64,000 nt of DNA, taken from positions 6,476-70,475 of the forward strand of contig DATLXN010000006.1 in the NCBI GenBank assembly GCA_035575715.1, read 5' to 3'. Within the stretch, counting starts at the first letter, position 1. Each line of letters starts with the position of its first letter. The stretch is from Vicinamibacterales bacterium. GTDB taxonomy: Bacteria; Acidobacteriota; Vicinamibacteria; Vicinamibacterales; UBA2999. Made by a program: the position numbers and the translations under genes. The notes under the pieces were generated by a model. The model did no database searches. It was not told the origin of the DNA and saw nothing but the letters and a program-made list of their open reading frames with translations. Positions 1 through 64,000 of the stretch are shown here, piece by piece.

Positions 1-42
1 GCTGCCGCCGACCGACGCGTAGCACGCGATGCCAATCTTCAT
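1..42 (-). CDS. bshA: First 14 codons of a BshA-like GT4 glycosyltransferase (gene runs off the left edge)
   Basis: Reverse complement of 1-42 reads MKIGIACYASVGGS, resembling the KIGITCYPSVGGSG N-terminus of BshA. It starts 8 nt after the bshB1 stop on the same strand. Confidence 0.5.
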   Translation of the reverse strand, partial: MKIGIACYASVGGS

Positions 43-50
43 GGACGCCG

Positions 51-758
51 TCAGGGCACGTGCTGTAACAGCCCCGACCGCTGCAGAGGCTCACGCACGA
101 CGATCCCTTCTGCGAACGCGACGCCGGCGAGGGCCCCGAACTGCGCATCGCGGCTCTCGATGAGCTGCCGGAAGGTGGGCGCGGTCAATCGCGTCGCGAC
201 GGCACCGTCGTCGACGGGCGCAAATTGGCTGCGATAACATTCCAGCGCCTGTCGCTTGCGCGGATAGTGCGCCGAGACGTCAACGACAAACGACGGCGTC
301 GCGCCGTCGTTGATGAAGTAGTAGCACACCCAGTCCGCCCGCCAAGCCGCCGCGTCCGTCTCGTAGCGACCAAGCCCACTCTTGAAAGCCGCCACGCGCA
401 ACACCTGGCTGGCCGCGACGTGATCCGGGTGCCGGTCATCCCAATAAGGCACCGCGATCGTCCGAGGACGACAGCGGCGAATCAGATCGACCGCGGCCCG
501 GACCGTCGCGGGCGTGGTGGTAATGCCGCCGTCAGGCCATCCGAGATTTTCCCGCCACTCGACGCCCAACACGCGCGCGGCCTCTTCCGCTTCGGCTTGG
601 CGCTGGTCCGGCGTTCCATTGCTCGACAGCTCGGCCCTGGTGAGATCACACACGCCGACGCGGTGGCCAGCGGTCGTGTGACGCGCAATCGTGCCGCCCA
701 GGCCAAGCTCGATGTCGTCGGCGTGGGGACCGAACACGAGCAGATCGAGTGATTCCAT
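51..758 (-). CDS. bshB1: LmbE/PIG-L family deacetylase, bacillithiol biosynthesis deacetylase BshB1-like
   Basis: ORF 51..860 trimmed to the ATG at 758 (MESLDLLVFGPHADDIELGLGG). Motifs CDLTRAELSSNGT, PYWDDRHPDH and ECYRSQF parallel Bacillus BshB1. A BshA-like start lies directly downstream. Confidence 0.85.
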   Translation of the reverse strand: MESLDLLVFGPHADDIELGLGGTIARHTTAGHRVGVCDLTRAELSSNGTPDQRQAEAEEAARVLGVEWRENLGWPDGGITTTPATVRAAVDLIRRCRPRTIAVPYWDDRHPDHVAASQVLRVAAFKSGLGRYETDAAAWRADWVCYYFINDGATPSFVVDVSAHYPRKRQALECYRSQFAPVDDGAVATRLTAPTFRQLIESRDAQFGALAGVAFAEGIVVREPLQRSGLLQHVP

Positions 759-798
759 CGTTTCTGCGACGACAGTAGCGTACAACCAACTCGTCCAA

Positions 799-981
799 AT
801 GAAACACTCCGGCACCATAATCGCCGTCGCACTCGTGGTCGCCGCGATTGTCGGGCGCACGCGGACGGCGCCCGTTCAAGGCACGCATTGGGACTTCGGG
901 CCGGAGTACGGCCGTCCCACCGGCACCGGCGATTATCAGGCGCCGCGCGAGTTCAGTTTCTCAGTCGGCGTGCGTTTCTAA
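799..981 (+). CDS. Small hypothetical protein (60 aa) with one hydrophobic N-terminal segment
   Basis: ATG at 799 inside ORF 691..981: MKHSGTIIAVALVVAAIVG... ending FSFSVGVRF. It is divergent from bshB1. No clear SD and no recognisable family. Confidence 0.2.
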   Translation: MKHSGTIIAVALVVAAIVGRTRTAPVQGTHWDFGPEYGRPTGTGDYQAPREFSFSVGVRF

Positions 982-1071
982 TCGAACGGAGCTCACCGAC
1001 GTCGCCGAGCGTTGCGACCTTCACCTTGACGCACCGATTTCGCGACCGGGCTGACAACGCTCAAAGCGATC

Positions 1072-2580
1072 TCACTTGATCAGCGCCGTGTCGGGAAACT
1101 GCGCGTACCAGCCGAACCAGAAGGCGCGGTGAGCTGGCACGCGCGGCAGGCGTGCGGTCTCATCGTTCGCACGCGTCAATGCCTGTTCACTCCATCGCCA
1201 CTGCTCACCCTCCGCATCCAGCACCAGGTGCTCGCCGAGCAGCCGCACGAACCGCACATTTGACGAGCCGGCGTCGAAGACGCGATTAGCGCCCTGGGCT
1301 GTCGTCAGAGCGACGAATCGGCGACCGCCAATCTCGAAGTGGTAGACCTGATTCTTCTTGAGCAGCGCCGCGGCAATCGCAACGGCGGCTGGCTCGCCGC
1401 CGCCGGCTGGAGCGACTTGCAACGCCAGAACCTCGTCCTTCTTCTTCAGCCGGGTGTCGGTGTTCGAGACGCGAAAGTACAGGTCGTCGGTCGAAAAATA
1501 TTCGCGGTAGGCCGCGCCTTCGCCGTAATCCCTCTTGTGGCCGGTGTCGAGTGACAGGACGGTTGTCGTCGGATGCTCGGCGCGCCATTCGCCCCACGTC
1601 GTCGTGACGACGCCGTGCATCGTCAGCTGAAGATCGCTACCGGCCAGCGGGCCGACCACCGGCCGGCCCTCCAGCGTCGACCACAGGCTCAGCGTCTCTT
1701 CGTCGAACATCAGCTTGTTCGATCGGTAAAGCAAGCCGCTGGTCCCGAAGCGTCGCACCTGGCCGCCGGCGCGGCTCTCGTACGGAATGACGGTGCCGCA
1801 CAGCGTGCAGTAGACGATCGTCATCTCGACGCCGCCGATGCGATCGATCGCCATCTCGTGCCACGCGAGGATACGTTTGGGATAGGCGCGTGCCTCGCCA
1901 TTGATCACGACCCCAAACACAATGTGACTGTCGCGCAGGTATGGTGCGTCCGTGGCCGATAGCTGCTTCGGATAATAGAGCGGCGGGATGCCATTGACCT
2001 GCACGCCACCCCAGTCGATCTCGTCGAGGCGAATGAGCGAGGTTGCGTCTGGTCGAAAGAACCCCGCCATCCGTGGATCGATCTGCGCGTAGACCGCGCC
2101 CTTGAAGCGCATGTAATCGGGATGCGGCGCCGCGGGCAAGGTCCACATCCACTCGCGCCAGGCGTTGAGGTTGTCACCGAAGCGCTGCTTGGTCTGGCGC
2201 TCCAGAAAACTGATCAGCCGTCGGCGTGCGATCGACTCGCGACGAATCGGCGCGGCGGCGCGATCGAGTGTGTCGCCGCCACGCGAACCGGCGAAGTCGG
2301 TCGCATCGTCGGCGGCCAAACCGGGGGTCTGATCGCTGCCGGCGTCACGGGGTGCGGCCCGCATCAAACGCGCGAGGTCGATGATCATCGCGGCATAGCT
2401 GTCGCGCCAGCCGCGGGCGATCTCATCGAGCGCCGGTCGCGCTTTCCGTTCGTCGCTCCCGGCGGCCGCGAAGAACAGGTCGATGGGTGGTGCGGGTGCC
2501 CCCGCGGCAGGCTGACCGCCCGGCCCCGCCGCCGTCGCGAGCGCGGCAGCCAACATCAACGCTGCGAATCGCATTGTCAC
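1072..2580 (-). CDS. DUF3179 domain-containing exported protein
   Basis: 502-aa ORF with a signal-like N-terminus (MTMRFAALMLAAALATAAG) and DUF3179-type motifs (IVYCTLCGT, RFGTSGLLYRSNKLMFDEET). Confidence 0.75.
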   Translation of the reverse strand: MTMRFAALMLAAALATAAGPGGQPAAGAPAPPIDLFFAAAGSDERKARPALDEIARGWRDSYAAMIIDLARLMRAAPRDAGSDQTPGLAADDATDFAGSRGGDTLDRAAAPIRRESIARRRLISFLERQTKQRFGDNLNAWREWMWTLPAAPHPDYMRFKGAVYAQIDPRMAGFFRPDATSLIRLDEIDWGGVQVNGIPPLYYPKQLSATDAPYLRDSHIVFGVVINGEARAYPKRILAWHEMAIDRIGGVEMTIVYCTLCGTVIPYESRAGGQVRRFGTSGLLYRSNKLMFDEETLSLWSTLEGRPVVGPLAGSDLQLTMHGVVTTTWGEWRAEHPTTTVLSLDTGHKRDYGEGAAYREYFSTDDLYFRVSNTDTRLKKKDEVLALQVAPAGGGEPAAVAIAAALLKKNQVYHFEIGGRRFVALTTAQGANRVFDAGSSNVRFVRLLGEHLVLDAEGEQWRWSEQALTRANDETARLPRVPAHRAFWFGWYAQFPDTALIK

Positions 2581-2670
2581 AGTCTACCGCGCGACACACG
2601 GCGGGCTGTTTGGTATAAACGTCGCTATGGTGACCCCAGCAGGAGTCACGGCATACTGGACGGAGCACTG

Positions 2671-3207
2671 ATGGCCTTCATTCGATATCTGGACGAGACC
2701 GAGCTGCCGGTGGCGGACCGCGTGCCGGATTCCGACAACATTTTGCGGATTCACAGCGTGCACCCGGCGGTTATGCGCCAGCACTATGAGCTGTACCTCG
2801 AAGTAATGCATCGGCCCGGGCCGCTCACGCGCCGGCAGCGGGAAGTTATCGCGGTGCGGATCTCAGCGTTGAACCGGTGCCACTATTGACTGCATCACCA
2901 CGGAGCGGGACTCCGTCGCATTCTGAGCGCCGAGGGCATGGCCGCTGACGCACAGACCGCATTGATCGATGGGTTGACTGCCGAGGCGCTGGACGACGAG
3001 GCAGACCTGACGCCAGCCGATCGCGTCCTTCTCGAGTATGCGGAGGCGCTGACGCTGACGCCGTCTGCCATCACCGGCTCGCACATCGAGCGGCTGCGAT
3101 CCGCCGGCTTCGACGATCGCGCGATCCACGACGCGTGTGCGATCGTGGCTTACTTCGCCTTTGTCAACCGGATCGCCGATGGCCTGGGCGTTGAGCTCGA
3201 AGAGTAA
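2671..3207 (+). CDS. AhpD/carboxymuconolactone-decarboxylase family peroxidase-related protein with in-frame TGA (2887-2889); candidate selenoprotein
   Basis: ATG at 2671 preceded by GGAG. ORFs 2122..2889 and 2938..3207 share one frame and are separated only by the TGA. Read-through gives 178 aa with the family motif N-R-C-H-Y-[TGA]-L-H-H-H and a conserved C-terminal half (ADRVLLEYAEALT, DRAIHDACAIVAYFAFVNRIADGLG). Confidence 0.75.
2900..2916 (+). promoter_or_regulatory. Candidate bacterial SECIS hairpin
   Basis: ACGGAG (2900-2905) pairs with CTCCGT (2911-2916). The apical loop is CGGGA. The stem begins 10 nt after the TGA, and TGC 2891-2893 could pair with GCA 2918-2920 as a lower stem. Confidence 0.45.
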
Positions 3208-3208
3208 A

Positions 3209-3254
3209 GGGATCAGGAGGGATCGGGATCGTCGAATACATCCGCTACGGGATC
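3209..3254. repeat. Cluster of four GGGATC hexamers in a convergent spacer
   Basis: GGGATC occurs at 3209, 3219, 3225 and 3249. It shares the AGGGATC/GATCCCT core seen at 9993-10027 and 60809-60871. Confidence 0.5.
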
Positions 3255-3330
3255 GCAGAGGCTCACGACGCGTTCGAGCAGGCACGAGCGCCCGCATCAA
3301 TTCTTTCCGGTTGCTCACGCTGCGATACAA

Positions 3331-3855
3331 CTACCTCCTCAGGACGGGCAAATACGCCTGCCATGCCCCGACCGCTTCCGTGTACTGCTTCGCCATCACT
3401 CTGACGATCTGCCCGATATGGCCGAGGTCATGCACTACCCATGTCGAAAGCAACTGACTGAGCGTCACCACCCCAAGTTCAGGATGCGTGCCACGCTTTC
3501 CGAACATCGCTGGCGTTAAGTTCATCCCCTCCAACTCCCGCAGACTCTCTCCTCGGAGCCACTCGAACCTGTCCAGCAGCTCGCCCAAACTCTTACCTCT
3601 TGATTTCTCGAACATGGCGAAGCGGTCGAATGGTTCGAAGGTGCCTCTCTCGCCACACTCCAAAATGATCTTGGCACGCGGAATCCAATCGGTCTCCTCC
3701 CCGTGGATCAGATGGCCCACCACATCGAAGGGGCTCCAGCCCCCAACGCCTTCGTTTGAAAGGACCCACTCTTCAGGGAGGTGACGCAGCAGCGCATTCA
3801 GCGTAGCAGGAGTACGCCTGAGAATTTCTTTAGCATGATCAAGTTGGAATTCCAT
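3331..3855 (-). CDS. DinB-family (YfiT-like) metal-dependent protein
   Basis: ORF 3331..3918 trimmed to the ATG at 3855 (MEFQLDHAKEILRRTPATLNALL). DinB-type His pattern (VGHLIHGEETDW, VVHDLGHIGQI). Visibly lower GC than the flanks. Confidence 0.7.
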   Translation of the reverse strand: MEFQLDHAKEILRRTPATLNALLRHLPEEWVLSNEGVGGWSPFDVVGHLIHGEETDWIPRAKIILECGERGTFEPFDRFAMFEKSRGKSLGELLDRFEWLRGESLRELEGMNLTPAMFGKRGTHPELGVVTLSQLLSTWVVHDLGHIGQIVRVMAKQYTEAVGAWQAYLPVLRR

Positions 3856-4036
3856 AGACGGCCGACCTCGCAAACGTCGTCTTTCATAAAGATCGTCCCG
3901 ATCGAGCACCGGCTTCAATCGACGATCGGCGTACCGTCGAGAGCTTCCTAGTCGCGGACTCGAATTTTGAGGCTCTCAATCGCGAGAATCAGCACCCGGT
4001 GGCCCATTGCCACTCACATGTGCACGACGAGTCCGG

Positions 4037-4393
4037 CTAGCCGGATGCTACCCGCTCAGACAACCGCGGATACTGCGTCACCGCCCCAGACGGCGACACC
4101 GTCAAGGTTCCGGAGTAACCCACGGTTGGAGCGTCGTATTGGTACTTGGCGCGTCCGATCCGCCGGTAGATCTGCGGAAGCAATACCAGCCGCCTCTCGG
4201 GAAACTGCAGGTAGGCAGCCGGAGCTTCGGCGTACTGACCCACCTTCAAGACAGGCGGCGCAGGGCAATCAGATTCGTGGCCGGCGGCTGCGCCGGAAAG
4301 GCGCCACCCGTTAGACGGCTTGAAAAGGCGGCAACTATCGTGGCCGGGGTGGTCGACTTTTCGCCAGAAGAACATCGCGGTGAGAGGCAACAT
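4037..4393 (-). CDS. Hypothetical ORF, possibly a decayed remnant
   Basis: ATG at 4393 within ORF 4037..4564 (MLPLTAMFFWRKVDHPGHD...). No family recognised. It sits in a stretch containing other gene fragments. Confidence 0.2.
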   Translation of the reverse strand: MLPLTAMFFWRKVDHPGHDSCRLFKPSNGWRLSGAAAGHESDCPAPPVLKVGQYAEAPAAYLQFPERRLVLLPQIYRRIGRAKYQYDAPTVGYSGTLTVSPSGAVTQYPRLSERVASG

Positions 4394-4394
4394 C

Positions 4395-4577
4395 CTAGTT
4401 GTACACGAGGATCTGCATGTTCCTGTTTCGTCTTTCGAGTTTCGTCTTTCGAGATTTGCCTTCAGGCGTTTCACCTGGGTCGATGTCCAAGGCTGCGGTG
4501 AGGAGCCCAATCGCCAGCCCGATCGCGAGAAGGTGATACTCGAATCCCTCGCCCGCCTGCGCACCGGACCAGTTCAT
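4395..4577 (-). pseudogene. Possible DoxX-family C-terminal fragment
   Basis: NWSGAQAGEGFEYHLLAIGLAIGLLTAALDID resembles the C-terminal helix of DoxX proteins. No N-terminal part is present. Confidence 0.3.
4425..4452. repeat. Direct tandem duplication, 2 x 14 nt (GTTTCGTCTTTCGA)
   Basis: Identical units at 4425-4438 and 4439-4452. Confidence 0.8.
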
Positions 4578-4801
4578 GAAGAAACCGAACCGCAGGTGCG
4601 GCAGAGCGCCATTGCGCTGAAAGGCGGGAGCGAAATCCGCCCGACGTGAAACATCTGCAAGAAGATGCGCCCGCCGGCCGCGTGGACCGCGTCGGTCACG
4701 CGCTGCCAGCCGCGACCCTGCGCATCAGTGTGGATGCCTGGCGTGTCCGGGTAGCCCACCCCTTCCGGTGCGACTTGCGTCGCCTCGGTCACGATCGTCA
4801 C
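4574..4801 (-). pseudogene. Fragment of an Old Yellow Enzyme-type NADH:flavin oxidoreductase
   Basis: EATQVAPEGVGYPDTPGIHTDAQGRGWQRVTDAVHAAGGRIFLQMFHVGRIS matches the conserved N-terminal third of OYE/NemA enzymes. About 55 N-terminal residues and the rest of the barrel are missing. Confidence 0.55.
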
Positions 4802-4846
4802 TCTCGCGAGGAGGCGCGCGGGCGTCGAACGCGATACTGTTGCGGG

Positions 4847-6403
4847 GTGACTCTCCGTTTTTTCGTTACGTTGTCGTCACTGGCCCTGCTGCTCGCCGGC
4901 TGCGCACCGCGCGCGGCGCAACCCTTGGCGACGACGCCAGCCAGCGGACCTTCCATAGCGACGCCCACGCAGCGCGATCGTTGGCTGGAGATGTTCGCGC
5001 GCGGCTATTTCCCCGGCCGCAGCGGACAGGTCTTTTATGTGCTGCGGCAAGGCGACTTCCTCTGGGACAAGAACCCGCTGTACGCCTTCATGCACGGTTC
5101 GCCGTGGCCCTACGACACGCGAATCCCGCTCTTGCTTCATGGCGCACCGTTCATTCGCCAAGGTTTATTCACTGGTGCCGCGCGGCAGCAGGATGTTGCG
5201 CCGACGTTTGCTGCGCTCCTCGGCACCACTCCGCCACCGACGGCCACTGGCCGCGTGTTATCCGAGGCCCTCGCGCCCTCGACGAGCCGCCCGCGCGTCG
5301 TGGCCCTGTTCGTGCTCGACGGCATGCGCGCCGATTACTTCGATCTTTACAAAGACGTGATGCCGACCTTGACGCGTCTGCGCGCCGAAGGCGCGTCATT
5401 TCCGAACGCGCAGGTCGACTACATTCCGACACTCACCAGCGTCGGCCACGCCACGCTTGGCACCGGCACGGATCCGCGCATCCACGGCCTGGTCGTCAAC
5501 AACCTCTTCAATCGCGTCACCAATAAGTCGCAGGAGTCGTACGACCGCCTCAATCCGCAAGAGTTGATGGCGTTGACCCTTGCCGACACCTGGAACATCG
5601 CCACCGATGGCCGCGCGGTGATCATTGGACAGGGCGGCGCGATTCGCGCGACCGCGGGACTGGTCGGGCGTGGTGCGTGTCTAATCAACGGGCGCAAGGT
5701 GATCGCGGCGAGTTACGCCGCCGTCGAGAGCGGTGCGTGGGAGACCAACGGCGACTGCTACACGATGTCCGACGCACTCAAGCCGTTGAACGCGAGGCGG
5801 TACTGGGAGAACGCCGGCGGCTCGTGGATGGGCCACGACATTTCGACAGCGTCGCGCTTCCGTAACTCGAGCCTCTTTCAGCGCTACGAAGGCGATGCGC
5901 TGGTGGCCATTCTCGAACGTGAAGCGATTGGTGCGGACGACATCACCGATATGGTGATGGTCAATCTGAAAGGCCCCGACTACGTCGGTCATGCCTATGG
6001 TCCGCAGTCACCGGAAATCAAGGAGACGCTCGCCGAACTCGATCGGCAAATGGCGCGCGCGCTGGCGACCCTTCAACAGAAAGCCGGCGCCAATCAGGTC
6101 GTCGTCGCGATCACCGCGGACCACGGGATGCCGGGTGAGCCTGCCGCCGGCGCGCGCCGCCTGATCATGGCGGACATTGTCAACGCCGTTCACGATCGCT
6201 TTGATGCCAAGGGCCGCACGGTGGTGCAGTATTTTGGCGACCCGGCCAACTCGCAGTTTCACCTCGACACGGCGCGATTGCAGACGCTCGGCTTCTCGTT
6301 GAAGGATGTGGCGACGTTCCTGGAGGGCCAGCTGTTTACCGCGGCATTTACCGAGGACGAAGTCCGCGCCGCGCAAGTGCGTCTCGCGGCGCAGCGGCCG
6401 TAG
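4847..6403 (+). CDS. Alkaline-phosphatase superfamily lipoprotein (nucleotide pyrophosphatase/phosphodiesterase-like)
   Basis: GTG at 4847 gives a lipoprotein-type signal (VTLRFFVTLSSLALLLAGC). Motifs VLDGMRADYF, TLTSVGHATLGTGTDP, KGPDYVGHAYGP and ITADHGM. Confidence 0.8.
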   Translation: MTLRFFVTLSSLALLLAGCAPRAAQPLATTPASGPSIATPTQRDRWLEMFARGYFPGRSGQVFYVLRQGDFLWDKNPLYAFMHGSPWPYDTRIPLLLHGAPFIRQGLFTGAARQQDVAPTFAALLGTTPPPTATGRVLSEALAPSTSRPRVVALFVLDGMRADYFDLYKDVMPTLTRLRAEGASFPNAQVDYIPTLTSVGHATLGTGTDPRIHGLVVNNLFNRVTNKSQESYDRLNPQELMALTLADTWNIATDGRAVIIGQGGAIRATAGLVGRGACLINGRKVIAASYAAVESGAWETNGDCYTMSDALKPLNARRYWENAGGSWMGHDISTASRFRNSSLFQRYEGDALVAILEREAIGADDITDMVMVNLKGPDYVGHAYGPQSPEIKETLAELDRQMARALATLQQKAGANQVVVAITADHGMPGEPAAGARRLIMADIVNAVHDRFDAKGRTVVQYFGDPANSQFHLDTARLQTLGFSLKDVATFLEGQLFTAAFTEDEVRAAQVRLAAQRP

Positions 6404-6411
6404 TATCGAGG

Positions 6412-6918
6412 TTAAGGCGCAACCGTGAGCTTCGGGACGAACTGAATAAAACGAACCGACGACGACGCCGGCCGGGCACGCTCATAAATCGCGTTGGCCA
6501 GTTCGAGTGCGTCGCCGCCCTGTCCCGACGAGGGCCGGATGATCATTCGATCCGCACGGTCTTCAACGATCACGTGCTCAATCGCTTGCCCGTCCGCCAG
6601 GACATCTAACACGGCCCGCCGCTGCCTGGCGTCGTCGAATTCGACGCGGACTTCCGGCATCGCCGCCATGACCGATCGCTCGCGCTTGTAGACGGGTTGC
6701 AAGGCACCCGCTTTCTCCAACTTGGCGAGTGTGCCCTTTCCGAGTGCTGAACGTCGGGCCAGGAGCACGCCTGCGCCCTGACGCAATTCGCTACCAACCG
6801 CGAGCCGTACTTCAGGGTCGAGTCCCGCCAGGCGCGCGACCTTTTCGTCCACCGCCACGTGGTCGCCGTCTGTGTCAATCTCGACTTTTTCCCCCGCAGC
6901 GTAGTAGTACGTCCCCAT
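6412..6918 (-). CDS. Hypothetical protein downstream of the S8 peptidase (possible stand-alone pro-domain-like protein)
   Basis: 168 aa, MGTYYYAAGEKVEIDTDGDHVAVDEK...ALELANAIYERARPASSSVRF. From memory it resembles N-terminal extensions of some S8 peptidases. No signal peptide. Confidence 0.55.
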   Translation of the reverse strand: MGTYYYAAGEKVEIDTDGDHVAVDEKVARLAGLDPEVRLAVGSELRQGAGVLLARRSALGKGTLAKLEKAGALQPVYKRERSVMAAMPEVRVEFDDARQRRAVLDVLADGQAIEHVIVEDRADRMIIRPSSGQGGDALELANAIYERARPASSSVRFIQFVPKLTVAP

Positions 6919-6969
6919 CCATCGATCATAGTGCTGCGCGCGCCTACCGCTCCGGTGACCACGCGGAGG

Positions 6970-8217
6970 TTACCGGGAAGCTGGCTTTTTTGCCGCTTTT
7001 GCCCTGCGGCTCGACGCACCCGCCTTCTTGGCGGCTTTCTTTTTACCCGACGTCTTTGCTGGAGGTGGTGGTTGAGTGGTGCCCGCGACCTTGGCCTCGG
7101 AGACGGCGCGACCGAGATCGAGTCGACCCCAGCCTAACTCCGGCGTCCAGGTGCTCTGTCCCTTGAGCTTCTTGGCGGTCTTCGCCAGGAGATCGCGAAT
7201 GCTACTTGCACTCAAGGCGGGATTGGCGCTGATCATCAGCGCAGCGGCGGCGGCAACCGCCGGGGTCGCCGACGAGGTGCCGTTGAACGTCTTGGTGAAG
7301 TCCGCGCCGTCGTAGCCCGCCGCCCCAACGATGTCGGTGGTCCAGATGAACACGCCAGGTGCCAGCAGGTGCAGCGTCGCCCCAAAGCATGAGCCCCACC
7401 AGTTCTCACCGTCCGACGACGTACGTGTTTTCCGCTGGTCGTCATGATTCGAAGCGCCGACCGTGATGTAGCCGGGCAAGGTGCCTGGGAAGTGGAGCGG
7501 ACTCTGAGAATTGCCGGCCGCGATGGCCACGACTGCGCCGCGGCCGTTACGTCCCTGTGTCCGGGCGCGTGCAAATGCGCGGCTGATCGCATCGCTTGGT
7601 GCGCCGCCGCCCCACGAATTCGACAGCACAGACGCATCCTGCCGCCAGCACCAATCGATGGCATCGGCTGTGGCGAAGTCGTCGAAGACCCAGCCATTGT
7701 TGGGGGTGCCATCGCCCATCGCGATTCGGGCGGCAATGAGTGAACAGCCCGGAGCAATGCCGGGATACGCCTGATCTCGCGAGAGGACAATCCCGGCGCA
7801 CGCGGTACCGTGTGCGTCGTTGCCGTCTGGCATCGCCGAATTGCCGTTGCCGCCGATGAAATCGCGCTCGGCCACGACAGCTGCCTTCAGCGACGGATGG
7901 GTGGTATCCACACCTTCATCGAGTACGGCAATCCTGACCTCGGCCGCGCCTCGAGTGATCTTCCACGCTTTCTGCACCCCGATCAGGGCGTGCGACCAAG
8001 CGGCCTTTGGCGCCGACGGTGCCAGCGGCGCGACCAGACGCAGAAAGTTTGGCGAGACTGATCCAACCTCGCGTTTCAGCAGCAGATCGACGAGGCCGAA
8101 GACCTGCTCAATGGAATCGACGCGGAGCAGCACCTTGCCATCGAGGCCTTCTTCGACCACGCGAGCGCCATAAGTTGGTCGCCGCGGCGAGATCCGCCTG
8201 GCGCAGCCCTTCGGCAA
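6970..8217 (-). CDS. S8 family serine peptidase (subtilase) with Lys/Ala-rich basic C-terminal tail
   Basis: Catalytic motifs AVLDEGVD (Asp), DAHGTACAG (His), SNSWGG (Asn) and GTSSATPAVAAAAAL (Ser). The tail reads PPPPAKTSGKKKAAKKAGASSRRAKAAKKPASR. The start is uncertain: GTG at 8160 (VVEEGLDGKVLLRV) is an alternative. No signal peptide. Confidence 0.85.
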   Translation of the reverse strand: MPKGCARRISPRRPTYGARVVEEGLDGKVLLRVDSIEQVFGLVDLLLKREVGSVSPNFLRLVAPLAPSAPKAAWSHALIGVQKAWKITRGAAEVRIAVLDEGVDTTHPSLKAAVVAERDFIGGNGNSAMPDGNDAHGTACAGIVLSRDQAYPGIAPGCSLIAARIAMGDGTPNNGWVFDDFATADAIDWCWRQDASVLSNSWGGGAPSDAISRAFARARTQGRNGRGAVVAIAAGNSQSPLHFPGTLPGYITVGASNHDDQRKTRTSSDGENWWGSCFGATLHLLAPGVFIWTTDIVGAAGYDGADFTKTFNGTSSATPAVAAAAALMISANPALSASSIRDLLAKTAKKLKGQSTWTPELGWGRLDLGRAVSEAKVAGTTQPPPPAKTSGKKKAAKKAGASSRRAKAAKKPASR

Positions 8218-8560
8218 TCACCGTTTCGGTAAGCATCGTTACCGATGCCGGCGTGGATATGGAGACGTTGCCTGCGGATCGGGATCCCGCGTTGGCCCTT
8301 GCAGGTAAGGAGCCCTGCACCACTGCCAGTCGACCCGCCTCGGAGACTCGGGATCGCATTACCGGAGACGCAGCGATGGCTTTCTCCACCGAACCCAGGG
8401 AATCGGTGGCCGCGGTGGTGGCCGTCGTCATCGCTCGCGCGCTGACCGCGGGCCTTCCAGCTCGCGGTGAAACTGCCGCAGCTGCTGCGCCGGCTGCTGC
8501 TGACGACATGGGAATGAGCACTAACTCGTGCCACTGACCGAGTGCTTGGTAACCAGGCAT
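8108..8560 (-). CDS. Hypothetical Ala/Thr/Ser-rich protein overlapping the S8 ORF start
   Basis: ATG at 8560 is preceded by GAGG. The 150-aa ORF overlaps the S8 ORF by 110 nt in another frame, so it may be a separate gene or a frameshifted N-terminus of the S8 protein. Confidence 0.4.
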   Translation of the reverse strand: MPGYQALGQWHELVLIPMSSAAAGAAAAAVSPRAGRPAVSARAMTTATTAATDSLGSVEKAIAASPVMRSRVSEAGRLAVVQGSLPARANAGSRSAGNVSISTPASVTMLTETVIAEGLRQADLAAATNLWRSRGRRRPRWQGAAPRRFH

Positions 8561-8793
8561 CGTACACCTCTATCTGTCGGGCGTTCACAGGGCCGTGACC
8601 GCTTTCGCTCGTTCCGTCGCCCTTCAATTGGATTAGACGGCTCACCGGTTCAGATTCCGATTTGATTCCCGGCGCATCTGGACACGCCCTTGCAACCCGC
8701 TCCAGATCAGCACGCGATTATCGGCGGCAACAATTACCGCCTCGACATCGGGCAGCCGCTCAACCAACGCCATCCCGGCTACCACGCGCCAGA

Positions 8794-9930
8794 TCATCGA
8801 AAGATGCGGCTGAGAAAGCGATCGGTGTAGAGCAGGGCCAGCTGGCCGCTGACACCGGCCGGTAGCGCGTCAAAGGCGTGTTCGGCCCAGGGAATTTCCA
8901 GCAGTATCGACGAGGCGCCGGCAGACTGCAGCCGCTGATGCAGGTCGCGGCCGAAACGGGCCTCCACGATGTGATCGCGGGCGCCGTAAATCAGCAACGT
9001 CGGCGGCAGCGTCGACAGCACATAAGAAGTCGGCGACGCGTCCCGATACTGGTCCGCGACCACGTCAGGCGTCCCGCCGAGATACGCCTCGAGAACGCTG
9101 CGCACATTCAACGGATCGGGACGCGGCGGCGTCCGCCACCCTTCAGCCAGGTCGGCAGGGCCGTAATAGCTGACCACGCCCGCGACACCAGGCTCGCGTT
9201 GATACGCGGCGATCAGCGCCAGTTGCGCACCGGCAGAGCGGCCAATCAGCGCCATGCGGCTCGCATCGGCATCGTACTCGCCAGCGTGCTCTCGAACCCA
9301 CGACAGTCCAGCTCGCACATCGTCGCGTTGCGCGGGCCACTTCCACTGCGGCGCCTTACGGTAATCGAGCGCAAAGACCACGTAGCCGCGACCGGCAAAG
9401 TACTGCGCGAACGCCGCGTTATCGCCCGGCTGGCCCCGCTGCCACGCGCCGCCGTAAATCTGCACCAGCACCGGGTAACGTCCGGCGGCCATCGGGCGGT
9501 AGATATCCAGCCTCAGCGGCTGATTCGCGGGAGCGGCGAATGGCACGTCCCGGACGACGCGGACATCGCCGGCCGCGATGCCGCTAAAGAAGTCGCGCAC
9601 ATGAAATGCGCTGCGGGTGACGGCAGCGGATGGCGGGAGCTGCTGATCGAACTCGCGAATCGTGAATGGCAAATGGGCAAGCGGCCACGCACTGAGCGCA
9701 AACGCCGCAACGGATAAGACCAGCGTACTCCGCGCGAGCGTTCCACGACGGCCGCGCCACGCGACCAGCATCGTGACGAGCGACGCGACGAGCAGAAACG
9801 GACTCACCTCCGGAGCGCCGACCCCAAACGCCAGCAGCGTCAGGTTCGGCGCCGGCACCACAATCCACATCGCGCAAAAGGCCAGTGTGACCGCGACGAG
9901 CAGCAGCACAGTCTGGAAACTTGTTCTCAT
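8794..9930 (-). CDS. Membrane-anchored alpha/beta hydrolase (esterase/lipase-type)
   Basis: Three N-terminal hydrophobic helices followed by an alpha/beta-hydrolase core: YGGAWQRG, the nucleophile elbow GRSAGAQLA, and GARDHIV...AEHAFD. Confidence 0.8.
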   Translation of the reverse strand: MRTSFQTVLLLVAVTLAFCAMWIVVPAPNLTLLAFGVGAPEVSPFLLVASLVTMLVAWRGRRGTLARSTLVLSVAAFALSAWPLAHLPFTIREFDQQLPPSAAVTRSAFHVRDFFSGIAAGDVRVVRDVPFAAPANQPLRLDIYRPMAAGRYPVLVQIYGGAWQRGQPGDNAAFAQYFAGRGYVVFALDYRKAPQWKWPAQRDDVRAGLSWVREHAGEYDADASRMALIGRSAGAQLALIAAYQREPGVAGVVSYYGPADLAEGWRTPPRPDPLNVRSVLEAYLGGTPDVVADQYRDASPTSYVLSTLPPTLLIYGARDHIVEARFGRDLHQRLQSAGASSILLEIPWAEHAFDALPAGVSGQLALLYTDRFLSRIFR

Positions 9931-9964
9931 AAAATGGAAGAGGGCGGGAATTACCCCGCCCTCT
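9931..9964 (-). terminator. Rho-independent terminator after the PQQ dehydrogenase gene
   Basis: A 10-bp perfect stem, AGAGGGCGGG (9939-9948) with CCCGCCCTCT (9955-9964), and a 6-nt loop. On the minus strand it is followed by TTCCATTTT. Confidence 0.65.
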
Positions 9965-9992
9965 CGCGAACTAAGAACGAAGAACTAGGAAC

Positions 9993-10027
9993 TGATCCCT
10001 GATCCCTGATCCCTAATCCCTGATCCC
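9993..10027. repeat. Tandem heptamer array, 5 x TGATCCC (one unit is TAATCCC)
   Basis: Units at 9993, 10000, 10007, 10014 and 10021. The array lies between the PQQ dehydrogenase stop (10034) and its terminator. Confidence 0.9.
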
Positions 10028-10033
10028 TGCCTG

Positions 10034-12193
10034 TTACTGTCCCGCCCGCGTCGTTGGACGCGTTTCGGTCATCGGCACCGCGAACGAGATGAACTCGCCG
10101 GTGTAGTTGCCGCCGCTGACGGCGACAACAATGTACTGGCGGCCGTCGACTGAGTAGGTCATCGGGTGGCCGGTGATCTGCGCCGGCATGTGCACTTCAC
10201 CAACTTGCGCGCCCGTCTTCTTGTCATACGCACGCAGCATCGCGCCGCGCGTCGTGCGCGTCGGTGTCGTGCTGACGCTCGGGTCGCCGGCGATGACCAA
10301 CGTCTTGGTCACCAGCACACCGACGCTGCCGCTCTGTCCGGTCTTGCCGATGTTCATGCCCTTGAGCAGGGGATGGTTGCGAATGACGTCCGGCGTGTCG
10401 CCGTGCGGCACCTGCCACATCAGGTCACCCTTGTTGACGTCGATCGCGGCCATCACGCCGTACGGCGGTTTGACGATCGGGAGACCCTCCAGACCCTGCA
10501 CGAGCGCCGCCCGCCCCCTCAGTGGCGTGACCGGAGGACGAGCCGCGCCGGCGCCGCCCGGACCACCGGGTGCTCCCGGAGGCGGACCTTCGCGGCGCAT
10601 GCCGTAGTTTGGTTCGGCTTCCCAACGGGGAATGCGGTTCTTGCTCTGGTATTCAGGGCTGACGCGGTGGAATTCTTCTTCGTCGTACTTCGCGGAGGTC
10701 ACTGAGGCCATGCCGGCCTGGGTGTAAAACCAGCCGGTTTCGGGGTCAAAGCCGGACCCTGGCCAGTTGGTGCCACCCGCGGTGTTGGCGATGTTAATCG
10801 CCCCGAGCGACTTCGAGTTCGGGCCGACCGGCGGCACATACGGAATCTGCTCCCAGCGGAACAACTTGAGGTTCTCGAGCGCCTTGGCGCGCAGCGCCGG
10901 GGTGAAGTCGATCAGGTCATTTTCGGACACGTGCGTCCGCGCGTAGGGCGCGGGCTTGGTCGGGAACGGCTGCGTCTTCGCCGTCTTCTCACCGGGCATA
11001 TCGGTTTGCGGCACAGGCCGCTCTTCGATCGGCCAAATCGGCACGCCGGTGATGCGGTCAAAGCAGTAGAGCCAACCCTGCTTGGACGGAACCGCGACAA
11101 TCTTGCGCGGCTTGCCGTCGATGGTCACGTCCATCAACAGCGGCGCCGATGACATGTCGTGATCCCAGATCGGATGATGGACGAACTGGAAGTGCCACTT
11201 GCGCTGACCGGTCTTCAGGTCGACCGCGACGAGGCTCTCGGCATAGAGGTTGTCGCCGAGACGGTTGCCGCCGTATTCGTCGATGGTCGGCGTTTCCACT
11301 GGCAGGTAGGCGAGGCCGGCGACAGGGTCGGCGGTGATCTGGGTCCACACACCGGTGTTGCCGGTCCACGCCCAGGATCCGTTTTCCCACGTCTCATGAC
11401 CCGGCTGACCCGGTCCGGGCATCGTCTCGAACTTCCACACCATCTTGCCAGTGCGGACGTCATAGGCGCGCACGTTGCCCTTGGCGCCGGTGCTATAGAG
11501 ATAGCCCAGGCCTTCGAACATCGACGAGCCGATGATGACGATGTCGCCGACGACGGTCGGGGTCGAGTGCAGGCCGATTTCACCCTTTTCGAGATCGATC
11601 TGAACCTGTTTCCCATCCCGGCCCATCATGATGCCGACCTTGAGGTCGACGACCCCTTTGTCGGCGAAGTTCTGAATCGGCATGCCGGTCTTCGCGTTCA
11701 GCGCGACCAGGCGGAAGCCGGTTGTGACATAGAAGATACGCTCGTCGCCTTTGCCGTCGGTCCAGTAGGACACGCCTCGGCCGGACAGTTGACGCGGCGC
11801 CCAGCGGGTGGCGCGTTCGCCTTCGTCCATCGCGTACATCCACTTTTGCTCGCCGGTCTTGCCGTCAAGCGCGACCACGGCGCGGCGGGTGCCGGCCGTC
11901 GTGTACAACATGCCCTTGATGGCGAGCGGCGTGCCTTGCAGCTTGTTCTCGGGACGCGGACCGAGGTTGTCTGTCTTGAAACGCCACGCCACTTCCATCT
12001 TGCTGAAATTGCTGGCGTTCACCTGATCGAGGGGCGAATACTTGCTGCCCGTGTGGTCCGCCGTGTAATGCGTCCAGTCACCGTTCTTGGTGCTCGGCAT
12101 GTAGCCCTGGCCGGACACGCGCGGGCCAACCCACGCGAAGCCCGCCACGAGCAGTGCCACTGCGGGCACGACGCGTAAGGCGATGCGCTTCAT
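10034..12193 (-). CDS. PQQ-dependent dehydrogenase (quinoprotein, beta-propeller)
   Basis: ORF 10034..12598 trimmed to the ATG at 12193 (MKRIALRVVPAVALLVAGFAW, signal peptide, preceded by AGGAG). Quinoprotein repeats are present (WRFKTDNLGPRPENKLQGTPLAIKGMLYTTAG, VVALDGKTGEQKW, VAVDLKTGQRKWHFQFVHHPIWD). Confidence 0.85.
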   Translation of the reverse strand: MKRIALRVVPAVALLVAGFAWVGPRVSGQGYMPSTKNGDWTHYTADHTGSKYSPLDQVNASNFSKMEVAWRFKTDNLGPRPENKLQGTPLAIKGMLYTTAGTRRAVVALDGKTGEQKWMYAMDEGERATRWAPRQLSGRGVSYWTDGKGDERIFYVTTGFRLVALNAKTGMPIQNFADKGVVDLKVGIMMGRDGKQVQIDLEKGEIGLHSTPTVVGDIVIIGSSMFEGLGYLYSTGAKGNVRAYDVRTGKMVWKFETMPGPGQPGHETWENGSWAWTGNTGVWTQITADPVAGLAYLPVETPTIDEYGGNRLGDNLYAESLVAVDLKTGQRKWHFQFVHHPIWDHDMSSAPLLMDVTIDGKPRKIVAVPSKQGWLYCFDRITGVPIWPIEERPVPQTDMPGEKTAKTQPFPTKPAPYARTHVSENDLIDFTPALRAKALENLKLFRWEQIPYVPPVGPNSKSLGAINIANTAGGTNWPGSGFDPETGWFYTQAGMASVTSAKYDEEEFHRVSPEYQSKNRIPRWEAEPNYGMRREGPPPGAPGGPGGAGAARPPVTPLRGRAALVQGLEGLPIVKPPYGVMAAIDVNKGDLMWQVPHGDTPDVIRNHPLLKGMNIGKTGQSGSVGVLVTKTLVIAGDPSVSTTPTRTTRGAMLRAYDKKTGAQVGEVHMPAQITGHPMTYSVDGRQYIVVAVSGGNYTGEFISFAVPMTETRPTTRAGQ

Positions 12194-12341
12194 CCTTGTA
12201 CTCCTGACAAACCGACAAAGGGTGACGATCCGGACGAAAGCCCGCAGAGCGTCAGGCGAGCATAACGCGGATGGGCTGTTTCGAACGTCAAAGCTTGTCA
12301 CCGGCGGGTGGGTCGCTGGGTTAGCATTACTGCCCATTCCC

Positions 12342-13058
12342 ATGGCACACCAACCCCGCCTGCTCGTGCTGGTTTTGCTGGTCGTTTCGATCGGCCTGTT
12401 GATACCGGGTCTGGTCATGCCGGTTTTGACGATCCGCGGGGTCCTGACCCGCGACGGTGTCGCCAAAGTCGCGCCTCTGATGCTCGAAAAAGGCCTCAAC
12501 GACGACACGATGACCGCCCTCAAGTCGCTGCTCAATCCGGGGATGGTCGGGATGGTCCAGGCGATGGGCGGCGATTTGCGCAAGATGATTATCGACAAGC
12601 TCTCGCCGCAGCTGACCGCGTCGCTCCAGAAGGGCGTCGAAGACGTCGAGGTTTATCACCAGACGCGGAGCATCCTTGGGTCGGTGCAGAACCTGTACGA
12701 CGTCGGCAGTCCGATCCCGGCGACGTTGATCCTGCTGTTCAGCGTGATCGTCCCGTTCGGCAAAACCGTGCTCGTGGCCTGGGCGGTGTTCATGACCGAT
12801 GCGGCGCGGCGCGCGCGCACGCTCGGTTTCGTCGAGGCGATCGCCAAGTGGTCGATGGCTGATGTGTTTGTCGTCGCCTTGCTGATTGCGTATCTTGCCG
12901 CGCAAGCGACCCAAACGACGTCATTGGATGCCGGGAGCGCGCCCCTGCTCGCGTTCAAGGCAAGCTTTGGGCCCGGGTTCTATTGGTTTACCGCCTACTG
13001 TTTATTTTCGTTAGCTTCGCAGCAATACACCGTCCGCCGGTTTAGAGGAGTTTCGTGA
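12342..13058 (+). CDS. PqiA-like (paraquat-inducible protein A family) integral membrane protein
   Basis: ATG at 12342 (MAHQPRLLVLVLLVVSIGLL). Several TM segments and the motif AKWSMADVFVVALLIAYL, typical of PqiA domains. Confidence 0.55.
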   Translation: MAHQPRLLVLVLLVVSIGLLIPGLVMPVLTIRGVLTRDGVAKVAPLMLEKGLNDDTMTALKSLLNPGMVGMVQAMGGDLRKMIIDKLSPQLTASLQKGVEDVEVYHQTRSILGSVQNLYDVGSPIPATLILLFSVIVPFGKTVLVAWAVFMTDAARRARTLGFVEAIAKWSMADVFVVALLIAYLAAQATQTTSLDAGSAPLLAFKASFGPGFYWFTAYCLFSLASQQYTVRRFRGVS

Positions 13059-15634
13059 TGATCAAGCGATGCAGTTTATTCACCGTGGCCATCGTGGCGG
13101 TCATGCTGACCGTACCGTTGGCGGCACAGCAGCCGGCGCAGCGACCCGCCATGATGCCGTCGATCGACGACCGCACCAGCGGGATGAAAAAGATCGACGG
13201 TTACTTCCCGCTCTACTGGGACGACCGGACCGGATCGCTGTTTCTCGAAGTCTCGCGCTTCGATAGCGATTTTCTGTTTTCCACAGGGCTGTCCGCCGGG
13301 TTGGGCTCGAATGACATCGGCCTCGATCGCGGCCGCGGCGGCGCCGGACGGATTGTTCAATTCCAGCGGGTCGGGCCGCGCGTCATGTTGGTGCAGGGGA
13401 ATCAGTCATTCCGTTCGAGCAGCAAGAACGCGCTCGAGCGCAAATCGGTAGAAGAGTCGTTTGCCAAGTCGGTGCTGTGGGGCTTTACCGTCGCCGCTGA
13501 ATCGGGCACTCGCGTGCTGGTTGATGCCAGCGATTTCTTTCTGCGCGACATCACAGGCGCGGGCAGCTCGCTGCGTCCGGGCAACTACCGCGTCGACCGG
13601 ACACGCAGCGCGTTCTATCTCCCCAACACCAGGAACTTTCCCAAAAACACCGAAGTCGACGTCACGCTGACCTTCGTCAACGAACCGACCGGTGGCGGGG
13701 GTGGTGGTGGCGGCGGCCCGGTGCAGGGCCCGACGCCGATTGGTCTCGCGCCGACCGGGGGCGGCACTGGTGGGTTCGGCGGCGGCTTGTTCTCCGGCAG
13801 CGTCGGCAGCGTCACGCCGACGCCTGATGCGGTGACGATGCGCGAGCATGCGTCGTTGGTCGAATTGCCCGACGCCAACTTTACGCCGCGCGCCGACGAT
13901 CCGCGCGCCGGCTACGGCGGCATCACCTTCCTCGACTACAGCGCGCCGATCACCGAGCCGATGCAGATTCGCTACATCCGCAAGCATCGCCTGCAGAAGA
14001 AAGACCCGAATGCGCCGATCAGCGAACCGGTCAAGCCAATCCAGTACTGGGTTGATTCCGGGGCACCAGAAGATGTCAAGAAAGCGTTGATCGAAGGCGC
14101 GATGTGGTGGAACCAGGCGTTTGAAGCGGCCGGCTTCCGCAACGCGTTCAAGGTTGACGTTCTGCCGGACGGCGCCGACCCGATGGATATCCGCTACAAC
14201 ATGATCAACTGGGTTCACCGCTCGACGCGCGGCTGGAGTTCCGGCGGCAGCGTCACCGACCCGCGCACCGGCGAGATCATCAAGGCCACCGTCACGCTCG
14301 GTTCGCTGCGTGATCGCCAGGACTACATGATTTTCGAAGGCTTGCTCTCGCCCTACGTCAATGGCGACGAGCAGCCGGCGATTCTCTACGACACCGCGCT
14401 GGCGCGTATCCGCCAGCTCTCCGCGCACGAAGTCGGCCACACGCTTGGTCTCGGCCACAACTACTACAGCAGCGGCAAGGGCTGGATCTCGGTGATGGAC
14501 TATCCGCACCCGATGGAAGAACTCAAAGCCGATGGCACCATCGATCTGTCGCAGGCCTATCAGCCACGGATTGGCGAGTGGGATAAGGTCACGATCGATT
14601 ATGGCTACCGTGAGTTCCCGAAGGGCACCACTGAGCCGGCGGCGCTGCGCAAGATTCTCAGCGACGCGTGGGACGCCGACCTGCGCTACTTTACTAACCA
14701 GGACACCGACATTCATCCGCGCGCGGACCAGTGGTCGAATGGCGCCGATCAATCCGACGAGTTGACCCGGATGATGAAGGTCCGTCGCGCCGCACTCGAT
14801 CGCATTGGTGAACGGACCATCCGCACCGGCGCCCCGATGACCACCATCGAAGAGCCGCTGGTGCCAATCTTCATGCATCACCGCTACGCGGTCGAGAGCA
14901 CGTCATCTGCGATTGGCGGGCAGGATTTCGTCTACGCGATGCGTGGCGACGGCCAGACGCCAACTAGGTGGGAGTCGGCGGCGAACCAGCGAAAGGCGCT
15001 GGAGTCGCTGGCTGCGACACTCAAGCCGTCCGAGCTGACGGTGCCGCGCAAACTGCTCGAACTGATTCCGCCGCGTCCGCCCGGTTACGGCTTGCATCGC
15101 GAGTTGTTCGCGCGCACCACCGGCGAAGCGTTTGATCCGCTGGCGCCGGCAGCGATTGCCTCGGATGTCACCATCGGCTTCGTACTCCAGCCCGATCGCG
15201 CCTCACGGATGGTGGCGCAGAACGCCCTCGATCCGACGCTGCCTGGCCTGGGTGAAGTGATCGACCGCCTGACCAGGGCGACCTTCGATGCGCTGACGAC
15301 GTCCGCGTATGAAGCCGAAGTGCGTCGCGCCACGTCGCGAGTGCTGGTCGATCGCCTGACCTGGCTGGCGACCGTGGCCGCCAACCCGCAAGTCCGCGCG
15401 GTCGCGACCATGAAGTTGCAACGCCTCGCGACCCGGATGCGTGCGCCGAGGGCCAACGAAGCGGACGCGGCACAGCACGCGCTGATTGCGGCCGACATCA
15501 AACGGTTCCTGGAACGTCCGGGGGAAGTGGCGCGGATGCTGCCGGTCGCCGGCGCGCCGCCGGGAGCACCGATCGGGGACTTCGGGCAGATGTGGCTCGA
15601 AGCGCCGAATCGATGCTCGTGGCAGGAGCACTAA
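13058..15634 (+). CDS. Secreted zinc-dependent metalloprotease (DUF5117/DUF4953-type)
   Basis: ATG at 13058 (GTG at 13055 is also in frame), 7 nt after AGGAG. Signal peptide [25 protein letters not shown]. The HExxH site is [14 protein letters not shown]. The start overlaps the stop of the preceding gene. Confidence 0.85.
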
Positions 15635-16864
15635 TTACTTCTTAGGAACGATTTTCAGGAGCCGGGCGGTGGCGCTGTCGGTCAACACATACAGCGCGCC
15701 GTCCGGCCCTTGTCGCACGTCGCGGATCCGTTCCGGCTTGGGCTGCAGGTCCTTCAGCAACCGCTCCTCACCGACGATCTTCTCCCCATCCACAACCAGA
15801 CGCACTAAGTCAGTGGTCGCGTGACCACCGACAAAGAGGTTGCCCTTCCACGCCGGGAACAGGCTGCCGGTGTAGAACACCATGCCGCTCGGACCGATCA
15901 CCGGGTCCCAGTAGTAGAGCGGCTGCTCCATTCCTTCCTTCGCGGTGATGCCGCCAGTAATCGGGCCGCCGCGATACTCGATGCCGTAGGCAATCGTCGG
16001 CCAGCCGTAGTCCTTGCCCTTGCGGGCGATGTTGATCTCGTCACCGCCGCGCGTGCCGTGCTCGACTTCCCACAACTCGCCGGTGGTCGGGTGCATGGTC
16101 GCCGCTTGAATGTTGCGATGACCGATCGACCAGATCTCTGGCTTCACACCCGCCTTGCCGACAAACGGGTTGTCCTTGGGGATCGAGCCGTCGGCGTTGA
16201 TCCGCGCGATCTTGCCGATCAGGCTGTCCATGTTCTGCGACTGCATGCGGCCTTCGGTAATTGAGCGATCGCCTTGCGCAATGAACAGCGTGCCGTCGCG
16301 GCCGAAGTTCAGGCGGCAGCCGAAATGAAGGGGCGAGGCGAGCGACGGCGCCTGGTGATAGATCACCTGCACGGCGTCGACCTTCGGCGCGGCGCCGTCG
16401 ACGAACTTGCCGCGTGCGACGGCCGTGTTGTTGGCGCCGCCTTCGCGCGGCTCTGAGTAGCACCAATAGATCTGATTGTTCGCGGCGTAGTTGGGGTCGA
16501 GCACCACGTCGAGCAGGCCGCCCTGGGCGCGCCCGACAACTTCCGGCAAACCGGTCACCGGTTCCGACAACTTGCCGTCGGTTCCGACGACGCGGAGACG
16601 CCCCGGGCGTTCGGTGACCAGCATCTTGCCGCCCGGCAAAAACGCCAGGCTCCATGGATTGACCAGCCCTTCGGCGACCGTCACGACCTCGAACGCGACG
16701 TTTGATTTCTGTTCGGGTGCACGCGTCTGACCGGCCATTGCCGGCTTCTGATCCGGCGCATTGGGTGGACGCGGGTCGACCCCCCCCTGTTGCGCGCGTG
16801 CAACCGGGGTGGCCATCGTGCAAGCCACCAGAGTCAAAGCAGTGAGGAACGTCTTGGCTGTCAT
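15635..16864 (-). CDS. PQQ-dependent sugar dehydrogenase (soluble aldose/sorbosone dehydrogenase family)
   Basis: Signal peptide, then motifs [35 protein letters not shown] and [21 protein letters not shown]. Confidence 0.85.
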
Positions 16865-16889
16865 CAGGTCAATATAGGATGAGGCTGCA

Positions 16890-17771
16890 CTGGACGTCTA
16901 TCTCATCGACGGAACCTACGAGCTCTTCCGGCACTATTTCGCCCTGCCGTCGGCCCGCGACCAGGCCGGCGTCGAGGTTGCCGCGGTGCGCGGCGTGGTC
17001 ACGTCCCTCCTCAATATGATCGGCAGCGGCAACACGTTTATCGGTGTCGCCACCGATCACGTCATCGAGTCCTTTCGCAATCGGATGTGGCGTGGTTATA
17101 AAACCAGCGCCGGCATCGACCCGCCACTGCTGGCGCAGTTCCCGATTCTCGAAGACGCGCTGATCGCCGCCGGGATCACGGTCTGGCCGATGATCGAATA
17201 CGAAGCCGATGACGCACTGGCCGCCGCGGCCGCCAAGGCCGCTGACGATCCACGGGTCGAACGTGTCGTGATCTGCACGCCGGACAAAGACCTCAGTCAA
17301 TGTGTGCGCGGCACCCGCGTCGTGCAGATGGATCGCCGCAAGCGCAGCATCCGCGACGAGGCCGGCGTGATCGCCAAGTTCGGGGTCCCGCCCGTCTCGA
17401 TTCCCGATTACCTGGCGTTGGTCGGCGATTCCGCTGATGGCTACCCCGGATTACCCGGCTGGGGCGCCAAATCCGCGGCAGCCGTGCTGGCGCGGTTTGG
17501 GCACCTCGAAGCCATCCCCAGTGACTCCCGCGAGTGGGGCGTCAATGCCGCAAGCCCTGCGAAGTTGGCCGCCACCCTCGTGCGCGACCGCGACCACGCG
17601 TTGCTGTTTCGCGATCTGGCGACCCTGCGGACCGACATGCCGTTGTTCGATTCGGTCGATGCGTTGCAATGGACCGGACCGACGCCGGGTTTTAAAGCAT
17701 TTTCGGCGCGCCTCACCGGAGCAACCGCTGGCGAGCCTGATGCGCGGCCGCGCCGCGCGGCAGATTACTGA
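16890..17771 (+). CDS. 5'-3' exonuclease / flap endonuclease (PIN + H3TH)
   Basis: The family similarity starts at [19 protein letters not shown], upstream of the listed ORF 16986..17771. Only CTG (16890) is available as an in-frame start after the TAG at 16875. An H3TH region is present ([25 protein letters not shown]). Confidence 0.75.
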
Positions 17772-18979
17772 CCGAAGCGCGGATTGACGATGCTCGCGAA
17801 ACGCGATCCGAATTGGTATCGGAAGCCGAATTCGACGCGCGTCTCGAAGCCGCTACTCAACTGACGCAACCGCAGCAGTACTTCTTCGGCGGTCGCGTCG
17901 CGTCGCGGCAGCGACAGGCGATCGCGAATGCGTGAGGCTGACGCTTCGAGCGACAGCGACAGGCCGCGCGCGACACGGATGTCCACCTCGGTATCGACGC
18001 TGACGCGATGGTTCGTGAATCCTGGAAAATAGTTGGACAGTTCGACGCGGCCTTCGACCGTGCCCCACGGCTCACGCTGTTCGTAGGTGCCGGACAGTTC
18101 CTGGCGGGCGCGGGTTTCCCTCAATTTCTCGAACAGCGTCTCTTCGAAGTAGCGCGTCTTCGATCCACCGAGGGAATACAGCACTCGCAGCTGGCGGCGG
18201 GTGTAAACCGAATAGGGGAAAAAGTTCCATTCCACCGCAGGCGCGACACGGATGTCGAGTTGGATATTGTCAAACGTCGATGACCGGACTCCGCCCCTCA
18301 GTCCTGCCGACCAGTGCTCGCCGAGCGCGCGCACACCAAGCCAGTTGACGCTGCGGTTGTTCCGCTCGACGGCCAATGGCTGGTCTTCGTCGAGATCGAA
18401 TTCCTGCCGCGATTGAAAGACGTTGGCACCGACCGTCAATTTCCACTCGGGGGTAATGCGGTCGGCACCGACAGAAACCCGCCAATGGCGATCGCGCTGC
18501 GACTCTTCCGCTCGCAACTGCGCGTTGCCGTTCAGGCTGAAAATCCACCGCTTCCACGGATCATGGTCGCCACTGACCGGCGCCGATGTGCTGCCGGACA
18601 GCTGTGCACTGACTTCGAGGTCGGCCGGCACTGATGTCGGCGCGACGTAGGCGAGTAAGCCGACCGTGAGCGCGCTCGCCAATGAGCGCCGAACCCGATC
18701 TTCAGAATCGGTGGACTCGGCCGTCACGGTCAGGGTGCGCGTCGTTGCGGTGAACGCGCCGAGGCCGATGAAGGAGAGCGTGTATTCCTGGCCGCGTGAA
18801 CCAGTTTGCGCGCGCGTGACCAGGACGTGGACGTCCGCATCCGCGCGGTCGCGCACGTATTCCACCAGTTCGACTCGATCGCGCAAATAATCGTCGAAGC
18901 AGTGGGTGCCACTGCAATCGAGGAAAACCTTGAGCAACGCCGCGTTGTTGCCGCCACAAGCATCTGATGATCTTTGCAC
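17765..18979 (-). CDS. Hypothetical protein with beta-barrel-like C-terminal region
   Basis: 404-aa ORF with alternating-polarity strands, ending ...[23 protein letters not shown]. No signal peptide fits before an upstream in-frame stop. Confidence 0.5.
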   Translation of the reverse strand: MQRSSDACGGNNAALLKVFLDCSGTHCFDDYLRDRVELVEYVRDRADADVHVLVTRAQTGSRGQEYTLSFIGLGAFTATTRTLTVTAESTDSEDRVRRSLASALTVGLLAYVAPTSVPADLEVSAQLSGSTSAPVSGDHDPWKRWIFSLNGNAQLRAEESQRDRHWRVSVGADRITPEWKLTVGANVFQSRQEFDLDEDQPLAVERNNRSVNWLGVRALGEHWSAGLRGGVRSSTFDNIQLDIRVAPAVEWNFFPYSVYTRRQLRVLYSLGGSKTRYFEETLFEKLRETRARQELSGTYEQREPWGTVEGRVELSNYFPGFTNHRVSVDTEVDIRVARGLSLSLEASASRIRDRLSLPRRDATAEEVLLRLRQLSSGFETRVEFGFRYQFGSRFASIVNPRFGQ

Positions 18980-19036
18980 GAAGATGCGCCGCCGTCGCGC
19001 TAACTACGCATCGCCATCACCGTCGTTGGTCGTTGG

Positions 19037-19636
19037 CTAACGCGCCAGATTCTGCGCGAGCAGCGATCCTGGTGGCGCGCCGGCCTGGGCGCGACGGCGA
19101 TGATCCGCTGCGGCCGTCCCGGGTTTCATCAACGACGCGGCAAACTCCATTTCAGGGTTCGTTCCGCTCAACGCGATTGCTCGTTGGACCATTGCATAGC
19201 CGTCCTGCGTCGGCACTGGGCGCCGGTGCAGCCCCTCGGCCTGTTTGTAGGTTTCAATCAGGTAGCCCGCGTCGAACAGTGCCGCCGCATTCGGCGCCCC
19301 GCCCGCAGCGGGCGCCTGCGCGCGAGCCAGAATCGCAGTCATTAATTCCGCCGCGACCCGCGCATCCTGTGCGGCATAGATCGTGGCGCGGCGGAGATTC
19401 TCCATCCGCGCGATTACTGAGCTGTCCGATAGCAGGGCAACCGTATCGCTGGTCAGGCGCTGCACATCGTAACGACGGTCCGGCGTCTGCCAGCTTGATC
19501 CGTCCCCCCACGGCAACACCGCCGCTGCCCCGGTGTGGAAGGGCTGGCACAGCAGCGGAGGGCCTGCCTCGCCCACGCCAGGAACCAACAACAGGGCCGC
19601 AATTACCAGCGAGCGAATACCACGTGTGTGACTCAT
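19037..19636 (-). CDS. Secreted hypothetical protein
   Basis: ATG at 19636 (MSHTRGIRSLVIAALLLVPGVGEAG) gives a signal peptide. No recognisable domain. It lies upstream of the beta-barrel-like ORF on the same strand. Confidence 0.55.
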   Translation of the reverse strand: MSHTRGIRSLVIAALLLVPGVGEAGPPLLCQPFHTGAAAVLPWGDGSSWQTPDRRYDVQRLTSDTVALLSDSSVIARMENLRRATIYAAQDARVAAELMTAILARAQAPAAGGAPNAAALFDAGYLIETYKQAEGLHRRPVPTQDGYAMVQRAIALSGTNPEMEFAASLMKPGTAAADHRRRAQAGAPPGSLLAQNLAR

Positions 19637-19793
19637 AACAACCTCCATGTGCGCTTGTACGATGACGCAGCATCAGAGTTGCGCCTGGCACGGCCCCGGA
19701 GGGAGTGACACGGGGTGATGTAACGGTGACAACCACCGATTTTCAAGGGAAAACTTGCCTTTCTTTCTGTGTAATCTATGTAATCTGTGGTTC

Positions 19794-20667
19794 GTGGTTG
19801 AAGAAGAGCGCGTGCGAGCGCAGCTGGAACGAATCCTGGTCAGTCCCGGTTGGGCCAACGGTGGTCGCCTCAGCCGGCTGCTGAAGTACGTCGTCGATCG
19901 GACACTGGCCGGGGAGGGCGGACAGCTCAAGGAATACACGCTTGGCGTAGAGGTCTTCGACCGCGCGTCGGAGTACGACCCGCGCATCGACTCGATCGTC
20001 CGCGTCGAAGCGAGACGACTGCGCGCCAAGCTGGAGGACTACTACACCGGACCAGGGGCTTCCGATCCGGTGCTGATCACCATCCCACGTGGCGGATATG
20101 TAGCGGTGTTCGCGCTGTCGCAGCCGCCGGCTCAAGCCGTCGTGAGCGCCGTGGTCGCGCCGACGCGACGGCGCAACGTCATCGCCGTGGCCGTACTCAC
20201 GGTTGTCGCGGTGGGCGCTGTCAGTCTGACCAGCGGGCGATGGCTGCCCGGTCAGACCACACCGGAAGCATCGTCGACGCTGCGCATTGCCGTGTTGCCA
20301 TTCGCGCACTTCTCTGTGTCGCCAGAGCACAATCTGTTGGCGGCGCGCATTACCGACGGCGTCACCAGTGAACTGGCCAAAATCTCGGCGCTCTCGGTCG
20401 TATCACGCACCAGCGCGGCGCAGTTTGTGAGCGAACAAGCGGCCGGTACGCGAGGTCGCGCAACGGCTCGATGCAGCGTTGGTGATGGAAGGGAGCCTGG
20501 TGGTCGAGAGCGGCGTGGTGAAGGTGGTGGCGCGGATCGTCGACCCCATCCGGGACCGCAAGATTTGGGTCGGCGAATATCAGAGCGCGCCCGATGCCAT
20601 CACCACGCTGCAGCGGCGCATTGCGTCTGAGGCGGGCGCGGCGATGCTCAAGCGCGCCCCCCAGTAG
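19794..20667 (+). pseudogene. Winged-helix (CadC/OmpR-like) + TM + TolB-like/FlgO-like regulator, interrupted by a +1 frameshift near 20445
   Basis: The frame of ORF 19755..20630 carries RLSRLLKYVVDRTLAGEGGQLKEYTLGVEVFDR...RVEARRLRAKLEDYY, one TM helix and RIAVLPF...SRTSAAQF. The family continuation VREVAQRLDAALVMEGSLVVESG...KIWVGEY is in the frame of ORF 20479..20667. An extra G in GG 20445-20446 explains the shift. Confidence 0.65.
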
Positions 20668-20695
20668 CCAGTCTGCGTGATCTTGCAATCGGTGA

Positions 20696-21817
20696 TTAGT
20701 TGCAGCGTGCCTGCGCGATTTCGGCGCGCTTGCGTTTGAACACGCGAACCCATTCATCAACCGTGTCGCCGCGTCGCGCCACCTGCGCCACGGTAAACAG
20801 GTCCCGCAACTGAGCATCGCTTAGCATCGCCAGACGATCGGACAGAAATTTCCGGCCTGCTTCACTGATGCGAGGGTTCTCCAGACTGCCGGTGAACGAT
20901 CGCGGTAAGTCGCCGATGCACCGGTCCGCGTCTTTCCACACCTTCGAGCCGTCCCAGTCGCTGAGATCCATCTTGCTGTTATTCAGCGCGGTTGCTTTCC
21001 CGAACGTGGTCCCGAGATCCTTGACGACCAACAGCGGATTACCACAGCTCTCGGTGCCTCGAGCGTCCTTCTTGGTTGAACCGGGAGGGCACACAATTTC
21101 TTGTTGCTCCGGCTTGCTATCGGAATGCTGGATGAACACGGCAAGGAGCTTGAGGGCGTCGACCTGTGCGCGTGTCGCACCAGCGCCGCGGGTGTCGATC
21201 TTGTCGAGTTCGGGCCAGGCCCAGCCCTCGAAGTCCTTTACTTCGATCGCGGTACCGGGCAGGTCGCGTTCTATGGCCGCTGGGTCGAAGACGTGCGTGC
21301 CAAGGTTGTCCGGCTTGCCACGTTTCCAATCGGTCTTGCTGGCGGCAAACGGATCGGCCGGGCAATCGCGACAGGTGACCTTTGCGGGATACATCCGATC
21401 GGCGCGGAACCCTAACGCCCAGAACAGCCGACTCGCGGCCACTTCAGCAAAGACTTCCCCGTTCTTCGGCCCGTACTTCACCTTGACCACATCGTCGGGC
21501 CGCACCTCGCAGTTGAATTTTGGGGTGTTGCCGGTCAGCGCTTTCTTCGGAAAGACGAACTCGCAACTGACGTCGTCGCCGATGCGCATGTTGGCGGGCA
21601 GCGGCGGGCCGGCTTTGAGATCAAGGGAGGCGGTGTCGACCGCTTGCCAGACGCTGGCGCGGCTGAGCAAGGCTGCACGTTCGCGCACGCTCAACTCCTT
21701 GAGGGTGCGCGGACCGTCAGGCACCTTATTGCTGTCCTTGGGGCCAAATCGGCCGCTGGCGCACGCGCCCAAAAGCAACGCAAAGACAATCACCGCCGCG
21801 AATTTCTGAGTCCTCAC
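20696..21817 (-). CDS. Cys-rich lipoprotein with protein-kinase-like motifs (hypothetical)
   Basis: GTG at 21817 gives VRTQKFAAVIVFALLLGAC (lipobox LGAC). Internal motifs are VKVKYG...EVFAEVAASRL, FIQHSDSKPEQQ and VVKDLGTTFG. Confidence 0.6.
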   Translation of the reverse strand: MRTQKFAAVIVFALLLGACASGRFGPKDSNKVPDGPRTLKELSVRERAALLSRASVWQAVDTASLDLKAGPPLPANMRIGDDVSCEFVFPKKALTGNTPKFNCEVRPDDVVKVKYGPKNGEVFAEVAASRLFWALGFRADRMYPAKVTCRDCPADPFAASKTDWKRGKPDNLGTHVFDPAAIERDLPGTAIEVKDFEGWAWPELDKIDTRGAGATRAQVDALKLLAVFIQHSDSKPEQQEIVCPPGSTKKDARGTESCGNPLLVVKDLGTTFGKATALNNSKMDLSDWDGSKVWKDADRCIGDLPRSFTGSLENPRISEAGRKFLSDRLAMLSDAQLRDLFTVAQVARRGDTVDEWVRVFKRKRAEIAQARCN

Positions 21818-21960
21818 CTGCCCACCTCGTCCAAAGCGCGGCCGTCGCTGCCCATGCGTGGCCCGTAGGTGGCCCAACACTGCAATCCCCGATCCCATTG
21901 GTGACGGCGACTGAAACGACGAGCTGGCCCAATGCGCGAGCGCCGGTGTCTAAAGCCGGC

Positions 21961-22724
21961 ATGCTTGAAGGCTCGACGCGTCCAAGAGTTACCACGGCGT
22001 CCCGGCGGTTAAGTCGGTCAGCATCAAGGCCCTTCCCGGCGAAGTGATCGGCCTGCTTGGTCCGAACGGCTCGGGCAAGAGCACGACAGTCAAGATGATT
22101 GTCGGCCTGCTCACCCCGACGCACGGCCACGTCCACTGGCAGGGGCGCGACATCCACGACCAGTTACTCGGCTATCAGTCGATCGTCGGCTACGTGCCGG
22201 AGGAACCGAAGCTCTACACCTACCTGACGGCGGTCGAGTACCTCGAATTGGTCGGCGGCCTGCGCGACATCCACGCGGGCATTCTCAAGCGGCGCATCGG
22301 CCGCTATCTCGAGTTGTTCGGGCTCTCGAGCGACATCTACACGCCGCTCGGGTCGTTTTCGAAAGGGATGCGGCAGAAGGTGCTGATTGCGGCGGCGCTC
22401 ATCCACGATCCGGCGGTCGTCGTCCTCGACGAACCGAACTCGGGACTCGACGTGGCCTCGACGTTGATCATGCGCACGCTCGTGCGCAGCCTTGCCGAGC
22501 GCGGAAAAATCATTATCTACAGTTCGCACGTGCTCGATATCGTCGAGAAGGTCTGTGAGCGCGTGCTGATCCTGCATAAGAGTAAAGTCGTCGCCGATGA
22601 CTCGGTTTCGCGGCTGCGCGAACTGGCCAGCGCCGCTTCACTCGAACAGGTGTTTTCTTCGCTGGCGGTCGATCAGAACGTCGAACAGATTGGCCGCGAA
22701 CTAGCGGACGTGGCGACGGCGTGA
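21961..22724 (+). CDS. ABC transporter ATP-binding protein (N-terminus disrupted by a frame change)
   Basis: Walker A GPNGSGKST, signature FSKGMRQKV, Walker B VVVLDEP. The conserved N-terminal strand LDASKSYHGVPAVKSVS (from 21972) has no in-frame canonical start. The ATG at 21961 is one frame off. Confidence 0.75.
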
Positions 22725-24421
22725 ACAGACGAGACTGGCGGCAGTTCCGGCTGTTGTCGCGCGACGCGGTGCGTCAGTTGATCGATGCGGCGTTGTATTC
22801 ACGCGAATCCGATCCGATGGAATTCGCGGTGTGGATGCTCGCATTGATCGCGACGCCGCCCGCGTTTTTCGCGGCGCAGCAAATCTTCACCTACATCGCG
22901 CTGGTGAAAGCACCAGCCGACGTCGTGCAGCAGGTGGCCACGAGCCATCGACTGTTCTTCGTCGTCTACGGCATGCTCGCCGCAGCGCTGCTCGCGGCGC
23001 TGACCTGGGAGGCTGTTTTTCCTGACGGCCGTGACCAGGAGGTGATCGGCGTGCTTCCAGTGCGGCCGCACACGTTTGCCGCCGCCCGGTTGGGTGCCGC
23101 GGCCATTGTCGGCGTCGCGTTCACCGCTGCGATCAATGTGCCGGCGGCATTTGTCTACACGCTGATGGCAGCAGGGCACCCGTCACTGCGTGACCCGAAG
23201 CTGCTCGTCGGCCATCTCATCGCCACGATGATGGCGTCACTGACCGTGTTCTTTGCGCTGATCAGCCTGCGTGGCATCGTTGCCGTCATCCTCGGTCCGC
23301 GCGCCGGGGTATGGCTGGGTGCAGCCCTGCAAATCGTCGCGATCATTCTGCTCGTCGACGTGTTCTTTTTCCTGCCTGGCGTGCTCGGCGCAATGGCTGG
23401 CTACGTGTTACGCGGCGAGCCGTCCACTCTGGTGTATCCACCGGTGTGGTTTGGCGCGCTGCATTTATGGATTGCCGGCGTCGGCGGTCCGCTGATCGGC
23501 GATGGTGCCGGCCTCGGTGCGTTGGCGTTTGTCGGCACGGCCCTGTTGACCATTCCGATCTATTTGCTGCCGGCAAAGTATTTGGGACGCCGTGCCCTGG
23601 AACGGCGCTCCCGACAGCACGCCACGGGCCTGGCGCTGACTCTGCGCATCATCTCAGTCATCACGCGCGCAACCCCTTCGGTTCGAGCGGTGTTTGCGTT
23701 CATCGTGGCCAGCCTGATTCGCAGCCGGCGTCACCTGTCGATCGTCGCTACCTACTTCGGCCTCGCGATCGCCGTGTGCGTCGTCAGTTTTTTCGTCCTG
23801 GACGGTCGCGGCACCGTCGTTCTCGCGTATCCCACGGCGTGGCTGCTGGCGCTGCCGTTGGTCTTCATCTACTTCCTGGTGCTCGGGTTACGCGCAGCGT
23901 TTCGTATTCCGACGGAGATCGAAGCCAACTGGCCATTCCGCGTGACGCCCCCGTCGCTCGCCACCTGCGTCAACGCGACGGCACTGGCGATGTTCACGCT
24001 CGCCGTGTTGCCAGTCGGCGCGGCGACGTTCTTCGGTAGTGTCTTCATGTGGCCGATCGGCCAAGCGCTCGGTGCCACTGCTTTGCAGATGCTCGCGGGA
24101 TTGATGTTGATCGAGTGCGTACTTGCAGCGTGGACCAAGGTGCCGTTCGCATGCGGCCACCTCCCATCGCCCGATGTGTTCAAGGCGCTATGGCCGATCT
24201 ACGGCATCGCACTGCTGATCTTCGCGTTCCTGCTGTCGGACTGGCAGGTAGCCGCGCTGACGTCGGTGACGGCGCTTGGCAGTTATCTCGCCTTCTGCCT
24301 TACCGTGATTCTCACCGTGCGCACCTGGCGCTGGCGCACGCGCAAGAACCAGTCGATCCCGTTCGACGTTGTCGCCGGCCATGCCGTCGAACAATTGAAG
24401 CTGTCAGGCGCGCTGAACTAG
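22721..24421 (+). CDS. Multi-pass membrane protein, presumed partner of the upstream ABC ATPase
   Basis: 566 aa with more than 10 hydrophobic helices. The GTG start overlaps the ATPase stop (GTGA). No family recognised. Confidence 0.55.
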   Translation: MNRRDWRQFRLLSRDAVRQLIDAALYSRESDPMEFAVWMLALIATPPAFFAAQQIFTYIALVKAPADVVQQVATSHRLFFVVYGMLAAALLAALTWEAVFPDGRDQEVIGVLPVRPHTFAAARLGAAAIVGVAFTAAINVPAAFVYTLMAAGHPSLRDPKLLVGHLIATMMASLTVFFALISLRGIVAVILGPRAGVWLGAALQIVAIILLVDVFFFLPGVLGAMAGYVLRGEPSTLVYPPVWFGALHLWIAGVGGPLIGDGAGLGALAFVGTALLTIPIYLLPAKYLGRRALERRSRQHATGLALTLRIISVITRATPSVRAVFAFIVASLIRSRRHLSIVATYFGLAIAVCVVSFFVLDGRGTVVLAYPTAWLLALPLVFIYFLVLGLRAAFRIPTEIEANWPFRVTPPSLATCVNATALAMFTLAVLPVGAATFFGSVFMWPIGQALGATALQMLAGLMLIECVLAAWTKVPFACGHLPSPDVFKALWPIYGIALLIFAFLLSDWQVAALTSVTALGSYLAFCLTVILTVRTWRWRTRKNQSIPFDVVAGHAVEQLKLSGALN

Positions 24422-24486
24422 CAGCGCGTGGTGAAAGTCACGACGGGATCCTAGACGAGCCACAACGTTGGACTCGGCCGGTTCGA

Positions 24487-25107
24487 TCACTTGCGGCCCC
24501 CGTACAGCGTGACCGCCGCACGGTACTCTTCTGGTGTATCGACATCGATGAACGCGCCCCGATCATCGACGGGCACATTGAGAATGTCGGCTTGACGCGC
24601 CCGCACCACCGCCTTGGCCCCGACCGAAGGGTCGGCATGGCGCAGCTCCTCAAAGACAGCGCGGTCAAAGATCACCGGATGCCCGTGCTCGTCGCCTCTC
24701 GACGGACGCACGATGGCGGCGCGCGACGACCGCCATGCGTGGACGAGGGCGGAGACGGTCGCCGGCGCGACAAACGGCGCATCGACGAGGGTCATCATCA
24801 GCGCCTCCAGTTGCTGGTCCTCCTTGAGCGCCGCCAGGAGCGATGACAGCTGACCATCGCGCTCCCAATGCGGGTTGTCGATGAACCGCACCTTACGGCC
24901 GACCCTGCCCGCCGCGGCACGCACGGCGTCGGGTTGGGCGCCGGTAATCACGACGATGTCGGGAATGGCCGCGGCCTGGAAGGTGCGTATCAATCTGGCA
25001 ACGAACGTGTCCGCCCGGTCAGACAGGCAAAGGGCCGCCTTGGGCCGTCCCATCCGCGACGAGGCTCCTGCTGCCAAGATCGCCGCTCGCACCACCGTCC
25101 ACATCAT
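24487..25107 (-). CDS. MobA/MocA-like nucleotidyltransferase (molybdenum cofactor cytidylyl/guanylyltransferase family)
   Basis: ORF 24487..25326 trimmed to the ATG at 25107 (MMWTVVRAAILAAGASSRMGRPKAAL, the NTP_transf_3 signature). Confidence 0.7.
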   Translation of the reverse strand: MMWTVVRAAILAAGASSRMGRPKAALCLSDRADTFVARLIRTFQAAAIPDIVVITGAQPDAVRAAAGRVGRKVRFIDNPHWERDGQLSSLLAALKEDQQLEALMMTLVDAPFVAPATVSALVHAWRSSRAAIVRPSRGDEHGHPVIFDRAVFEELRHADPSVGAKAVVRARQADILNVPVDDRGAFIDVDTPEEYRAAVTLYGGRK

Positions 25108-25176
25108 CACATAGGCGTAGTGGACGCTTTTCACGGGTGGCGACGGTAAACGCGGCCGGTTTATGCGACCGTATAC

Positions 25177-25206
25177 TTGACTTCCCAGAGACGACCTGCC
25201 TACAGT
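25177..25206 (+). promoter_or_regulatory. Sigma70-like promoter for the cold-shock gene
   Basis: TTGACT (25177-25182), an 18-nt spacer, then TACAGT (25201-25206). The downstream leader contains a 7-bp hairpin, CTTCCCG (25212-25218) with CGGGAAG (25228-25234), and a GGAGGA SD. Confidence 0.5.
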
Positions 25207-25255
25207 GCGACCTTCCCGGGGCTGCCTCGGGAAGTTGGTCGATCGGAGGACGGAA

Positions 25256-25462
25256 ATGTCGACGGGCACGATCGCACGATTGCTGATCGATAAAGGGTTC
25301 GGGTTCATTCGGGATGAGTCAGGCATCGAGCATTTCTTTCACCGCAGTGCGGTGCGAGGATCAGTGTTCGAGTTGCTCCGCGAGGGGCAGCGCGTCGAGT
25401 TCTCGACCGAAGATTCAGGCAAGGGACCGCGAGCTGGAGACGTTCGGTTGATTGAAAGTTAG
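25256..25462 (+). CDS. Cold-shock domain protein (CspA family)
   Basis: MSTGTIARLLIDKGFGFIRDESGIEHFFHRSAV..., 68 aa, with RNP1-like KGFGFI and RNP2-like HFFH. Confidence 0.85.
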   Translation: MSTGTIARLLIDKGFGFIRDESGIEHFFHRSAVRGSVFELLREGQRVEFSTEDSGKGPRAGDVRLIES

Positions 25463-25480
25463 TTCATTTGTACTTCCCCT

Positions 25481-25512
25481 CCCGGCCCTGGTGAAACAGG
25501 GCCGGGTTCGTT
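25481..25512 (+). terminator. Hairpin terminator after the csp gene
   Basis: CCCGGCCCTG (25481-25490) pairs with CAGGGCCGGG (25497-25506). Loop GTGAAA, followed by TTCGTT. Confidence 0.55.
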
Positions 25513-25528
25513 CCACCCACCACCGCGC

Positions 25529-26146
25529 GTGATCCGCCGCTTCCTTTACCTTGTCTTCGTCGTCTCGGTCGTGACGCTGGTCTGGACCTTCGTTCAGCTC
25601 GGCCACATCCTGCATCACGAAGACCCACTCGAAAAGGCTGATGCGATCTTCGTCCTCGGCGGCGGCCGCCTCGATCGTGTCGCGGAAGCTGGTGAGCTGG
25701 TGCTCGAGCAGTGGGCGCCACGGATTGTGCTGTCGCGGCAAGAGTCGGACGGCGCCGAAATCGCGTTCCGGCAGCGAGGTTTCACGTTCCCCTCACCCGA
25801 AGACATCTCGCGCGACATCCTGATTCAACTGGGCGTGCCGGCCGGCGCCGTCACGATCATCGATGGCGAGCAGACGACGACGGCAACCGAAAGCGATTAC
25901 CTACTGGCCGTCGCCGGTCGCGAGCGCTGGCGCCGCGTCATCGTGGTGACCGACAAAATGCACACGGCGCGCGCGGGGTTGGCTTTCAAGCGGCGATTTG
26001 AAGGAACCGGTGTCGCGATCATCATGCGGGCGACGCGCTACGACGATGCCAATCTCGACCAGTGGTGGCGGTCACGTTCGGACGTGCGTTTTGCGTTGTG
26101 GGAAGCGCAAAAGTTCGTGGCTTACTGGATCGGGATCGCGGACTGA
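25529..26146 (+). CDS. YdcF/DUF218 family protein (ElyC/SanA-like)
   Basis: N-terminal TM helix, then DAIFVLGGGRLDR...VVTDKMHTARA, typical of DUF218. Confidence 0.7.
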   Translation: MIRRFLYLVFVVSVVTLVWTFVQLGHILHHEDPLEKADAIFVLGGGRLDRVAEAGELVLEQWAPRIVLSRQESDGAEIAFRQRGFTFPSPEDISRDILIQLGVPAGAVTIIDGEQTTTATESDYLLAVAGRERWRRVIVVTDKMHTARAGLAFKRRFEGTGVAIIMRATRYDDANLDQWWRSRSDVRFALWEAQKFVAYWIGIAD

Positions 26147-26171
26147 CCGGGAACCGGCACACGTCTTTTCG

Positions 26172-26214
26172 CCACCGGCTGGCCACCGGCTACCGACCAC
26201 CGACCACCGACTGA
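26172..26214. repeat. Degenerate short tandem repeats (CCACCGGCT / CCGACCA units) just upstream of selC
   Basis: The run is CCACCGGCTGG CCACCGGCTA CCGACCA CCGACCA CCGACTG, followed by TATCAT (26215-26220) 7 nt before the tRNA 5' end. Confidence 0.6.
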
Positions 26215-26227
26215 TATCATCGCGAGT

Positions 26228-26322
26228 GGAAGCGAACGGGGCCCGGTGGCTCTCCCGGTCTTCAAAATCGGTCGCTGCCTCTTCGGGGGCAGGCTGGGTT
26301 CGACTCCCAGGCGCTTCCGCCA
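26228..26322 (+). tRNA. selC: tRNA-Sec (selenocysteine tRNA), anticodon UCA
   Basis: 95 nt. Acceptor arm GGAAGCG(A) with (G)CGCUUCC, discriminator G and encoded CCA. A 6-bp D stem (GGGGCC/GGCUCU, with G:U pairs) and 4-nt D loop CGGU. Anticodon arm CCGGU-CUUCAAA-AUCGG. Long variable arm CUGCCUC-UUCG-GGGGCAG. T arm CUGGG-UUCGACU-CCCAG. Confidence 0.9.
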
Positions 26323-26323
26323 A

Positions 26324-27004
26324 TCACCGCAGCAACGCCACCACCGCTTTCGTGTCCTGCAGATCAGCAACGACCATGTCTGCGCCAGCCGCCCGCAGCA
26401 CCTCGACCGAATGGGATCCGGTCGCGACCGCTAACGACCGCGCTCCCGCAGCATGCGCACAGGCGATGTCATGAGGCGTATCGCCGACGATGATCGTGCG
26501 TTCGCGCGTGGGAGCGGGGATGCCGCGTTCTTGCGCGCGCACCATGGCGGCGCGGCCTAAGTCGTTGCGGTCAGCCGATTCTTCACCGAAGATGCCCCAC
26601 TCGAAGTGGGCATCGATCTCGAATTGCGCCAGCTTGATCCGCGCTGCGGCCTCGTAGTTACCGGTCAGCAGCGCCAGATGGAACGGCGGCTGCTGTAACG
26701 CCGCCAGCAGCGCCTCGACTCCTGGCATCACGCCGCGCCGGCCAATACCCGGCTTGGCGATCTCCTGTTGCAGCACCGGCAGATAGGCGTCGCGAAAGCG
26801 CGCGTGCACCTCCGGGGTATTCGGGAGGTGCGCGCGGCTGAGCGCATGCGAGATCAGAAACGTGTCGGTGTGTCCCGCCACGGGTATCCCGGCGAAGGCA
26901 TCCGGCACGCCGAACAGCGCGTCGAACGCGATCGTCATCGCCCGCACGCCGGCACCACCGCTGAGCAGCAACGTGCCGTCGATGTCGAACAGAACGAGAC
27001 TCAC
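26324..27004 (-). CDS. HAD-family hydrolase (phosphoglycolate phosphatase-like)
   Basis: VLFDIDGTLL motif I and GDTPHDI motif. The GTG at 27004 overlaps the upstream stop (GTGA). The stop lies 1 nt from the selC 3' end (convergent). Confidence 0.8.
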   Translation of the reverse strand: MSLVLFDIDGTLLLSGGAGVRAMTIAFDALFGVPDAFAGIPVAGHTDTFLISHALSRAHLPNTPEVHARFRDAYLPVLQQEIAKPGIGRRGVMPGVEALLAALQQPPFHLALLTGNYEAAARIKLAQFEIDAHFEWGIFGEESADRNDLGRAAMVRAQERGIPAPTRERTIIVGDTPHDIACAHAAGARSLAVATGSHSVEVLRAAGADMVVADLQDTKAVVALLR

Positions 27005-27207
27005 TCGCTGGGGTCGTAATGAATATCGACCGCGCGTGGACCTTTCGGCGTCCACTCCTGCGCGAATCCGACGCGCTCTTTCACCTGCAACTGGTCAAAT
27101 CCGTCGCGCGCGCCGTCGCGCACGAAAAACCATTCCAGCCCGGCATCGTCGAGCAGAAATCCAAAGCCGTGTTCGGGGACGAGGCGCGTGATGTGACCGT
27201 GCAGCAT
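27001..27207 (-). CDS. Divergent cold-shock-domain-like small protein
   Basis: MLHGHITRLVPEHGFGFLLDDAGLEWFFVRDG..., 68 aa, with a GFGF core. The start overlaps the upstream stop (TAATG). Confidence 0.65.
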   Translation of the reverse strand: MLHGHITRLVPEHGFGFLLDDAGLEWFFVRDGARDGFDQLQVKERVGFAQEWTPKGPRAVDIHYDPSE

Positions 27208-27923
27208 TACTGTCCGAAAAGTTTATTCCAGATACCCGGCGCACGCAGCGCCCCGGTCGCCGGCTCGAGGATGAAGTGCTGGCCGCCCAACGTCGACGCG
27301 AATGATTCGTCAGCCGTGATCGCCAGGACCGCCAGGTCCCGCGCCTTCGCGACTCGCCGCACATCGGCTGCAAAGGGTTTGACCATGTCGCGCGGCAGCG
27401 TCGCGGACGGGTGCTCGACGAACAGCACCGACGGTTCGAGTGCGAGCGCCCGCGCCAGCCGCACGCGGGCTTGAACCTGCGGCGCGGCGTTACCGACGAG
27501 CATCCCGAGGTCCGCCGCGATCAGGCCGACCTCGAGCGCCAGGGCCGCTACACGGGCTCGGAATTCGTCGGCCACCGGGTCAACATCCAACGTGAACGGC
27601 ATGGCAATGTTCTGCTCGACGGTGAACTGACCAATCAACACCGCTCGATCGGTGACGATGCCGACCCGATCGAGCATCGCCAGCCACGCTTCGCTGTCGG
27701 TGACCGACGCGGTCGATGCGCCAAACAACTGGATATCACCGCTGTCCGCGAGCACGGCACCGGTCAGTAAGCCAATCAACATTTCCGCCGCGCCGGCGTC
27801 GAGGCCGCTGACCGACACTACATCGCCACGCGACAAGGTGAGCGCTTGAATGCGCAGCGGTCGCAGCGCCTGGTAATTCTTGACCAGACCGGTGACCGTG
27901 ACCAGCGGCGCCCGAGACGTCAT
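27207..27923 (-). CDS. ABC-ATPase-like protein with degenerate catalytic motifs (probable pseudo-ATPase)
   Basis: ABC-fold collinearity (VTVTGLVKNYQALRPL...GDVVSVSG). However, Walker A is GLDAGAAE, the signature is GNAAPQVQARVRLARAL, Walker B is VLFVEHP and the H-loop is ITAD. Confidence 0.7.
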   Translation of the reverse strand: MTSRAPLVTVTGLVKNYQALRPLRIQALTLSRGDVVSVSGLDAGAAEMLIGLLTGAVLADSGDIQLFGASTASVTDSEAWLAMLDRVGIVTDRAVLIGQFTVEQNIAMPFTLDVDPVADEFRARVAALALEVGLIAADLGMLVGNAAPQVQARVRLARALALEPSVLFVEHPSATLPRDMVKPFAADVRRVAKARDLAVLAITADESFASTLGGQHFILEPATGALRAPGIWNKLFGQ

Positions 27924-28738
27924 GCGCGCGCGGCGACGAGACGCTGATACTCGCCCTCGGGGAGCGTCGACCGACCGAGATGACGGTCGCGGTCATCGTC
28001 GCCGTGATAATCGGAGCCCCCGGTGATCAGCAGGGCGTGTTGGCTCGCAAATGCCAGCAACTCGCGCTGCAATTCGGCATTGTGATCGGAGTGATACACC
28101 TCGATCGCATCGAGACCGGCGTCAACCAACCGCGCCATCACCGCCGGCTGTCGGGTCACGCCCGGATGCGCCATCGACGCCAGGCCGCGCGCCTGGTGAA
28201 TCACGTCGACGACCTCGCCAGGGGTCGGGCCCTGGCGCGGTACGAACGCCGGTTGGCCGGCTGCCAGATACCGATCGAACGCTTCCTGCATCGACCCGAC
28301 ATGGCCGCTGTCGATCAACGCGCGCGCAATCACGGGACGGCCGACCGACGCGCCGGGTCGCCGGCCCGCGCCGGCCAGTAGTGCGGGGATGTCGATCGCG
28401 ATACCCAGCGACGCCAGCCGCGCGCCGATGTCGTGCACGCGTGCGATCCGTCGCGATCGTTGTGTCTGGAGAAATGTGCCCAGCGCAGCGTCGGCCGTAT
28501 CGATGAAGTAGCCGAGCATGTGCACATCGCGCCCCTCGTGGACCGCTGTGATCTCGATGCCATCAATGAGCTCGACGCCGGCCGCAGTGGCCGCGGCACG
28601 CACGTCCGTCAACCCGGCCACCGTGTCGTGGTCGGTGACACTCATCACCGTGATCCCCGCTGCTGCGACGCGTCGGACCAGCTCGGCCGGCGCGAGGCGC
28701 CCGTCCGAGGCGGTGGTGTGGAGGTGGAGGTCGATCAC
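27920..28738 (-). CDS. PHP-domain metal-dependent phosphoesterase (TrpH/YciV-like)
   Basis: MIDLHLHTTASDGRLAPAELV...SVTDHDTVAG...GGSDYHG. The GTG start overlaps the upstream stop. Confidence 0.85.
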   Translation of the reverse strand: MIDLHLHTTASDGRLAPAELVRRVAAAGITVMSVTDHDTVAGLTDVRAAATAAGVELIDGIEITAVHEGRDVHMLGYFIDTADAALGTFLQTQRSRRIARVHDIGARLASLGIAIDIPALLAGAGRRPGASVGRPVIARALIDSGHVGSMQEAFDRYLAAGQPAFVPRQGPTPGEVVDVIHQARGLASMAHPGVTRQPAVMARLVDAGLDAIEVYHSDHNAELQRELLAFASQHALLITGGSDYHGDDDRDRHLGRSTLPEGEYQRLVAARA

Positions 28739-29721
28739 CGCGACGCGGCGTGGCGCGGCGTCGAGGCGCGCGATGCCTTGGTCTTGCGCTTGCCCTGACG
28801 ACGGAGGAGGGCGCGATATTCGCGGATCAGCATCTCGAGGTGATCGCGTTCTTCGTCAGCAAACTCGAGGAAGATTTGTTTGCCTTCTGAATCTTCAAAC
28901 CGCTCGCCGTACTTCTTGAAGAAGCGATGTGAACCGCGCTCGCAGCGGATGCCGATCTTGTAGGCTTCGCGGTCGTTGATGCCCTCTTCGAGCAGTTCGT
29001 CAGCGCCGCGTGCGAACAGGCCGTTGGCCGCGCCTTTGAAAAACAGGAAGGTGGGATGCGATTCGAGCTGCGGATCCTGTTCGAGAAGCTTCTGGTAGCG
29101 CTTCTCGAGCGTGCTCATGTGCTCTTTCTCTTCTTCGGCCAACCGCTGGAACACACTCCGGCCGCGCGGGTCTTTGGTCACGCGCGCGGCGCGGGTGTAG
29201 AACTCCAACCCGCTGCGTTCGGTGGCAATGGCCATCCGTAACGCATCGCGGGCAAACAGCAATTCGCTGGTCGCGCCTTCTTCGACCGGCGGGCGGCCGG
29301 TGCGGCAGGAGTCGCACGTGCCGTAAATCTGCACCACACTCTGGCGCGCCGTAAAGCCGCGTGCCGCCGCGACTTCTTCAACCAGCGCCTCGATGTCCGA
29401 GCTGAGAAATTCGTACGAGCGATTGCAGCTCTTACAAATCAGGTGGAAATGACGGGGATGACGATACGAATGTTCGAAGCGGAAGCGGCCTTCGCCGAAG
29501 TCGACCTTGCGGGCGATCCCGGCTTCGACCATCCATTGCAGCGTCCGATAGACGGTCGCGCGGCTCGTGCCGTGGTCTTCACGTTTGATCAGATCGACCA
29601 GATCGTCCGCGCTCAAGTGTCCCTCCTGACGGAGGAACACCTTGACGATAAGGTCGCGCTTGCTCGACCGCTTGGTGCCAGCCGGCCGCAGACGCTCGAG
29701 ATCCGGGAGGGCTGTTGCCAT
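28735..29721 (-). CDS. Fur-family transcriptional regulator fused to a rubrerythrin/ferritin-like di-iron domain
   Basis: The N-terminal half is Fur-like (ATVYRTLQWMVEAGIARKV, HFHLICKSC...CDSC). The C-terminal half has four-helix-bundle ligand motifs (ERSGLEFY, EEEKEH, ERGSHRFF, EERDH). Confidence 0.8.
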   Translation of the reverse strand: MATALPDLERLRPAGTKRSSKRDLIVKVFLRQEGHLSADDLVDLIKREDHGTSRATVYRTLQWMVEAGIARKVDFGEGRFRFEHSYRHPRHFHLICKSCNRSYEFLSSDIEALVEEVAAARGFTARQSVVQIYGTCDSCRTGRPPVEEGATSELLFARDALRMAIATERSGLEFYTRAARVTKDPRGRSVFQRLAEEEKEHMSTLEKRYQKLLEQDPQLESHPTFLFFKGAANGLFARGADELLEEGINDREAYKIGIRCERGSHRFFKKYGERFEDSEGKQIFLEFADEERDHLEMLIREYRALLRRQGKRKTKASRASTPRHAASR

Positions 29722-29745
29722 CGACGATTCAGCTCGCGTGAGGGC

Positions 29746-30123
29746 CTAAACGTTGAATGACGAGCCGCAGCCGCAGGTCGACGTCGCGTTCGGGTTCTTG
29801 ATGGTGAAGCCGCCGCCGGTAATGGTGTCGACGAAATCCACCTCAGCACCCTTCAGGTAGCTCAGGCTGACCGGATCGACATACAGCTTGATGCCGTTGG
29901 AATCGAACGTCTGATCGCCAACTCCACCGTTTTCTTCGATCATCAAACCGTATTGAAAGCCCGAGCAACCGCCGCCCTGCACAAAGACGCGCAGACCGCT
30001 CTCGGCCTTGTTTTCCTCAGCCAGCAGGTCCTTGATTTTTAACGCGGCGGGTTCGGTCACCGTGATGAAACCGGGCATGCTGACCGGGGGCGTGACGCTG
30101 GGTGTTTGAACTTGAGTTTCCAT
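29746..30123 (-). CDS. erpA: Iron-sulfur cluster insertion protein, IscA/ErpA (HesB) family
   Basis: 125 aa, with GGGCSGFQY and the C-terminal CGCGSSFNV. Confidence 0.85.
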   Translation of the reverse strand: METQVQTPSVTPPVSMPGFITVTEPAALKIKDLLAEENKAESGLRVFVQGGGCSGFQYGLMIEENGGVGDQTFDSNGIKLYVDPVSLSYLKGAEVDFVDTITGGGFTIKNPNATSTCGCGSSFNV

Positions 30124-30174
30124 GGCTCTTCCAGTTTATCACCGAACGCCGAGCGTCCGGGCCCGTGAATGGCG

Positions 30175-31710
30175 CTAAAACCTTGCGCCAGCAAGGGTTT
30201 GCAGTTCTGCCGCGGACTGCTCTTCAACGTCTTTATGCAGACTATTGCCGTGTGAATCCATCGTCACGATGGCCGGAAAGTCCCGCAAATTTAGATGCCA
30301 CATTGCCTCGGGCGTTCCAAACTCGAGCAGTGACACGCCTTCGACCCGGTCGATACAACGGGCGTAGAACTGGGCCGCTCCGCCGATCGCGTTGAGATAC
30401 ACGGCCCCGCTGTCCTGGAGAGCGGCGAGCGTCTTGCCGCCCATGCCGCCCTTGCCCATCACGACGCGGATGCCGTATTTCCTAATCAAATCGCCCTGAT
30501 AAGGCTCTTCGCGGATGCTCGTCGTGGGGCCCGCAGCGGTCACCCGCCAGCCCTCGCCCTCTTTAACCACGACCGGCCCGCAGTGATAGATCACCGCGCC
30601 GCGCAAGTCGACTGGCGGCTCGTGACTGACCAAGTGGTGATGCACCGCGTCGCGCCCGGTATACGCGCGGCCGGTCAGCAACACGACATCACCGACCTTG
30701 AGCGATCGGATCGTGGCCTCGTCGAGCGGTGTGGTCAACGCCACCTCCCGCCCGGTGCGCCGGAATCCCGCCTGGTCCATCATCGGCACGGTCGGGACCA
30801 CCGGATCGCGGTACAGCCACTGCGTGATCGCGCCGCTGGTCGCGTCGAGGACGACGCCGAGACGGCGATAGGCCCAGCAGTCGTAGGCGACGGAGACGAA
30901 AAAGCTCGCGGGCAGCCGATTCAGTGCGCCGATCTTGCAGCCGATCAGCGACACGCGACCCCCGAAGCCCATCGTGCCGACGCCGAGCGTATTGACCGTG
31001 CCCATGATTTCCGCTTCGAGATCGGCGAGCCGTGAATCGCTGTTCACGTCGTCGAGCGTGCGGAACAACTGCTCTTTCGCGTGGAGGTACCCGGAGGTGC
31101 GGTCGCCGCCGATACAGACGCCGATCGCGCCGGGGGCGCAGCCTTTGCCTTGCGCCTGCCACACCGCGTGCAGAATGCATTTGCGCACGCCGTCAATGGT
31201 CCGGTCGGCGCGCCCCAAATGCGGCAACTCGGTCGGGACGGAATACTGCGCGTTCATGTTCTCGCAGCCGCCGCCCTTCAGGATCAGCTTCACCTCAATG
31301 TCGTCACGTTCCCATTGCTCGAAGTGAATGATCGGCGTGCCGGGACCAAGGTTGTTGCCGCTGTTCTCGCCAGTCAGTGAATCGACCGAATTGGGACGCA
31401 GCTTGCCGCGTTTGGTGGCTTCGGCAATCGCGCTCTTGATCTGCTGCTTCATCCAGATCTGATTGGCGCCGACCGGCGCCTTGACTTCAAAGGTGGGCAT
31501 GCCAGTATCCTGGCAAATCGCGCCTTCGGCGTCGGCCGCCTGGTCGATGTTCTGGGCGATGATCGTCAGGGCCTGCGCGGCCCTGGTCTCCTCAGGCTCC
31601 TCGCTCATCGCGACGCGCATCGCCGCGCGGACGTCCGGCGGCAGGTCGGTGGACGTCTTGATGATCAGAGAGACGACAGAGTCAAAAAAGCCGGGGAGCA
31701 TACGGTGCAA
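30175..31710 (-). CDS. Class I (Fe-S) fumarate hydratase / tartrate dehydratase-type hydro-lyase, fused alpha-beta
   Basis: 511 aa. Alpha-region motif ICQDTGMPTF, beta-region GKGGMG. Confidence 0.85.
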   Translation of the reverse strand: MHRMLPGFFDSVVSLIIKTSTDLPPDVRAAMRVAMSEEPEETRAAQALTIIAQNIDQAADAEGAICQDTGMPTFEVKAPVGANQIWMKQQIKSAIAEATKRGKLRPNSVDSLTGENSGNNLGPGTPIIHFEQWERDDIEVKLILKGGGCENMNAQYSVPTELPHLGRADRTIDGVRKCILHAVWQAQGKGCAPGAIGVCIGGDRTSGYLHAKEQLFRTLDDVNSDSRLADLEAEIMGTVNTLGVGTMGFGGRVSLIGCKIGALNRLPASFFVSVAYDCWAYRRLGVVLDATSGAITQWLYRDPVVPTVPMMDQAGFRRTGREVALTTPLDEATIRSLKVGDVVLLTGRAYTGRDAVHHHLVSHEPPVDLRGAVIYHCGPVVVKEGEGWRVTAAGPTTSIREEPYQGDLIRKYGIRVVMGKGGMGGKTLAALQDSGAVYLNAIGGAAQFYARCIDRVEGVSLLEFGTPEAMWHLNLRDFPAIVTMDSHGNSLHKDVEEQSAAELQTLAGARF

Positions 31711-31767
31711 GTCTAGCAGCCGGTCCGCCAGCGAAACAAAAGCCTCGCCGGCCCCGTCTCATCGAAG

Positions 31768-34215
31768 ATGCGTCATGCACTTCGGCGGCTGTTCTCCACC
31801 CCGGCGTTTTCGCTGACGGCAGCGATCACACTGGCAGCAGCGATCGGCGCCAACGCGCTGATCTTCAGCATCGTCTACGGCGTCCTGCTCAAACCGCTGC
31901 CGTTTGCAGACCCCGGGACATTGGTCGGCGTCTGGCATGTCGCCCCAGGCTTGATGCCCGGTCCACTCAATCAAGCACCATCCACCTACTTCGCGTATCG
32001 CGAACAAGGAAACACGTTCGAGGACATCGGGCTGTGGGATACCGCCACGGTGACGGTCACCGGCCGCGGCAATCCGGAAGAGCTCGACGCGATCATGGTG
32101 ACCGACGCGACGCTCCCTCTGCTCGGCGTCCGTCCGGTGCTCGGCCGGGTGTTCAGCAAGCAGGACGACTCGCCCGGCACTCCCCAAACGGTTCTGATCA
32201 GTCACGACTACTGGCAACGTGCGTTCAACAGCGATCGCGGCGCCGTGGGTCAATCGATCACCATTGACGGCACGCCGCGCGAAGTGATTGGCGTGCTCCC
32301 CGGCGGCTTTCGCTTCTTGCGGCATGACCCGGACATGCTCACGCCCATGCGATTCAACCGCGCCGAGACCAAGATTGGCCAGTTCGGCTACCAGGGGATC
32401 GCCCGACTGAAGCCAGGCGTGACCCTGGACGCCGCCAATGCCGATCTCGCGCGGATTATCCCGAATCTGGTGAACATGTTCGCCATGCCAGACGGCTTCA
32501 CGCGCCAGATGTTCGACGAGATCAAGCTGGCACCCAATGTCCGGCCCTTGAGCGAGGACGTGATCGGCGACATCGGGAAATTACTGTGGGTGCTGCTCGG
32601 GACCGTCGGCGTGATGCTGCTGGTCGCCTGCGCCAACGTCGCCAACCTGTTCCTGGTCCGCGCCGAGGGGCGCCAACAGGAGATCGCGGTTCGCCTGGCG
32701 CTCGGCGCCGGGCGCGGGCGCATCGCCCGCGAACTGTTGACAGAATCGCTGTTGCTCGGCCTGATCGGCGGAGTCTTCGGGCTGGCACTGGCCTACGCCG
32801 GCATCCAACTGCTGTTGGCGCTCGAGCCGGCCCGCTTGCCGCGACTCGATGAGATCGCCATCGATCCGATCGTGATGCTCTTTACGCTCGGCATTTCCCT
32901 GCTGGCCGGCCTGTTGTTCGGGCTGGTACCGGTGCTGAAGTACGCCCGACCGCAATTGGCGATGGCGCTGAAAGAAAACGGCCGCGGCTCGAGCGACGGG
33001 CGCGACCGCCACCGCACCCGCAACACACTGGTGGTGGCGCAAGTCGCCCTCGCGCTCGTGCTTCTGGTCGGCTCCGGCTTGATGATCCGGACCTTTGTCG
33101 CGATGCGCGACGTCGCACCGGGATTTACCGACCCGGCACGCGTCTTGACGCTACGCGTGGCGATTCCCGCGGCGGTGATCGGCGACGCGGCGCAGGTCGC
33201 GCAGACCTACGAGCAACTGGTCCGACGCATCGAGGGGATCGCGGGCGTGTCCTCCGTGGGCCTGACCTCGTCGATCACCATGGACGGGTGGGACAGTAAC
33301 GATCCGTTGTTTGCAGACGGCGTCTCGGTCCCTGACGGCAAGCTGCCATCGCTGCGCCGCTTCAAATGGATCGGCGAGAACTACTTCCGGACGATGGGCA
33401 ATCCCATTGTGGCGGGGCGCGACATCACCTGGTCGGACATTCACAACCGTCGCAAGGTCGCGATCCTGAGTGACAATCTCGCCCGCGAGTTTTTTGGCAC
33501 GCCACAAGCCGCGATCGGACGTCGCGTCCGTCAGTCGCCAAGCAACCCATGGCGCGAGGTGATTGGTGTCGTCGGCGACGAGCACGACGACGGCGTGACC
33601 AAGGGCGCGACGTCGATGGTCTATTGGCCGATCCTGATGGAGGGCTTCTACGACGAAGGGGTGGTGGCGCAACGCGCGCTCGCGTTTGCCATTCGCACGG
33701 AGCGCCTGCATGACGCCGGGTTTCTCGGCGAGGTGCAACGCGCCGTGTGGGCGGTCAATCCGAACTTGCCTGTTGCCGGGGTCGAGACGCTCCGCGAGTT
33801 GTACGACGAATCGATGGCGCAAACGTCGTTCACGCTGGTCATCCTCGGCATTGCGTCCGCGGTCACGCTGCTGCTCGGCGTCGTCGGGATCTACGGCGTG
33901 ATCGCGTATGTCGTGGTGCAGCGGCGGCGTGAAGTGGGGATTCGGATGGCGCTTGGCGCGGCAGCGGGGGAAGTGCAGCGCTTGTTCGTCCGCCACGGAT
34001 TGATCGTTGCCGGGATTGGGCTGCTGATCGGCACGGTGGCGGCGGCTGCCGGGAGCCGGCTGCTCAGCTCGCTGCTGTTCAACGTCAGCCCGCTCGACCC
34101 GGTGACATTTGGCGGCGGCATCGTGACACTGGCGCTCGTCGCCCTATTCGCGACCTGGCTCCCGGCGCGTCGCGCGACCCAGGTGGATCCGGTCATCGCC
34201 CTGCGCGGCGACTAG
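31768..34215 (+). CDS. ADOP-family duplicated FtsX/MacB-like permease
   Basis: 815 aa with two MacB_PCD + FtsX modules. N-terminus MRHALRRLFSTPAFSLTAAITLA, C-terminus ATQVDPVIALRGD. No cognate ATPase is adjacent. Confidence 0.85.
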   Translation: MRHALRRLFSTPAFSLTAAITLAAAIGANALIFSIVYGVLLKPLPFADPGTLVGVWHVAPGLMPGPLNQAPSTYFAYREQGNTFEDIGLWDTATVTVTGRGNPEELDAIMVTDATLPLLGVRPVLGRVFSKQDDSPGTPQTVLISHDYWQRAFNSDRGAVGQSITIDGTPREVIGVLPGGFRFLRHDPDMLTPMRFNRAETKIGQFGYQGIARLKPGVTLDAANADLARIIPNLVNMFAMPDGFTRQMFDEIKLAPNVRPLSEDVIGDIGKLLWVLLGTVGVMLLVACANVANLFLVRAEGRQQEIAVRLALGAGRGRIARELLTESLLLGLIGGVFGLALAYAGIQLLLALEPARLPRLDEIAIDPIVMLFTLGISLLAGLLFGLVPVLKYARPQLAMALKENGRGSSDGRDRHRTRNTLVVAQVALALVLLVGSGLMIRTFVAMRDVAPGFTDPARVLTLRVAIPAAVIGDAAQVAQTYEQLVRRIEGIAGVSSVGLTSSITMDGWDSNDPLFADGVSVPDGKLPSLRRFKWIGENYFRTMGNPIVAGRDITWSDIHNRRKVAILSDNLAREFFGTPQAAIGRRVRQSPSNPWREVIGVVGDEHDDGVTKGATSMVYWPILMEGFYDEGVVAQRALAFAIRTERLHDAGFLGEVQRAVWAVNPNLPVAGVETLRELYDESMAQTSFTLVILGIASAVTLLLGVVGIYGVIAYVVVQRRREVGIRMALGAAAGEVQRLFVRHGLIVAGIGLLIGTVAAAAGSRLLSSLLFNVSPLDPVTFGGGIVTLALVALFATWLPARRATQVDPVIALRGD

Positions 34216-34218
34216 CGC

Positions 34219-34239
34219 GATAATTCAAGGACCATGTCG
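34219..34239 (+). repeat. Copy 1 of a duplicated 21-nt promoter/start cassette
   Basis: GATAATTCAAGGACCATGTCG. Twenty of its 21 positions match 34892-34912. Its ATG (34234) opens a 16-codon signal-peptide-like ORF closed by TAA. Confidence 0.8.
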
Positions 34240-34305
34240 CTCACGATCCTCGCGGTGTTGCTAACGGTGTCTCTGGCCTTGTAATCTCAAGCAACGATTC
34301 CTGAA

Positions 34306-34830
34306 ATGCTTGTCGAAGCAGGGCAGTCGCGGACGCGCGGGACCACGGTGCCGTCTGGGCCGCCGCCGCACATCGACGAGATTCTCAGAGATACGCAGCT
34401 GATCGTGCGCGGAGTCGTAGGGCGACCACGCAGCTACCTGTCCCCGGATCAGCGCTACGTCTTCACCGATTACCCCATTGAAAGGCCGGCAATTCTCTAC
34501 CAGCGGATCATCGACGCGTCCCGGCACCCGGGCAACGTGCCGGGCGTGACGCTGACGGTTCTTGGCGGGTCGGTCGTCATCAACGGGTTGACCTTTACCG
34601 AAGCAGTGGGCGCGTTGCCCTCGATCGAGCCGGGGACCGACTGTCTGCTCTTGCTGAGCAAAAAGGACGGCAAATTGGTGTTGGCCGGTTCGTACTACGG
34701 TGCGTTTTCTGTTGCGGCGAACGTCTTGGTGCCACTGACCAGAAAGCAGGGCTTTGCTCTCGAGCATGCCGGTGCGGACGCGACCAGGGCAATACGGGAC
34801 CTCGTCGATCGGCTGCACCGGCAACGATAA
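34306..34830 (+). CDS. Hypothetical protein (possibly a secreted protein whose signal peptide is cut off by an in-frame TAA)
   Basis: 174-aa ORF. In the same frame upstream, the ATG at 34234 encodes MSLTILAVLLTVSLAL, followed by TAA (34282-34284). Confidence 0.5.
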   Translation: MLVEAGQSRTRGTTVPSGPPPHIDEILRDTQLIVRGVVGRPRSYLSPDQRYVFTDYPIERPAILYQRIIDASRHPGNVPGVTLTVLGGSVVINGLTFTEAVGALPSIEPGTDCLLLLSKKDGKLVLAGSYYGAFSVAANVLVPLTRKQGFALEHAGADATRAIRDLVDRLHRQR

Positions 34831-34891
34831 CGTCTCCGGCACACCTTGTTCGGCTTCTGCGGAAAGTGGCCTGGCAACCCGCCCGTCCGGT

Positions 34892-34912
34892 GATAATTCA
34901 AGGACGATGTCG
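34892..34912 (+). repeat. Copy 2 of the duplicated 21-nt promoter/start cassette (aspA start)
   Basis: GATAATTCAAGGACGATGTCG. It contains a GATAAT -10-like box, an AAGGA SD and the aspA ATG (34907). Confidence 0.8.
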
Positions 34913-36298
34913 TTCCGCACCGAACGCGACCCGCTTGGCGAGTTCCGCGTGCCGTCCGACGCCTACTACGGCGTCCAGACCGAACGCGCGCGCACCAACT
35001 TTCCGATCAGCGGTCTGACCGCGCCGGAGAGTCTCGTCACCGCGACGGCGCTGGTCAAGCGCGCGGCCGCCGAGGCCAACCGCGATCTTCACCGCCTCGA
35101 GCCGCGCATTGCCGACGCGATCATTGCGGCGGCCGATGAGATCGTCTCCGGACAATTTCGCGACCAGTTCGTCGTCGACGTCTACCAGGCCGGCGCCGGC
35201 ACGTCGCACAATATGAACGCCAACGAGGTGCTAGCCAATCGCGCCGCTGAATTGCTCGGCGGGACGAAAGGCACCTACACCGACGTCCATCCCAACGATC
35301 ACGTCAACATGGGCCAGTCGACCAATGACGTGTTTCCGACCGCGACGCGGATCGCGCTGGCGTCGCGCCATGTCGCCTTTGCCGCCGAGACGCGCGAACT
35401 GGCCGCTGCACTTGATCGCAAGGCGACTGAGTTCGCTGATGTCTTGAAAGTCGGCCGCACGCACCTGCAGGATGCGGTGCCGATCACGCTGGGGCAGGAG
35501 TTCGGCGGCTACGCGGCCTGTGTGTCCGCCGCCGCGGATGGAGCCGACGCCGCCGCGGCAGGGCTGCATGAACTGAACCTGGGTGCCACGGCACTCGGCA
35601 CTGGCCTCAACGCAGGTGATGACTACACGCGACTGGCCGTCGCCGCCCTCGCGCGTTTGACGAAACTGCCCCTGCGGCCGGCGAGCAATCGTTTTCGCGT
35701 CACCCAAAGCATGGGCGACGTCGTCGCCTACTCCGGTGCGTTACGCCGCACGGCGGTCGAGGTCAGCAAGATCGCCAGTGATCTGCGATTGCTGTCGATG
35801 GGTCCCCGCGCCGGCATCGCCGAAATCAAACTGCCAGCGGTGCAACCGGGCTCGTCGATCATGCCCGGCAAGGTCAACCCGTCGGTGCCGGAAATGGTCA
35901 ATCAGGTCTGCTACCAGGTCTATGGCTGCGACACGACGATCATGATGGCCGGCGACGCCGGGCAGCTCGAGTTGAACGTGATGATGCCGGTGATTGCCTG
36001 GAACGCGCTGCACGCGCAACTGATCCTCACCAACGCCATGAAAGTGCTGCGTGAGCGAACCATCGATGGCATCGAGGCCGATCGGCAACGCAGCCGCGAG
36101 CTGCTCGATCGCAGCACGGCGATGGCTACGGCGTTGAGTCCGCACATCGGTTACGCGGCAACCGCCGAAATCGCGAAGGCGTCGGTCGCCTCCGGCCGAT
36201 CGATTCGCGACCTGGTGCTCGAGCGTGGCCTGCTGCCCGCTGCGGACCTCGATCGCATCCTCAGCGCCGAGGCAATGACGACGCCGGGGATTAAATGA
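34907..36298 (+). CDS. aspA: Aspartate ammonia-lyase
   Basis: ORF 34754..36298 trimmed to the ATG at 34907 (MSFRTERDPLGEFRVPSDAYYGVQT). The sequence is AspA-like throughout (DQFVVDVYQAGAGTSHNMNANEVLAN, NDHVNMGQSTND, LPAVQPGSSIMPGKVNP). Confidence 0.85.
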   Translation: MSFRTERDPLGEFRVPSDAYYGVQTERARTNFPISGLTAPESLVTATALVKRAAAEANRDLHRLEPRIADAIIAAADEIVSGQFRDQFVVDVYQAGAGTSHNMNANEVLANRAAELLGGTKGTYTDVHPNDHVNMGQSTNDVFPTATRIALASRHVAFAAETRELAAALDRKATEFADVLKVGRTHLQDAVPITLGQEFGGYAACVSAAADGADAAAAGLHELNLGATALGTGLNAGDDYTRLAVAALARLTKLPLRPASNRFRVTQSMGDVVAYSGALRRTAVEVSKIASDLRLLSMGPRAGIAEIKLPAVQPGSSIMPGKVNPSVPEMVNQVCYQVYGCDTTIMMAGDAGQLELNVMMPVIAWNALHAQLILTNAMKVLRERTIDGIEADRQRSRELLDRSTAMATALSPHIGYAATAEIAKASVASGRSIRDLVLERGLLPAADLDRILSAEAMTTPGIK

Positions 36299-36960
36299 GT
36301 CGGCTGGTCGCAACAGCGGTCGCCGTATTGAGTGTCGTCACCGCGTTATCGGCGCAGCAATCCGCGCCGCGCCCGCAGCCGCACGGCCGCCTGTTCCCGC
36401 CGCAAGATCTCGGGTTGCTCGAGGCCCCCGATCGCGACATCTGGCAAATGCCTGACCGGGTGATGGATGCCCTCGGCATCGCCGAAGCCTCCGTGGTCGC
36501 CGATATCGGTGCCGGGAGCGGCTGGTTTACGGTCCGTCTCGCGCGGCGCGTCGGGCCGAACGGCAAGGTCTACGCCGAAGACGTGCAGCGCCTGATGCTG
36601 GAAGCGATCAAGCGCCGGGTCGACGCGGAGGGGCTGTTGAACGTCGTGGGCGTTCTGGGCGAAGGGAGCGACCCGCAATTGCCGCGCGGCAAACTGCATG
36701 CGGTGCTGATGGTCGATGCGAGCGAGATTGTCGACCGCGTCACGCTGCTGCGCAACCTCGCGCGGTCGTTGCGCCCGGAAGGCCGGATCGGCATCGTCGA
36801 CTTCAAACTGACCGGAGGCGGCCCAGGGCCGCCGACCGAGGAACGGGTCAGCCCGGAAGTCGTCGCCCGCGACGCAGCAAACGCCGGGCTGCGGTTGTTG
36901 ACGCAGGAAAATTTCCTGCCCTATCAATACCTATTGGTGTTTGGCCTGGCGGCCAAGTGA
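36295..36960 (+). CDS. Class I SAM-dependent methyltransferase with N-terminal signal peptide
   Basis: MSRLVATAVAVLSVVTALSAQQ, followed by SAM motif I VADIGAGSGWFTVRLA. The start overlaps the aspA stop (ATGA). Confidence 0.75.
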   Translation: MSRLVATAVAVLSVVTALSAQQSAPRPQPHGRLFPPQDLGLLEAPDRDIWQMPDRVMDALGIAEASVVADIGAGSGWFTVRLARRVGPNGKVYAEDVQRLMLEAIKRRVDAEGLLNVVGVLGEGSDPQLPRGKLHAVLMVDASEIVDRVTLLRNLARSLRPEGRIGIVDFKLTGGGPGPPTEERVSPEVVARDAANAGLRLLTQENFLPYQYLLVFGLAAK

Positions 36961-36962
36961 AT

Positions 36963-37610
36963 CTAACGATCCCCCGCTCGCCCAACGACCGCCCACGCCG
37001 TCGGCAGAATCGCGCTCGCCAGACACACCTTGACGATGTCTGGAACCACGAACGGATAGAGACCGGTGGCCAACGCCGCTTGCACACCAACCGGACCAGC
37101 AGCGCTGGTCGCGAACAACGCGAGCCACGTGACGCCGCCGAGGAACAGCATGCAGAGGCCAGCGAGCATCGCCAGCACGGACGTAAAGTAGCGGCGATCG
37201 AACCCGCGCTCGGCGAGGTAGCCAGTCACGAACGCGGCAATCGGATACGCCATCAGATAGCCGCCGGTCGGCCCCAGCAGGCGCGCCGCACCTTGCGGCA
37301 AAATGGGCGAGGCGGCAAACACCGGAGCGCCGGCGATGCCGAGCAGCAGGTAGAGAATCTGGCTCGCCGCACCGAGGCGGGCGCCGAGAGCCGCAGAGCC
37401 GACCAGCACGACCATCGGCTGCAGCGTGAACGGCACCGGCGTGAATGGCAGGTGGACGCTGATCTGCGCAGCCGCGGCGGTCAGTGCGGTGAGGAACAGT
37501 ACGGAGGCAATCTTGATGCTCGTCAGCGAGGCCGACGAATCGGCGCCGATGCTGACGTGATCGAGCAGGGTGGAGTCGTAGGTGACAAACGGGGCACGGG
37601 TGGACGACAT
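36963..37610 (-). CDS. bioY: Biotin transporter BioY
   Basis: PFTPVPFTLQPMVVLLVGSA-type core, GAPVFA and LLGPTGGYLMAYP motifs. Multi-TM protein. Confidence 0.8.
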   Translation of the reverse strand: MSSTRAPFVTYDSTLLDHVSIGADSSASLTSIKIASVLFLTALTAAAAQISVHLPFTPVPFTLQPMVVLVGSAALGARLGAASQILYLLLGIAGAPVFAASPILPQGAARLLGPTGGYLMAYPIAAFVTGYLAERGFDRRYFTSVLAMLAGLCMLFLGGVTWLALFATSAAGPVGVQAALATGLYPFVVPDIVKVCLASAILPTAWAVVGRAGDR

Positions 37611-37628
37611 GGCGGCGATTGTAGCTAA

Positions 37629-38414
37629 ATGAAACGTGCGCTGACAATTGCGGGGAGTGACTCGGGTGGCGGTGCGGGCATTCAGGCCGACTTGAAAACC
37701 TTCGCCGCCTATGGCGTGTACGGCACCTCAGCCATAACTGCCCTGACGGCGCAAAACACGCGCGGCGTCGCCGGCGTGCACAGCGTCCCTGCCGAATTCG
37801 TCGCCCTTCAAATTGAAACGGTCGTTGCGGACATCGGCTGCGACGCGGTCAAGACCGGGATGCTTGCCACCGCCGCAATCGTCGAAGCCGTCGCCGCGAC
37901 CGTTGCAGCACTCGACCTCCCCAACCTGGTTGTTGACCCGGTGATGGTGGCGAAGGGCGGTGATCGCCTCCTCGATGCTGACGCCGTGCACGCGCTCCGC
38001 ACCGCGTTGCTGCGGTTGGCGAGGGTGGTGACGCCAAACGTCCCAGAGGCGGAAGTGCTTGCCGAGATGACCATCGCGTCACTCGACGACATGCGCGAAG
38101 CCGGGAAACGCATCCTCACACGCGGCCCACGCGCCGTCATCGTCAAGGGCGGTCACCTCGACGGCGCTGAGGCGATCGATCTGGTGATCGAGATCGATCG
38201 CGAGACGGTGCTGCGCGCCCCGCGATTAAAAGTGGCGCACACCCATGGCACCGGGTGTACCTTTGCCGCAGCGCTGGCCGCGGGGCTCGCGCTTGGCGAG
38301 CCGCTCGATCGGGCAGCGCGTCACGCGAAGGAGTATGTGACCGGCGCGATGCAGCATGGGATCGACGTCGGCTCTGGTCACCAACCGTTAGGACACTTCT
38401 GGAAACAACGATGA
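37629..38414 (+). CDS. thiD: Hydroxymethylpyrimidine/phosphomethylpyrimidine kinase
   Basis: MKRALTIAGSDSGGGAGIQADLKTF..., VKTGML and GTGCTFAAALAAGLA motifs. Confidence 0.9.
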   Translation: MKRALTIAGSDSGGGAGIQADLKTFAAYGVYGTSAITALTAQNTRGVAGVHSVPAEFVALQIETVVADIGCDAVKTGMLATAAIVEAVAATVAALDLPNLVVDPVMVAKGGDRLLDADAVHALRTALLRLARVVTPNVPEAEVLAEMTIASLDDMREAGKRILTRGPRAVIVKGGHLDGAEAIDLVIEIDRETVLRAPRLKVAHTHGTGCTFAAALAAGLALGEPLDRAARHAKEYVTGAMQHGIDVGSGHQPLGHFWKQR

Positions 38415-38698
38415 CCCCTCCCGTTCATTCATCGACCGCCGCGCTGACCGCCGCCCGCTGGCGTGTCGCGATCATTCTGACCATCGCGATGATGGTGCTG
38501 TATTTCGGCTTCATTCTGCTGGTGGCGTTCAACAAGCCCTTGCTCGGTCGCGAGCTGACCAGCGGTCTCAGCCTGGGCATCCTGCTTGGCGCGCTGGTCG
38601 TTGTTTCGGCGTGGGTCCTGATCTGGATCTATACGCGCTGGGCGAATACGCACTACGACGTGGCCGTGACCCAGCTGCGCAAGGACGTGCGCGGCTGA
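38411..38698 (+). CDS. yjcH: DUF485 (YjcH-like) inner-membrane protein
   Basis: The ATG at 38411 overlaps the thiD stop (ATGA). Two TM helices (RWRVAIILTIAMMVLYFGFILLVAF). It sits immediately upstream of actP, as in other bacteria. Confidence 0.75.
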   Translation: MTPPVHSSTAALTAARWRVAIILTIAMMVLYFGFILLVAFNKPLLGRELTSGLSLGILLGALVVVSAWVLIWIYTRWANTHYDVAVTQLRKDVRG

Positions 38699-38721
38699 AG
38701 CGAAAGAGGGCGTAGGCACCG

Positions 38722-38755
38722 GACTAGCCGCGGCGCGCTGAAGCCGCGGCTAGTC
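38722..38755 (+). promoter_or_regulatory. Perfect 13-bp hairpin between yjcH and actP, abutting a TATACT box
   Basis: GACTAGCCGCGGC (38722-38734) pairs with GCCGCGGCTAGTC (38743-38755) around an 8-nt loop. TATACT (38756-38761) lies 8 nt before the actP GTG (38770). Confidence 0.55.
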
Positions 38756-38769
38756 TATACTCCGCCTGC

Positions 38770-40299
38770 GTGACCCCAGGCGAATCCAACTCCATCGCGA
38801 TCGCGCTCTTCGTCGTCTTTCTCGTCGCCACTCTCGGCATCACCTATTGGGCGGCGCGGCGCACGAAAACGGCCGAACACTTCTACACCGCGGGCCGGAG
38901 CATTACCGGATTCCAGAACGGCTTGGCGCTGGCCGGCGACTACATGAGCGCGGCGAGCTTCCTCGGCATCGCCGGCCTGGTCGCGTTATCAGGGTTCGAT
39001 GGGTTGATCTACTCAATTGGCTTCCTGGTGGGCTGGCCGATCGTGATGTTCCTGATCGCTGAGCCGCTGCGCAACCTTGGCCGCTACACCTTTACCGACG
39101 TCGTCGCCATGCGGCTGCGCCAGAAGCCGGTGCGCGTAGCAGCGGCAACCGGATCGCTCGCGGTGATCTCCTTCTACCTGATCGCGCAGATGGTCGGCGC
39201 CGGCAATCTGGTGCGGCTGTTGTTCGGCATCGACTACGCCACAGCAGTGGTCATCGTCGGTGTGGTAATGCTGGCTTACGTGCTGTTCGGCGGGATGATC
39301 GCAACGACCTGGGTGCAGATCGTCAAGGCGGTGTTGCTGCTCACGGGCGCGTTGATGCTCGCGGTGCTGGTGCTGGCGCGGTTTGATTTCAATCCGCTGA
39401 CGTTGTTTGCCACCGCGGCGCAGCAGTATGGCGCCGGCGTCCTGGCGCCCGGCCGGCTGGTGTCGGACCCGTGGGATGCGGTGTCGCTTGGGCTGTCGCT
39501 GATGCTCGGCACGGCGGGCCTGCCGCACATTCTGATGCGGTTCTACACGGTGCCGGATGCCAAAACCGCACGGCAATCGGTGACCTATGCCACCGCGTTC
39601 ATCGGCTTCTTTTATCTGCTGACATTTATCCTGGGTTTTGGCGCCATGGTGCTGGTCGGGCAGGACGCCATCCGCGCCATCGACGCGGGCGGCAACATGG
39701 CGGCGCCGTTGTTAGCGCACGTCGTTGGTGGTCAGCCATTCCTGGGATTCATCGCTGCCGTCGCATTCGCCACGATCCTGGCAGTGGTGGCTGGGCTGAC
39801 GTTATCGGGCGCAGCGGCGCTCTCGCATGACCTGTGGGTGCACGTGGTGCGTCACGGCGTCGCCGACGAAAAGGAACAGCTACGCGTGGCACGCGCGTCG
39901 ACGTTGCTGCTGGGCGCCTTGGCCATCGGGCTGGGCATCCTGTTCCAGGGCCAGAATGTGGCGTTCATGGTCGGGCTGGCCTTTGCCATCGCCGCGAGTG
40001 CGAACTTTCCGGCGCTGGTCATGTCGATGTTCTGGCGGCGCTTCTCGACGCGCGGGGCGCAAGCGAGCATGCTGGTCGGCACCGCGTCAGCGCTCGGGTT
40101 GATTTACCTCTCGCCGACCGTGCAGATTGGCATCCTCGGTCACGCGTCGGCGCCATTCCCGTTGGCCAATCCAGGCCTCGTGACGATTCCACTGTCGTTT
40201 CTCGTCGGCATTGTCGTGTCATTGCTAACGCCGGAAGCTGGCGCAATCCAGAAGTTTGCCGAGCTCGAACAACGATTGCATTTGGGCGAGGACTTGTAG
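38770..40299 (+). CDS. actP: Cation/acetate symporter ActP (sodium:solute symporter family)
   Basis: 509 aa, SSF topology, motifs [28 protein letters not shown] and [13 protein letters not shown]. Confidence 0.85.
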
Positions 40300-40323
40300 C
40301 GGCGAGCGTGGCGGCGTCCGTCC

Positions 40324-40435
40324 AATCTGCGTAATTTGCGAACCTGCGAATCTGCGAACCGGCGGATCTGCGAATCTGCGTAATCTGCGTAATCTGCGTA
40401 ATCTGCGTAATCTGCGTAATCTGCGTAATCTGCGG
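40324..40435. repeat. Tandem 8/9-nt repeat array (AATCTGCGT family)
   Basis: Six perfect AATCTGCGT units (40373-40426) are preceded by degenerate units (AATTTGCGA, ACCTGCGA, ATCTGCGA, ACCGGCGG) and followed by one variant. The array lies between the actP stop and the moaE SD. Confidence 0.9.
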
Positions 40436-40448
40436 ATAATAGGGAGCT

Positions 40449-40925
40449 GTGTCCGCCTCCCCCACCGCCATCACCGCGGACGTGCTCGACATCACCGCTC
40501 TGGTCCGCATCGTGGAAGCCTCGGGCATTGGCGCGGTGACGACGTTCCTCGGACTGGTGCGGGATCACAACCAGGGACGACGGGTATTGCACCTCGTTTA
40601 CGAGGCGTATGAGCCACTCGCCGAACGGGCGCTGGGTCGGATCGTCGACGAATCGCGCGTCAAGTGGCCGTCGGTCACCCTCGCGATACACCATCGCATC
40701 GGCAGGCTGACGATTGGCGACGCGAGTGTGGCGATTGCGGCGGCGTCGCCGCACCGCGCTGATTCGTTTGCGGCCTGCCGTTACGCGATCGAGCGGATCA
40801 AGCAGATCGTCCCGATCTGGAAGCATGAATACTTCGAGGGCGGCGATGTGTGGATCGAAGGCGCGACAGCAGACCCCGACGATCAGGCGGCCAGGGATGC
40901 TGCAATGAGGCTGGCGTGCGCGTAG
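40449..40925 (+). CDS. moaE: Molybdopterin synthase catalytic subunit MoaE
   Basis: GTG start after AGGGAG. Motifs FLGLVRDHNQGRRV and IVPIWKHEYFEGG. Confidence 0.85.
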   Translation: MSASPTAITADVLDITALVRIVEASGIGAVTTFLGLVRDHNQGRRVLHLVYEAYEPLAERALGRIVDESRVKWPSVTLAIHHRIGRLTIGDASVAIAAASPHRADSFAACRYAIERIKQIVPIWKHEYFEGGDVWIEGATADPDDQAARDAAMRLACA

Positions 40926-41161
40926 CCATCCGGTTGTTTGCGCGGCTGCGCGATCTGGTCGGGTGCGGCGAACTCGAGCGCGAGGCGCCGCCGGGTTCGA
41001 CAGTTGGCGCGGTGTGGAATGGCCTGGTCGCGGACTACCCGGCGATTGCGCCGTACGCCGACTCGATGTCGTGCGCGGTCAACGCAGAGTACGCCCGAAT
41101 GACCGACCCGCTCGCCGACGGCGACGAAGTCGCCTTTCTGCCGCCCGTCTCGGGCGGCTAA
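40916..41161 (+). CDS. moaD: Molybdopterin synthase sulfur carrier MoaD
   Basis: GTG at 40916 ([16 protein letters not shown]) within ORF 40850..41161. C-terminal ...[11 protein letters not shown]. It overlaps the end of moaE. Confidence 0.8.
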
Positions 41162-41162
41162 G

Positions 41163-42263
41163 ATGAACAGCGATATGTTCGACAAGCTCACCTCGATCGA
41201 AGGCCGGTACCAGGAGTTGATGTCGTCGTTAGGCACCTCCACCGTCCAGAACGATCAGGCCGAATACCGTAAACAGGCCAAGGCGCTCTCCGAGATTGAG
41301 CCGCTGGTCGAGAAGTTTCGCGAATATAAAATCATCCTCGCAGAAGTGACCCAGGCCGAGGACCTGACCAAGGGCGGCGACGCCGATATGCGCGCCCTCG
41401 CCGAAGAGGAACTGTCGGGACTTCAGACCCGTCGCGAGGAGATTGAAGCGGCGCTCAAGATACTGCTGCTGCCGAAAGACCCGAATGACGAAAAAAACGT
41501 CATCGTCGAAATCCGCGGCGGTACCGGCGGAGAGGAAGCTGCGCTGTTCGCCGGCGATCTGAACCGGATGTATAGCCGTTTTGCTGAACGTCAGGGATGG
41601 AAACTCGAGGTCATGTCGCTCAGCGAGGCCGGGCAGGGCGGCATTAAAGAGGTCATCCTCAATATCGAAGGCAAGCGCGTCTACAGCAGCCTGAAATACG
41701 AGAGCGGCGTGCATCGCGTGCAGCGTGTGCCAGCGACTGAAGCTAGCGGACGGATCCATACCTCGACGGCGACGGTGGCGGTCCTTCCTGAAGCTGACGA
41801 GATTGACATCCAGATCGAGGCCAAGGATCTGCGCATCGATACGTTCTGTTCGAGCGGACCCGGCGGCCAGAGCGTCAATACGACCTATTCGGCGGTCCGC
41901 ATCACGCACATTCCGAGCGGCTTAGTGGTGTCACAGCAGGATGAAAAATCGCAGGTCAAGAATCGCGCCAAGGCGTTGAAGGTGCTGCGTTCACGTCTCT
42001 ACGAGATGGAGATGCGCAAGCAACAGGACGCGATCGCCAAAGACCGCCGCGGCCAGGTCGGCACCGGTGAGCGGTCCGAGAAAATTCGCACCTACAACTT
42101 CCCGCAAAGCCGGATTACCGATCACCGCATCAACTTCACGACCCATCAACTCCATGCCGTGCTCGACGGCAACCTGACGGAACTGATCGATGCGCTGACC
42201 ACCTTCTACACCGCGCAGCAGTTGAAAGACGCGACCGACGTCAGGCCTGATGACGCTGCTTGA
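41163..42263 (+). CDS. prfA: Peptide chain release factor 1
   Basis: RVPATE (the PxT tripeptide of RF1) and [11 protein letters not shown] (GGQ). The reading frame is uninterrupted. Confidence 0.92.
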
Positions 42264-43110
42264 TGCCGCGCTCAAGGCGCGCGGTGAACTCGAAGACGCC
42301 GGCGTGTCCTCGTCAACGGCGGCGCTCGACGCAGAGCTGCTGGCGCGTCACGTGCTCGGCTGGGACCGCGCCAAGTGGCTGGTCTACCGCACCGACCAAA
42401 CCAATGAGGCGTTCTCCTCGGCCTATGCGGCGCTCATCGCCCGCCGCTCAAAGCGTGAACCGGTCGCGTATATTCGCGGCATCCAGGAATTCTGGGGCCG
42501 CGAGTTCCTGGTGACACGCGACGTGCTGATTCCGCGTTCGGAAACAGAGCTGACCATCGAAGTCGCCAAAGAGCTGATCGCCGCCCAGCCGACCGGCCGC
42601 CTGGTCGACGTCGGCACCGGCAGCGGCTGCATCGCGATTACCCTTGCCCTGGATCATCCGGCGCTGGAGGTGCACGCCACTGACATCTCGGCAGAGGCGC
42701 TGATCGTCGCGCGCGAGAATGCGCGACGCCTTGGGGCGAACACGGTGCGGTTCGCGCACGGCTCCTACCTCGGCGACACACCGCGTCCGATTGATCTGTT
42801 GGTCACCAATCCGCCGTATGTGGCGACGACCGATCGCCGGGCGTTGGCGCCGGAGGTTAAAGAGCACGAGCCATCGGTTGCATTGTTTGGCGGTAACGAC
42901 GGGATGCAGGAAGTACGCGCCATTCTGCAACTCGCGCCAGCGGCGCTGGCCGCGCATGGCTGGCTGGTCATGGAAATCGGCTATGGCCAGGACGACCGTG
43001 TCACGGAGGAAATTGCGCGGGTGCCGGAGTTGCGGCTGCGGGAAATCCGCGCCGATCTGCAGGGCATCCCGCGCGTTGCAGTGGTCGGGCGCGTTAGCGA
43101 CGCGGGATAA
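42250..43110 (+). CDS. prmC: Release-factor glutamine N5-methyltransferase PrmC
   Basis: [15 protein letters not shown] motif and VTNPPYV. It overlaps the end of prfA. Confidence 0.88.
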
Positions 43111-43516
43111 GCAGTTGCTGGCCCGGAGAAATCTGGTCGGGGTCGTTCATGCGATCGCGATTGGCGTCGAAGATCGCCAGGTCGCGTGACGCCGACCCGA
43201 GATACCGTTCGGCAATGTCCGCCAGCGTTTCGCCGCGCGCGACAGTGTGATAGCCGCGGATGTCACGACGCTCAACGGAGATGTCGAGCAACACGTCGAC
43301 CTCCCATCCGTCGATGTCTTTGATCGCGTCCCACAGCAGGTCACAGTCGAGCTGGTAGCGCGCGCGCCCGTGGACCACCAATTTGTCGCCGACTGTCTGA
43401 CACGTCAGGTCCTGAATGTGGAGGCGGGCCGCCGCATCGGAGAGCTGGGCCACGCCATCCCCACCCTGTGCTGCAGGGGACTTTTTTTCGAACACACGAG
43501 CTATACTCGCCGCCAT
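43094..43516 (-). CDS. BON/LysM domain protein (YgaU/Kbp-like)
   Basis: ATG at 43516 (MAASIARVFEKK). The C-terminal LysM region is YHTVARGETLADIAERYLG...[10 protein letters not shown]. Confidence 0.7.
   Translation of the reverse strand: MAASIARVFEKKSPAAQGGDGVAQLSDAAARLHIQDLTCQTVGDKLVVHGRARYQLDCDLLWDAIKDIDGWEVDVLLDISVERRDIRGYHTVARGETLADIAERYLGSASRDLAIFDANRDRMNDPDQISPGQQLLIPRR
43502..43507 (+). promoter_or_regulatory. -10 box (TATACT) 7 nt upstream of the HIT gene ATG; probable leaderless transcript
   Basis: GCTATACTCGCC at 43500-43511. The same 12-mer occurs at 60918-60929, and CTATACTCCGCC at 38755-38766. Confidence 0.45.
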
Positions 43517-43856
43517 GTCGTGTCTCTTTTGCAAGATTGTCGCCGGGGAAATCCCCGCGCAATGCATCTATGAAGACGAGAATTTGCTGGCCTTTGAGGA
43601 CATTCATCCGCAAGCCCCGCTTCACGTGCTGGTGATTCCGAAGCGTCATATTTCGACATTGAATGACCTCCAGGACGGCGACGAGGCGATTCTCGGCGCG
43701 ATGATCCGGCGAGCGGCGAAGATCGCCAAGGAACGCGGCTTCGACGCGACTGGCTATCGCACCGTCTTCAATGTCAACAAGGACGGCGGGCAAACCGTTT
43801 TTCACGTCCATCTCCATCTACTGGGTGGCCGGAAGTTGTCGTGGCCACCGGGGTAG
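43515..43856 (+). CDS. HIT-family (histidine triad) nucleotide hydrolase
   Basis: MSCLFCKIVAGEIPAQCIYEDENLLAFEDIHPQAP...HVHLHLLGG. Confidence 0.88.
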   Translation: MSCLFCKIVAGEIPAQCIYEDENLLAFEDIHPQAPLHVLVIPKRHISTLNDLQDGDEAILGAMIRRAAKIAKERGFDATGYRTVFNVNKDGGQTVFHVHLHLLGGRKLSWPPG

Positions 43857-43958
43857 GCGGGTGGGCGGGTGGGCGGGTGGGCGGGTAAGGCTAATAGCAG
43901 ATAGGGCGCTTTGACCGTGTTGCTTACCTGCCTACCTGCCTACCTGCCCACCTGCCTT
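43853..43958 (+). repeat. Long inverted repeat whose arms are tandem 8-mers (GTGGGCGG array vs TGCCTACC array)
   Basis: The left arm is 43853-43890 and the right arm 43923-43958, with a 32-nt loop. About 34 pairs form on the plus-strand RNA, including periodic G:U. The right arm overlaps the last codons of the convergent GNAT gene. Confidence 0.8.
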
Positions 43959-44780
43959 AGCTAGCAGATAACGACCGCGGTTGGACTCGCGGGTGAGTTC
44001 GAAATCGACGGCTCGATAGCCGCGTCCGAAGTAGCTCTCAAAAATCTCCCGCGTGGTCATGCGCCACTCCAGCGCCAGGTCCGGCTCTTCTTTCTGCATC
44101 TCGGTGAAGCCGGCCGGCACCTCGACCCACACCCGTCGCACGTCGAGCGACAGATCGCCCCGCTCGGTGGCGCGCCACCGACCCACCGTGGTGGTCGCGT
44201 TCACCGTCGGCGCACCGCTGACCTCGTCACTCCGCACCGAGAATGTGTCGCGCTGTGCGATGCGGCGCTCGACATGCGGCTCGCCCAGCATCCACTCGAC
44301 GACCAAGCGATCGGTCGGCGTGCCGCGATGCAGCGCGCTGGTTGATTCGCCATAAAAATTGCGGGCGTACTCGCTGCACACGACGCCGAGCCTGGCGAAA
44401 TTGAGATGGGCATTGAGCGCCTGGAGCGGATCGAATGTCCACTCCATCAAGTCGAAGTTCGCCGCGAGCGCGCGCTCGCGTTGTGCCAACTTCAGCGCGC
44501 GGCCCAGCCCCGACCGTCGGTGGCCGGGCAGGACGCCCATCATGTGTGACCACTGCGTCGGCCGGCCGTTCTTGACGCCGACGATTGAAAAAGCAAAGCC
44601 GACCATCCGCTGCTCGGTGTCAAACGCCCCGATCAGAATGCCGCCGCGTTTGACGGTAATGATGAACACCGGGACCGTGATCAAGTCACCGGTATCGGTA
44701 TAGCCCCAAATCGCGCGCTCCAGATCGACGACGCCCTGGAAATCGGCGATGCCCCGCAGGTCACGAATCTCAAACGTCAT
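43932..44780 (-). CDS. GNAT-family acetyltransferase-like protein
   Basis: 282 aa. GNAT core GVLPGHRRSGLGRALKLAQRERA. The C-terminal ...AKAGGQVGR is encoded by the repeat array. Confidence 0.65.
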   Translation of the reverse strand: MTFEIRDLRGIADFQGVVDLERAIWGYTDTGDLITVPVFIITVKRGGILIGAFDTEQRMVGFAFSIVGVKNGRPTQWSHMMGVLPGHRRSGLGRALKLAQRERALAANFDLMEWTFDPLQALNAHLNFARLGVVCSEYARNFYGESTSALHRGTPTDRLVVEWMLGEPHVERRIAQRDTFSVRSDEVSGAPTVNATTTVGRWRATERGDLSLDVRRVWVEVPAGFTEMQKEEPDLALEWRMTTREIFESYFGRGYRAVDFELTRESNRGRYLLAKAGGQVGR

Positions 44781-44783
44781 GGA

Positions 44784-45488
44784 TCAAATGTGTGCCGGCA
44801 GGTCGCGCAGTGTCGTGATCGCAATCACACCGTCCGGCAACCGCGCCGGGATATCCCCGGAGCGGCGCACCAGCACCGCCCGCATCCCCGCTGCCACGGC
44901 CCCTTCGATGTCCGCCTTGAGGCTATCACCCACCATGACCGCTTGGCCGGCGCCGACGCCGGCGGCGGCGAGCGCTTTGTCGAAGATGCTACGGTGCGGC
45001 TTCATGTAACCATGCTCGGCCGATGAGACCGTCGTCGTGAGCAAGGCGCCGAGCTTGAAATGTTCCTTGAAGGCCTCGAGGCTGCGGTGCGAATTCGAGA
45101 TCACGCCCAACGCCATGCCGCGTGAGGCGAGGTCAGTCAACACCGGTTCCACGTCGTCGTAGATCTCGAAGTGATGATTGGTGGCCCACTGCTCGTAGAT
45201 GCGTTCGGCAATCGGCACGACCTCGGCGCCGCGTCCGCCCATGTGCTCGATGATCGTCGCGGTGTAGTGAACAAAGATTGATGCGTCGTAAATCGGCTCC
45301 TCGATCTCGTCGAGGATGAACGACGCGGCGGCCACCGCCGAATCAAACCGCGCGGGATCGACGGTCACGCCTTGCTCAGCGCAGAACCGCGCGTAGCCGT
45401 GGCCTTGAAATGTCGGACCCGGAAAAATCAGCGTGAAGTCGACGTCGAAAAAAATCGCCCGCGTCGCGGACCGGCCGGGCGCGGTCAC
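44784..45488 (-). CDS. HAD-family hydrolase
   Basis: The GTG at 45488 overlaps the upstream stop (GTGA). Motifs IFFDVDFTLI and VMVGDSLKADIEGA. Confidence 0.8.
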   Translation of the reverse strand: MTAPGRSATRAIFFDVDFTLIFPGPTFQGHGYARFCAEQGVTVDPARFDSAVAAASFILDEIEEPIYDASIFVHYTATIIEHMGGRGAEVVPIAERIYEQWATNHHFEIYDDVEPVLTDLASRGMALGVISNSHRSLEAFKEHFKLGALLTTTVSSAEHGYMKPHRSIFDKALAAAGVGAGQAVMVGDSLKADIEGAVAAGMRAVLVRRSGDIPARLPDGVIAITTLRDLPAHI

Positions 45489-46777
45489 GCTGGTGGTGCG
45501 CTCACTGGGTCGAGGGCCGGGGCCGCTGGGCCGCGCCAAGGTCCGGCGACGACGATCGCCGCGCGCTTCGGGTCGAGCAGGCGCACCGCCACGCGATTGG
45601 CATCGTCGAGAGAAATCGCGGCGATCAGGCCAGGTAATCGGCGATCGTAATCGTCGCCGAGCCCGTGAAACTCGGCACTCAACAGGAACCCGGCGATGTC
45701 GGCATTGGTCTCCAGTTGACGGGGGATCGAACCAATCAAGTACCGTTTCGATTCGTCCAGTTCCTTCGACGTCAGACCTTCGTCGCGAACGAGGGTCAGT
45801 TCGTGATCGATCGAAGACAATGTGCGTTCGACATCCGGACCCGAGACGCCCGCCCGGATCATCAACGGCCCTTCGGCAAGCGTCGCGTCGAGGCTGCTGT
45901 AGATGTAATAGGCCATTCCCTGGCGTTCGCGGATGCTGTCGCCAAGGCGCCCACCCAGCGCATATTGGCCGACCGCATTATTCAGAACCCATGCGGCGTA
46001 GTAGTCGGGGTCGGAACGACGCAGGCCGATAAACGCATAGGCGATGTCGGCTTGTGCTTTGTTCAACATCGGCACGACGGCAAGCGTGCGGCGATCACGG
46101 GGGCCGCTGCCCTGCAGTTCGGGCTCGGCCTGTCGCGGCGCTGTCCAGGATTCAAATTCGCGTGCCGCCGCTCGTGCCACGTCGTCGGGCGCGACGTCGC
46201 CGACCACGACCACCGTGGTCCCTTCCGGCGTGTACCAGTCGCGATGAAAGTCGAGGACGTCGGTCCGCGCAATGCTCTGGACGGTCGCCGTCGTCCCACG
46301 CCCGCGGCGCCCGTACCGATGACCGGGATACAGACGTCCCATCAGCACGTCGACCGCGACGGCCCCCGGATCGTCTTCGTCCTGCTGAATGGCCGTCTGC
46401 AGTTCGGCCCGCCGCGTTTCGATCTCCCGGTCGGCGAACAACGGCCGACGAATAACGTCGGCCACGAGCGCGAAGACGACGTCGAAGTCCTCGGCCAGGC
46501 AGGTTGCGCTCACCGTCACCTGATGGCGGCCGGCCATCACCGACAACGCCGCGCCGCAGCCATCCAGCTGATCCGCGATGGCCGCGCCGGAGTGGGTTTC
46601 GGTGCCGCGATCGAGCACGCGCGCGACGAGGGCGGCGGTGCCCTCGCGCCCATCAGGATCGTAGTAGGCGCCGGCACGCAGGCCGACCACAATCGTCACC
46701 GCTGGCGTCGTCGTCGTCTCTTTTGCAAGGACGATGATGCCATTGCGGAGGGCGCGGCGGAGAGGTTCCAGCGGCAT
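45485..46777 (-). CDS. M16-family (pitrilysin-like) peptidase subunit lacking HxxEH
   Basis: ATG at 46777 (MPLEPLRRALRNGIIVLAKE). M16 fold, with no HxxEH motif seen. Confidence 0.8.
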   Translation of the reverse strand: MPLEPLRRALRNGIIVLAKETTTTPAVTIVVGLRAGAYYDPDGREGTAALVARVLDRGTETHSGAAIADQLDGCGAALSVMAGRHQVTVSATCLAEDFDVVFALVADVIRRPLFADREIETRRAELQTAIQQDEDDPGAVAVDVLMGRLYPGHRYGRRGRGTTATVQSIARTDVLDFHRDWYTPEGTTVVVVGDVAPDDVARAAAREFESWTAPRQAEPELQGSGPRDRRTLAVVPMLNKAQADIAYAFIGLRRSDPDYYAAWVLNNAVGQYALGGRLGDSIRERQGMAYYIYSSLDATLAEGPLMIRAGVSGPDVERTLSSIDHELTLVRDEGLTSKELDESKRYLIGSIPRQLETNADIAGFLLSAEFHGLGDDYDRRLPGLIAAISLDDANRVAVRLLDPKRAAIVVAGPWRGPAAPALDPVSAPPA

Positions 46778-46794
46778 CTGTTGGCGAGGTCCAG

Positions 46795-48105
46795 CTAGTT
46801 GGTTTGCGGTTCGAACCACCCGATGGTTCGGTTATCCGCGGTGAGGTAGCGGCGTGCCGCCGCGTTGACCTGGTCGAGCGTCACCGTGGCAAGGCGAGGC
46901 AGGAGATCGCGGTATGTCTGCCATCCACCAATCGTTTCGAAATAGCCGAGCTGATGCGCGATGTCGGTCACGCTGTCGCTGTCGTAGACGAACCGCGCCC
47001 GCAACTGCGTGCGCACCTTGGTCAGCTCCGCCTCGGTGACCCCCTCGCGGGCCAGGCGATCAAGCTCGGGCAGCACCGCCTCTTCAACCGCCTGGAGCGT
47101 TTGACCTTCCGCGACGGTCGCCCAGATGTAATAGAGAAACGGATGTTCGGTCGGCAGAATCGCCCCGCCGACCGCCGAGGCCAGGCCGCTGTCGACGACG
47201 CGGCGGTAGAGTCGAGCGCTTCGTTGCGGCGTCGGAACCTTATGGCCGGACCACAAGTTGACGCCCGACGCGCCACTCAACGTCGCGTCAACAAACAGCA
47301 TCGGCAAGAAGTCTTCGTCGGTCACAGACGGCGCGTGGAAGGCGGCACGCCAATAGGCGGTGGTGCCCTCTTTGCGGAAGTGAACGCGGCGCTCCGCCGG
47401 TTGCTGCGGCTCGATTGTATGGACCCGCGGAACAGCGGCGCCGCTGGCGATCCGGCCGAAGTGATGGTCGACCCGACGCAACACTTCGTCAGTGTCGACG
47501 TCGCCGACAATCACCAGCGTCGCATTGTTCGGGATGTAATACCGGCGATAGTGCCCATACAGGTCATCGCGAGTCATCGTCTCGAGATCGTGAAGCCAGC
47601 CGATGGTCGGATGCTGGTAAGGGTGCACGCGAAAGGCTGCCGCGGTCAGCTCGATATCGAGCAACTGTTCAGGGTCGTTCTCGCCACCTTTGAGTTCGGA
47701 GATGATCACCGTCCGCTCGGATTCGCAGTCCTCCGGCGTATACAGGCACGAACTCATGCGCTCAGCCTCGATGAACAACATCCGATCCAAGGCATCGCGC
47801 GACGCCGTTTCGAGATATGTGGTCTGATCGATCCACGTGTAACCGTTCCACGTGCCGCCAAATTGCTCGATGATGCCTTTGACCTGATCCCGGGGGATGT
47901 TGTGCGTCCCCTTGAAATTCATGTGTTCGACCCAGTGCGAGACACCAGTCAAACCGGGTCGTTCGTCTTTCGAACCGACCTTATACCAACACCAAACCGA
48001 GGCCAGTGGCGCGGTGTGAACTTCCTGGACGAGTACTTTGAGGCCGTTATTGAGCACGGTCTCGCGTACGGCAGGCACGGCAAGTTCCAAGCGCGACACA
48101 GCCAT
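46795..48105 (-). CDS. M16-family zinc peptidase, catalytic subunit
   Basis: The inverted zincin motif HWVEH is present, within GVSHWVEHMNFKG. Confidence 0.85.
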   Translation of the reverse strand: MAVSRLELAVPAVRETVLNNGLKVLVQEVHTAPLASVWCWYKVGSKDERPGLTGVSHWVEHMNFKGTHNIPRDQVKGIIEQFGGTWNGYTWIDQTTYLETASRDALDRMLFIEAERMSSCLYTPEDCESERTVIISELKGGENDPEQLLDIELTAAAFRVHPYQHPTIGWLHDLETMTRDDLYGHYRRYYIPNNATLVIVGDVDTDEVLRRVDHHFGRIASGAAVPRVHTIEPQQPAERRVHFRKEGTTAYWRAAFHAPSVTDEDFLPMLFVDATLSGASGVNLWSGHKVPTPQRSARLYRRVVDSGLASAVGGAILPTEHPFLYYIWATVAEGQTLQAVEEAVLPELDRLAREGVTEAELTKVRTQLRARFVYDSDSVTDIAHQLGYFETIGGWQTYRDLLPRLATVTLDQVNAAARRYLTADNRTIGWFEPQTN

Positions 48106-48133
48106 CAGCCATTATTACAATAGACAGACTGCC

Positions 48134-50926
48134 ATGCCCGAGTGGAAGGACACCTGCAACCTGCCGAGAACCGCGTTCTCGATGAAAGCGAACCTCCAGA
48201 CAGCTGAGCCGGAGGCGATTGCCCGCTGGCAACAAATGGATCTGTATGGCCAGCTCCGCCGTGCGCGAGCCGGCGCCCCGAAATTTGTGCTGCATGACGG
48301 GCCGCCTTACGCCAACGGCGAGATTCACATCGGCACCGCGCTCAACAAGGTCCTCAAGGACCTCGTCGTCAAATCACGCAGCATGGCGGGCTTCGATGCG
48401 CCGTATGTGCCTGGGTGGGACTGCCACGGACTCCCGATCGAGTTGAAAGTCGATCGCCAGCTCGGCCCTAAGAAGCGCGAGATGTCGGTGGCCGACTTCC
48501 GGCGTGAGTGTCAGGCCTACGCGGCGAAATATGTTGGCATCATGCGCGAGGACTTCAAACGCCTCGGCGTGTTCGGCACATGGGAAGAGCCCTACCTGAC
48601 GATGAATCACGGCTATCAAGCGGCGATCGTCCGCTCGCTGGGCCGGTTCGTCGAGCAGGGAATGGTCTACAAGGGAAAAAAGCCAGTCCATTGGTGCATG
48701 CACTGCCGCACCGCGCTGGCTGAAGCAGAGGTTGAATACGAGCCGCATAGCTCACCCTCGATCTACGTCGAATTCCCGCTCAAGCAGGAGAGTTACGCCG
48801 AGTTGGCTTCGCGGCTTCCTGGACTCGCGGGCAAGAACGTGTCGGTGCTGATCTGGACGACCACACCGTGGACGATCCCGTCGAATCTGGCGATCGCGTT
48901 TCATCCGGATTTCGAGTACGGCGCTTACGATGTCGGCGACACGGTGGTCATCGTCGCCAAAGATCTCGCGGAGGCCGTCGCGGCTAAAACCGGCCGCGCC
49001 TTCGGCACGCCGCTGGTCACCTTCGAAGGACGAGTCATGGAGCGGTTGGTGTTTTCGCACCCGCTCTATGCCCGCGATTCGCTGGGTGTGCTTGGCGATT
49101 ACGTCACGCTTGAAGCCGGAACCGGCGCGGTGCACACGGCTCCCGGCCACGGCGCTGACGACTACCACACCGGGATCAGGTACGGCCTCGACATTTACGG
49201 GCCGCTCGATGCCGGCGGTCACTATCTCGAAACAGTCGAACTGTTCGGCGGACTGCAGGTGCTCGAGGCGAATCCGAAGGTCGAAGCGGCCCTCAACGAA
49301 CGCGGACGACTGTGGCATCGCGAAGATTACAGCCACTCCTACCCGCATTGCTGGCGGTGCCACAACCCGGTGATCTTCCTGGCCACCTCGCAGTGGTTCA
49401 TCTCGATGGAGACCGGCGATCTCCGACAGCGCGCGCTCAACGCGATCGACACCACGCGCTGGATCCCGTCGTGGGGCCGGGAGCGCATCTACAACATGAT
49501 CGCCAACCGTCCCGATTGGTGTATCTCGCGTCAGCGCACATGGGGCGTGCCGATACCGGCACTCGACTGCAAGTCGTGCGGGCAACCGGTCCTGACCAAA
49601 GACCTGACCGATCGCGCGGCGGCGGTGTTCGATCAATACGGCGCCGACGCATGGTACGAACGGCCGGTCGAAGAGTTCGTTCCCGAGGGATTGACCTGCA
49701 CGGCCTGCCACGGCACCGAGTTCGAGCGCGAATACAACATCCTTGACGTGTGGTTCGACTCCGGGTCGAGTCACGAAGCGGTGTTGCCGACGCGCGACGA
49801 GCTCCGCTGGCCGGCCGATATTTACCTCGAGGGCTCAGATCAGCATCGCGGTTGGTTCCACAGTTCGCTGCTTGTCGGTCTCGGCACGCGTGGCCGGGCG
49901 CCGTTCGACCAGGTGCTGACCCACGGCTTCGTCATGGACGAACAGGGTCGCAAGATGTCGAAATCGCTGGGCAACACCATCGCCCCGCAAGACGTGATGA
50001 AGCAGAGCGGCGCCGACGTCCTGCGCTTGTGGGTGTCGATGGTGGACTATCGCGAAGACATCCGCCTCGGCAAGGAAATCCTGGCGCGCGTTGTCGAGGC
50101 CTACCGCAAGTTCCGGAACGTGATCCGGATTCTGCTCGCCAATCTCTACGACTTCAATCCGCAAACCGACATCGTCCCGCGCGCTGAGATGCTCGAGATT
50201 GATCGCTGGATGATGGCGCGCTACGCTGCGGTCGCGACGAAGATCATCAAGGCCTATGAAGATTACGACTACCCCGCAATCTATCAGGCAGCCAATACCT
50301 TCATTACCGTGGACCTGAGCGCGTTTTACGTCGACGTGACCAAGGACCGCATGTATACGTTCGGGGCGTCATCGGCCGCGCGGCGCTCGGGACAGACCGC
50401 GATGTACTTGATCGCTGATGGGTTAGCGCGGCTGTTGGCGCCGATTCTCCCCTTCACCATGGACGAGCTCTGGCGCACGTTGCCCGGCGAGCGCGAGGCG
50501 TCGGTTCATCTCGCCGTCTTCCCGACTAAGCTGTCCGATTGGGACGATGCGGGACTGCTGGAGCAATGGACCGTACTCCGTGACGTGCGGAACATCGTGA
50601 ACGACGAACTTGAAAAGAAACGCACCGACAAATTGATCCGCGGATCGCTCGAAGCCCGTGTCATCGTCCACGCCGGCGGTGCGACGTTGGCTGCCTTGCA
50701 GCGCTACGGCGAGGACTTGCCGACGATCTTCGGCGTGTCTGAAGCGGTACTGGTCGCTGAGCAGGGACCGGGCGAACGTGGCGATGTGTGGGTCGATGTC
50801 GAACGGGCCACTGGCCTGAAGTGCGAACGGTGCTGGCGTTACGTCGCGTCGGTGAGCGAGGCACCGGAGTTCAAGGGCATTTGCCAGCGGTGCGTTGACG
50901 CACTCGCGGCGCCGGTGAGCCAGTAA
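48134..50926 (+). CDS. ileS: Isoleucine--tRNA ligase
   Basis: ATG at 48134 (MPEWKDTCNLPRTAFSMKANL). PYANGEIHIGTALN (HIGH), KMSKS, and the C-terminal Zn motif CERCW...CQRC. Confidence 0.95.
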   Translation: MPEWKDTCNLPRTAFSMKANLQTAEPEAIARWQQMDLYGQLRRARAGAPKFVLHDGPPYANGEIHIGTALNKVLKDLVVKSRSMAGFDAPYVPGWDCHGLPIELKVDRQLGPKKREMSVADFRRECQAYAAKYVGIMREDFKRLGVFGTWEEPYLTMNHGYQAAIVRSLGRFVEQGMVYKGKKPVHWCMHCRTALAEAEVEYEPHSSPSIYVEFPLKQESYAELASRLPGLAGKNVSVLIWTTTPWTIPSNLAIAFHPDFEYGAYDVGDTVVIVAKDLAEAVAAKTGRAFGTPLVTFEGRVMERLVFSHPLYARDSLGVLGDYVTLEAGTGAVHTAPGHGADDYHTGIRYGLDIYGPLDAGGHYLETVELFGGLQVLEANPKVEAALNERGRLWHREDYSHSYPHCWRCHNPVIFLATSQWFISMETGDLRQRALNAIDTTRWIPSWGRERIYNMIANRPDWCISRQRTWGVPIPALDCKSCGQPVLTKDLTDRAAAVFDQYGADAWYERPVEEFVPEGLTCTACHGTEFEREYNILDVWFDSGSSHEAVLPTRDELRWPADIYLEGSDQHRGWFHSSLLVGLGTRGRAPFDQVLTHGFVMDEQGRKMSKSLGNTIAPQDVMKQSGADVLRLWVSMVDYREDIRLGKEILARVVEAYRKFRNVIRILLANLYDFNPQTDIVPRAEMLEIDRWMMARYAAVATKIIKAYEDYDYPAIYQAANTFITVDLSAFYVDVTKDRMYTFGASSAARRSGQTAMYLIADGLARLLAPILPFTMDELWRTLPGEREASVHLAVFPTKLSDWDDAGLLEQWTVLRDVRNIVNDELEKKRTDKLIRGSLEARVIVHAGGATLAALQRYGEDLPTIFGVSEAVLVAEQGPGERGDVWVDVERATGLKCERCWRYVASVSEAPEFKGICQRCVDALAAPVSQ

Positions 50927-50931
50927 TCGCC

Positions 50932-51432
50932 GTGAGTATCGCCGCGGGTCGTCGCCTCGAATGGCTCATCGTCACCCTGATTGTCCTCGCCGATCAGGTC
51001 ACCAAGGTCATGATCCGGAACGCCCTGGAATTGCACCAGAGCATTACAGTTATTCCGGACCTGCTGGCGCTGACCCGGGTCCATAACACCGGTGCCGCGT
51101 TCGGGATGTTCAACACGATGGACTTCCCAGGGAAAACGCTGGTGCTGACCCTGGTCGCCACCCTCGCGCTGGCCGGCGTCGCTTGGTATGCGTTGTCGGT
51201 GCCGCTGGCCGATCGTTTTGCGCGGCTCGGCGTCGCGTGCATTCTTGGCGGCGCGATCGGCAACCTGATCGATCGCGCCAGCGGCGGGTACGTGCTCGAT
51301 TTCGTCGATTTCTCCTGGCAAGGCTGGCACTTCTGGGCCTTCAATGTCGCCGACGCCGCGATCACCATCGGCGTTATTCTGATGATTTTCGATTTGATAG
51401 GGCTAGGACGCCGTGCACCCAATCCTATTTGA
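50932..51432 (+). CDS. lspA: Signal peptidase II (lipoprotein signal peptidase)
   Basis: ADQVTK, NTGAAFG, GGAIGNLIDR and FNVADAAITIG motifs. The ileS-lspA order is conserved. Confidence 0.9.
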   Translation: MSIAAGRRLEWLIVTLIVLADQVTKVMIRNALELHQSITVIPDLLALTRVHNTGAAFGMFNTMDFPGKTLVLTLVATLALAGVAWYALSVPLADRFARLGVACILGGAIGNLIDRASGGYVLDFVDFSWQGWHFWAFNVADAAITIGVILMIFDLIGLGRRAPNPI

Positions 51433-52234
51433 GCTCGGACCGATCACGATCTACTCGTACGGCGTCTTGCTGGCGACGGCGTACCTGCTCGGCCTGTGGA
51501 TGGCGGCGCGCCGAGCCCGCAACGCCGGTCTCGATGCCAACAAGGTGCTCGACCTCGGCATCTGGGTGATCATTGCCGCCCTGGTCGGCGCCAAGGCACT
51601 GCTGTTCATTGTCGACTTCGAACAGTTCACGCGGAGTTGGCAGGACTTCACGACGCTGCTGCGGTCGGGCGGCGTGTTCTACGGCGGGCTGATCGCGGCT
51701 GTCCTGGTCTGCATCTATCAGCTGCGCAAACACAATCTGCCGCTGTGGACCTCGGGCGACCTGTTTGCGCCGGGCATCGCACTGGGCTACATGGTCGGAC
51801 GCCTCGGCTGTTTGATGGCGGGTTGCTGTTACGGAAAGCCGACCGACGTGGCGTGGGCGATCACCTTTACCGATCCCGCGGCGAACCTGAACGTCGGCAC
51901 GCCGCTGAACGTGCCGCTGCATCCGACGCAGTTGTATGAGTCCCTCGCCGGCCTGCTCATTCTGATCGTGCTGATCGTCCTCGAGAGGCGCGGCAAAGGT
52001 TTTCCGGGCCGCACATTCTGGACATTTGTGCTGGTCTACGCGGTGTCGCGCTTCGTCATCGAGTTCTATCGCGGCGACGATCGCGGAGTGGTCACCGACA
52101 TGTTCTCGACGTCGCAGTTCATCTCGCTGATCCTGGCGCCGCTTGCGCTGATCATGCTGTGGCACCTGAGCCGCAGCTCCCGACCGCCTGCGACCGAGAC
52201 GCCGGTGCGACCCAGAAAGCCGCGCTTCGCGTGA
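51413..52234 (+). CDS. lgt: Prolipoprotein diacylglyceryl transferase
   Basis: ITIYSYGVLLATAYL, GRLGCLMAGCCYGKPT and HPTQLYES motifs. Confidence 0.9.
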   Translation: MHPILFELGPITIYSYGVLLATAYLLGLWMAARRARNAGLDANKVLDLGIWVIIAALVGAKALLFIVDFEQFTRSWQDFTTLLRSGGVFYGGLIAAVLVCIYQLRKHNLPLWTSGDLFAPGIALGYMVGRLGCLMAGCCYGKPTDVAWAITFTDPAANLNVGTPLNVPLHPTQLYESLAGLLILIVLIVLERRGKGFPGRTFWTFVLVYAVSRFVIEFYRGDDRGVVTDMFSTSQFISLILAPLALIMLWHLSRSSRPPATETPVRPRKPRFA

Positions 52235-53232
52235 TCCAGATCACGGTCGAGCCCGAACACCAGGGCCTCCGTATCGACCGCGTCCTCGCCAGCGAAATTG
52301 CCGGCTATTCGCGCTCCCAGATCCAGCGCTTAATCGACGAGGGCATGGTCGCGGTCCCGCGCGTCAAGGTCGTCAAGGCCAACACGCAAGTACGCGAAGG
52401 GGACGTGATCTCGATCACGCTACCGGCGCCCGTCGCCGCCACCCCTACGGCCGAAGAAATCCCGCTGGAGATCCTCTACCAGGACGCCGACGTCATCGTC
52501 GTCAACAAACCGGCCGGCATGGTCGTCCATCCCGGTGCGGGACACGACAGCGGCACGCTGGTCAACGCGCTGCTCCACCACGTCACCGACTTGAGCGGCA
52601 TCGGCGGCGAGTTGCGCCCTGGCATCGTCCATCGACTCGACAAGGGCACCAGCGGCGTCATGGTGGTGGCAAAGCACGACACCGCCCATCAGGAACTGGC
52701 GCGGCAGTTTCACGACCGCGAAGTCGAAAAGGAGTACGTCGCGTTGGTGTGGGGACTGGTCCAGCAACGCAAGCGGATCGATCTGCCGATTGGACGCGAC
52801 CCGGTGCACCGCGAGAAAATTTCGACCCGGGCGCGTCGGGCGCGGTCAGCAGTGACGCGGGTGACCTGGGCGCGGCACATTCCCGGCCTGTCGTTGCTGC
52901 GCATCGCCATTGCCACGGGTCGCACGCACCAGATTCGAGTGCATCTCAACGCTATCGGTCATCCGATTGTCGGTGATTCGCTCTACGGGGGCGTCCATCG
53001 TCGTGTGCCGCAGGACTTGCGGGCGGTGCAGCAACTGGGACGACCGTTTCTGCATGCCGAGCGGCTGGCGTTCGTCCAGCCACGCACGGGCGAGACGCTG
53101 GAATTCATTGTTCCTCTACCGATCGATTTACGGACCGTTCTCGAGGCAATTGAGCCGACCTTGCTAGCCATGCTCGAAGGGCGCGAGATTGAAGAAGACG
53201 CGAGCGACGACGATGACGACAGCGAAGCTTGA
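52231..53232 (+). CDS. rluD: RluA/RluD-family 23S rRNA pseudouridine synthase
   Basis: The GTG at 52231 overlaps the lgt stop. S4 domain (RIDRVLA) and catalytic HRLDKGTSGVMVVAK. Acidic tail DDDDDSEA. Confidence 0.85.
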   Translation: MIQITVEPEHQGLRIDRVLASEIAGYSRSQIQRLIDEGMVAVPRVKVVKANTQVREGDVISITLPAPVAATPTAEEIPLEILYQDADVIVVNKPAGMVVHPGAGHDSGTLVNALLHHVTDLSGIGGELRPGIVHRLDKGTSGVMVVAKHDTAHQELARQFHDREVEKEYVALVWGLVQQRKRIDLPIGRDPVHREKISTRARRARSAVTRVTWARHIPGLSLLRIAIATGRTHQIRVHLNAIGHPIVGDSLYGGVHRRVPQDLRAVQQLGRPFLHAERLAFVQPRTGETLEFIVPLPIDLRTVLEAIEPTLLAMLEGREIEEDASDDDDDSEA

Positions 53233-53755
53233 ATCGCGACGGACGGTGCACAAGGGTCGCATTTTTTCGGTTGACGTCGACCGCGTGCAGTTGCCGTCGG
53301 GGTTCACCAGCGACATGGACATCGTGCGCCACCCTGGATCGGTGGTATTGCTGCCGATGCCGTCTGCCAACGAGATCATTCTGATCAAGCAATATCGCTA
53401 CAGCATCGATCGATGGATTTGGGAATTGCCGGCTGGCACGTTGCAGCCGGCTGAAAACCCAGCCGGTGGTGCCGCGCGCGAGTGTGAGGAGGAAATCGGT
53501 CTGGTGCCACACCGGGTCGAGCAGCTCGGCGCGTTTTATCCGACGCCGGGCTTTTGCGATGAAGTGATGAATTTCTTCCGGTGTAGCGACCTGCGCGCAC
53601 CAGCGAGCGATTCCACGGTCCGCAAGGACGAAGACGAGGACCTCGAGCCGCGCACGTTCACCCTCGAGGAGGCACGCGCCCTGATTCAGTCTGGTCAGAT
53701 CGTTGATTTGAAAACCGTCGCCGGGTTAGCCCTGCTCTCTTCGAACGTCGCGTAG
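53213..53755 (+). CDS. NUDIX hydrolase (ADP-ribose pyrophosphatase-like)
   Basis: ATG at 53213. Nudix box GTLQPAENPAGGAARECEEEIGL. Confidence 0.8.
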   Translation: MTTAKLESRRTVHKGRIFSVDVDRVQLPSGFTSDMDIVRHPGSVVLLPMPSANEIILIKQYRYSIDRWIWELPAGTLQPAENPAGGAARECEEEIGLVPHRVEQLGAFYPTPGFCDEVMNFFRCSDLRAPASDSTVRKDEDEDLEPRTFTLEEARALIQSGQIVDLKTVAGLALLSSNVA

Positions 53756-54597
53756 TGAATGTCGATGGTGTCCTCGATGTTGCGGGCGTAACCGCCGGCG
53801 AGGACCACGACGACCGGCAGCTTGCGGATCGCGCAGGCGCGCAGCACCGTCCGATCGCGTTCACGGAGCCCGGCCTTACTGAGATGCAGCCCGCCCAACT
53901 GGTCATCGCGGTAGGGGTCGGCGCCGGCCAGGTAAAAGACGATTTCCGGGCGATGCGCGAAGACCTGTTCGAGGGCCGGCTCGAGGCGTTTCAAATAGCT
54001 GCTGTCGGTGACCCCGTCATCCAGGCTAATGTCGAGCGAACCGCGCGGCTTGAACAGCGGATAGTTGTTCTGCTGATGCATTGAGAAGGTGAACACGTTC
54101 GGCTCATTCTCGAAAATCAGCGCCGTGCCGTTGCCCTGATGCACGTCAAGATCGACGATCGCCGCCCGGGCGATGACCCGATCGCGGATCAGAACGCGAA
54201 TCGCGACGGCGACATCGTTGAACAGGCAGAAACCCTCGCCATGGTTGGCGAAGGCGTGGTGAAAACCGCCGCCGATGTGAAACGCGACCCGCTCTTCGCC
54301 GGAGGCGACGTGTTGCGCAGCGGCGATGGTGCCGCCGGACATCAGACGAAAGCCCTCGACCACCGCCGGTGACCACGGCACCTCGAGCTGCACGAGTTCG
54401 GCGGCAGTCAACGTGCCAGACCTGGTCTTGTTCAGATAGGGGCGCGTATGGACCAGCGCCAGATCGTCCCAGGCGGCGGTGGCCGGTTCGACGAACGGAT
54501 AGGGAGCGATGCGACCGGCGAGGAGTTGGTATTTCAGCGTCGGGAAGATGTGCAGCCCGATATCGATGTGGTAGTGCGGAGAATAGACGACCGTCAC
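53695..54597 (-). CDS. Histone deacetylase-family (arginase/deacetylase fold) protein
   Basis: GGFHHAFANHGEGFCLFND, DLDVHQGNGT and GADPY motifs. The GTG start overlaps the lon stop by 1 nt. Confidence 0.85.
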   Translation of the reverse strand: MTVVYSPHYHIDIGLHIFPTLKYQLLAGRIAPYPFVEPATAAWDDLALVHTRPYLNKTRSGTLTAAELVQLEVPWSPAVVEGFRLMSGGTIAAAQHVASGEERVAFHIGGGFHHAFANHGEGFCLFNDVAVAIRVLIRDRVIARAAIVDLDVHQGNGTALIFENEPNVFTFSMHQQNNYPLFKPRGSLDISLDDGVTDSSYLKRLEPALEQVFAHRPEIVFYLAGADPYRDDQLGGLHLSKAGLRERDRTVLRACAIRKLPVVVVLAGGYARNIEDTIDIHYATFEESRANPATVFKSTI

Positions 54598-57062
54598 TAT
54601 TGCAGCGCAGCGTGTTGCGAGCGGCGCGTCTGTTTCTTCCCTTGCGGCGAACGCGACGCCGGCAGCAGCGCGAGCAGCAGGACCTCGTCGATGGTGTTGA
54701 CGAGATGAATGGTCAAGCCGCGGCGCAATTCTTCAGTGAGATCCTCGTTGACGTTCTTCGCGTTCTGACGCGGCAGGATGATCTCTTTGATCCCCAGTCG
54801 CTTGGCGGCCAGCACTTTTTCCTTGATCCCGCCAACCGGCAGCACGCGACCCGACAGGGTGATCTCACCAGTCATCGCGACATCGCCGCGGACCGGGCGG
54901 CGCGACAGATCCGACACCAGCGAGGTGACCATCGTCACGCCCGCAGACGGGCCGTCTTTGGGGATCGCGCCAGACGGCACGTGGATGTGAATCTCCGACC
55001 CCTTGAAGAACTCGGGGTCGATGGCCCACTCGGTGGCGTGAGTACGGACCCACGATAAGGCGGCGCGGGCCGATTCCTTCATCACTTCGCCAAGCTGGCC
55101 GGTCAGTGTCAAAGAGCCGGTGCCGGCCATGCGCGATGCCTCGACGAGCAGCACTTCGCCGCCGACCGGCGTCCACGCCAGGCCGATTGCGACGCCAGGA
55201 TTCTTCGTGCGCTCTTCCATTTCCTCGTCGACAAAGCGCGGCGCGCCAAGCAGCGTTTGCACGAGGTCGGGTGTGACGCGGACCTTGGCGTTCTGCCCTT
55301 CGGCCCGGCGGCGGGCGATCTTCCGGCACACTGCGCCGATCTCACGTTCCAGATTACGCACGCCGGCTTCGCGGGTGTAGCCGCGGATTAGCATGCGCAA
55401 GCTTGCGTCGTTGAAAGTGATCTGCTTCTCGGTAAGGCCGTGATTCTTGATCTGCCGCTCGACCAGATGGTCGCGGGCGATCGCCAGCTTCTCCTCCTCG
55501 GTGTAGCCGGCGAGTTCGAGCACTTCCATGCGGTCGCGCAGGGGTGCCGGCACCGGGTCGAGGATGTTGGCGGTGGTAATGAACAGCACCTCCGACAAAT
55601 CGAACGGCACATCGAGATAGTGATCGCGAAACGTCGAGTTCTGTTCGGGGTCCAGTACCTCGAGGAGCGCTGATGCCGGATCGCCCCTGAAGTCCGAGCC
55701 GAGCTTATCGATCTCGTCGAGGATGAACAGCGGGTTTTTCGATTCGGCGCGGCGGAGACCTTGAACGATCTGACCGGGCAGCGCGCCAATGTAGGTGCGG
55801 CGGTGGCCGCGGATTTCCGCTTCGTCGCGCATGCCACCCAGCGAGATGCGGACGAATTTGCGCCCGAGAGAGGTGGCAATCGACCGCGCCAACGATGTCT
55901 TACCGACGCCCGGGGGGCCGACAAAACACAGGATCGGTCCCTTCATCGCCGGGTTGAGCTTGCGAACCGCAAGGTATTCGAGAATGCGGTCTTTGACTTT
56001 CTCGAGGCCGGAGTGGTCGTGGTTGAGCACCTCGAGGGTCTTGGGCAGATCGATCACTTCGTCGGTGCGCTTGGACCACGGCAACGCCAGCAGCCAGTCG
56101 AGGTAGGTGCGCGATACCGTGTACTCGGCAGCGGCCGGCGGCATCTTGGACAAGCGATCGAGTTCGCGCAACGCCTCTTTCTTGACCGTCTCGGGCATGC
56201 CGATGGCTTCGATCTTGGTACGGAGCTCTTCAATTTCTTTGGTCTGATCGTCGCCTTCGCCAAGCTCGCGCTGAATCGCCTTCAGTTGTTCGCGCAGGAA
56301 ATAATCACGCTGGTTCTTGCCGACCTCGGATTGCACCTGCGACTGGATCTTGGAGCCGAGTTCGAGGACTTCGAGTTCCTTGATCAAGACACGATTGAGC
56401 ACATCGAGGCGCTGACGCACGTCGAGCGTCTCCAGCACTTCCTGCCGCGTCTCGGTCGAGATCGACCCCAGGCTGGAGGCGATAAAATCGGCCAGCCGTC
56501 CTGGCTCGGAAATATTCATCGCCAGCGTCTGCAGGTCGTCGGACATCAACGGTGAGAGCGACACGATCTGCTGAAAATTCGTCTTGATGTTGCGCTGCAG
56601 TGCGTCGATCTCGAGACGGTCTTTGTCGCCGAGCACCTCCATCGCCTCTTCGACCTTGGCGCGCAGGTAGGGGCGGACGTTGACCAGACCGGTCAAACGA
56701 ATACGCGTCAGTCCCTGGACGATGATCCGCAGGCTGCCATCCGGCAGCTTGAACATCTTGTGGATGTGACTGGCCGTGCCAACGGGATAAAGGTCCGCCT
56801 GAAGCGGCTCGTCTTCGGTGGCTTCGCGCTGCGTGAAGACCGCGATCAAGCTCCCGCTCGAAACCGCCTCGTCAATCAGGCGGACGGAACTCTCGCGAGC
56901 CACCGCCAGCGGCATGAAGGAATTGGGAAAAAGGACGGTGTCGCGCAGCGGTAACACCGGCAGTTCGCCAGGTAGGCGGAACGCGGCATTGTCACTCGAA
57001 GAGGCGTCGTCGATCTCGATCGAGGTCGAAGGCTCTTCGATAGGGTCTGTTTGGTTGGTCAT
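54597..57062 (-). CDS. lon: ATP-dependent endopeptidase La (Lon)
   Basis: ORF 54597..57110 trimmed to the ATG at 57062 ([10 protein letters not shown]). [13 protein letters not shown], Walker [10 protein letters not shown], catalytic [11 protein letters not shown]. Confidence 0.92.
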
Positions 57063-57096
57063 CGATCCGCCACTGGAACGTGGGGCGCGGAAAAGG

Positions 57097-57123
57097 GGGG
57101 ACAGGTGCATGGCACCTGTCCCC
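57097..57123 (-). terminator. 11-bp perfect hairpin between dksA and lon
   Basis: GGGGACAGGTG (57097-57107) pairs with CACCTGTCCCC (57113-57123). On the minus strand it is followed by CCTTTTCC. The alternative lon ATG at 57110 sits in the loop. Confidence 0.45.
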
Positions 57124-57137
57124 GCTGCACACTGGGT

Positions 57138-57599
57138 TTATCCCTGCAGGTCGTAAAAGAGGCTGGACGAACCACGGCGCTGCGAGAGCGAGCGCTCACG
57201 CTGGGCCGCAATTTCGCGGGCTTCTTCGCAGTCCTTGCAGCGCACAGCGAAGGGCAACGCGCGCAGACGCGCTTCCGCGATGTCCTCGCCGCATTCAAAG
57301 CACAGCCCGTAGCGTCCGTCTTCGAGGCGGGCCAGCGCTTCGTTAATCTTGTTGAGCGTTTCCGCCTTCATCTGAATGAGGGCCAGTTCGATATCTTCCT
57401 GGATGTCGACTTCGGAAGCTTCGCCTTGATCCATCACCTCGTGAGGCTTCTCCGCGCCGTCAGCTCGGACGCCGCGAATCTTGCCCTGCACTTCGGTGAC
57501 GAGTTCCGCCTGACGCTCCTGAAGCATCTGCTTGAGTTCGTCATACCGGGTACCATCGGGTGCCGCGACTACTGTGGTGCGCTTTGATGCCTTCGCCAT
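57138..57599 (-). CDS. dksA: DksA/TraR-family C4 zinc-finger protein
   Basis: ATG at 57599 after AAGGAG. CFECGEDIAEARLRALPFAVRCKDC. Confidence 0.85.
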   Translation of the reverse strand: MAKASKRTTVVAAPDGTRYDELKQMLQERQAELVTEVQGKIRGVRADGAEKPHEVMDQGEASEVDIQEDIELALIQMKAETLNKINEALARLEDGRYGLCFECGEDIAEARLRALPFAVRCKDCEEAREIAAQRERSLSQRRGSSSLFYDLQG

Positions 57600-58042
57600 G
57601 ATTCCAACCGCTCCTTCCCATGCCTCCGACCGTTCTGTCGAAGACCGCATGATTGCACTCCCTTACTGCAAGGACAGTGCCTAAAAATGACCGGCGCCGA
57701 CATGGCCACCGGGAACTCCTACCGACCCAACACCGCCTCACCAGGGACTGTATAAGAGAGGCTTTGCGTCCAAACCGGTCGCAAAATTGCACCAGCGGAT
57801 GCCCCTGGTTGATCGGGTAACTACTGAAAGGTCAATCACTTACACGAACGACATGAACCCACGTGAGCCACGTCGAACACCGTTCACTGCATTAGACGCC
57901 GCACGGACAAATTGGGTTCGCCGAAGCCACACTGTCGCCTCTTGGGGACAGCGGCAAACGAGGGAAGGTATCACAAAACCAGGCCGTGTGGTAGGATCGG
58001 GGTTTCCTTTTTGAACCAGAAAGCGCTCAGGACGTTCAAGTT

Positions 58043-58234
58043 ATGGCGAATCGCTGCGATATTTGTGACAAAGGACCAGTTGTCGGCCGGCGCGTCTCAC
58101 ACGCGCACAACGTCAGGCCTCGCCGGTTCGAACCAAACCTTCAGACTGTCCGGGCGGTCGTCAACGGCGGCATCAAGCGCCTCAAGGTCTGCACTCGCTG
58201 CATCCGTTCCTCCAAGGTCGTCAAGGCCGCGTAG
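58043..58234 (+). CDS. rpmB: 50S ribosomal protein L28
   Basis: MANRCDICDKGPVVGRRVSHAHNVRPRRFEPNLQ... Confidence 0.92.
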   Translation: MANRCDICDKGPVVGRRVSHAHNVRPRRFEPNLQTVRAVVNGGIKRLKVCTRCIRSSKVVKAA

Positions 58235-58620
58235 TGTCGGACCGTCAGGCGGTTGTGTCACCCACGGCGGCCGCCGCCATCGGTCCCTATTCCCCCGCGA
58301 TCCGCGTCGGCAATCTGCTGTTCCTGTCGGGCCAGATCCCGCTTGACCCGGCCACTGGCCAGGTCGTCAACGGCGACATTCGCGTCCAGACGACACGGGT
58401 GCTCGACTCGATGGGGGAATTACTGCGGGCCGGCGGCGCCGAGTTCCGCCATGTCGCCCGCACCACGATTTTCCTCGCCGACCTCGCCGACTTCGCAGTG
58501 GTCAACGAAATTTACGCCACGTATTTCTCGCAACCGTATCCGGCGCGAGCGACGGTGCAGGTGGCGCGCCTGCCGCGCGACGTGCGGGTCGAAATCGACG
58601 CCATCGCGGTTATCGCGTAG
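58234..58620 (+). CDS. ridA: RidA/YjgF-family reactive intermediate deaminase
   Basis: AIGPYSPAIRVGNLLFLSGQIPLDP...ARATVQVARLPRDVRVEIDAIA. Confidence 0.88.
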   Translation: MSDRQAVVSPTAAAAIGPYSPAIRVGNLLFLSGQIPLDPATGQVVNGDIRVQTTRVLDSMGELLRAGGAEFRHVARTTIFLADLADFAVVNEIYATYFSQPYPARATVQVARLPRDVRVEIDAIAVIA

Positions 58621-60781
58621 CGCTTCGCTCCACTCCTAGCACCCCCTCGACGCCCCGGATCGACTTGATCACCCGTTCGAGGTGTTTCACGTCCTGGATT
58701 TCCACCGTCATATCGATGCGGGCCTGGTGATCTTCGGCGCGGGCGGTCGCCTCCAGATTGATGATGTTGGTATTGATGTCCGCGATCCGCGAGCTCAATT
58801 CGGCGATCATCCCCTTCCGATCCTCCACCTGCATCGTCAAGCGCACGGTATACGGCGCCACGTCGGTGCCCTTGTCCCACTCGACCTCGATCCGCCGCTC
58901 GGGGTCGTATTGAAGATTCAGCACGTTCGAGCATTTCTCGGAATGGACCGACACGCCTTTGCCACGCGTGATATAGCCGATGATCTTTTCGCCGCGGATG
59001 GGATTGCAGCAGCGGGCGCGAAAGACCATCAGGTCATCGATGCCGCGGACGACAATCCGATCGGTGGTCGCTGCGGTCGGCGTCAACGCCCGTTTGACCG
59101 CCGACACCACCGGGTGATCGGGGACCTTCTCCTTGAGCTCGCCTTGCGGCACCAGCTTGTCGAGGACCTGCCGGACTGAAACCTTGCCGTAGCCGATCTG
59201 CGCGAACAGTTCGTCGTTCTGAAAGCCGAACTCGTGCGCGACCTTGGCCAGCCGCTCGGGATCGAGCAGCTTGGTCATATTCAAATCGTAACGGCGCGCT
59301 TCTTTCTCGACCAACTTGCGGCCAAGCTCAATCGACCGCTCCTTTTCCTCGGCCTGAATCAGGTGCTTGATGCGTTGCCGGGCGCGTGAGGTCGCGGCAA
59401 AGTTCAGCCAGTCGCGGCTCGGCTTATGGCCGACGGTGGTCAGGATCTCCACGATGTCGCCGTTTTTCAGCTTGGTGCGCAGGGGCACCATCCGCCCATT
59501 GACCCTTGCGCCGACGCATTGATGACCAACGTCGGTGTGGATCGAATACGCGAAGTCGACCGGTGTCGACCCCCGCGGCAAGACCTTGACCTGGCCGCGC
59601 GGCGTAAAAGTGTAGACCTCCTCGGGGTATAGGTCGATCTTCAGGTTGGCGAGAAATTCCTGCGGGTCACGAACTTCCTGCTGCCACTCGAGGAGCTGTC
59701 GTAACCACTGGAAATATTGCTCGTCGCGTCCGGCACCGACCCGGCCCTCCTTGTATTTCCAATGCGCCGCGATGCCTTCTTCGGCGCGGCTGTCCATCTC
59801 CTCCGTGCGAATCTGCACCTCGAAGGGAAAGCCATGGTCACTGATCACCGACGTGTGCAGCGACTGGTAGCCATTGGGACGCGGCATCGCGATCAGGTCT
59901 TTGATCCGTCCGGGGACCGGCGACCACGTCTGGTGAATGATCCCCAGCGCTGCATAACAGTCTTTGACGCTTTGCGTGACGATGCGCAGCGCGACGAAGT
60001 CATAGACCTGCTCGAGATCGATCTTCTGGCGTTTGAGTTTCAGCCAGATGCTGAACAGCCGTTTGATCCGCCCGTCGATGCGAATCACCGGGACCTGGGC
60101 ATCCTGCAGCTTGGCGCGAATCTCGGCGAGGAGGTCCTCGATGACGCCTTCGGTCGCGCGGCGCTTCCCCTCAACGCGGGTGTGCAGCGACTCATAGGCC
60201 GTCGGCTCGAGATACTTGAACGACAGCTCCTCGAGCTCGTTCTTCATCTTGGCCATGCCGAGGCGATTGGCGATCGGCGCGTAAATGTCCAGCGTCTCCT
60301 GCGCCGTGCGCACGCGACGGTCGTCGGACATGTACTGCAGCGTCCGCATGTTGTGCAGACGGTCGGCGAGCTTGACCAGGATGACGCGGATATCGTCGAC
60401 CATGGCCAGCAGCATCTTGCGGAAATTCTCGACCTGTCGTTCTTCGCTGGTCGAAAACTCCGGCATCGTGCTGATCTTCGTGACCCCTTCGACGATGTGC
60501 GCGATCTCGTCGCCAAAGGTCGCCCCGATCCGCTCGATGGTGGTCAGCGTATCTTCGACGACGTCGTGCAACAGTCCGGACGCGACACAGACGACGTCCA
60601 GTTTCATGTCGGCGAGAATATCCGCGACCTCGAGTGGATGCACCAGGTAGGGCTCGCCCGAGTGGCGCACCTGTCCCTTGTGCTCGAGGGCCGAAAACAC
60701 ATAGGCCCGCCGGAGCAACTCGAGGTCGGCGTCGGGGCTGTAGCCCCGGACCTTCTCCAGCAGGTCCTCGAATCGAATCAT
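58610..60781 (-). CDS. rel: Bifunctional (p)ppGpp synthetase/hydrolase (RelA/SpoT homolog)
   Basis: HD domain (HPLEVADIL...HDVVEDT), synthetase (YQSLHTSV), and TGS and ACT regions. 723 aa. Confidence 0.93.
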   Translation of the reverse strand: MIRFEDLLEKVRGYSPDADLELLRRAYVFSALEHKGQVRHSGEPYLVHPLEVADILADMKLDVVCVASGLLHDVVEDTLTTIERIGATFGDEIAHIVEGVTKISTMPEFSTSEERQVENFRKMLLAMVDDIRVILVKLADRLHNMRTLQYMSDDRRVRTAQETLDIYAPIANRLGMAKMKNELEELSFKYLEPTAYESLHTRVEGKRRATEGVIEDLLAEIRAKLQDAQVPVIRIDGRIKRLFSIWLKLKRQKIDLEQVYDFVALRIVTQSVKDCYAALGIIHQTWSPVPGRIKDLIAMPRPNGYQSLHTSVISDHGFPFEVQIRTEEMDSRAEEGIAAHWKYKEGRVGAGRDEQYFQWLRQLLEWQQEVRDPQEFLANLKIDLYPEEVYTFTPRGQVKVLPRGSTPVDFAYSIHTDVGHQCVGARVNGRMVPLRTKLKNGDIVEILTTVGHKPSRDWLNFAATSRARQRIKHLIQAEEKERSIELGRKLVEKEARRYDLNMTKLLDPERLAKVAHEFGFQNDELFAQIGYGKVSVRQVLDKLVPQGELKEKVPDHPVVSAVKRALTPTAATTDRIVVRGIDDLMVFRARCCNPIRGEKIIGYITRGKGVSVHSEKCSNVLNLQYDPERRIEVEWDKGTDVAPYTVRLTMQVEDRKGMIAELSSRIADINTNIINLEATARAEDHQARIDMTVEIQDVKHLERVIKSIRGVEGVLGVERSATR

Positions 60782-60808
60782 GCGTGCCGGTGTCTAAACC
60801 TTTAAGGG

Positions 60809-60871
60809 CCCAGGGATCAGGCCCTGGGCGTTCCAGGAATTCCGGGTGAGCCCTGGGGCCTGATCCCTGGG
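60809..60871. repeat. Inverted repeat containing the AGGGATCAGG motif, upstream of rel
   Basis: CCCAGGGATCAGGCC (60809-60823) is the reverse complement of GGCCTGATCCCTGGG (60857-60871). The spacer contains GGAATTCC. The repeat lies 28-90 nt upstream of the rel ATG. Confidence 0.75.
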
Positions 60872-60895
60872 ACCTGATGATGATAGGGGTCGAGG

Positions 60896-60925
60896 TTGCG
60901 AGGGGTCAAGAAACGAGGCTATACT
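60896..60925 (+). promoter_or_regulatory. Sigma70-like promoter for the TPR lipoprotein gene
   Basis: TTGCGA (60896-60901), an 18-nt spacer, then TATACT (60920-60925) inside the recurring GCTATACTCGCC 12-mer. Confidence 0.5.
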
Positions 60926-60990
60926 CGCCCCTCTTAAGGGCTCTTGGACAGGTCCTATTAGGTCAACGTTCGCTGGAATTTCTGGGGGAA

Positions 60991-61938
60991 ATGATGAAGA
61001 TCGGGTCTTCGACCGCCCGCGTAGTCTGTGTGCTCGGGCTGGGTGTCGCACTGAGCGGCTGCGGCTACATGAATGAAATTCGCGCCAAGAAAGTCAGCAA
61101 GGACGCCAACGCGCTCTATGCCAAGAGCGATTGGCGGGCTGCTGCCGCCAAGTACGAGGAAGCGATCCAGTTGTTTCCGGAAAACGGCGATCTGTATTTC
61201 TACCTCGCCAACTCGTACGACAACATGTATCGCCCGACCCGAAAAGGCGAGGCGAATAACGACTCGTATCTCGAAAAGGCCATCGCCAACTACAAGCTGG
61301 GCGCCGAGCAGGCCGACACGCCGATCGTCAAGCAGCGCTCACTGCAGTACCTGGTCAATGCCTACGGGCCGGACAAGTTGAACGACCCGACCCAGGCCGA
61401 ACCGGTGGTCAAGGCGATGATCGAGCTCGAACCGACCGAGCCAACCAACTATTTCGCGCTCGCCAAGATCTACGCCGATTCAGGCGAATACGAACTGGCC
61501 GAGCAGACCTACCTCAAAGCCAAGGAAGTCAAGCCCAACGATCCGGCGGTGTATATGCAGTTGGCGGGTTACTACAACAGCCAGGGTGAATTCGAGAAGA
61601 CGATCGGCGCCGTGGAAGAACGCACTCGCGTCGAGCCGAACAACCCCGAGGCCTTCCAGACGCTGGCCACCTACTACTGGGACAAGGCCTACCGTGACTT
61701 CCGTTTGAGCGACAAGCAAAAGATGGATTACGTGCTCAAGGGCATCCAGGCGACCGACAAGGCCATCGAGATCAAGAGCGACTACATGGAAGCGATCGCC
61801 TACAAGAATCTCTTGCTCCGCCTCCAGGCCAACCTCGAGAAGGAGCCGGCCAAGCAGCAAGCCCTGCTGCGTCAGGCCGACCAGCTGCGCAACCGGGCCG
61901 AGGAACTCCGCAAGCAGAAGGCTGCCGGCACGCAATAA
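60991..61938 (+). CDS. Tetratricopeptide-repeat lipoprotein
   Basis: ATG at 60991 after GGGGGA. The signal/lipobox is VVCVLGLGVALSGC. It contains multiple TPR units. Confidence 0.8.
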   Translation: MMKIGSSTARVVCVLGLGVALSGCGYMNEIRAKKVSKDANALYAKSDWRAAAAKYEEAIQLFPENGDLYFYLANSYDNMYRPTRKGEANNDSYLEKAIANYKLGAEQADTPIVKQRSLQYLVNAYGPDKLNDPTQAEPVVKAMIELEPTEPTNYFALAKIYADSGEYELAEQTYLKAKEVKPNDPAVYMQLAGYYNSQGEFEKTIGAVEERTRVEPNNPEAFQTLATYYWDKAYRDFRLSDKQKMDYVLKGIQATDKAIEIKSDYMEAIAYKNLLLRLQANLEKEPAKQQALLRQADQLRNRAEELRKQKAAGTQ

Positions 61939-61966
61939 TCCGGTCGTCGGCTTAGCACAATCAGGG

Positions 61967-61997
61967 GCCGTTCCGCACTGCGGGACGGCCTTTTTTT
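61967..61997 (+). terminator. Rho-independent terminator
   Basis: GGCCGTTCCG pairs with CGGGACGGCC (one G:U pair), followed by TTTTTTT (61991-61997). Confidence 0.85.
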
Positions 61998-62102
61998 CGT
62001 TTACCCATCCGTAACGGGCGGGTGATATCTTCAATCGTTCCAGCGCCAATGGTGCCGACCGCACCGGCCATCCCGACGCCCAACGAATACGAGAGGACTG
62101 CG

Positions 62103-64000
62103 ATGATAGAGACCCACGCCGTGGTGAGAGCCGCTTGCCGGAGGCTTGCCTTGATAACGCTATGCGGACTGTTGTGGCCGACCGGGCAGGTGCTCGCGCA
62201 GGGCGTCACCACCGGTCAGATCTCGGGGGTGGTGACCGACGCCAAGCAGCAGCCGATTGCCGGGGCCAGCGTCATCGCGATTCATGAGCCATCCGGGACG
62301 AGCTACGAAGCCACGAGCCGCGCCGACGGACGGTTTTTCGTCCCCAACATGCGCGTCGGCGGACCCTACACCGTGATGGTGACCTACGTCGGGGCCGGCA
62401 CCGCGTTCGAACCGCAGACGCAGCAGGACGTCATGGTCAATCTCGGGGTCGCCACTGATCTGCCGATTACTGTGCGTGCGATTTCGGTCCAGGAAACTGT
62501 GACCGTCACTGCGCAATCCGACACCGTCTTCAGCTCGGCCCGCACCGGCGCGGCGACGTCAGTAAGCCGCGCCGAGTTGGCGACGATCCCGACCGTCTCC
62601 GGGCGTATCAACGACATCACCCGCCTCACGCCGCAAGCGAGCGGTATGTCCTTCGGTGGCCAGGACAATCGCCTCAACAACATCACCGTCGATGGGTCTT
62701 ACTTTAATAACTCGTTCGGCTTGGCGGGCGCTCCCGGCGAGCGTACCGGCGTCGCGCCGATTTCCCTCGAAGCAATCGAACAGGTCCAGGTCAATGTCGC
62801 GCCGTTTGATGTCCGCCAAGGCAACTTTGTCGGCGCCGGCGTCAACACGGTCACCCGGAGCGGGACCAATCGTTTGACCGGGTCGGTCTTCCACCGGTTC
62901 CGCAATAACGACTTTGTCGGCACGGAAGCTGCCGGACTGCCCTTCAACCCGGGGTTGTTCAATTTCCGCAACACCGGCGGGTGGGTGTCCGGCCCAATCA
63001 TCAAGAATCGACTCTTCGCGTTCGGCAACTACGAGAACGAAAGGGATTCGCGGCCGTTGACGACCTTCACGGCCAACGCCGGGGGCGAAACGGTCGGCGG
63101 CCAGAAGACACGGGTGCTGTCCTCAGACCTCGCGCAAATCAGTGCCCTGCTGGCGCAGCGGTTTCAGTACGAAACCGGACCCTTTGAAAACTACGACGAC
63201 CTGACCCCGGTCAAGCGCTTTCTACTGCGCAACGACGTGAACCTCGGCAACAACAACAAGGTCAGCTTCCGCTATAACCACCTCGATTCGAGCACCGATG
63301 TCGGGATCTCCGGGTCGACGTCGGCAGGATTTGGTCGCGGTTCGGGCACCACCAACTTCCTCAGTTTCCAGAACTCCAACTATCAGATTCTCGAGAACAT
63401 CCGGTCGGGCATCGGCGAATGGAACTCGATCCTCGGTTCGAGCATGTCGAACAGCCTGATCATCGGCTATACCAAGCAGGACGAAAGCCGCGCCTCGCGT
63501 GGCTCGGTGTTCCCGCTGGTGGATATCTTCGAGAGTGGCCAGTCGTACACGTCGTTCGGCTCCGAGCCCTTCACGCCGAATAACGAACTGCGCTACAACA
63601 CCTTTCAGTTGCAGGACAACTTCACCCGCTTCGGGAACAAGCACTCGCTGACGTTCGGCGTCAGCCTTGAGCGGTATGAGTCGGCAAACGTGTTCTTTCC
63701 GGTATCTCAGAGCGCCTACGTCTACAACTCGCTCAACGACTTCTACACCGACGCCAACGACTTCGCAGCCAATCCGAATCGCACGGTCTCGCCAGTCACT
63801 CTGCGTCTCTTTCAAGTGCGCTACATCAATATCCCGGGGCTCGACAAACCGGTCCAGCCGCTCGAAGTCCTCTACGGCGGCGCCTATGCCCAGGACGAGT
63901 GGCGACCCAATTCGCGGATGACGGTCACTGCCGGCTTGCGCCTCGATGTCCCGAAGTTCGGCGAAACGGGTTTCGCCAACAGCAATGCTGACAGTCTGAC
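62103..64000 (+). CDS. TonB-dependent receptor with N-terminal carboxypeptidase-regulatory-like domain (Oar-like), 3' end outside the window
   Basis: The frame is open from the ATG at 62103 to the window end, so it is not in the ORF track. Signal peptide, then GVTTGQISGVVTDAKQQPIAGASVIAIHEPSGTSY (CarboxypepD_reg) and a plug region (DITRLTPQASG, ITVDGSYFNNSFG). Confidence 0.85.
   Translation, partial: MIETHAVVRAACRRLALITLCGLLWPTGQVLAQGVTTGQISGVVTDAKQQPIAGASVIAIHEPSGTSYEATSRADGRFFVPNMRVGGPYTVMVTYVGAGTAFEPQTQQDVMVNLGVATDLPITVRAISVQETVTVTAQSDTVFSSARTGAATSVSRAELATIPTVSGRINDITRLTPQASGMSFGGQDNRLNNITVDGSYFNNSFGLAGAPGERTGVAPISLEAIEQVQVNVAPFDVRQGNFVGAGVNTVTRSGTNRLTGSVFHRFRNNDFVGTEAAGLPFNPGLFNFRNTGGWVSGPIIKNRLFAFGNYENERDSRPLTTFTANAGGETVGGQKTRVLSSDLAQISALLAQRFQYETGPFENYDDLTPVKRFLLRNDVNLGNNNKVSFRYNHLDSSTDVGISGSTSAGFGRGSGTTNFLSFQNSNYQILENIRSGIGEWNSILGSSMSNSLIIGYTKQDESRASRGSVFPLVDIFESGQSYTSFGSEPFTPNNELRYNTFQLQDNFTRFGNKHSLTFGVSLERYESANVFFPVSQSAYVYNSLNDFYTDANDFAANPNRTVSPVTLRLFQVRYINIPGLDKPVQPLEVLYGGAYAQDEWRPNSRMTVTAGLRLDVPKFGETGFANSNADSL

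Follow-up and report, generated by a model that had tools for sequence, protein, structure and literature searches.

A UGA-split gene in a Vicinamibacterales bacterium very probably encodes an AhpD-like (TIGR01926) selenoprotein

The segment 2671-3207 on the forward strand of the 64,000-nucleotide stretch of Vicinamibacterales DNA analysed here (hereafter the window) is very probably a real AhpD-like selenoprotein gene of the TIGR01926 family, in which UGA 2887-2889 would be decoded as selenocysteine (Sec). With the same high confidence, the organism can be regarded as a Sec decoder that places selenium in a peroxidase-related redox protein. From sequence comparison we infer the insertion of Sec itself, the recognition of a SECIS element by SelB, the identity of the nucleophile and the class of physiological substrate. 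A public assembly calls the gene as two open reading frames (ORFs) of 72 and 89 amino acids, which bears out the expectation of the initial annotation that standard gene callers would truncate or miss it. Likewise, the protein database abounds in pieces of about 104 amino acids that start just after the TGA, and in fragments that end in ...NxCHY. The main value of the present analysis lies in annotation correction: the 72- and 89-residue ORFs should be merged into one selenoprotein gene, and the same merge is due for the truncated proteins of about 104 residues that make up hundreds of database entries.

The ORFs 2122..2889 and 2938..3207 lie in the same frame as ATG 2671, and a TAA ends this frame at 3207. 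That only TGA 2887-2889 separates the two had been proposed from the sequence at the outset and was confirmed by translation, since 2671-3207 yields 178 sense positions with this TGA as the sole internal stop. The same holds for the other elements first proposed for the locus, namely a GGAG 5 nt before ATG 2671, a read-through product of 178 amino acids and a 6-bp hairpin that begins 10 nt past the UGA. The immediate context of the TGA reads N68-R-C70-H-Y72-(TGA)73-L-H-H-H77. The hairpin comprises ACGGAG (2900-2905), the loop CGGGA (2906-2910) and CTCCGT (2911-2916), and is nested in the codons for H77-G-A-G-L-R82. Relatives of the gene share its start residue (MAF(I/V)...), and the TGA is codon 73 from the start in 79 of 81 genes. 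No sites resembling promoters or terminators were detected in its surroundings. The host genome has a GC content of 63%. The features of the locus, together with the tRNA gene discussed below, are the following.

2671..3207, + strand: predicted AhpD-like (TIGR01926) selenoprotein coding sequence, complete, 178 residues, with one UGA read through (translation, Pfam, NCBIfam, PDB).
2662..2665, + strand: Shine-Dalgarno-like GGAG, 5 nt 5′ of ATG 2671 (sequence inspection).
2842..2844, + strand: codon of Glu58, predicted proton-relay Glu, 12 residues N-terminal of Cys70 (invariant in 161 of 161 Sec-form genes; role assigned by inference).
2878..2880, + strand: TGC codon of Cys70, which opens the CxxU redox motif; predicted resolving Cys (opposite the first CxxC Cys of the PDB homologues).
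2887..2889, + strand: UGA codon 73, predicted Sec, second position of CxxU (TGA conserved in relatives; Cys in PDB homologues).
2899..2901, + strand: codon of His77 (Sec+4), predicted relay His (spacing as in MtAhpD Cys133/His137 and PA0269 Cys51/His55; PMC3141380).
2900..2916, + strand: SECIS-like hairpin, stem ACGGAG/CUCCGU of 6 bp, loop CGGGA of 5 nt (pairing conservation, synonymous constraint).
26228..26322, + strand: tRNA-Sec gene (selC), anticodon UCA, 23 kb from the gene (ARAGORN; Rfam RF01852).

Profile and PDB scoring of the read-through product was done with Cys written for the Sec/stop position. The Pfam carboxymuconolactone decarboxylase (CMD) family PF02627 matches the protein with 56.8 bits (cut-off 23, E 2e-15), the AhpD core domain TIGR00778 (ahpD_dom) with 44.2 bits (cut-off 27.8), and NCBIfam TIGR01926 (peroxidase-related enzyme) with 109.1 bits against a cut-off of 81.8, over residues 23-175 of 178. 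The last of these scores bears out the initial assignment to the peroxidase-related branch of the CMD/AhpD family. The protein scored below the cut-offs of the true AhpD model TIGR00777 (26.1 bits versus 191.95), of NF041238 (AhpD_rel_CFYUT; 72.1 versus 175) and of NF053654 (YciW-related; 32.2 versus 310), the latter two being related yet separate selenoprotein families. The best PDB matches were 2oyo, 6k40 and 3c1l (E about 1e-19), together with 2pfx and 2prr, the whole set spanning E 1e-15 to 1e-19; the fold may be taken as fixed because solved homologues match at E 1e-19. These alignments cover residues 22-173 and cross the TGA junction unbroken. In them, the motif NRC-x-Y-C-x-x-S/H-H-G-A-A-L-R is aligned with NRCHY(TGA)LHHHGAGLR, so that a Cys stands opposite the TGA, as in 2oyo, 6k40 and 3c1l. 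Two points raised by the initial annotation, that the UGA sits where a catalytic Cys is expected and that similarity to homologues should continue beyond it, thus find support in the PDB homologues, up to residue 173.

A scan of genomes, with one genome per species, provided a set of the best 80 relatives, which are 53-76% identical to the window gene over residues 1-178. They span at least eight phyla (Acidobacteriota, Gemmatimonadota, Chloroflexota, Planctomycetota, Calditrichota, SAR324, Bacteroidota and others) and include Vicinamibacterales, Thermoanaerobaculia (Acidobacteriota), Eisenbacteria and an Olavius-associated delta-1 genome; the closest come from Vicinamibacterales, other Acidobacteriota and Gemmatimonadota. 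All 80 carry TGA at the homologous codon. A scan of metagenome contigs was queried with an alignment of Cys-form proteins and, despite this Cys-form query, TGA was found at the homologous codon in 79 of the best 80 loci. The TGA is thus present in 159 of the 160 best relatives from the two scans, with about 105 codons then remaining open, and orthologs ending naturally at this position, which would have spoken against a selenoprotein, were not seen among them. This conservation of an in-frame TGA far exceeds chance. True Cys forms are rare: three database proteins (P0005, P0011 and P0012) of 51-55% identity have TGC or TGT; among the loci, the close Cys forms L081, L084, L085 and L086 have TGC/TGT at the TGA position, while one relative, L088, has TCA (Ser). 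At the DNA level, the set used for comparison with Cys forms consisted of five Cys-form genes and the one Ser (TCA) variant.

These data bear on the possibility that the gene is a pseudogene or the result of an assembly error, that is, a Cys gene, now dead, in which TGC/TGT has mutated to a TGA nonsense codon or one base was called wrongly. One base change is indeed enough to turn either Cys codon into TGA, and the TCA found at the Sec codon of L088 shows that point variants arise. Such an accident would nevertheless have to have recurred at the same codon in nearly all of the independent relatives, across many phyla and assemblies; moreover, the 105 downstream codons are open and under purifying selection, and the identical sequence is found in an independent public assembly; Logan SRR7741809_5268 carries it. 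We consider this explanation vanishingly improbable, and it is effectively refuted by the comparative data.

The median identity between the window gene and its relatives is 64% upstream of the TGA and 59% downstream. The corresponding dN/dS ratios are 0.18 and about 0.29, both approximate since dS exceeds 1 and is saturated. Judging from these ratios, the codons past the TGA are under purifying selection, the absence of which the initial annotation would have counted against a selenoprotein. Relative to the TGA, all of 161 genes share Glu(-15), Tyr(-1) and His(+3), the Glu not being forced by the search pattern; His77 is also kept in all relatives, but in this case the search pattern demanded a His. 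The 16 codons from the TGA to ATG 2938 (L-H-H-H-G-A-G-L-R...), among them that of His77, encode the best-conserved stretch of the protein.

The last observation is difficult to reconcile with a real stop at TGA 2889 that would yield a functional product of 72 residues, with 2938..3207 translated separately, if at all. This is precisely the model made by the gene caller (72 and 89 amino acids), and an ATG does open the downstream ORF at 2938. Two small genes would, however, leave the best-conserved codons, including the putative relay His, untranslated between them, and would divide an AhpD fold that the PDB alignments cover without a break. In addition, the relatives have no conserved start codon or ribosome-binding site after the TGA, and their two halves invariably share one frame. 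A pair of small genes is accordingly an exceedingly improbable arrangement, and a single gene with an internal UGA codon is the preferred reading.

A further question is which amino acid would be inserted at the UGA. Several database proteins (P0001-P0004) show a W at the Sec position, which could hint that the codon is recoded as something other than Sec, either through genetic code 4 or 25 (Trp or Gly) or through near-cognate read-through (Trp/Cys). The locus behind one such entry (L087) carries TGA in its DNA, and translation with table 11 does not give the W query; the W residues of such entries are TGA codons read with another genetic code. Within the window, 18 of the 33 Pfam-supported ORFs end in TGA as their regular stop, so that the code is standard and the recoding local. 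Besides, homologues have a catalytic Cys at this position, forming with the predicted Sec a classic Sec/Cys pair, and the window contains a gene for tRNA-Sec. Recoding as an amino acid other than Sec therefore appears extremely unlikely.

The tRNA-Sec gene, already mentioned in the initial annotation, was confirmed by two approaches. It is the one tRNA that ARAGORN detects in the window (anticodon TCA, 26228-26322, forward strand); it matches Rfam RF01852 with 63.7 bits (gathering score 47, E 1.3e-10), and it encodes its CCA end. Genes for selA, selB and selD are absent among the 43 ORFs of the 64-kb window that were scanned with Pfam. Other read-through candidates with CxxU or UxxC motifs in the window lie in alternative frames of, or on the strand opposite, Pfam-supported genes and were regarded as spurious; one example, at 58367 on the reverse strand, is opposite a RidA-like ORF.

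The hairpin that follows the UGA is a good candidate for the SECIS element. Across 81 genes, 96% of cells pair at the six stem pairs, compared with 30-53% in controls where the 3′ partner was slid by 1-3 columns; the hairpin first noticed at the usual position of bacterial SECIS elements is thus also conserved in related genomes. Covariation in the stem is nearly absent, with one compensatory GC to AU change (L033) and 27 AU to GU changes; classical covariation is scarce because the stem sequence is nearly invariant. In five sequences that break the stem (L049, L054, L055, L073 and L074), a shifted hairpin forms there instead. The loop register CGGGN is found in 65 of the 81 genes of the genome set (in the tally of best hairpins, 53 of these were scored as CGGGN and 12 with a one-pair-longer stem and the loop GGG) and in 69 of 79 metagenome genes. 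The most telling aspect of this conservation is the use of synonymous codons, for which backgrounds were taken from the same genes. The codons are numbered from the UGA.

Gly+5, stem: GGA or GGG in 77 of 77; GGC and GGT make up 60% of the background; synonymous entropy 0.99 bits.
Ala+6, stem and loop: GCG in 69 of 70; background 39%; synonymous entropy 0.27 bits.
Leu+8, stem: CTC in 78 of 81; background 34%; synonymous entropy 0.50 bits.
Arg+9, stem: CGT in 72 of 79; background 8%; synonymous entropy 0.80 bits.
Gly+7, with the last loop nucleotide as its third base: all of GGT, GGA, GGG and GGC occur; synonymous entropy 1.85 bits.
Other conserved 4- or 6-fold codons, outside the hairpin: synonymous entropy 1.5-2.15 bits.

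Both purines pair with the U opposite the third base of Gly+5, so that a requirement for pairing would allow GGA and GGG alone, as observed. Synonymous sites are frozen only where they are paired or fall within the CGGG part of the loop, while the last loop base is free. Since synonymous sites elsewhere are saturated, this pattern reflects selection on the RNA and not common ancestry or constraint on the peptide.

The significance of the hairpin rests on conservation and not on folding energy. The 62-nt stretch folds no better than its shuffles (z = +1.62), and the minimum free energy (MFE) fold picks the hairpin only once the sequence is extended. Alone, the 17-nt hairpin has an energy of -7.3 kcal/mol against a model threshold of -7.5, the median of the relatives being -6.9, with 33 of 81 reaching -7.5; longer folds are more stable than the hairpin alone, but they are not conserved. 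RNAalifold returned no consensus structure for the 81 sequences. A lower stem that includes the UGA, present in the MFE fold of the window sequence, was considered and rejected, given that only 47.8% of its cells pair, no better than controls. No Rfam SECIS family matched at gathering thresholds, nor at E values up to 10 in the region 2800-3000. The bacterial SECIS model specifies a loop of 3-9 nt, a stem of 4-16 bp and an MFE of -7.5 kcal/mol or lower, with a G at either of the two leading loop positions, mostly then followed by G or U, and a distance of 16-37 nt between UGA and loop (PMC13188914). The hairpin conforms to the rules for loop (5 nt) and stem (6 bp), and to that for the loop G, CGGGA having G at position 2 followed by G; its spacing is at the lower limit, with 16 nt (2890-2905), as compared with 16-19 nt in 79 of 81 relatives.

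Alternatively, the gene may encode a selenoprotein while the hairpin arises as a by-product of peptide conservation at H-G-A-G-L-R, with the actual SECIS further downstream. The motif H-G-A-x-L-R is a signature at the protein level as well and is conserved in Cys homologues. Furthermore, three close Cys-form genes retain the stem, with the altered loops CGAAU, CGAAC and GUC, whereas two more distant ones have lost it; the hairpin is consequently not strictly Sec-specific. The minimal extent of true covariation and the borderline energy of the hairpin would fit the same explanation. A peptide constraint would not, however, confine synonymous freezing to paired and CGGG loop positions while sparing the last loop base, and with dS saturated elsewhere common ancestry does not account for it either. 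Nor would it explain why a shifted stem arises at this very site in sequences that have lost the canonical one. No other conserved pairing was found downstream, the lower stem included. We thus regard the by-product explanation as very unlikely and favour the hairpin at 2900-2916 as the SECIS element.

On this basis, the following scheme can be proposed for the decoding of the UGA and for the function of the protein. By analogy with the established bacterial pathway, the hairpin would act as a SECIS element during translation and, as the ribosome meets the UGA, would recruit SelB-GTP carrying Sec-tRNA(Sec), the product of the selC gene at 26228-26322, so that Sec would be inserted in place of termination. 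The resulting protein would be a thiol/selenol oxidoreductase with the AhpD/carboxymuconolactone-decarboxylase fold, belonging to the peroxidase-related branch and carrying the motif C70-H-Y-U73. Homology suggests that Sec73 replaces the second Cys of the AhpD CxxC motif, within a relay composed of Glu58, Cys70, Tyr72, Sec73 and His77. In mechanistic work on M. tuberculosis AhpD (MtAhpD), the second Cys is reportedly the attacking nucleophile; this role would here fall to Sec73, and that of the resolving residue to Cys70, with formation of a selenenylsulfide. According to such a homology-based scheme, the selenolate of Sec73 would attack either a hydroperoxide or the sulfenate or disulfide of a peroxiredoxin as its oxidised partner, Cys70 would resolve the adduct as a selenenylsulfide, and a cellular thiol system would reduce the latter again. 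No conserved neighbourhood was found among 81 loci, the best clusters being ECF-sigma-like (12), redoxin-like (10) and DUF3179 (9) genes.

The gene adds to the evidence that an AhpD-like selenoprotein is in common use in Acidobacteriota- and Gemmatimonadota-like soil bacteria. It may travel with an unusually minimal SECIS of 17 nt, near-invariant across at least eight phyla and located within the codons of the active-site helix. It is tempting to speculate further, and we do so tentatively, since we consider the combined reading possible rather than probable, that in the TIGR01926 clade, mostly from soil and sediment Acidobacteriota and Gemmatimonadota, the Sec form is the overwhelming norm (as in the 159 of 160 relatives above), that its genes are systematically split by annotation, that gene and SECIS travel together, and that the stem kept in Cys-converted relatives is a 'fossil' SECIS. 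Should this be true, the soil selenoproteome would be under-counted, the near-invariance of the SECIS would suggest either that gene and SECIS have spread horizontally as a cassette or that the phyla share a conserved motif for SelB recognition, and the hairpin would offer a handy minimal model of SelB-SECIS recognition outside Proteobacteria and Firmicutes. A possible dominance of the Sec form in a clade of soil phyla, with a minimal SECIS, would then be of secondary value, next to the correction of the annotation.

How does the gene compare with known systems? With respect to the bSECISearch consensus (PMC13188914), the candidate hairpin sits at the minimal end of the model and has no conserved lower stem. 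Bacterial SECIS elements usually vary between genes, whereas this hairpin is almost invariant across phyla.

At the protein level, the solved Cys proteins 2oyo, 3c1l (Mlr4105), 2pfx, 2prr and 6k40 (D. radiodurans DR1765) share with the window gene the signature N-x-C-x-Y-C-x-x-x-H-G-A-x-L-R, at an identity of about 30-35%, and have Cys where the latter has the predicted Sec. A DR_1765 mutant of D. radiodurans is sensitive to H2O2 (PMC8945050), which supports an antioxidant role. The five-residue relays of M. tuberculosis AhpD (Glu118, Cys130, His132, Cys133 and His137) and of P. aeruginosa PA0269 (Glu36, Cys48, Tyr50, Cys51 and His55) (PMC3141380) have a spacing identical to that of Glu58, Cys70, Tyr72, Sec73 and His77. 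The protein is not an orthologue of MtAhpD, as the TIGR00777 score indicates, and differs from it by the predicted replacement of the second Cys by Sec; the window has no ahpC next to the gene.

The closest known system is the AhpD-like CxxU selenoprotein family (COG2128), which was first described in the Sargasso Sea selenoproteome in 2005, with 27 sequences (PMC1088965), and reappeared as 'AhpD-like 1', with 299 sequences, in the GOS analysis of 2008 (PMC2398784). Seven AhpD-like selenoprotein genes were reported from Olavius symbionts, the family being present in the delta-1 symbiont (PMC1976440). A 2026 review lists the 'AhpD-like protein, TIGR01926, CxxU' (PMC13188914), and BSepDB has a page for the AhpD-like family (PMC13326102). 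The family is one of the most abundant among bacterial selenoproteins (PMC1088965, PMC2398784, PMC1976440), and the statement in the initial annotation that AhpD-like proteins are among the reported Sec families proved correct (PMC1088965, PMC2398784, PMC13188914). In the selenoprotein literature that was searched, we found little discussion of the soil phyla, that is, of Vicinamibacterales, other Acidobacteriota and Gemmatimonadota. The window gene shares with the family the HMM family, a predicted Sec at the second position of CxxU, the existence of Cys homologues, and a SECIS-like hairpin just past the UGA with a G in its apical loop. One ortholog with TGA at the same codon (L079, 55% identity) comes from an Olavius-associated delta-1 genome. 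We see no essential difference from the AhpD-like CxxU family, every testable defining feature of which is present in the gene. The family, its motif and the decoding mechanism are already established, and the gene described here is a new, mis-annotated member.

Standard gene callers were expected from the initial annotation to miss or truncate the AhpD-like selenoprotein, and a public assembly bears this out. Logan assembly SRR7741809_5268 (41.6 kb), which contains sequence identical to the region of the gene (loci L170 and L171), has it annotated as a 72-aa ORF and a separate 89-aa ORF (window 2671-2889 and 2938-3207), a concrete example of a gene caller dividing one selenoprotein.

Residues other than Sec are also found at the TGA position among relatives. 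In close Cys-form homologues (L084:1501-2040, L085:1302-1841 and L086:1501-2046), where the codon is TGC or TGT, the hairpin stem is retained as ACGGRG/CUCCGU with altered loops (CGAAU, CGAAC and GUC), while it is gone in the more distant Cys forms L081 and L089. The retained stem may be a 'fossil' SECIS left after a recent Sec-to-Cys conversion. In one relative (L088:1501-2037, protein P0008), TCA (Ser) replaces TGA and the hairpin is fully intact; either the base was misread in sequencing or the gene was inactivated very recently. The Trp found at the Sec position of four full-length database entries (P0001-P0004) was rejected as a product of the TGA=Trp code applied to short contigs, since the DNA (locus L087:124-663) reads TGA.

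The tRNA-Sec gene (26228-26322) lies between genes for a DUF218 protein and a HAD hydrolase (window 25529-27055); neither selA nor selB adjoins it, and the scan of 43 window ORFs turned up no selA, selB or selD. No Pfam match at E 1e-3 was obtained for several long ORFs of 282-566 aa:

20696-21898 (-)
22721-24421 (+)
17765-18979 (-)
43932-44780 (-)
19755-20630 (+)

With a GC content of 63%, some of these may be false calls or may have been read in an incorrect frame. The interval 57138-58620 lacks long ORFs and holds small genes instead, named solely by eye from their translations:

57138-57650 (-), DksA-like zinc-finger protein
58043-58234 (+), ribosomal protein L28-like ORF
58234-58620 (+), RidA/YjgF-like ORF

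An unusual-looking fusion, which may have a bearing on peroxide sensing, joins two domains in a single 328-aa ORF:

28735-29721 (-), FUR-family regulator domain (residues 14-133) and rubrerythrin-like domain (159-215)

The selenoprotein gene itself has the following neighbours:

L170:1-372, GT4 glycosyltransferase, just outside the window start, beside the PIG-L deacetylase
51-860 (-), PIG-L family deacetylase
1072-2580 (-), DUF3179 protein
3331-3918 (-), DinB_2 protein

DUF3179 also adjoins related selenoprotein genes in 9 of the 81 loci compared. Together, the PIG-L, GT4, DUF3179 and DinB_2 genes are reminiscent of the biosynthesis and use of low-molecular-weight thiols of the bacillithiol or mycothiol type.
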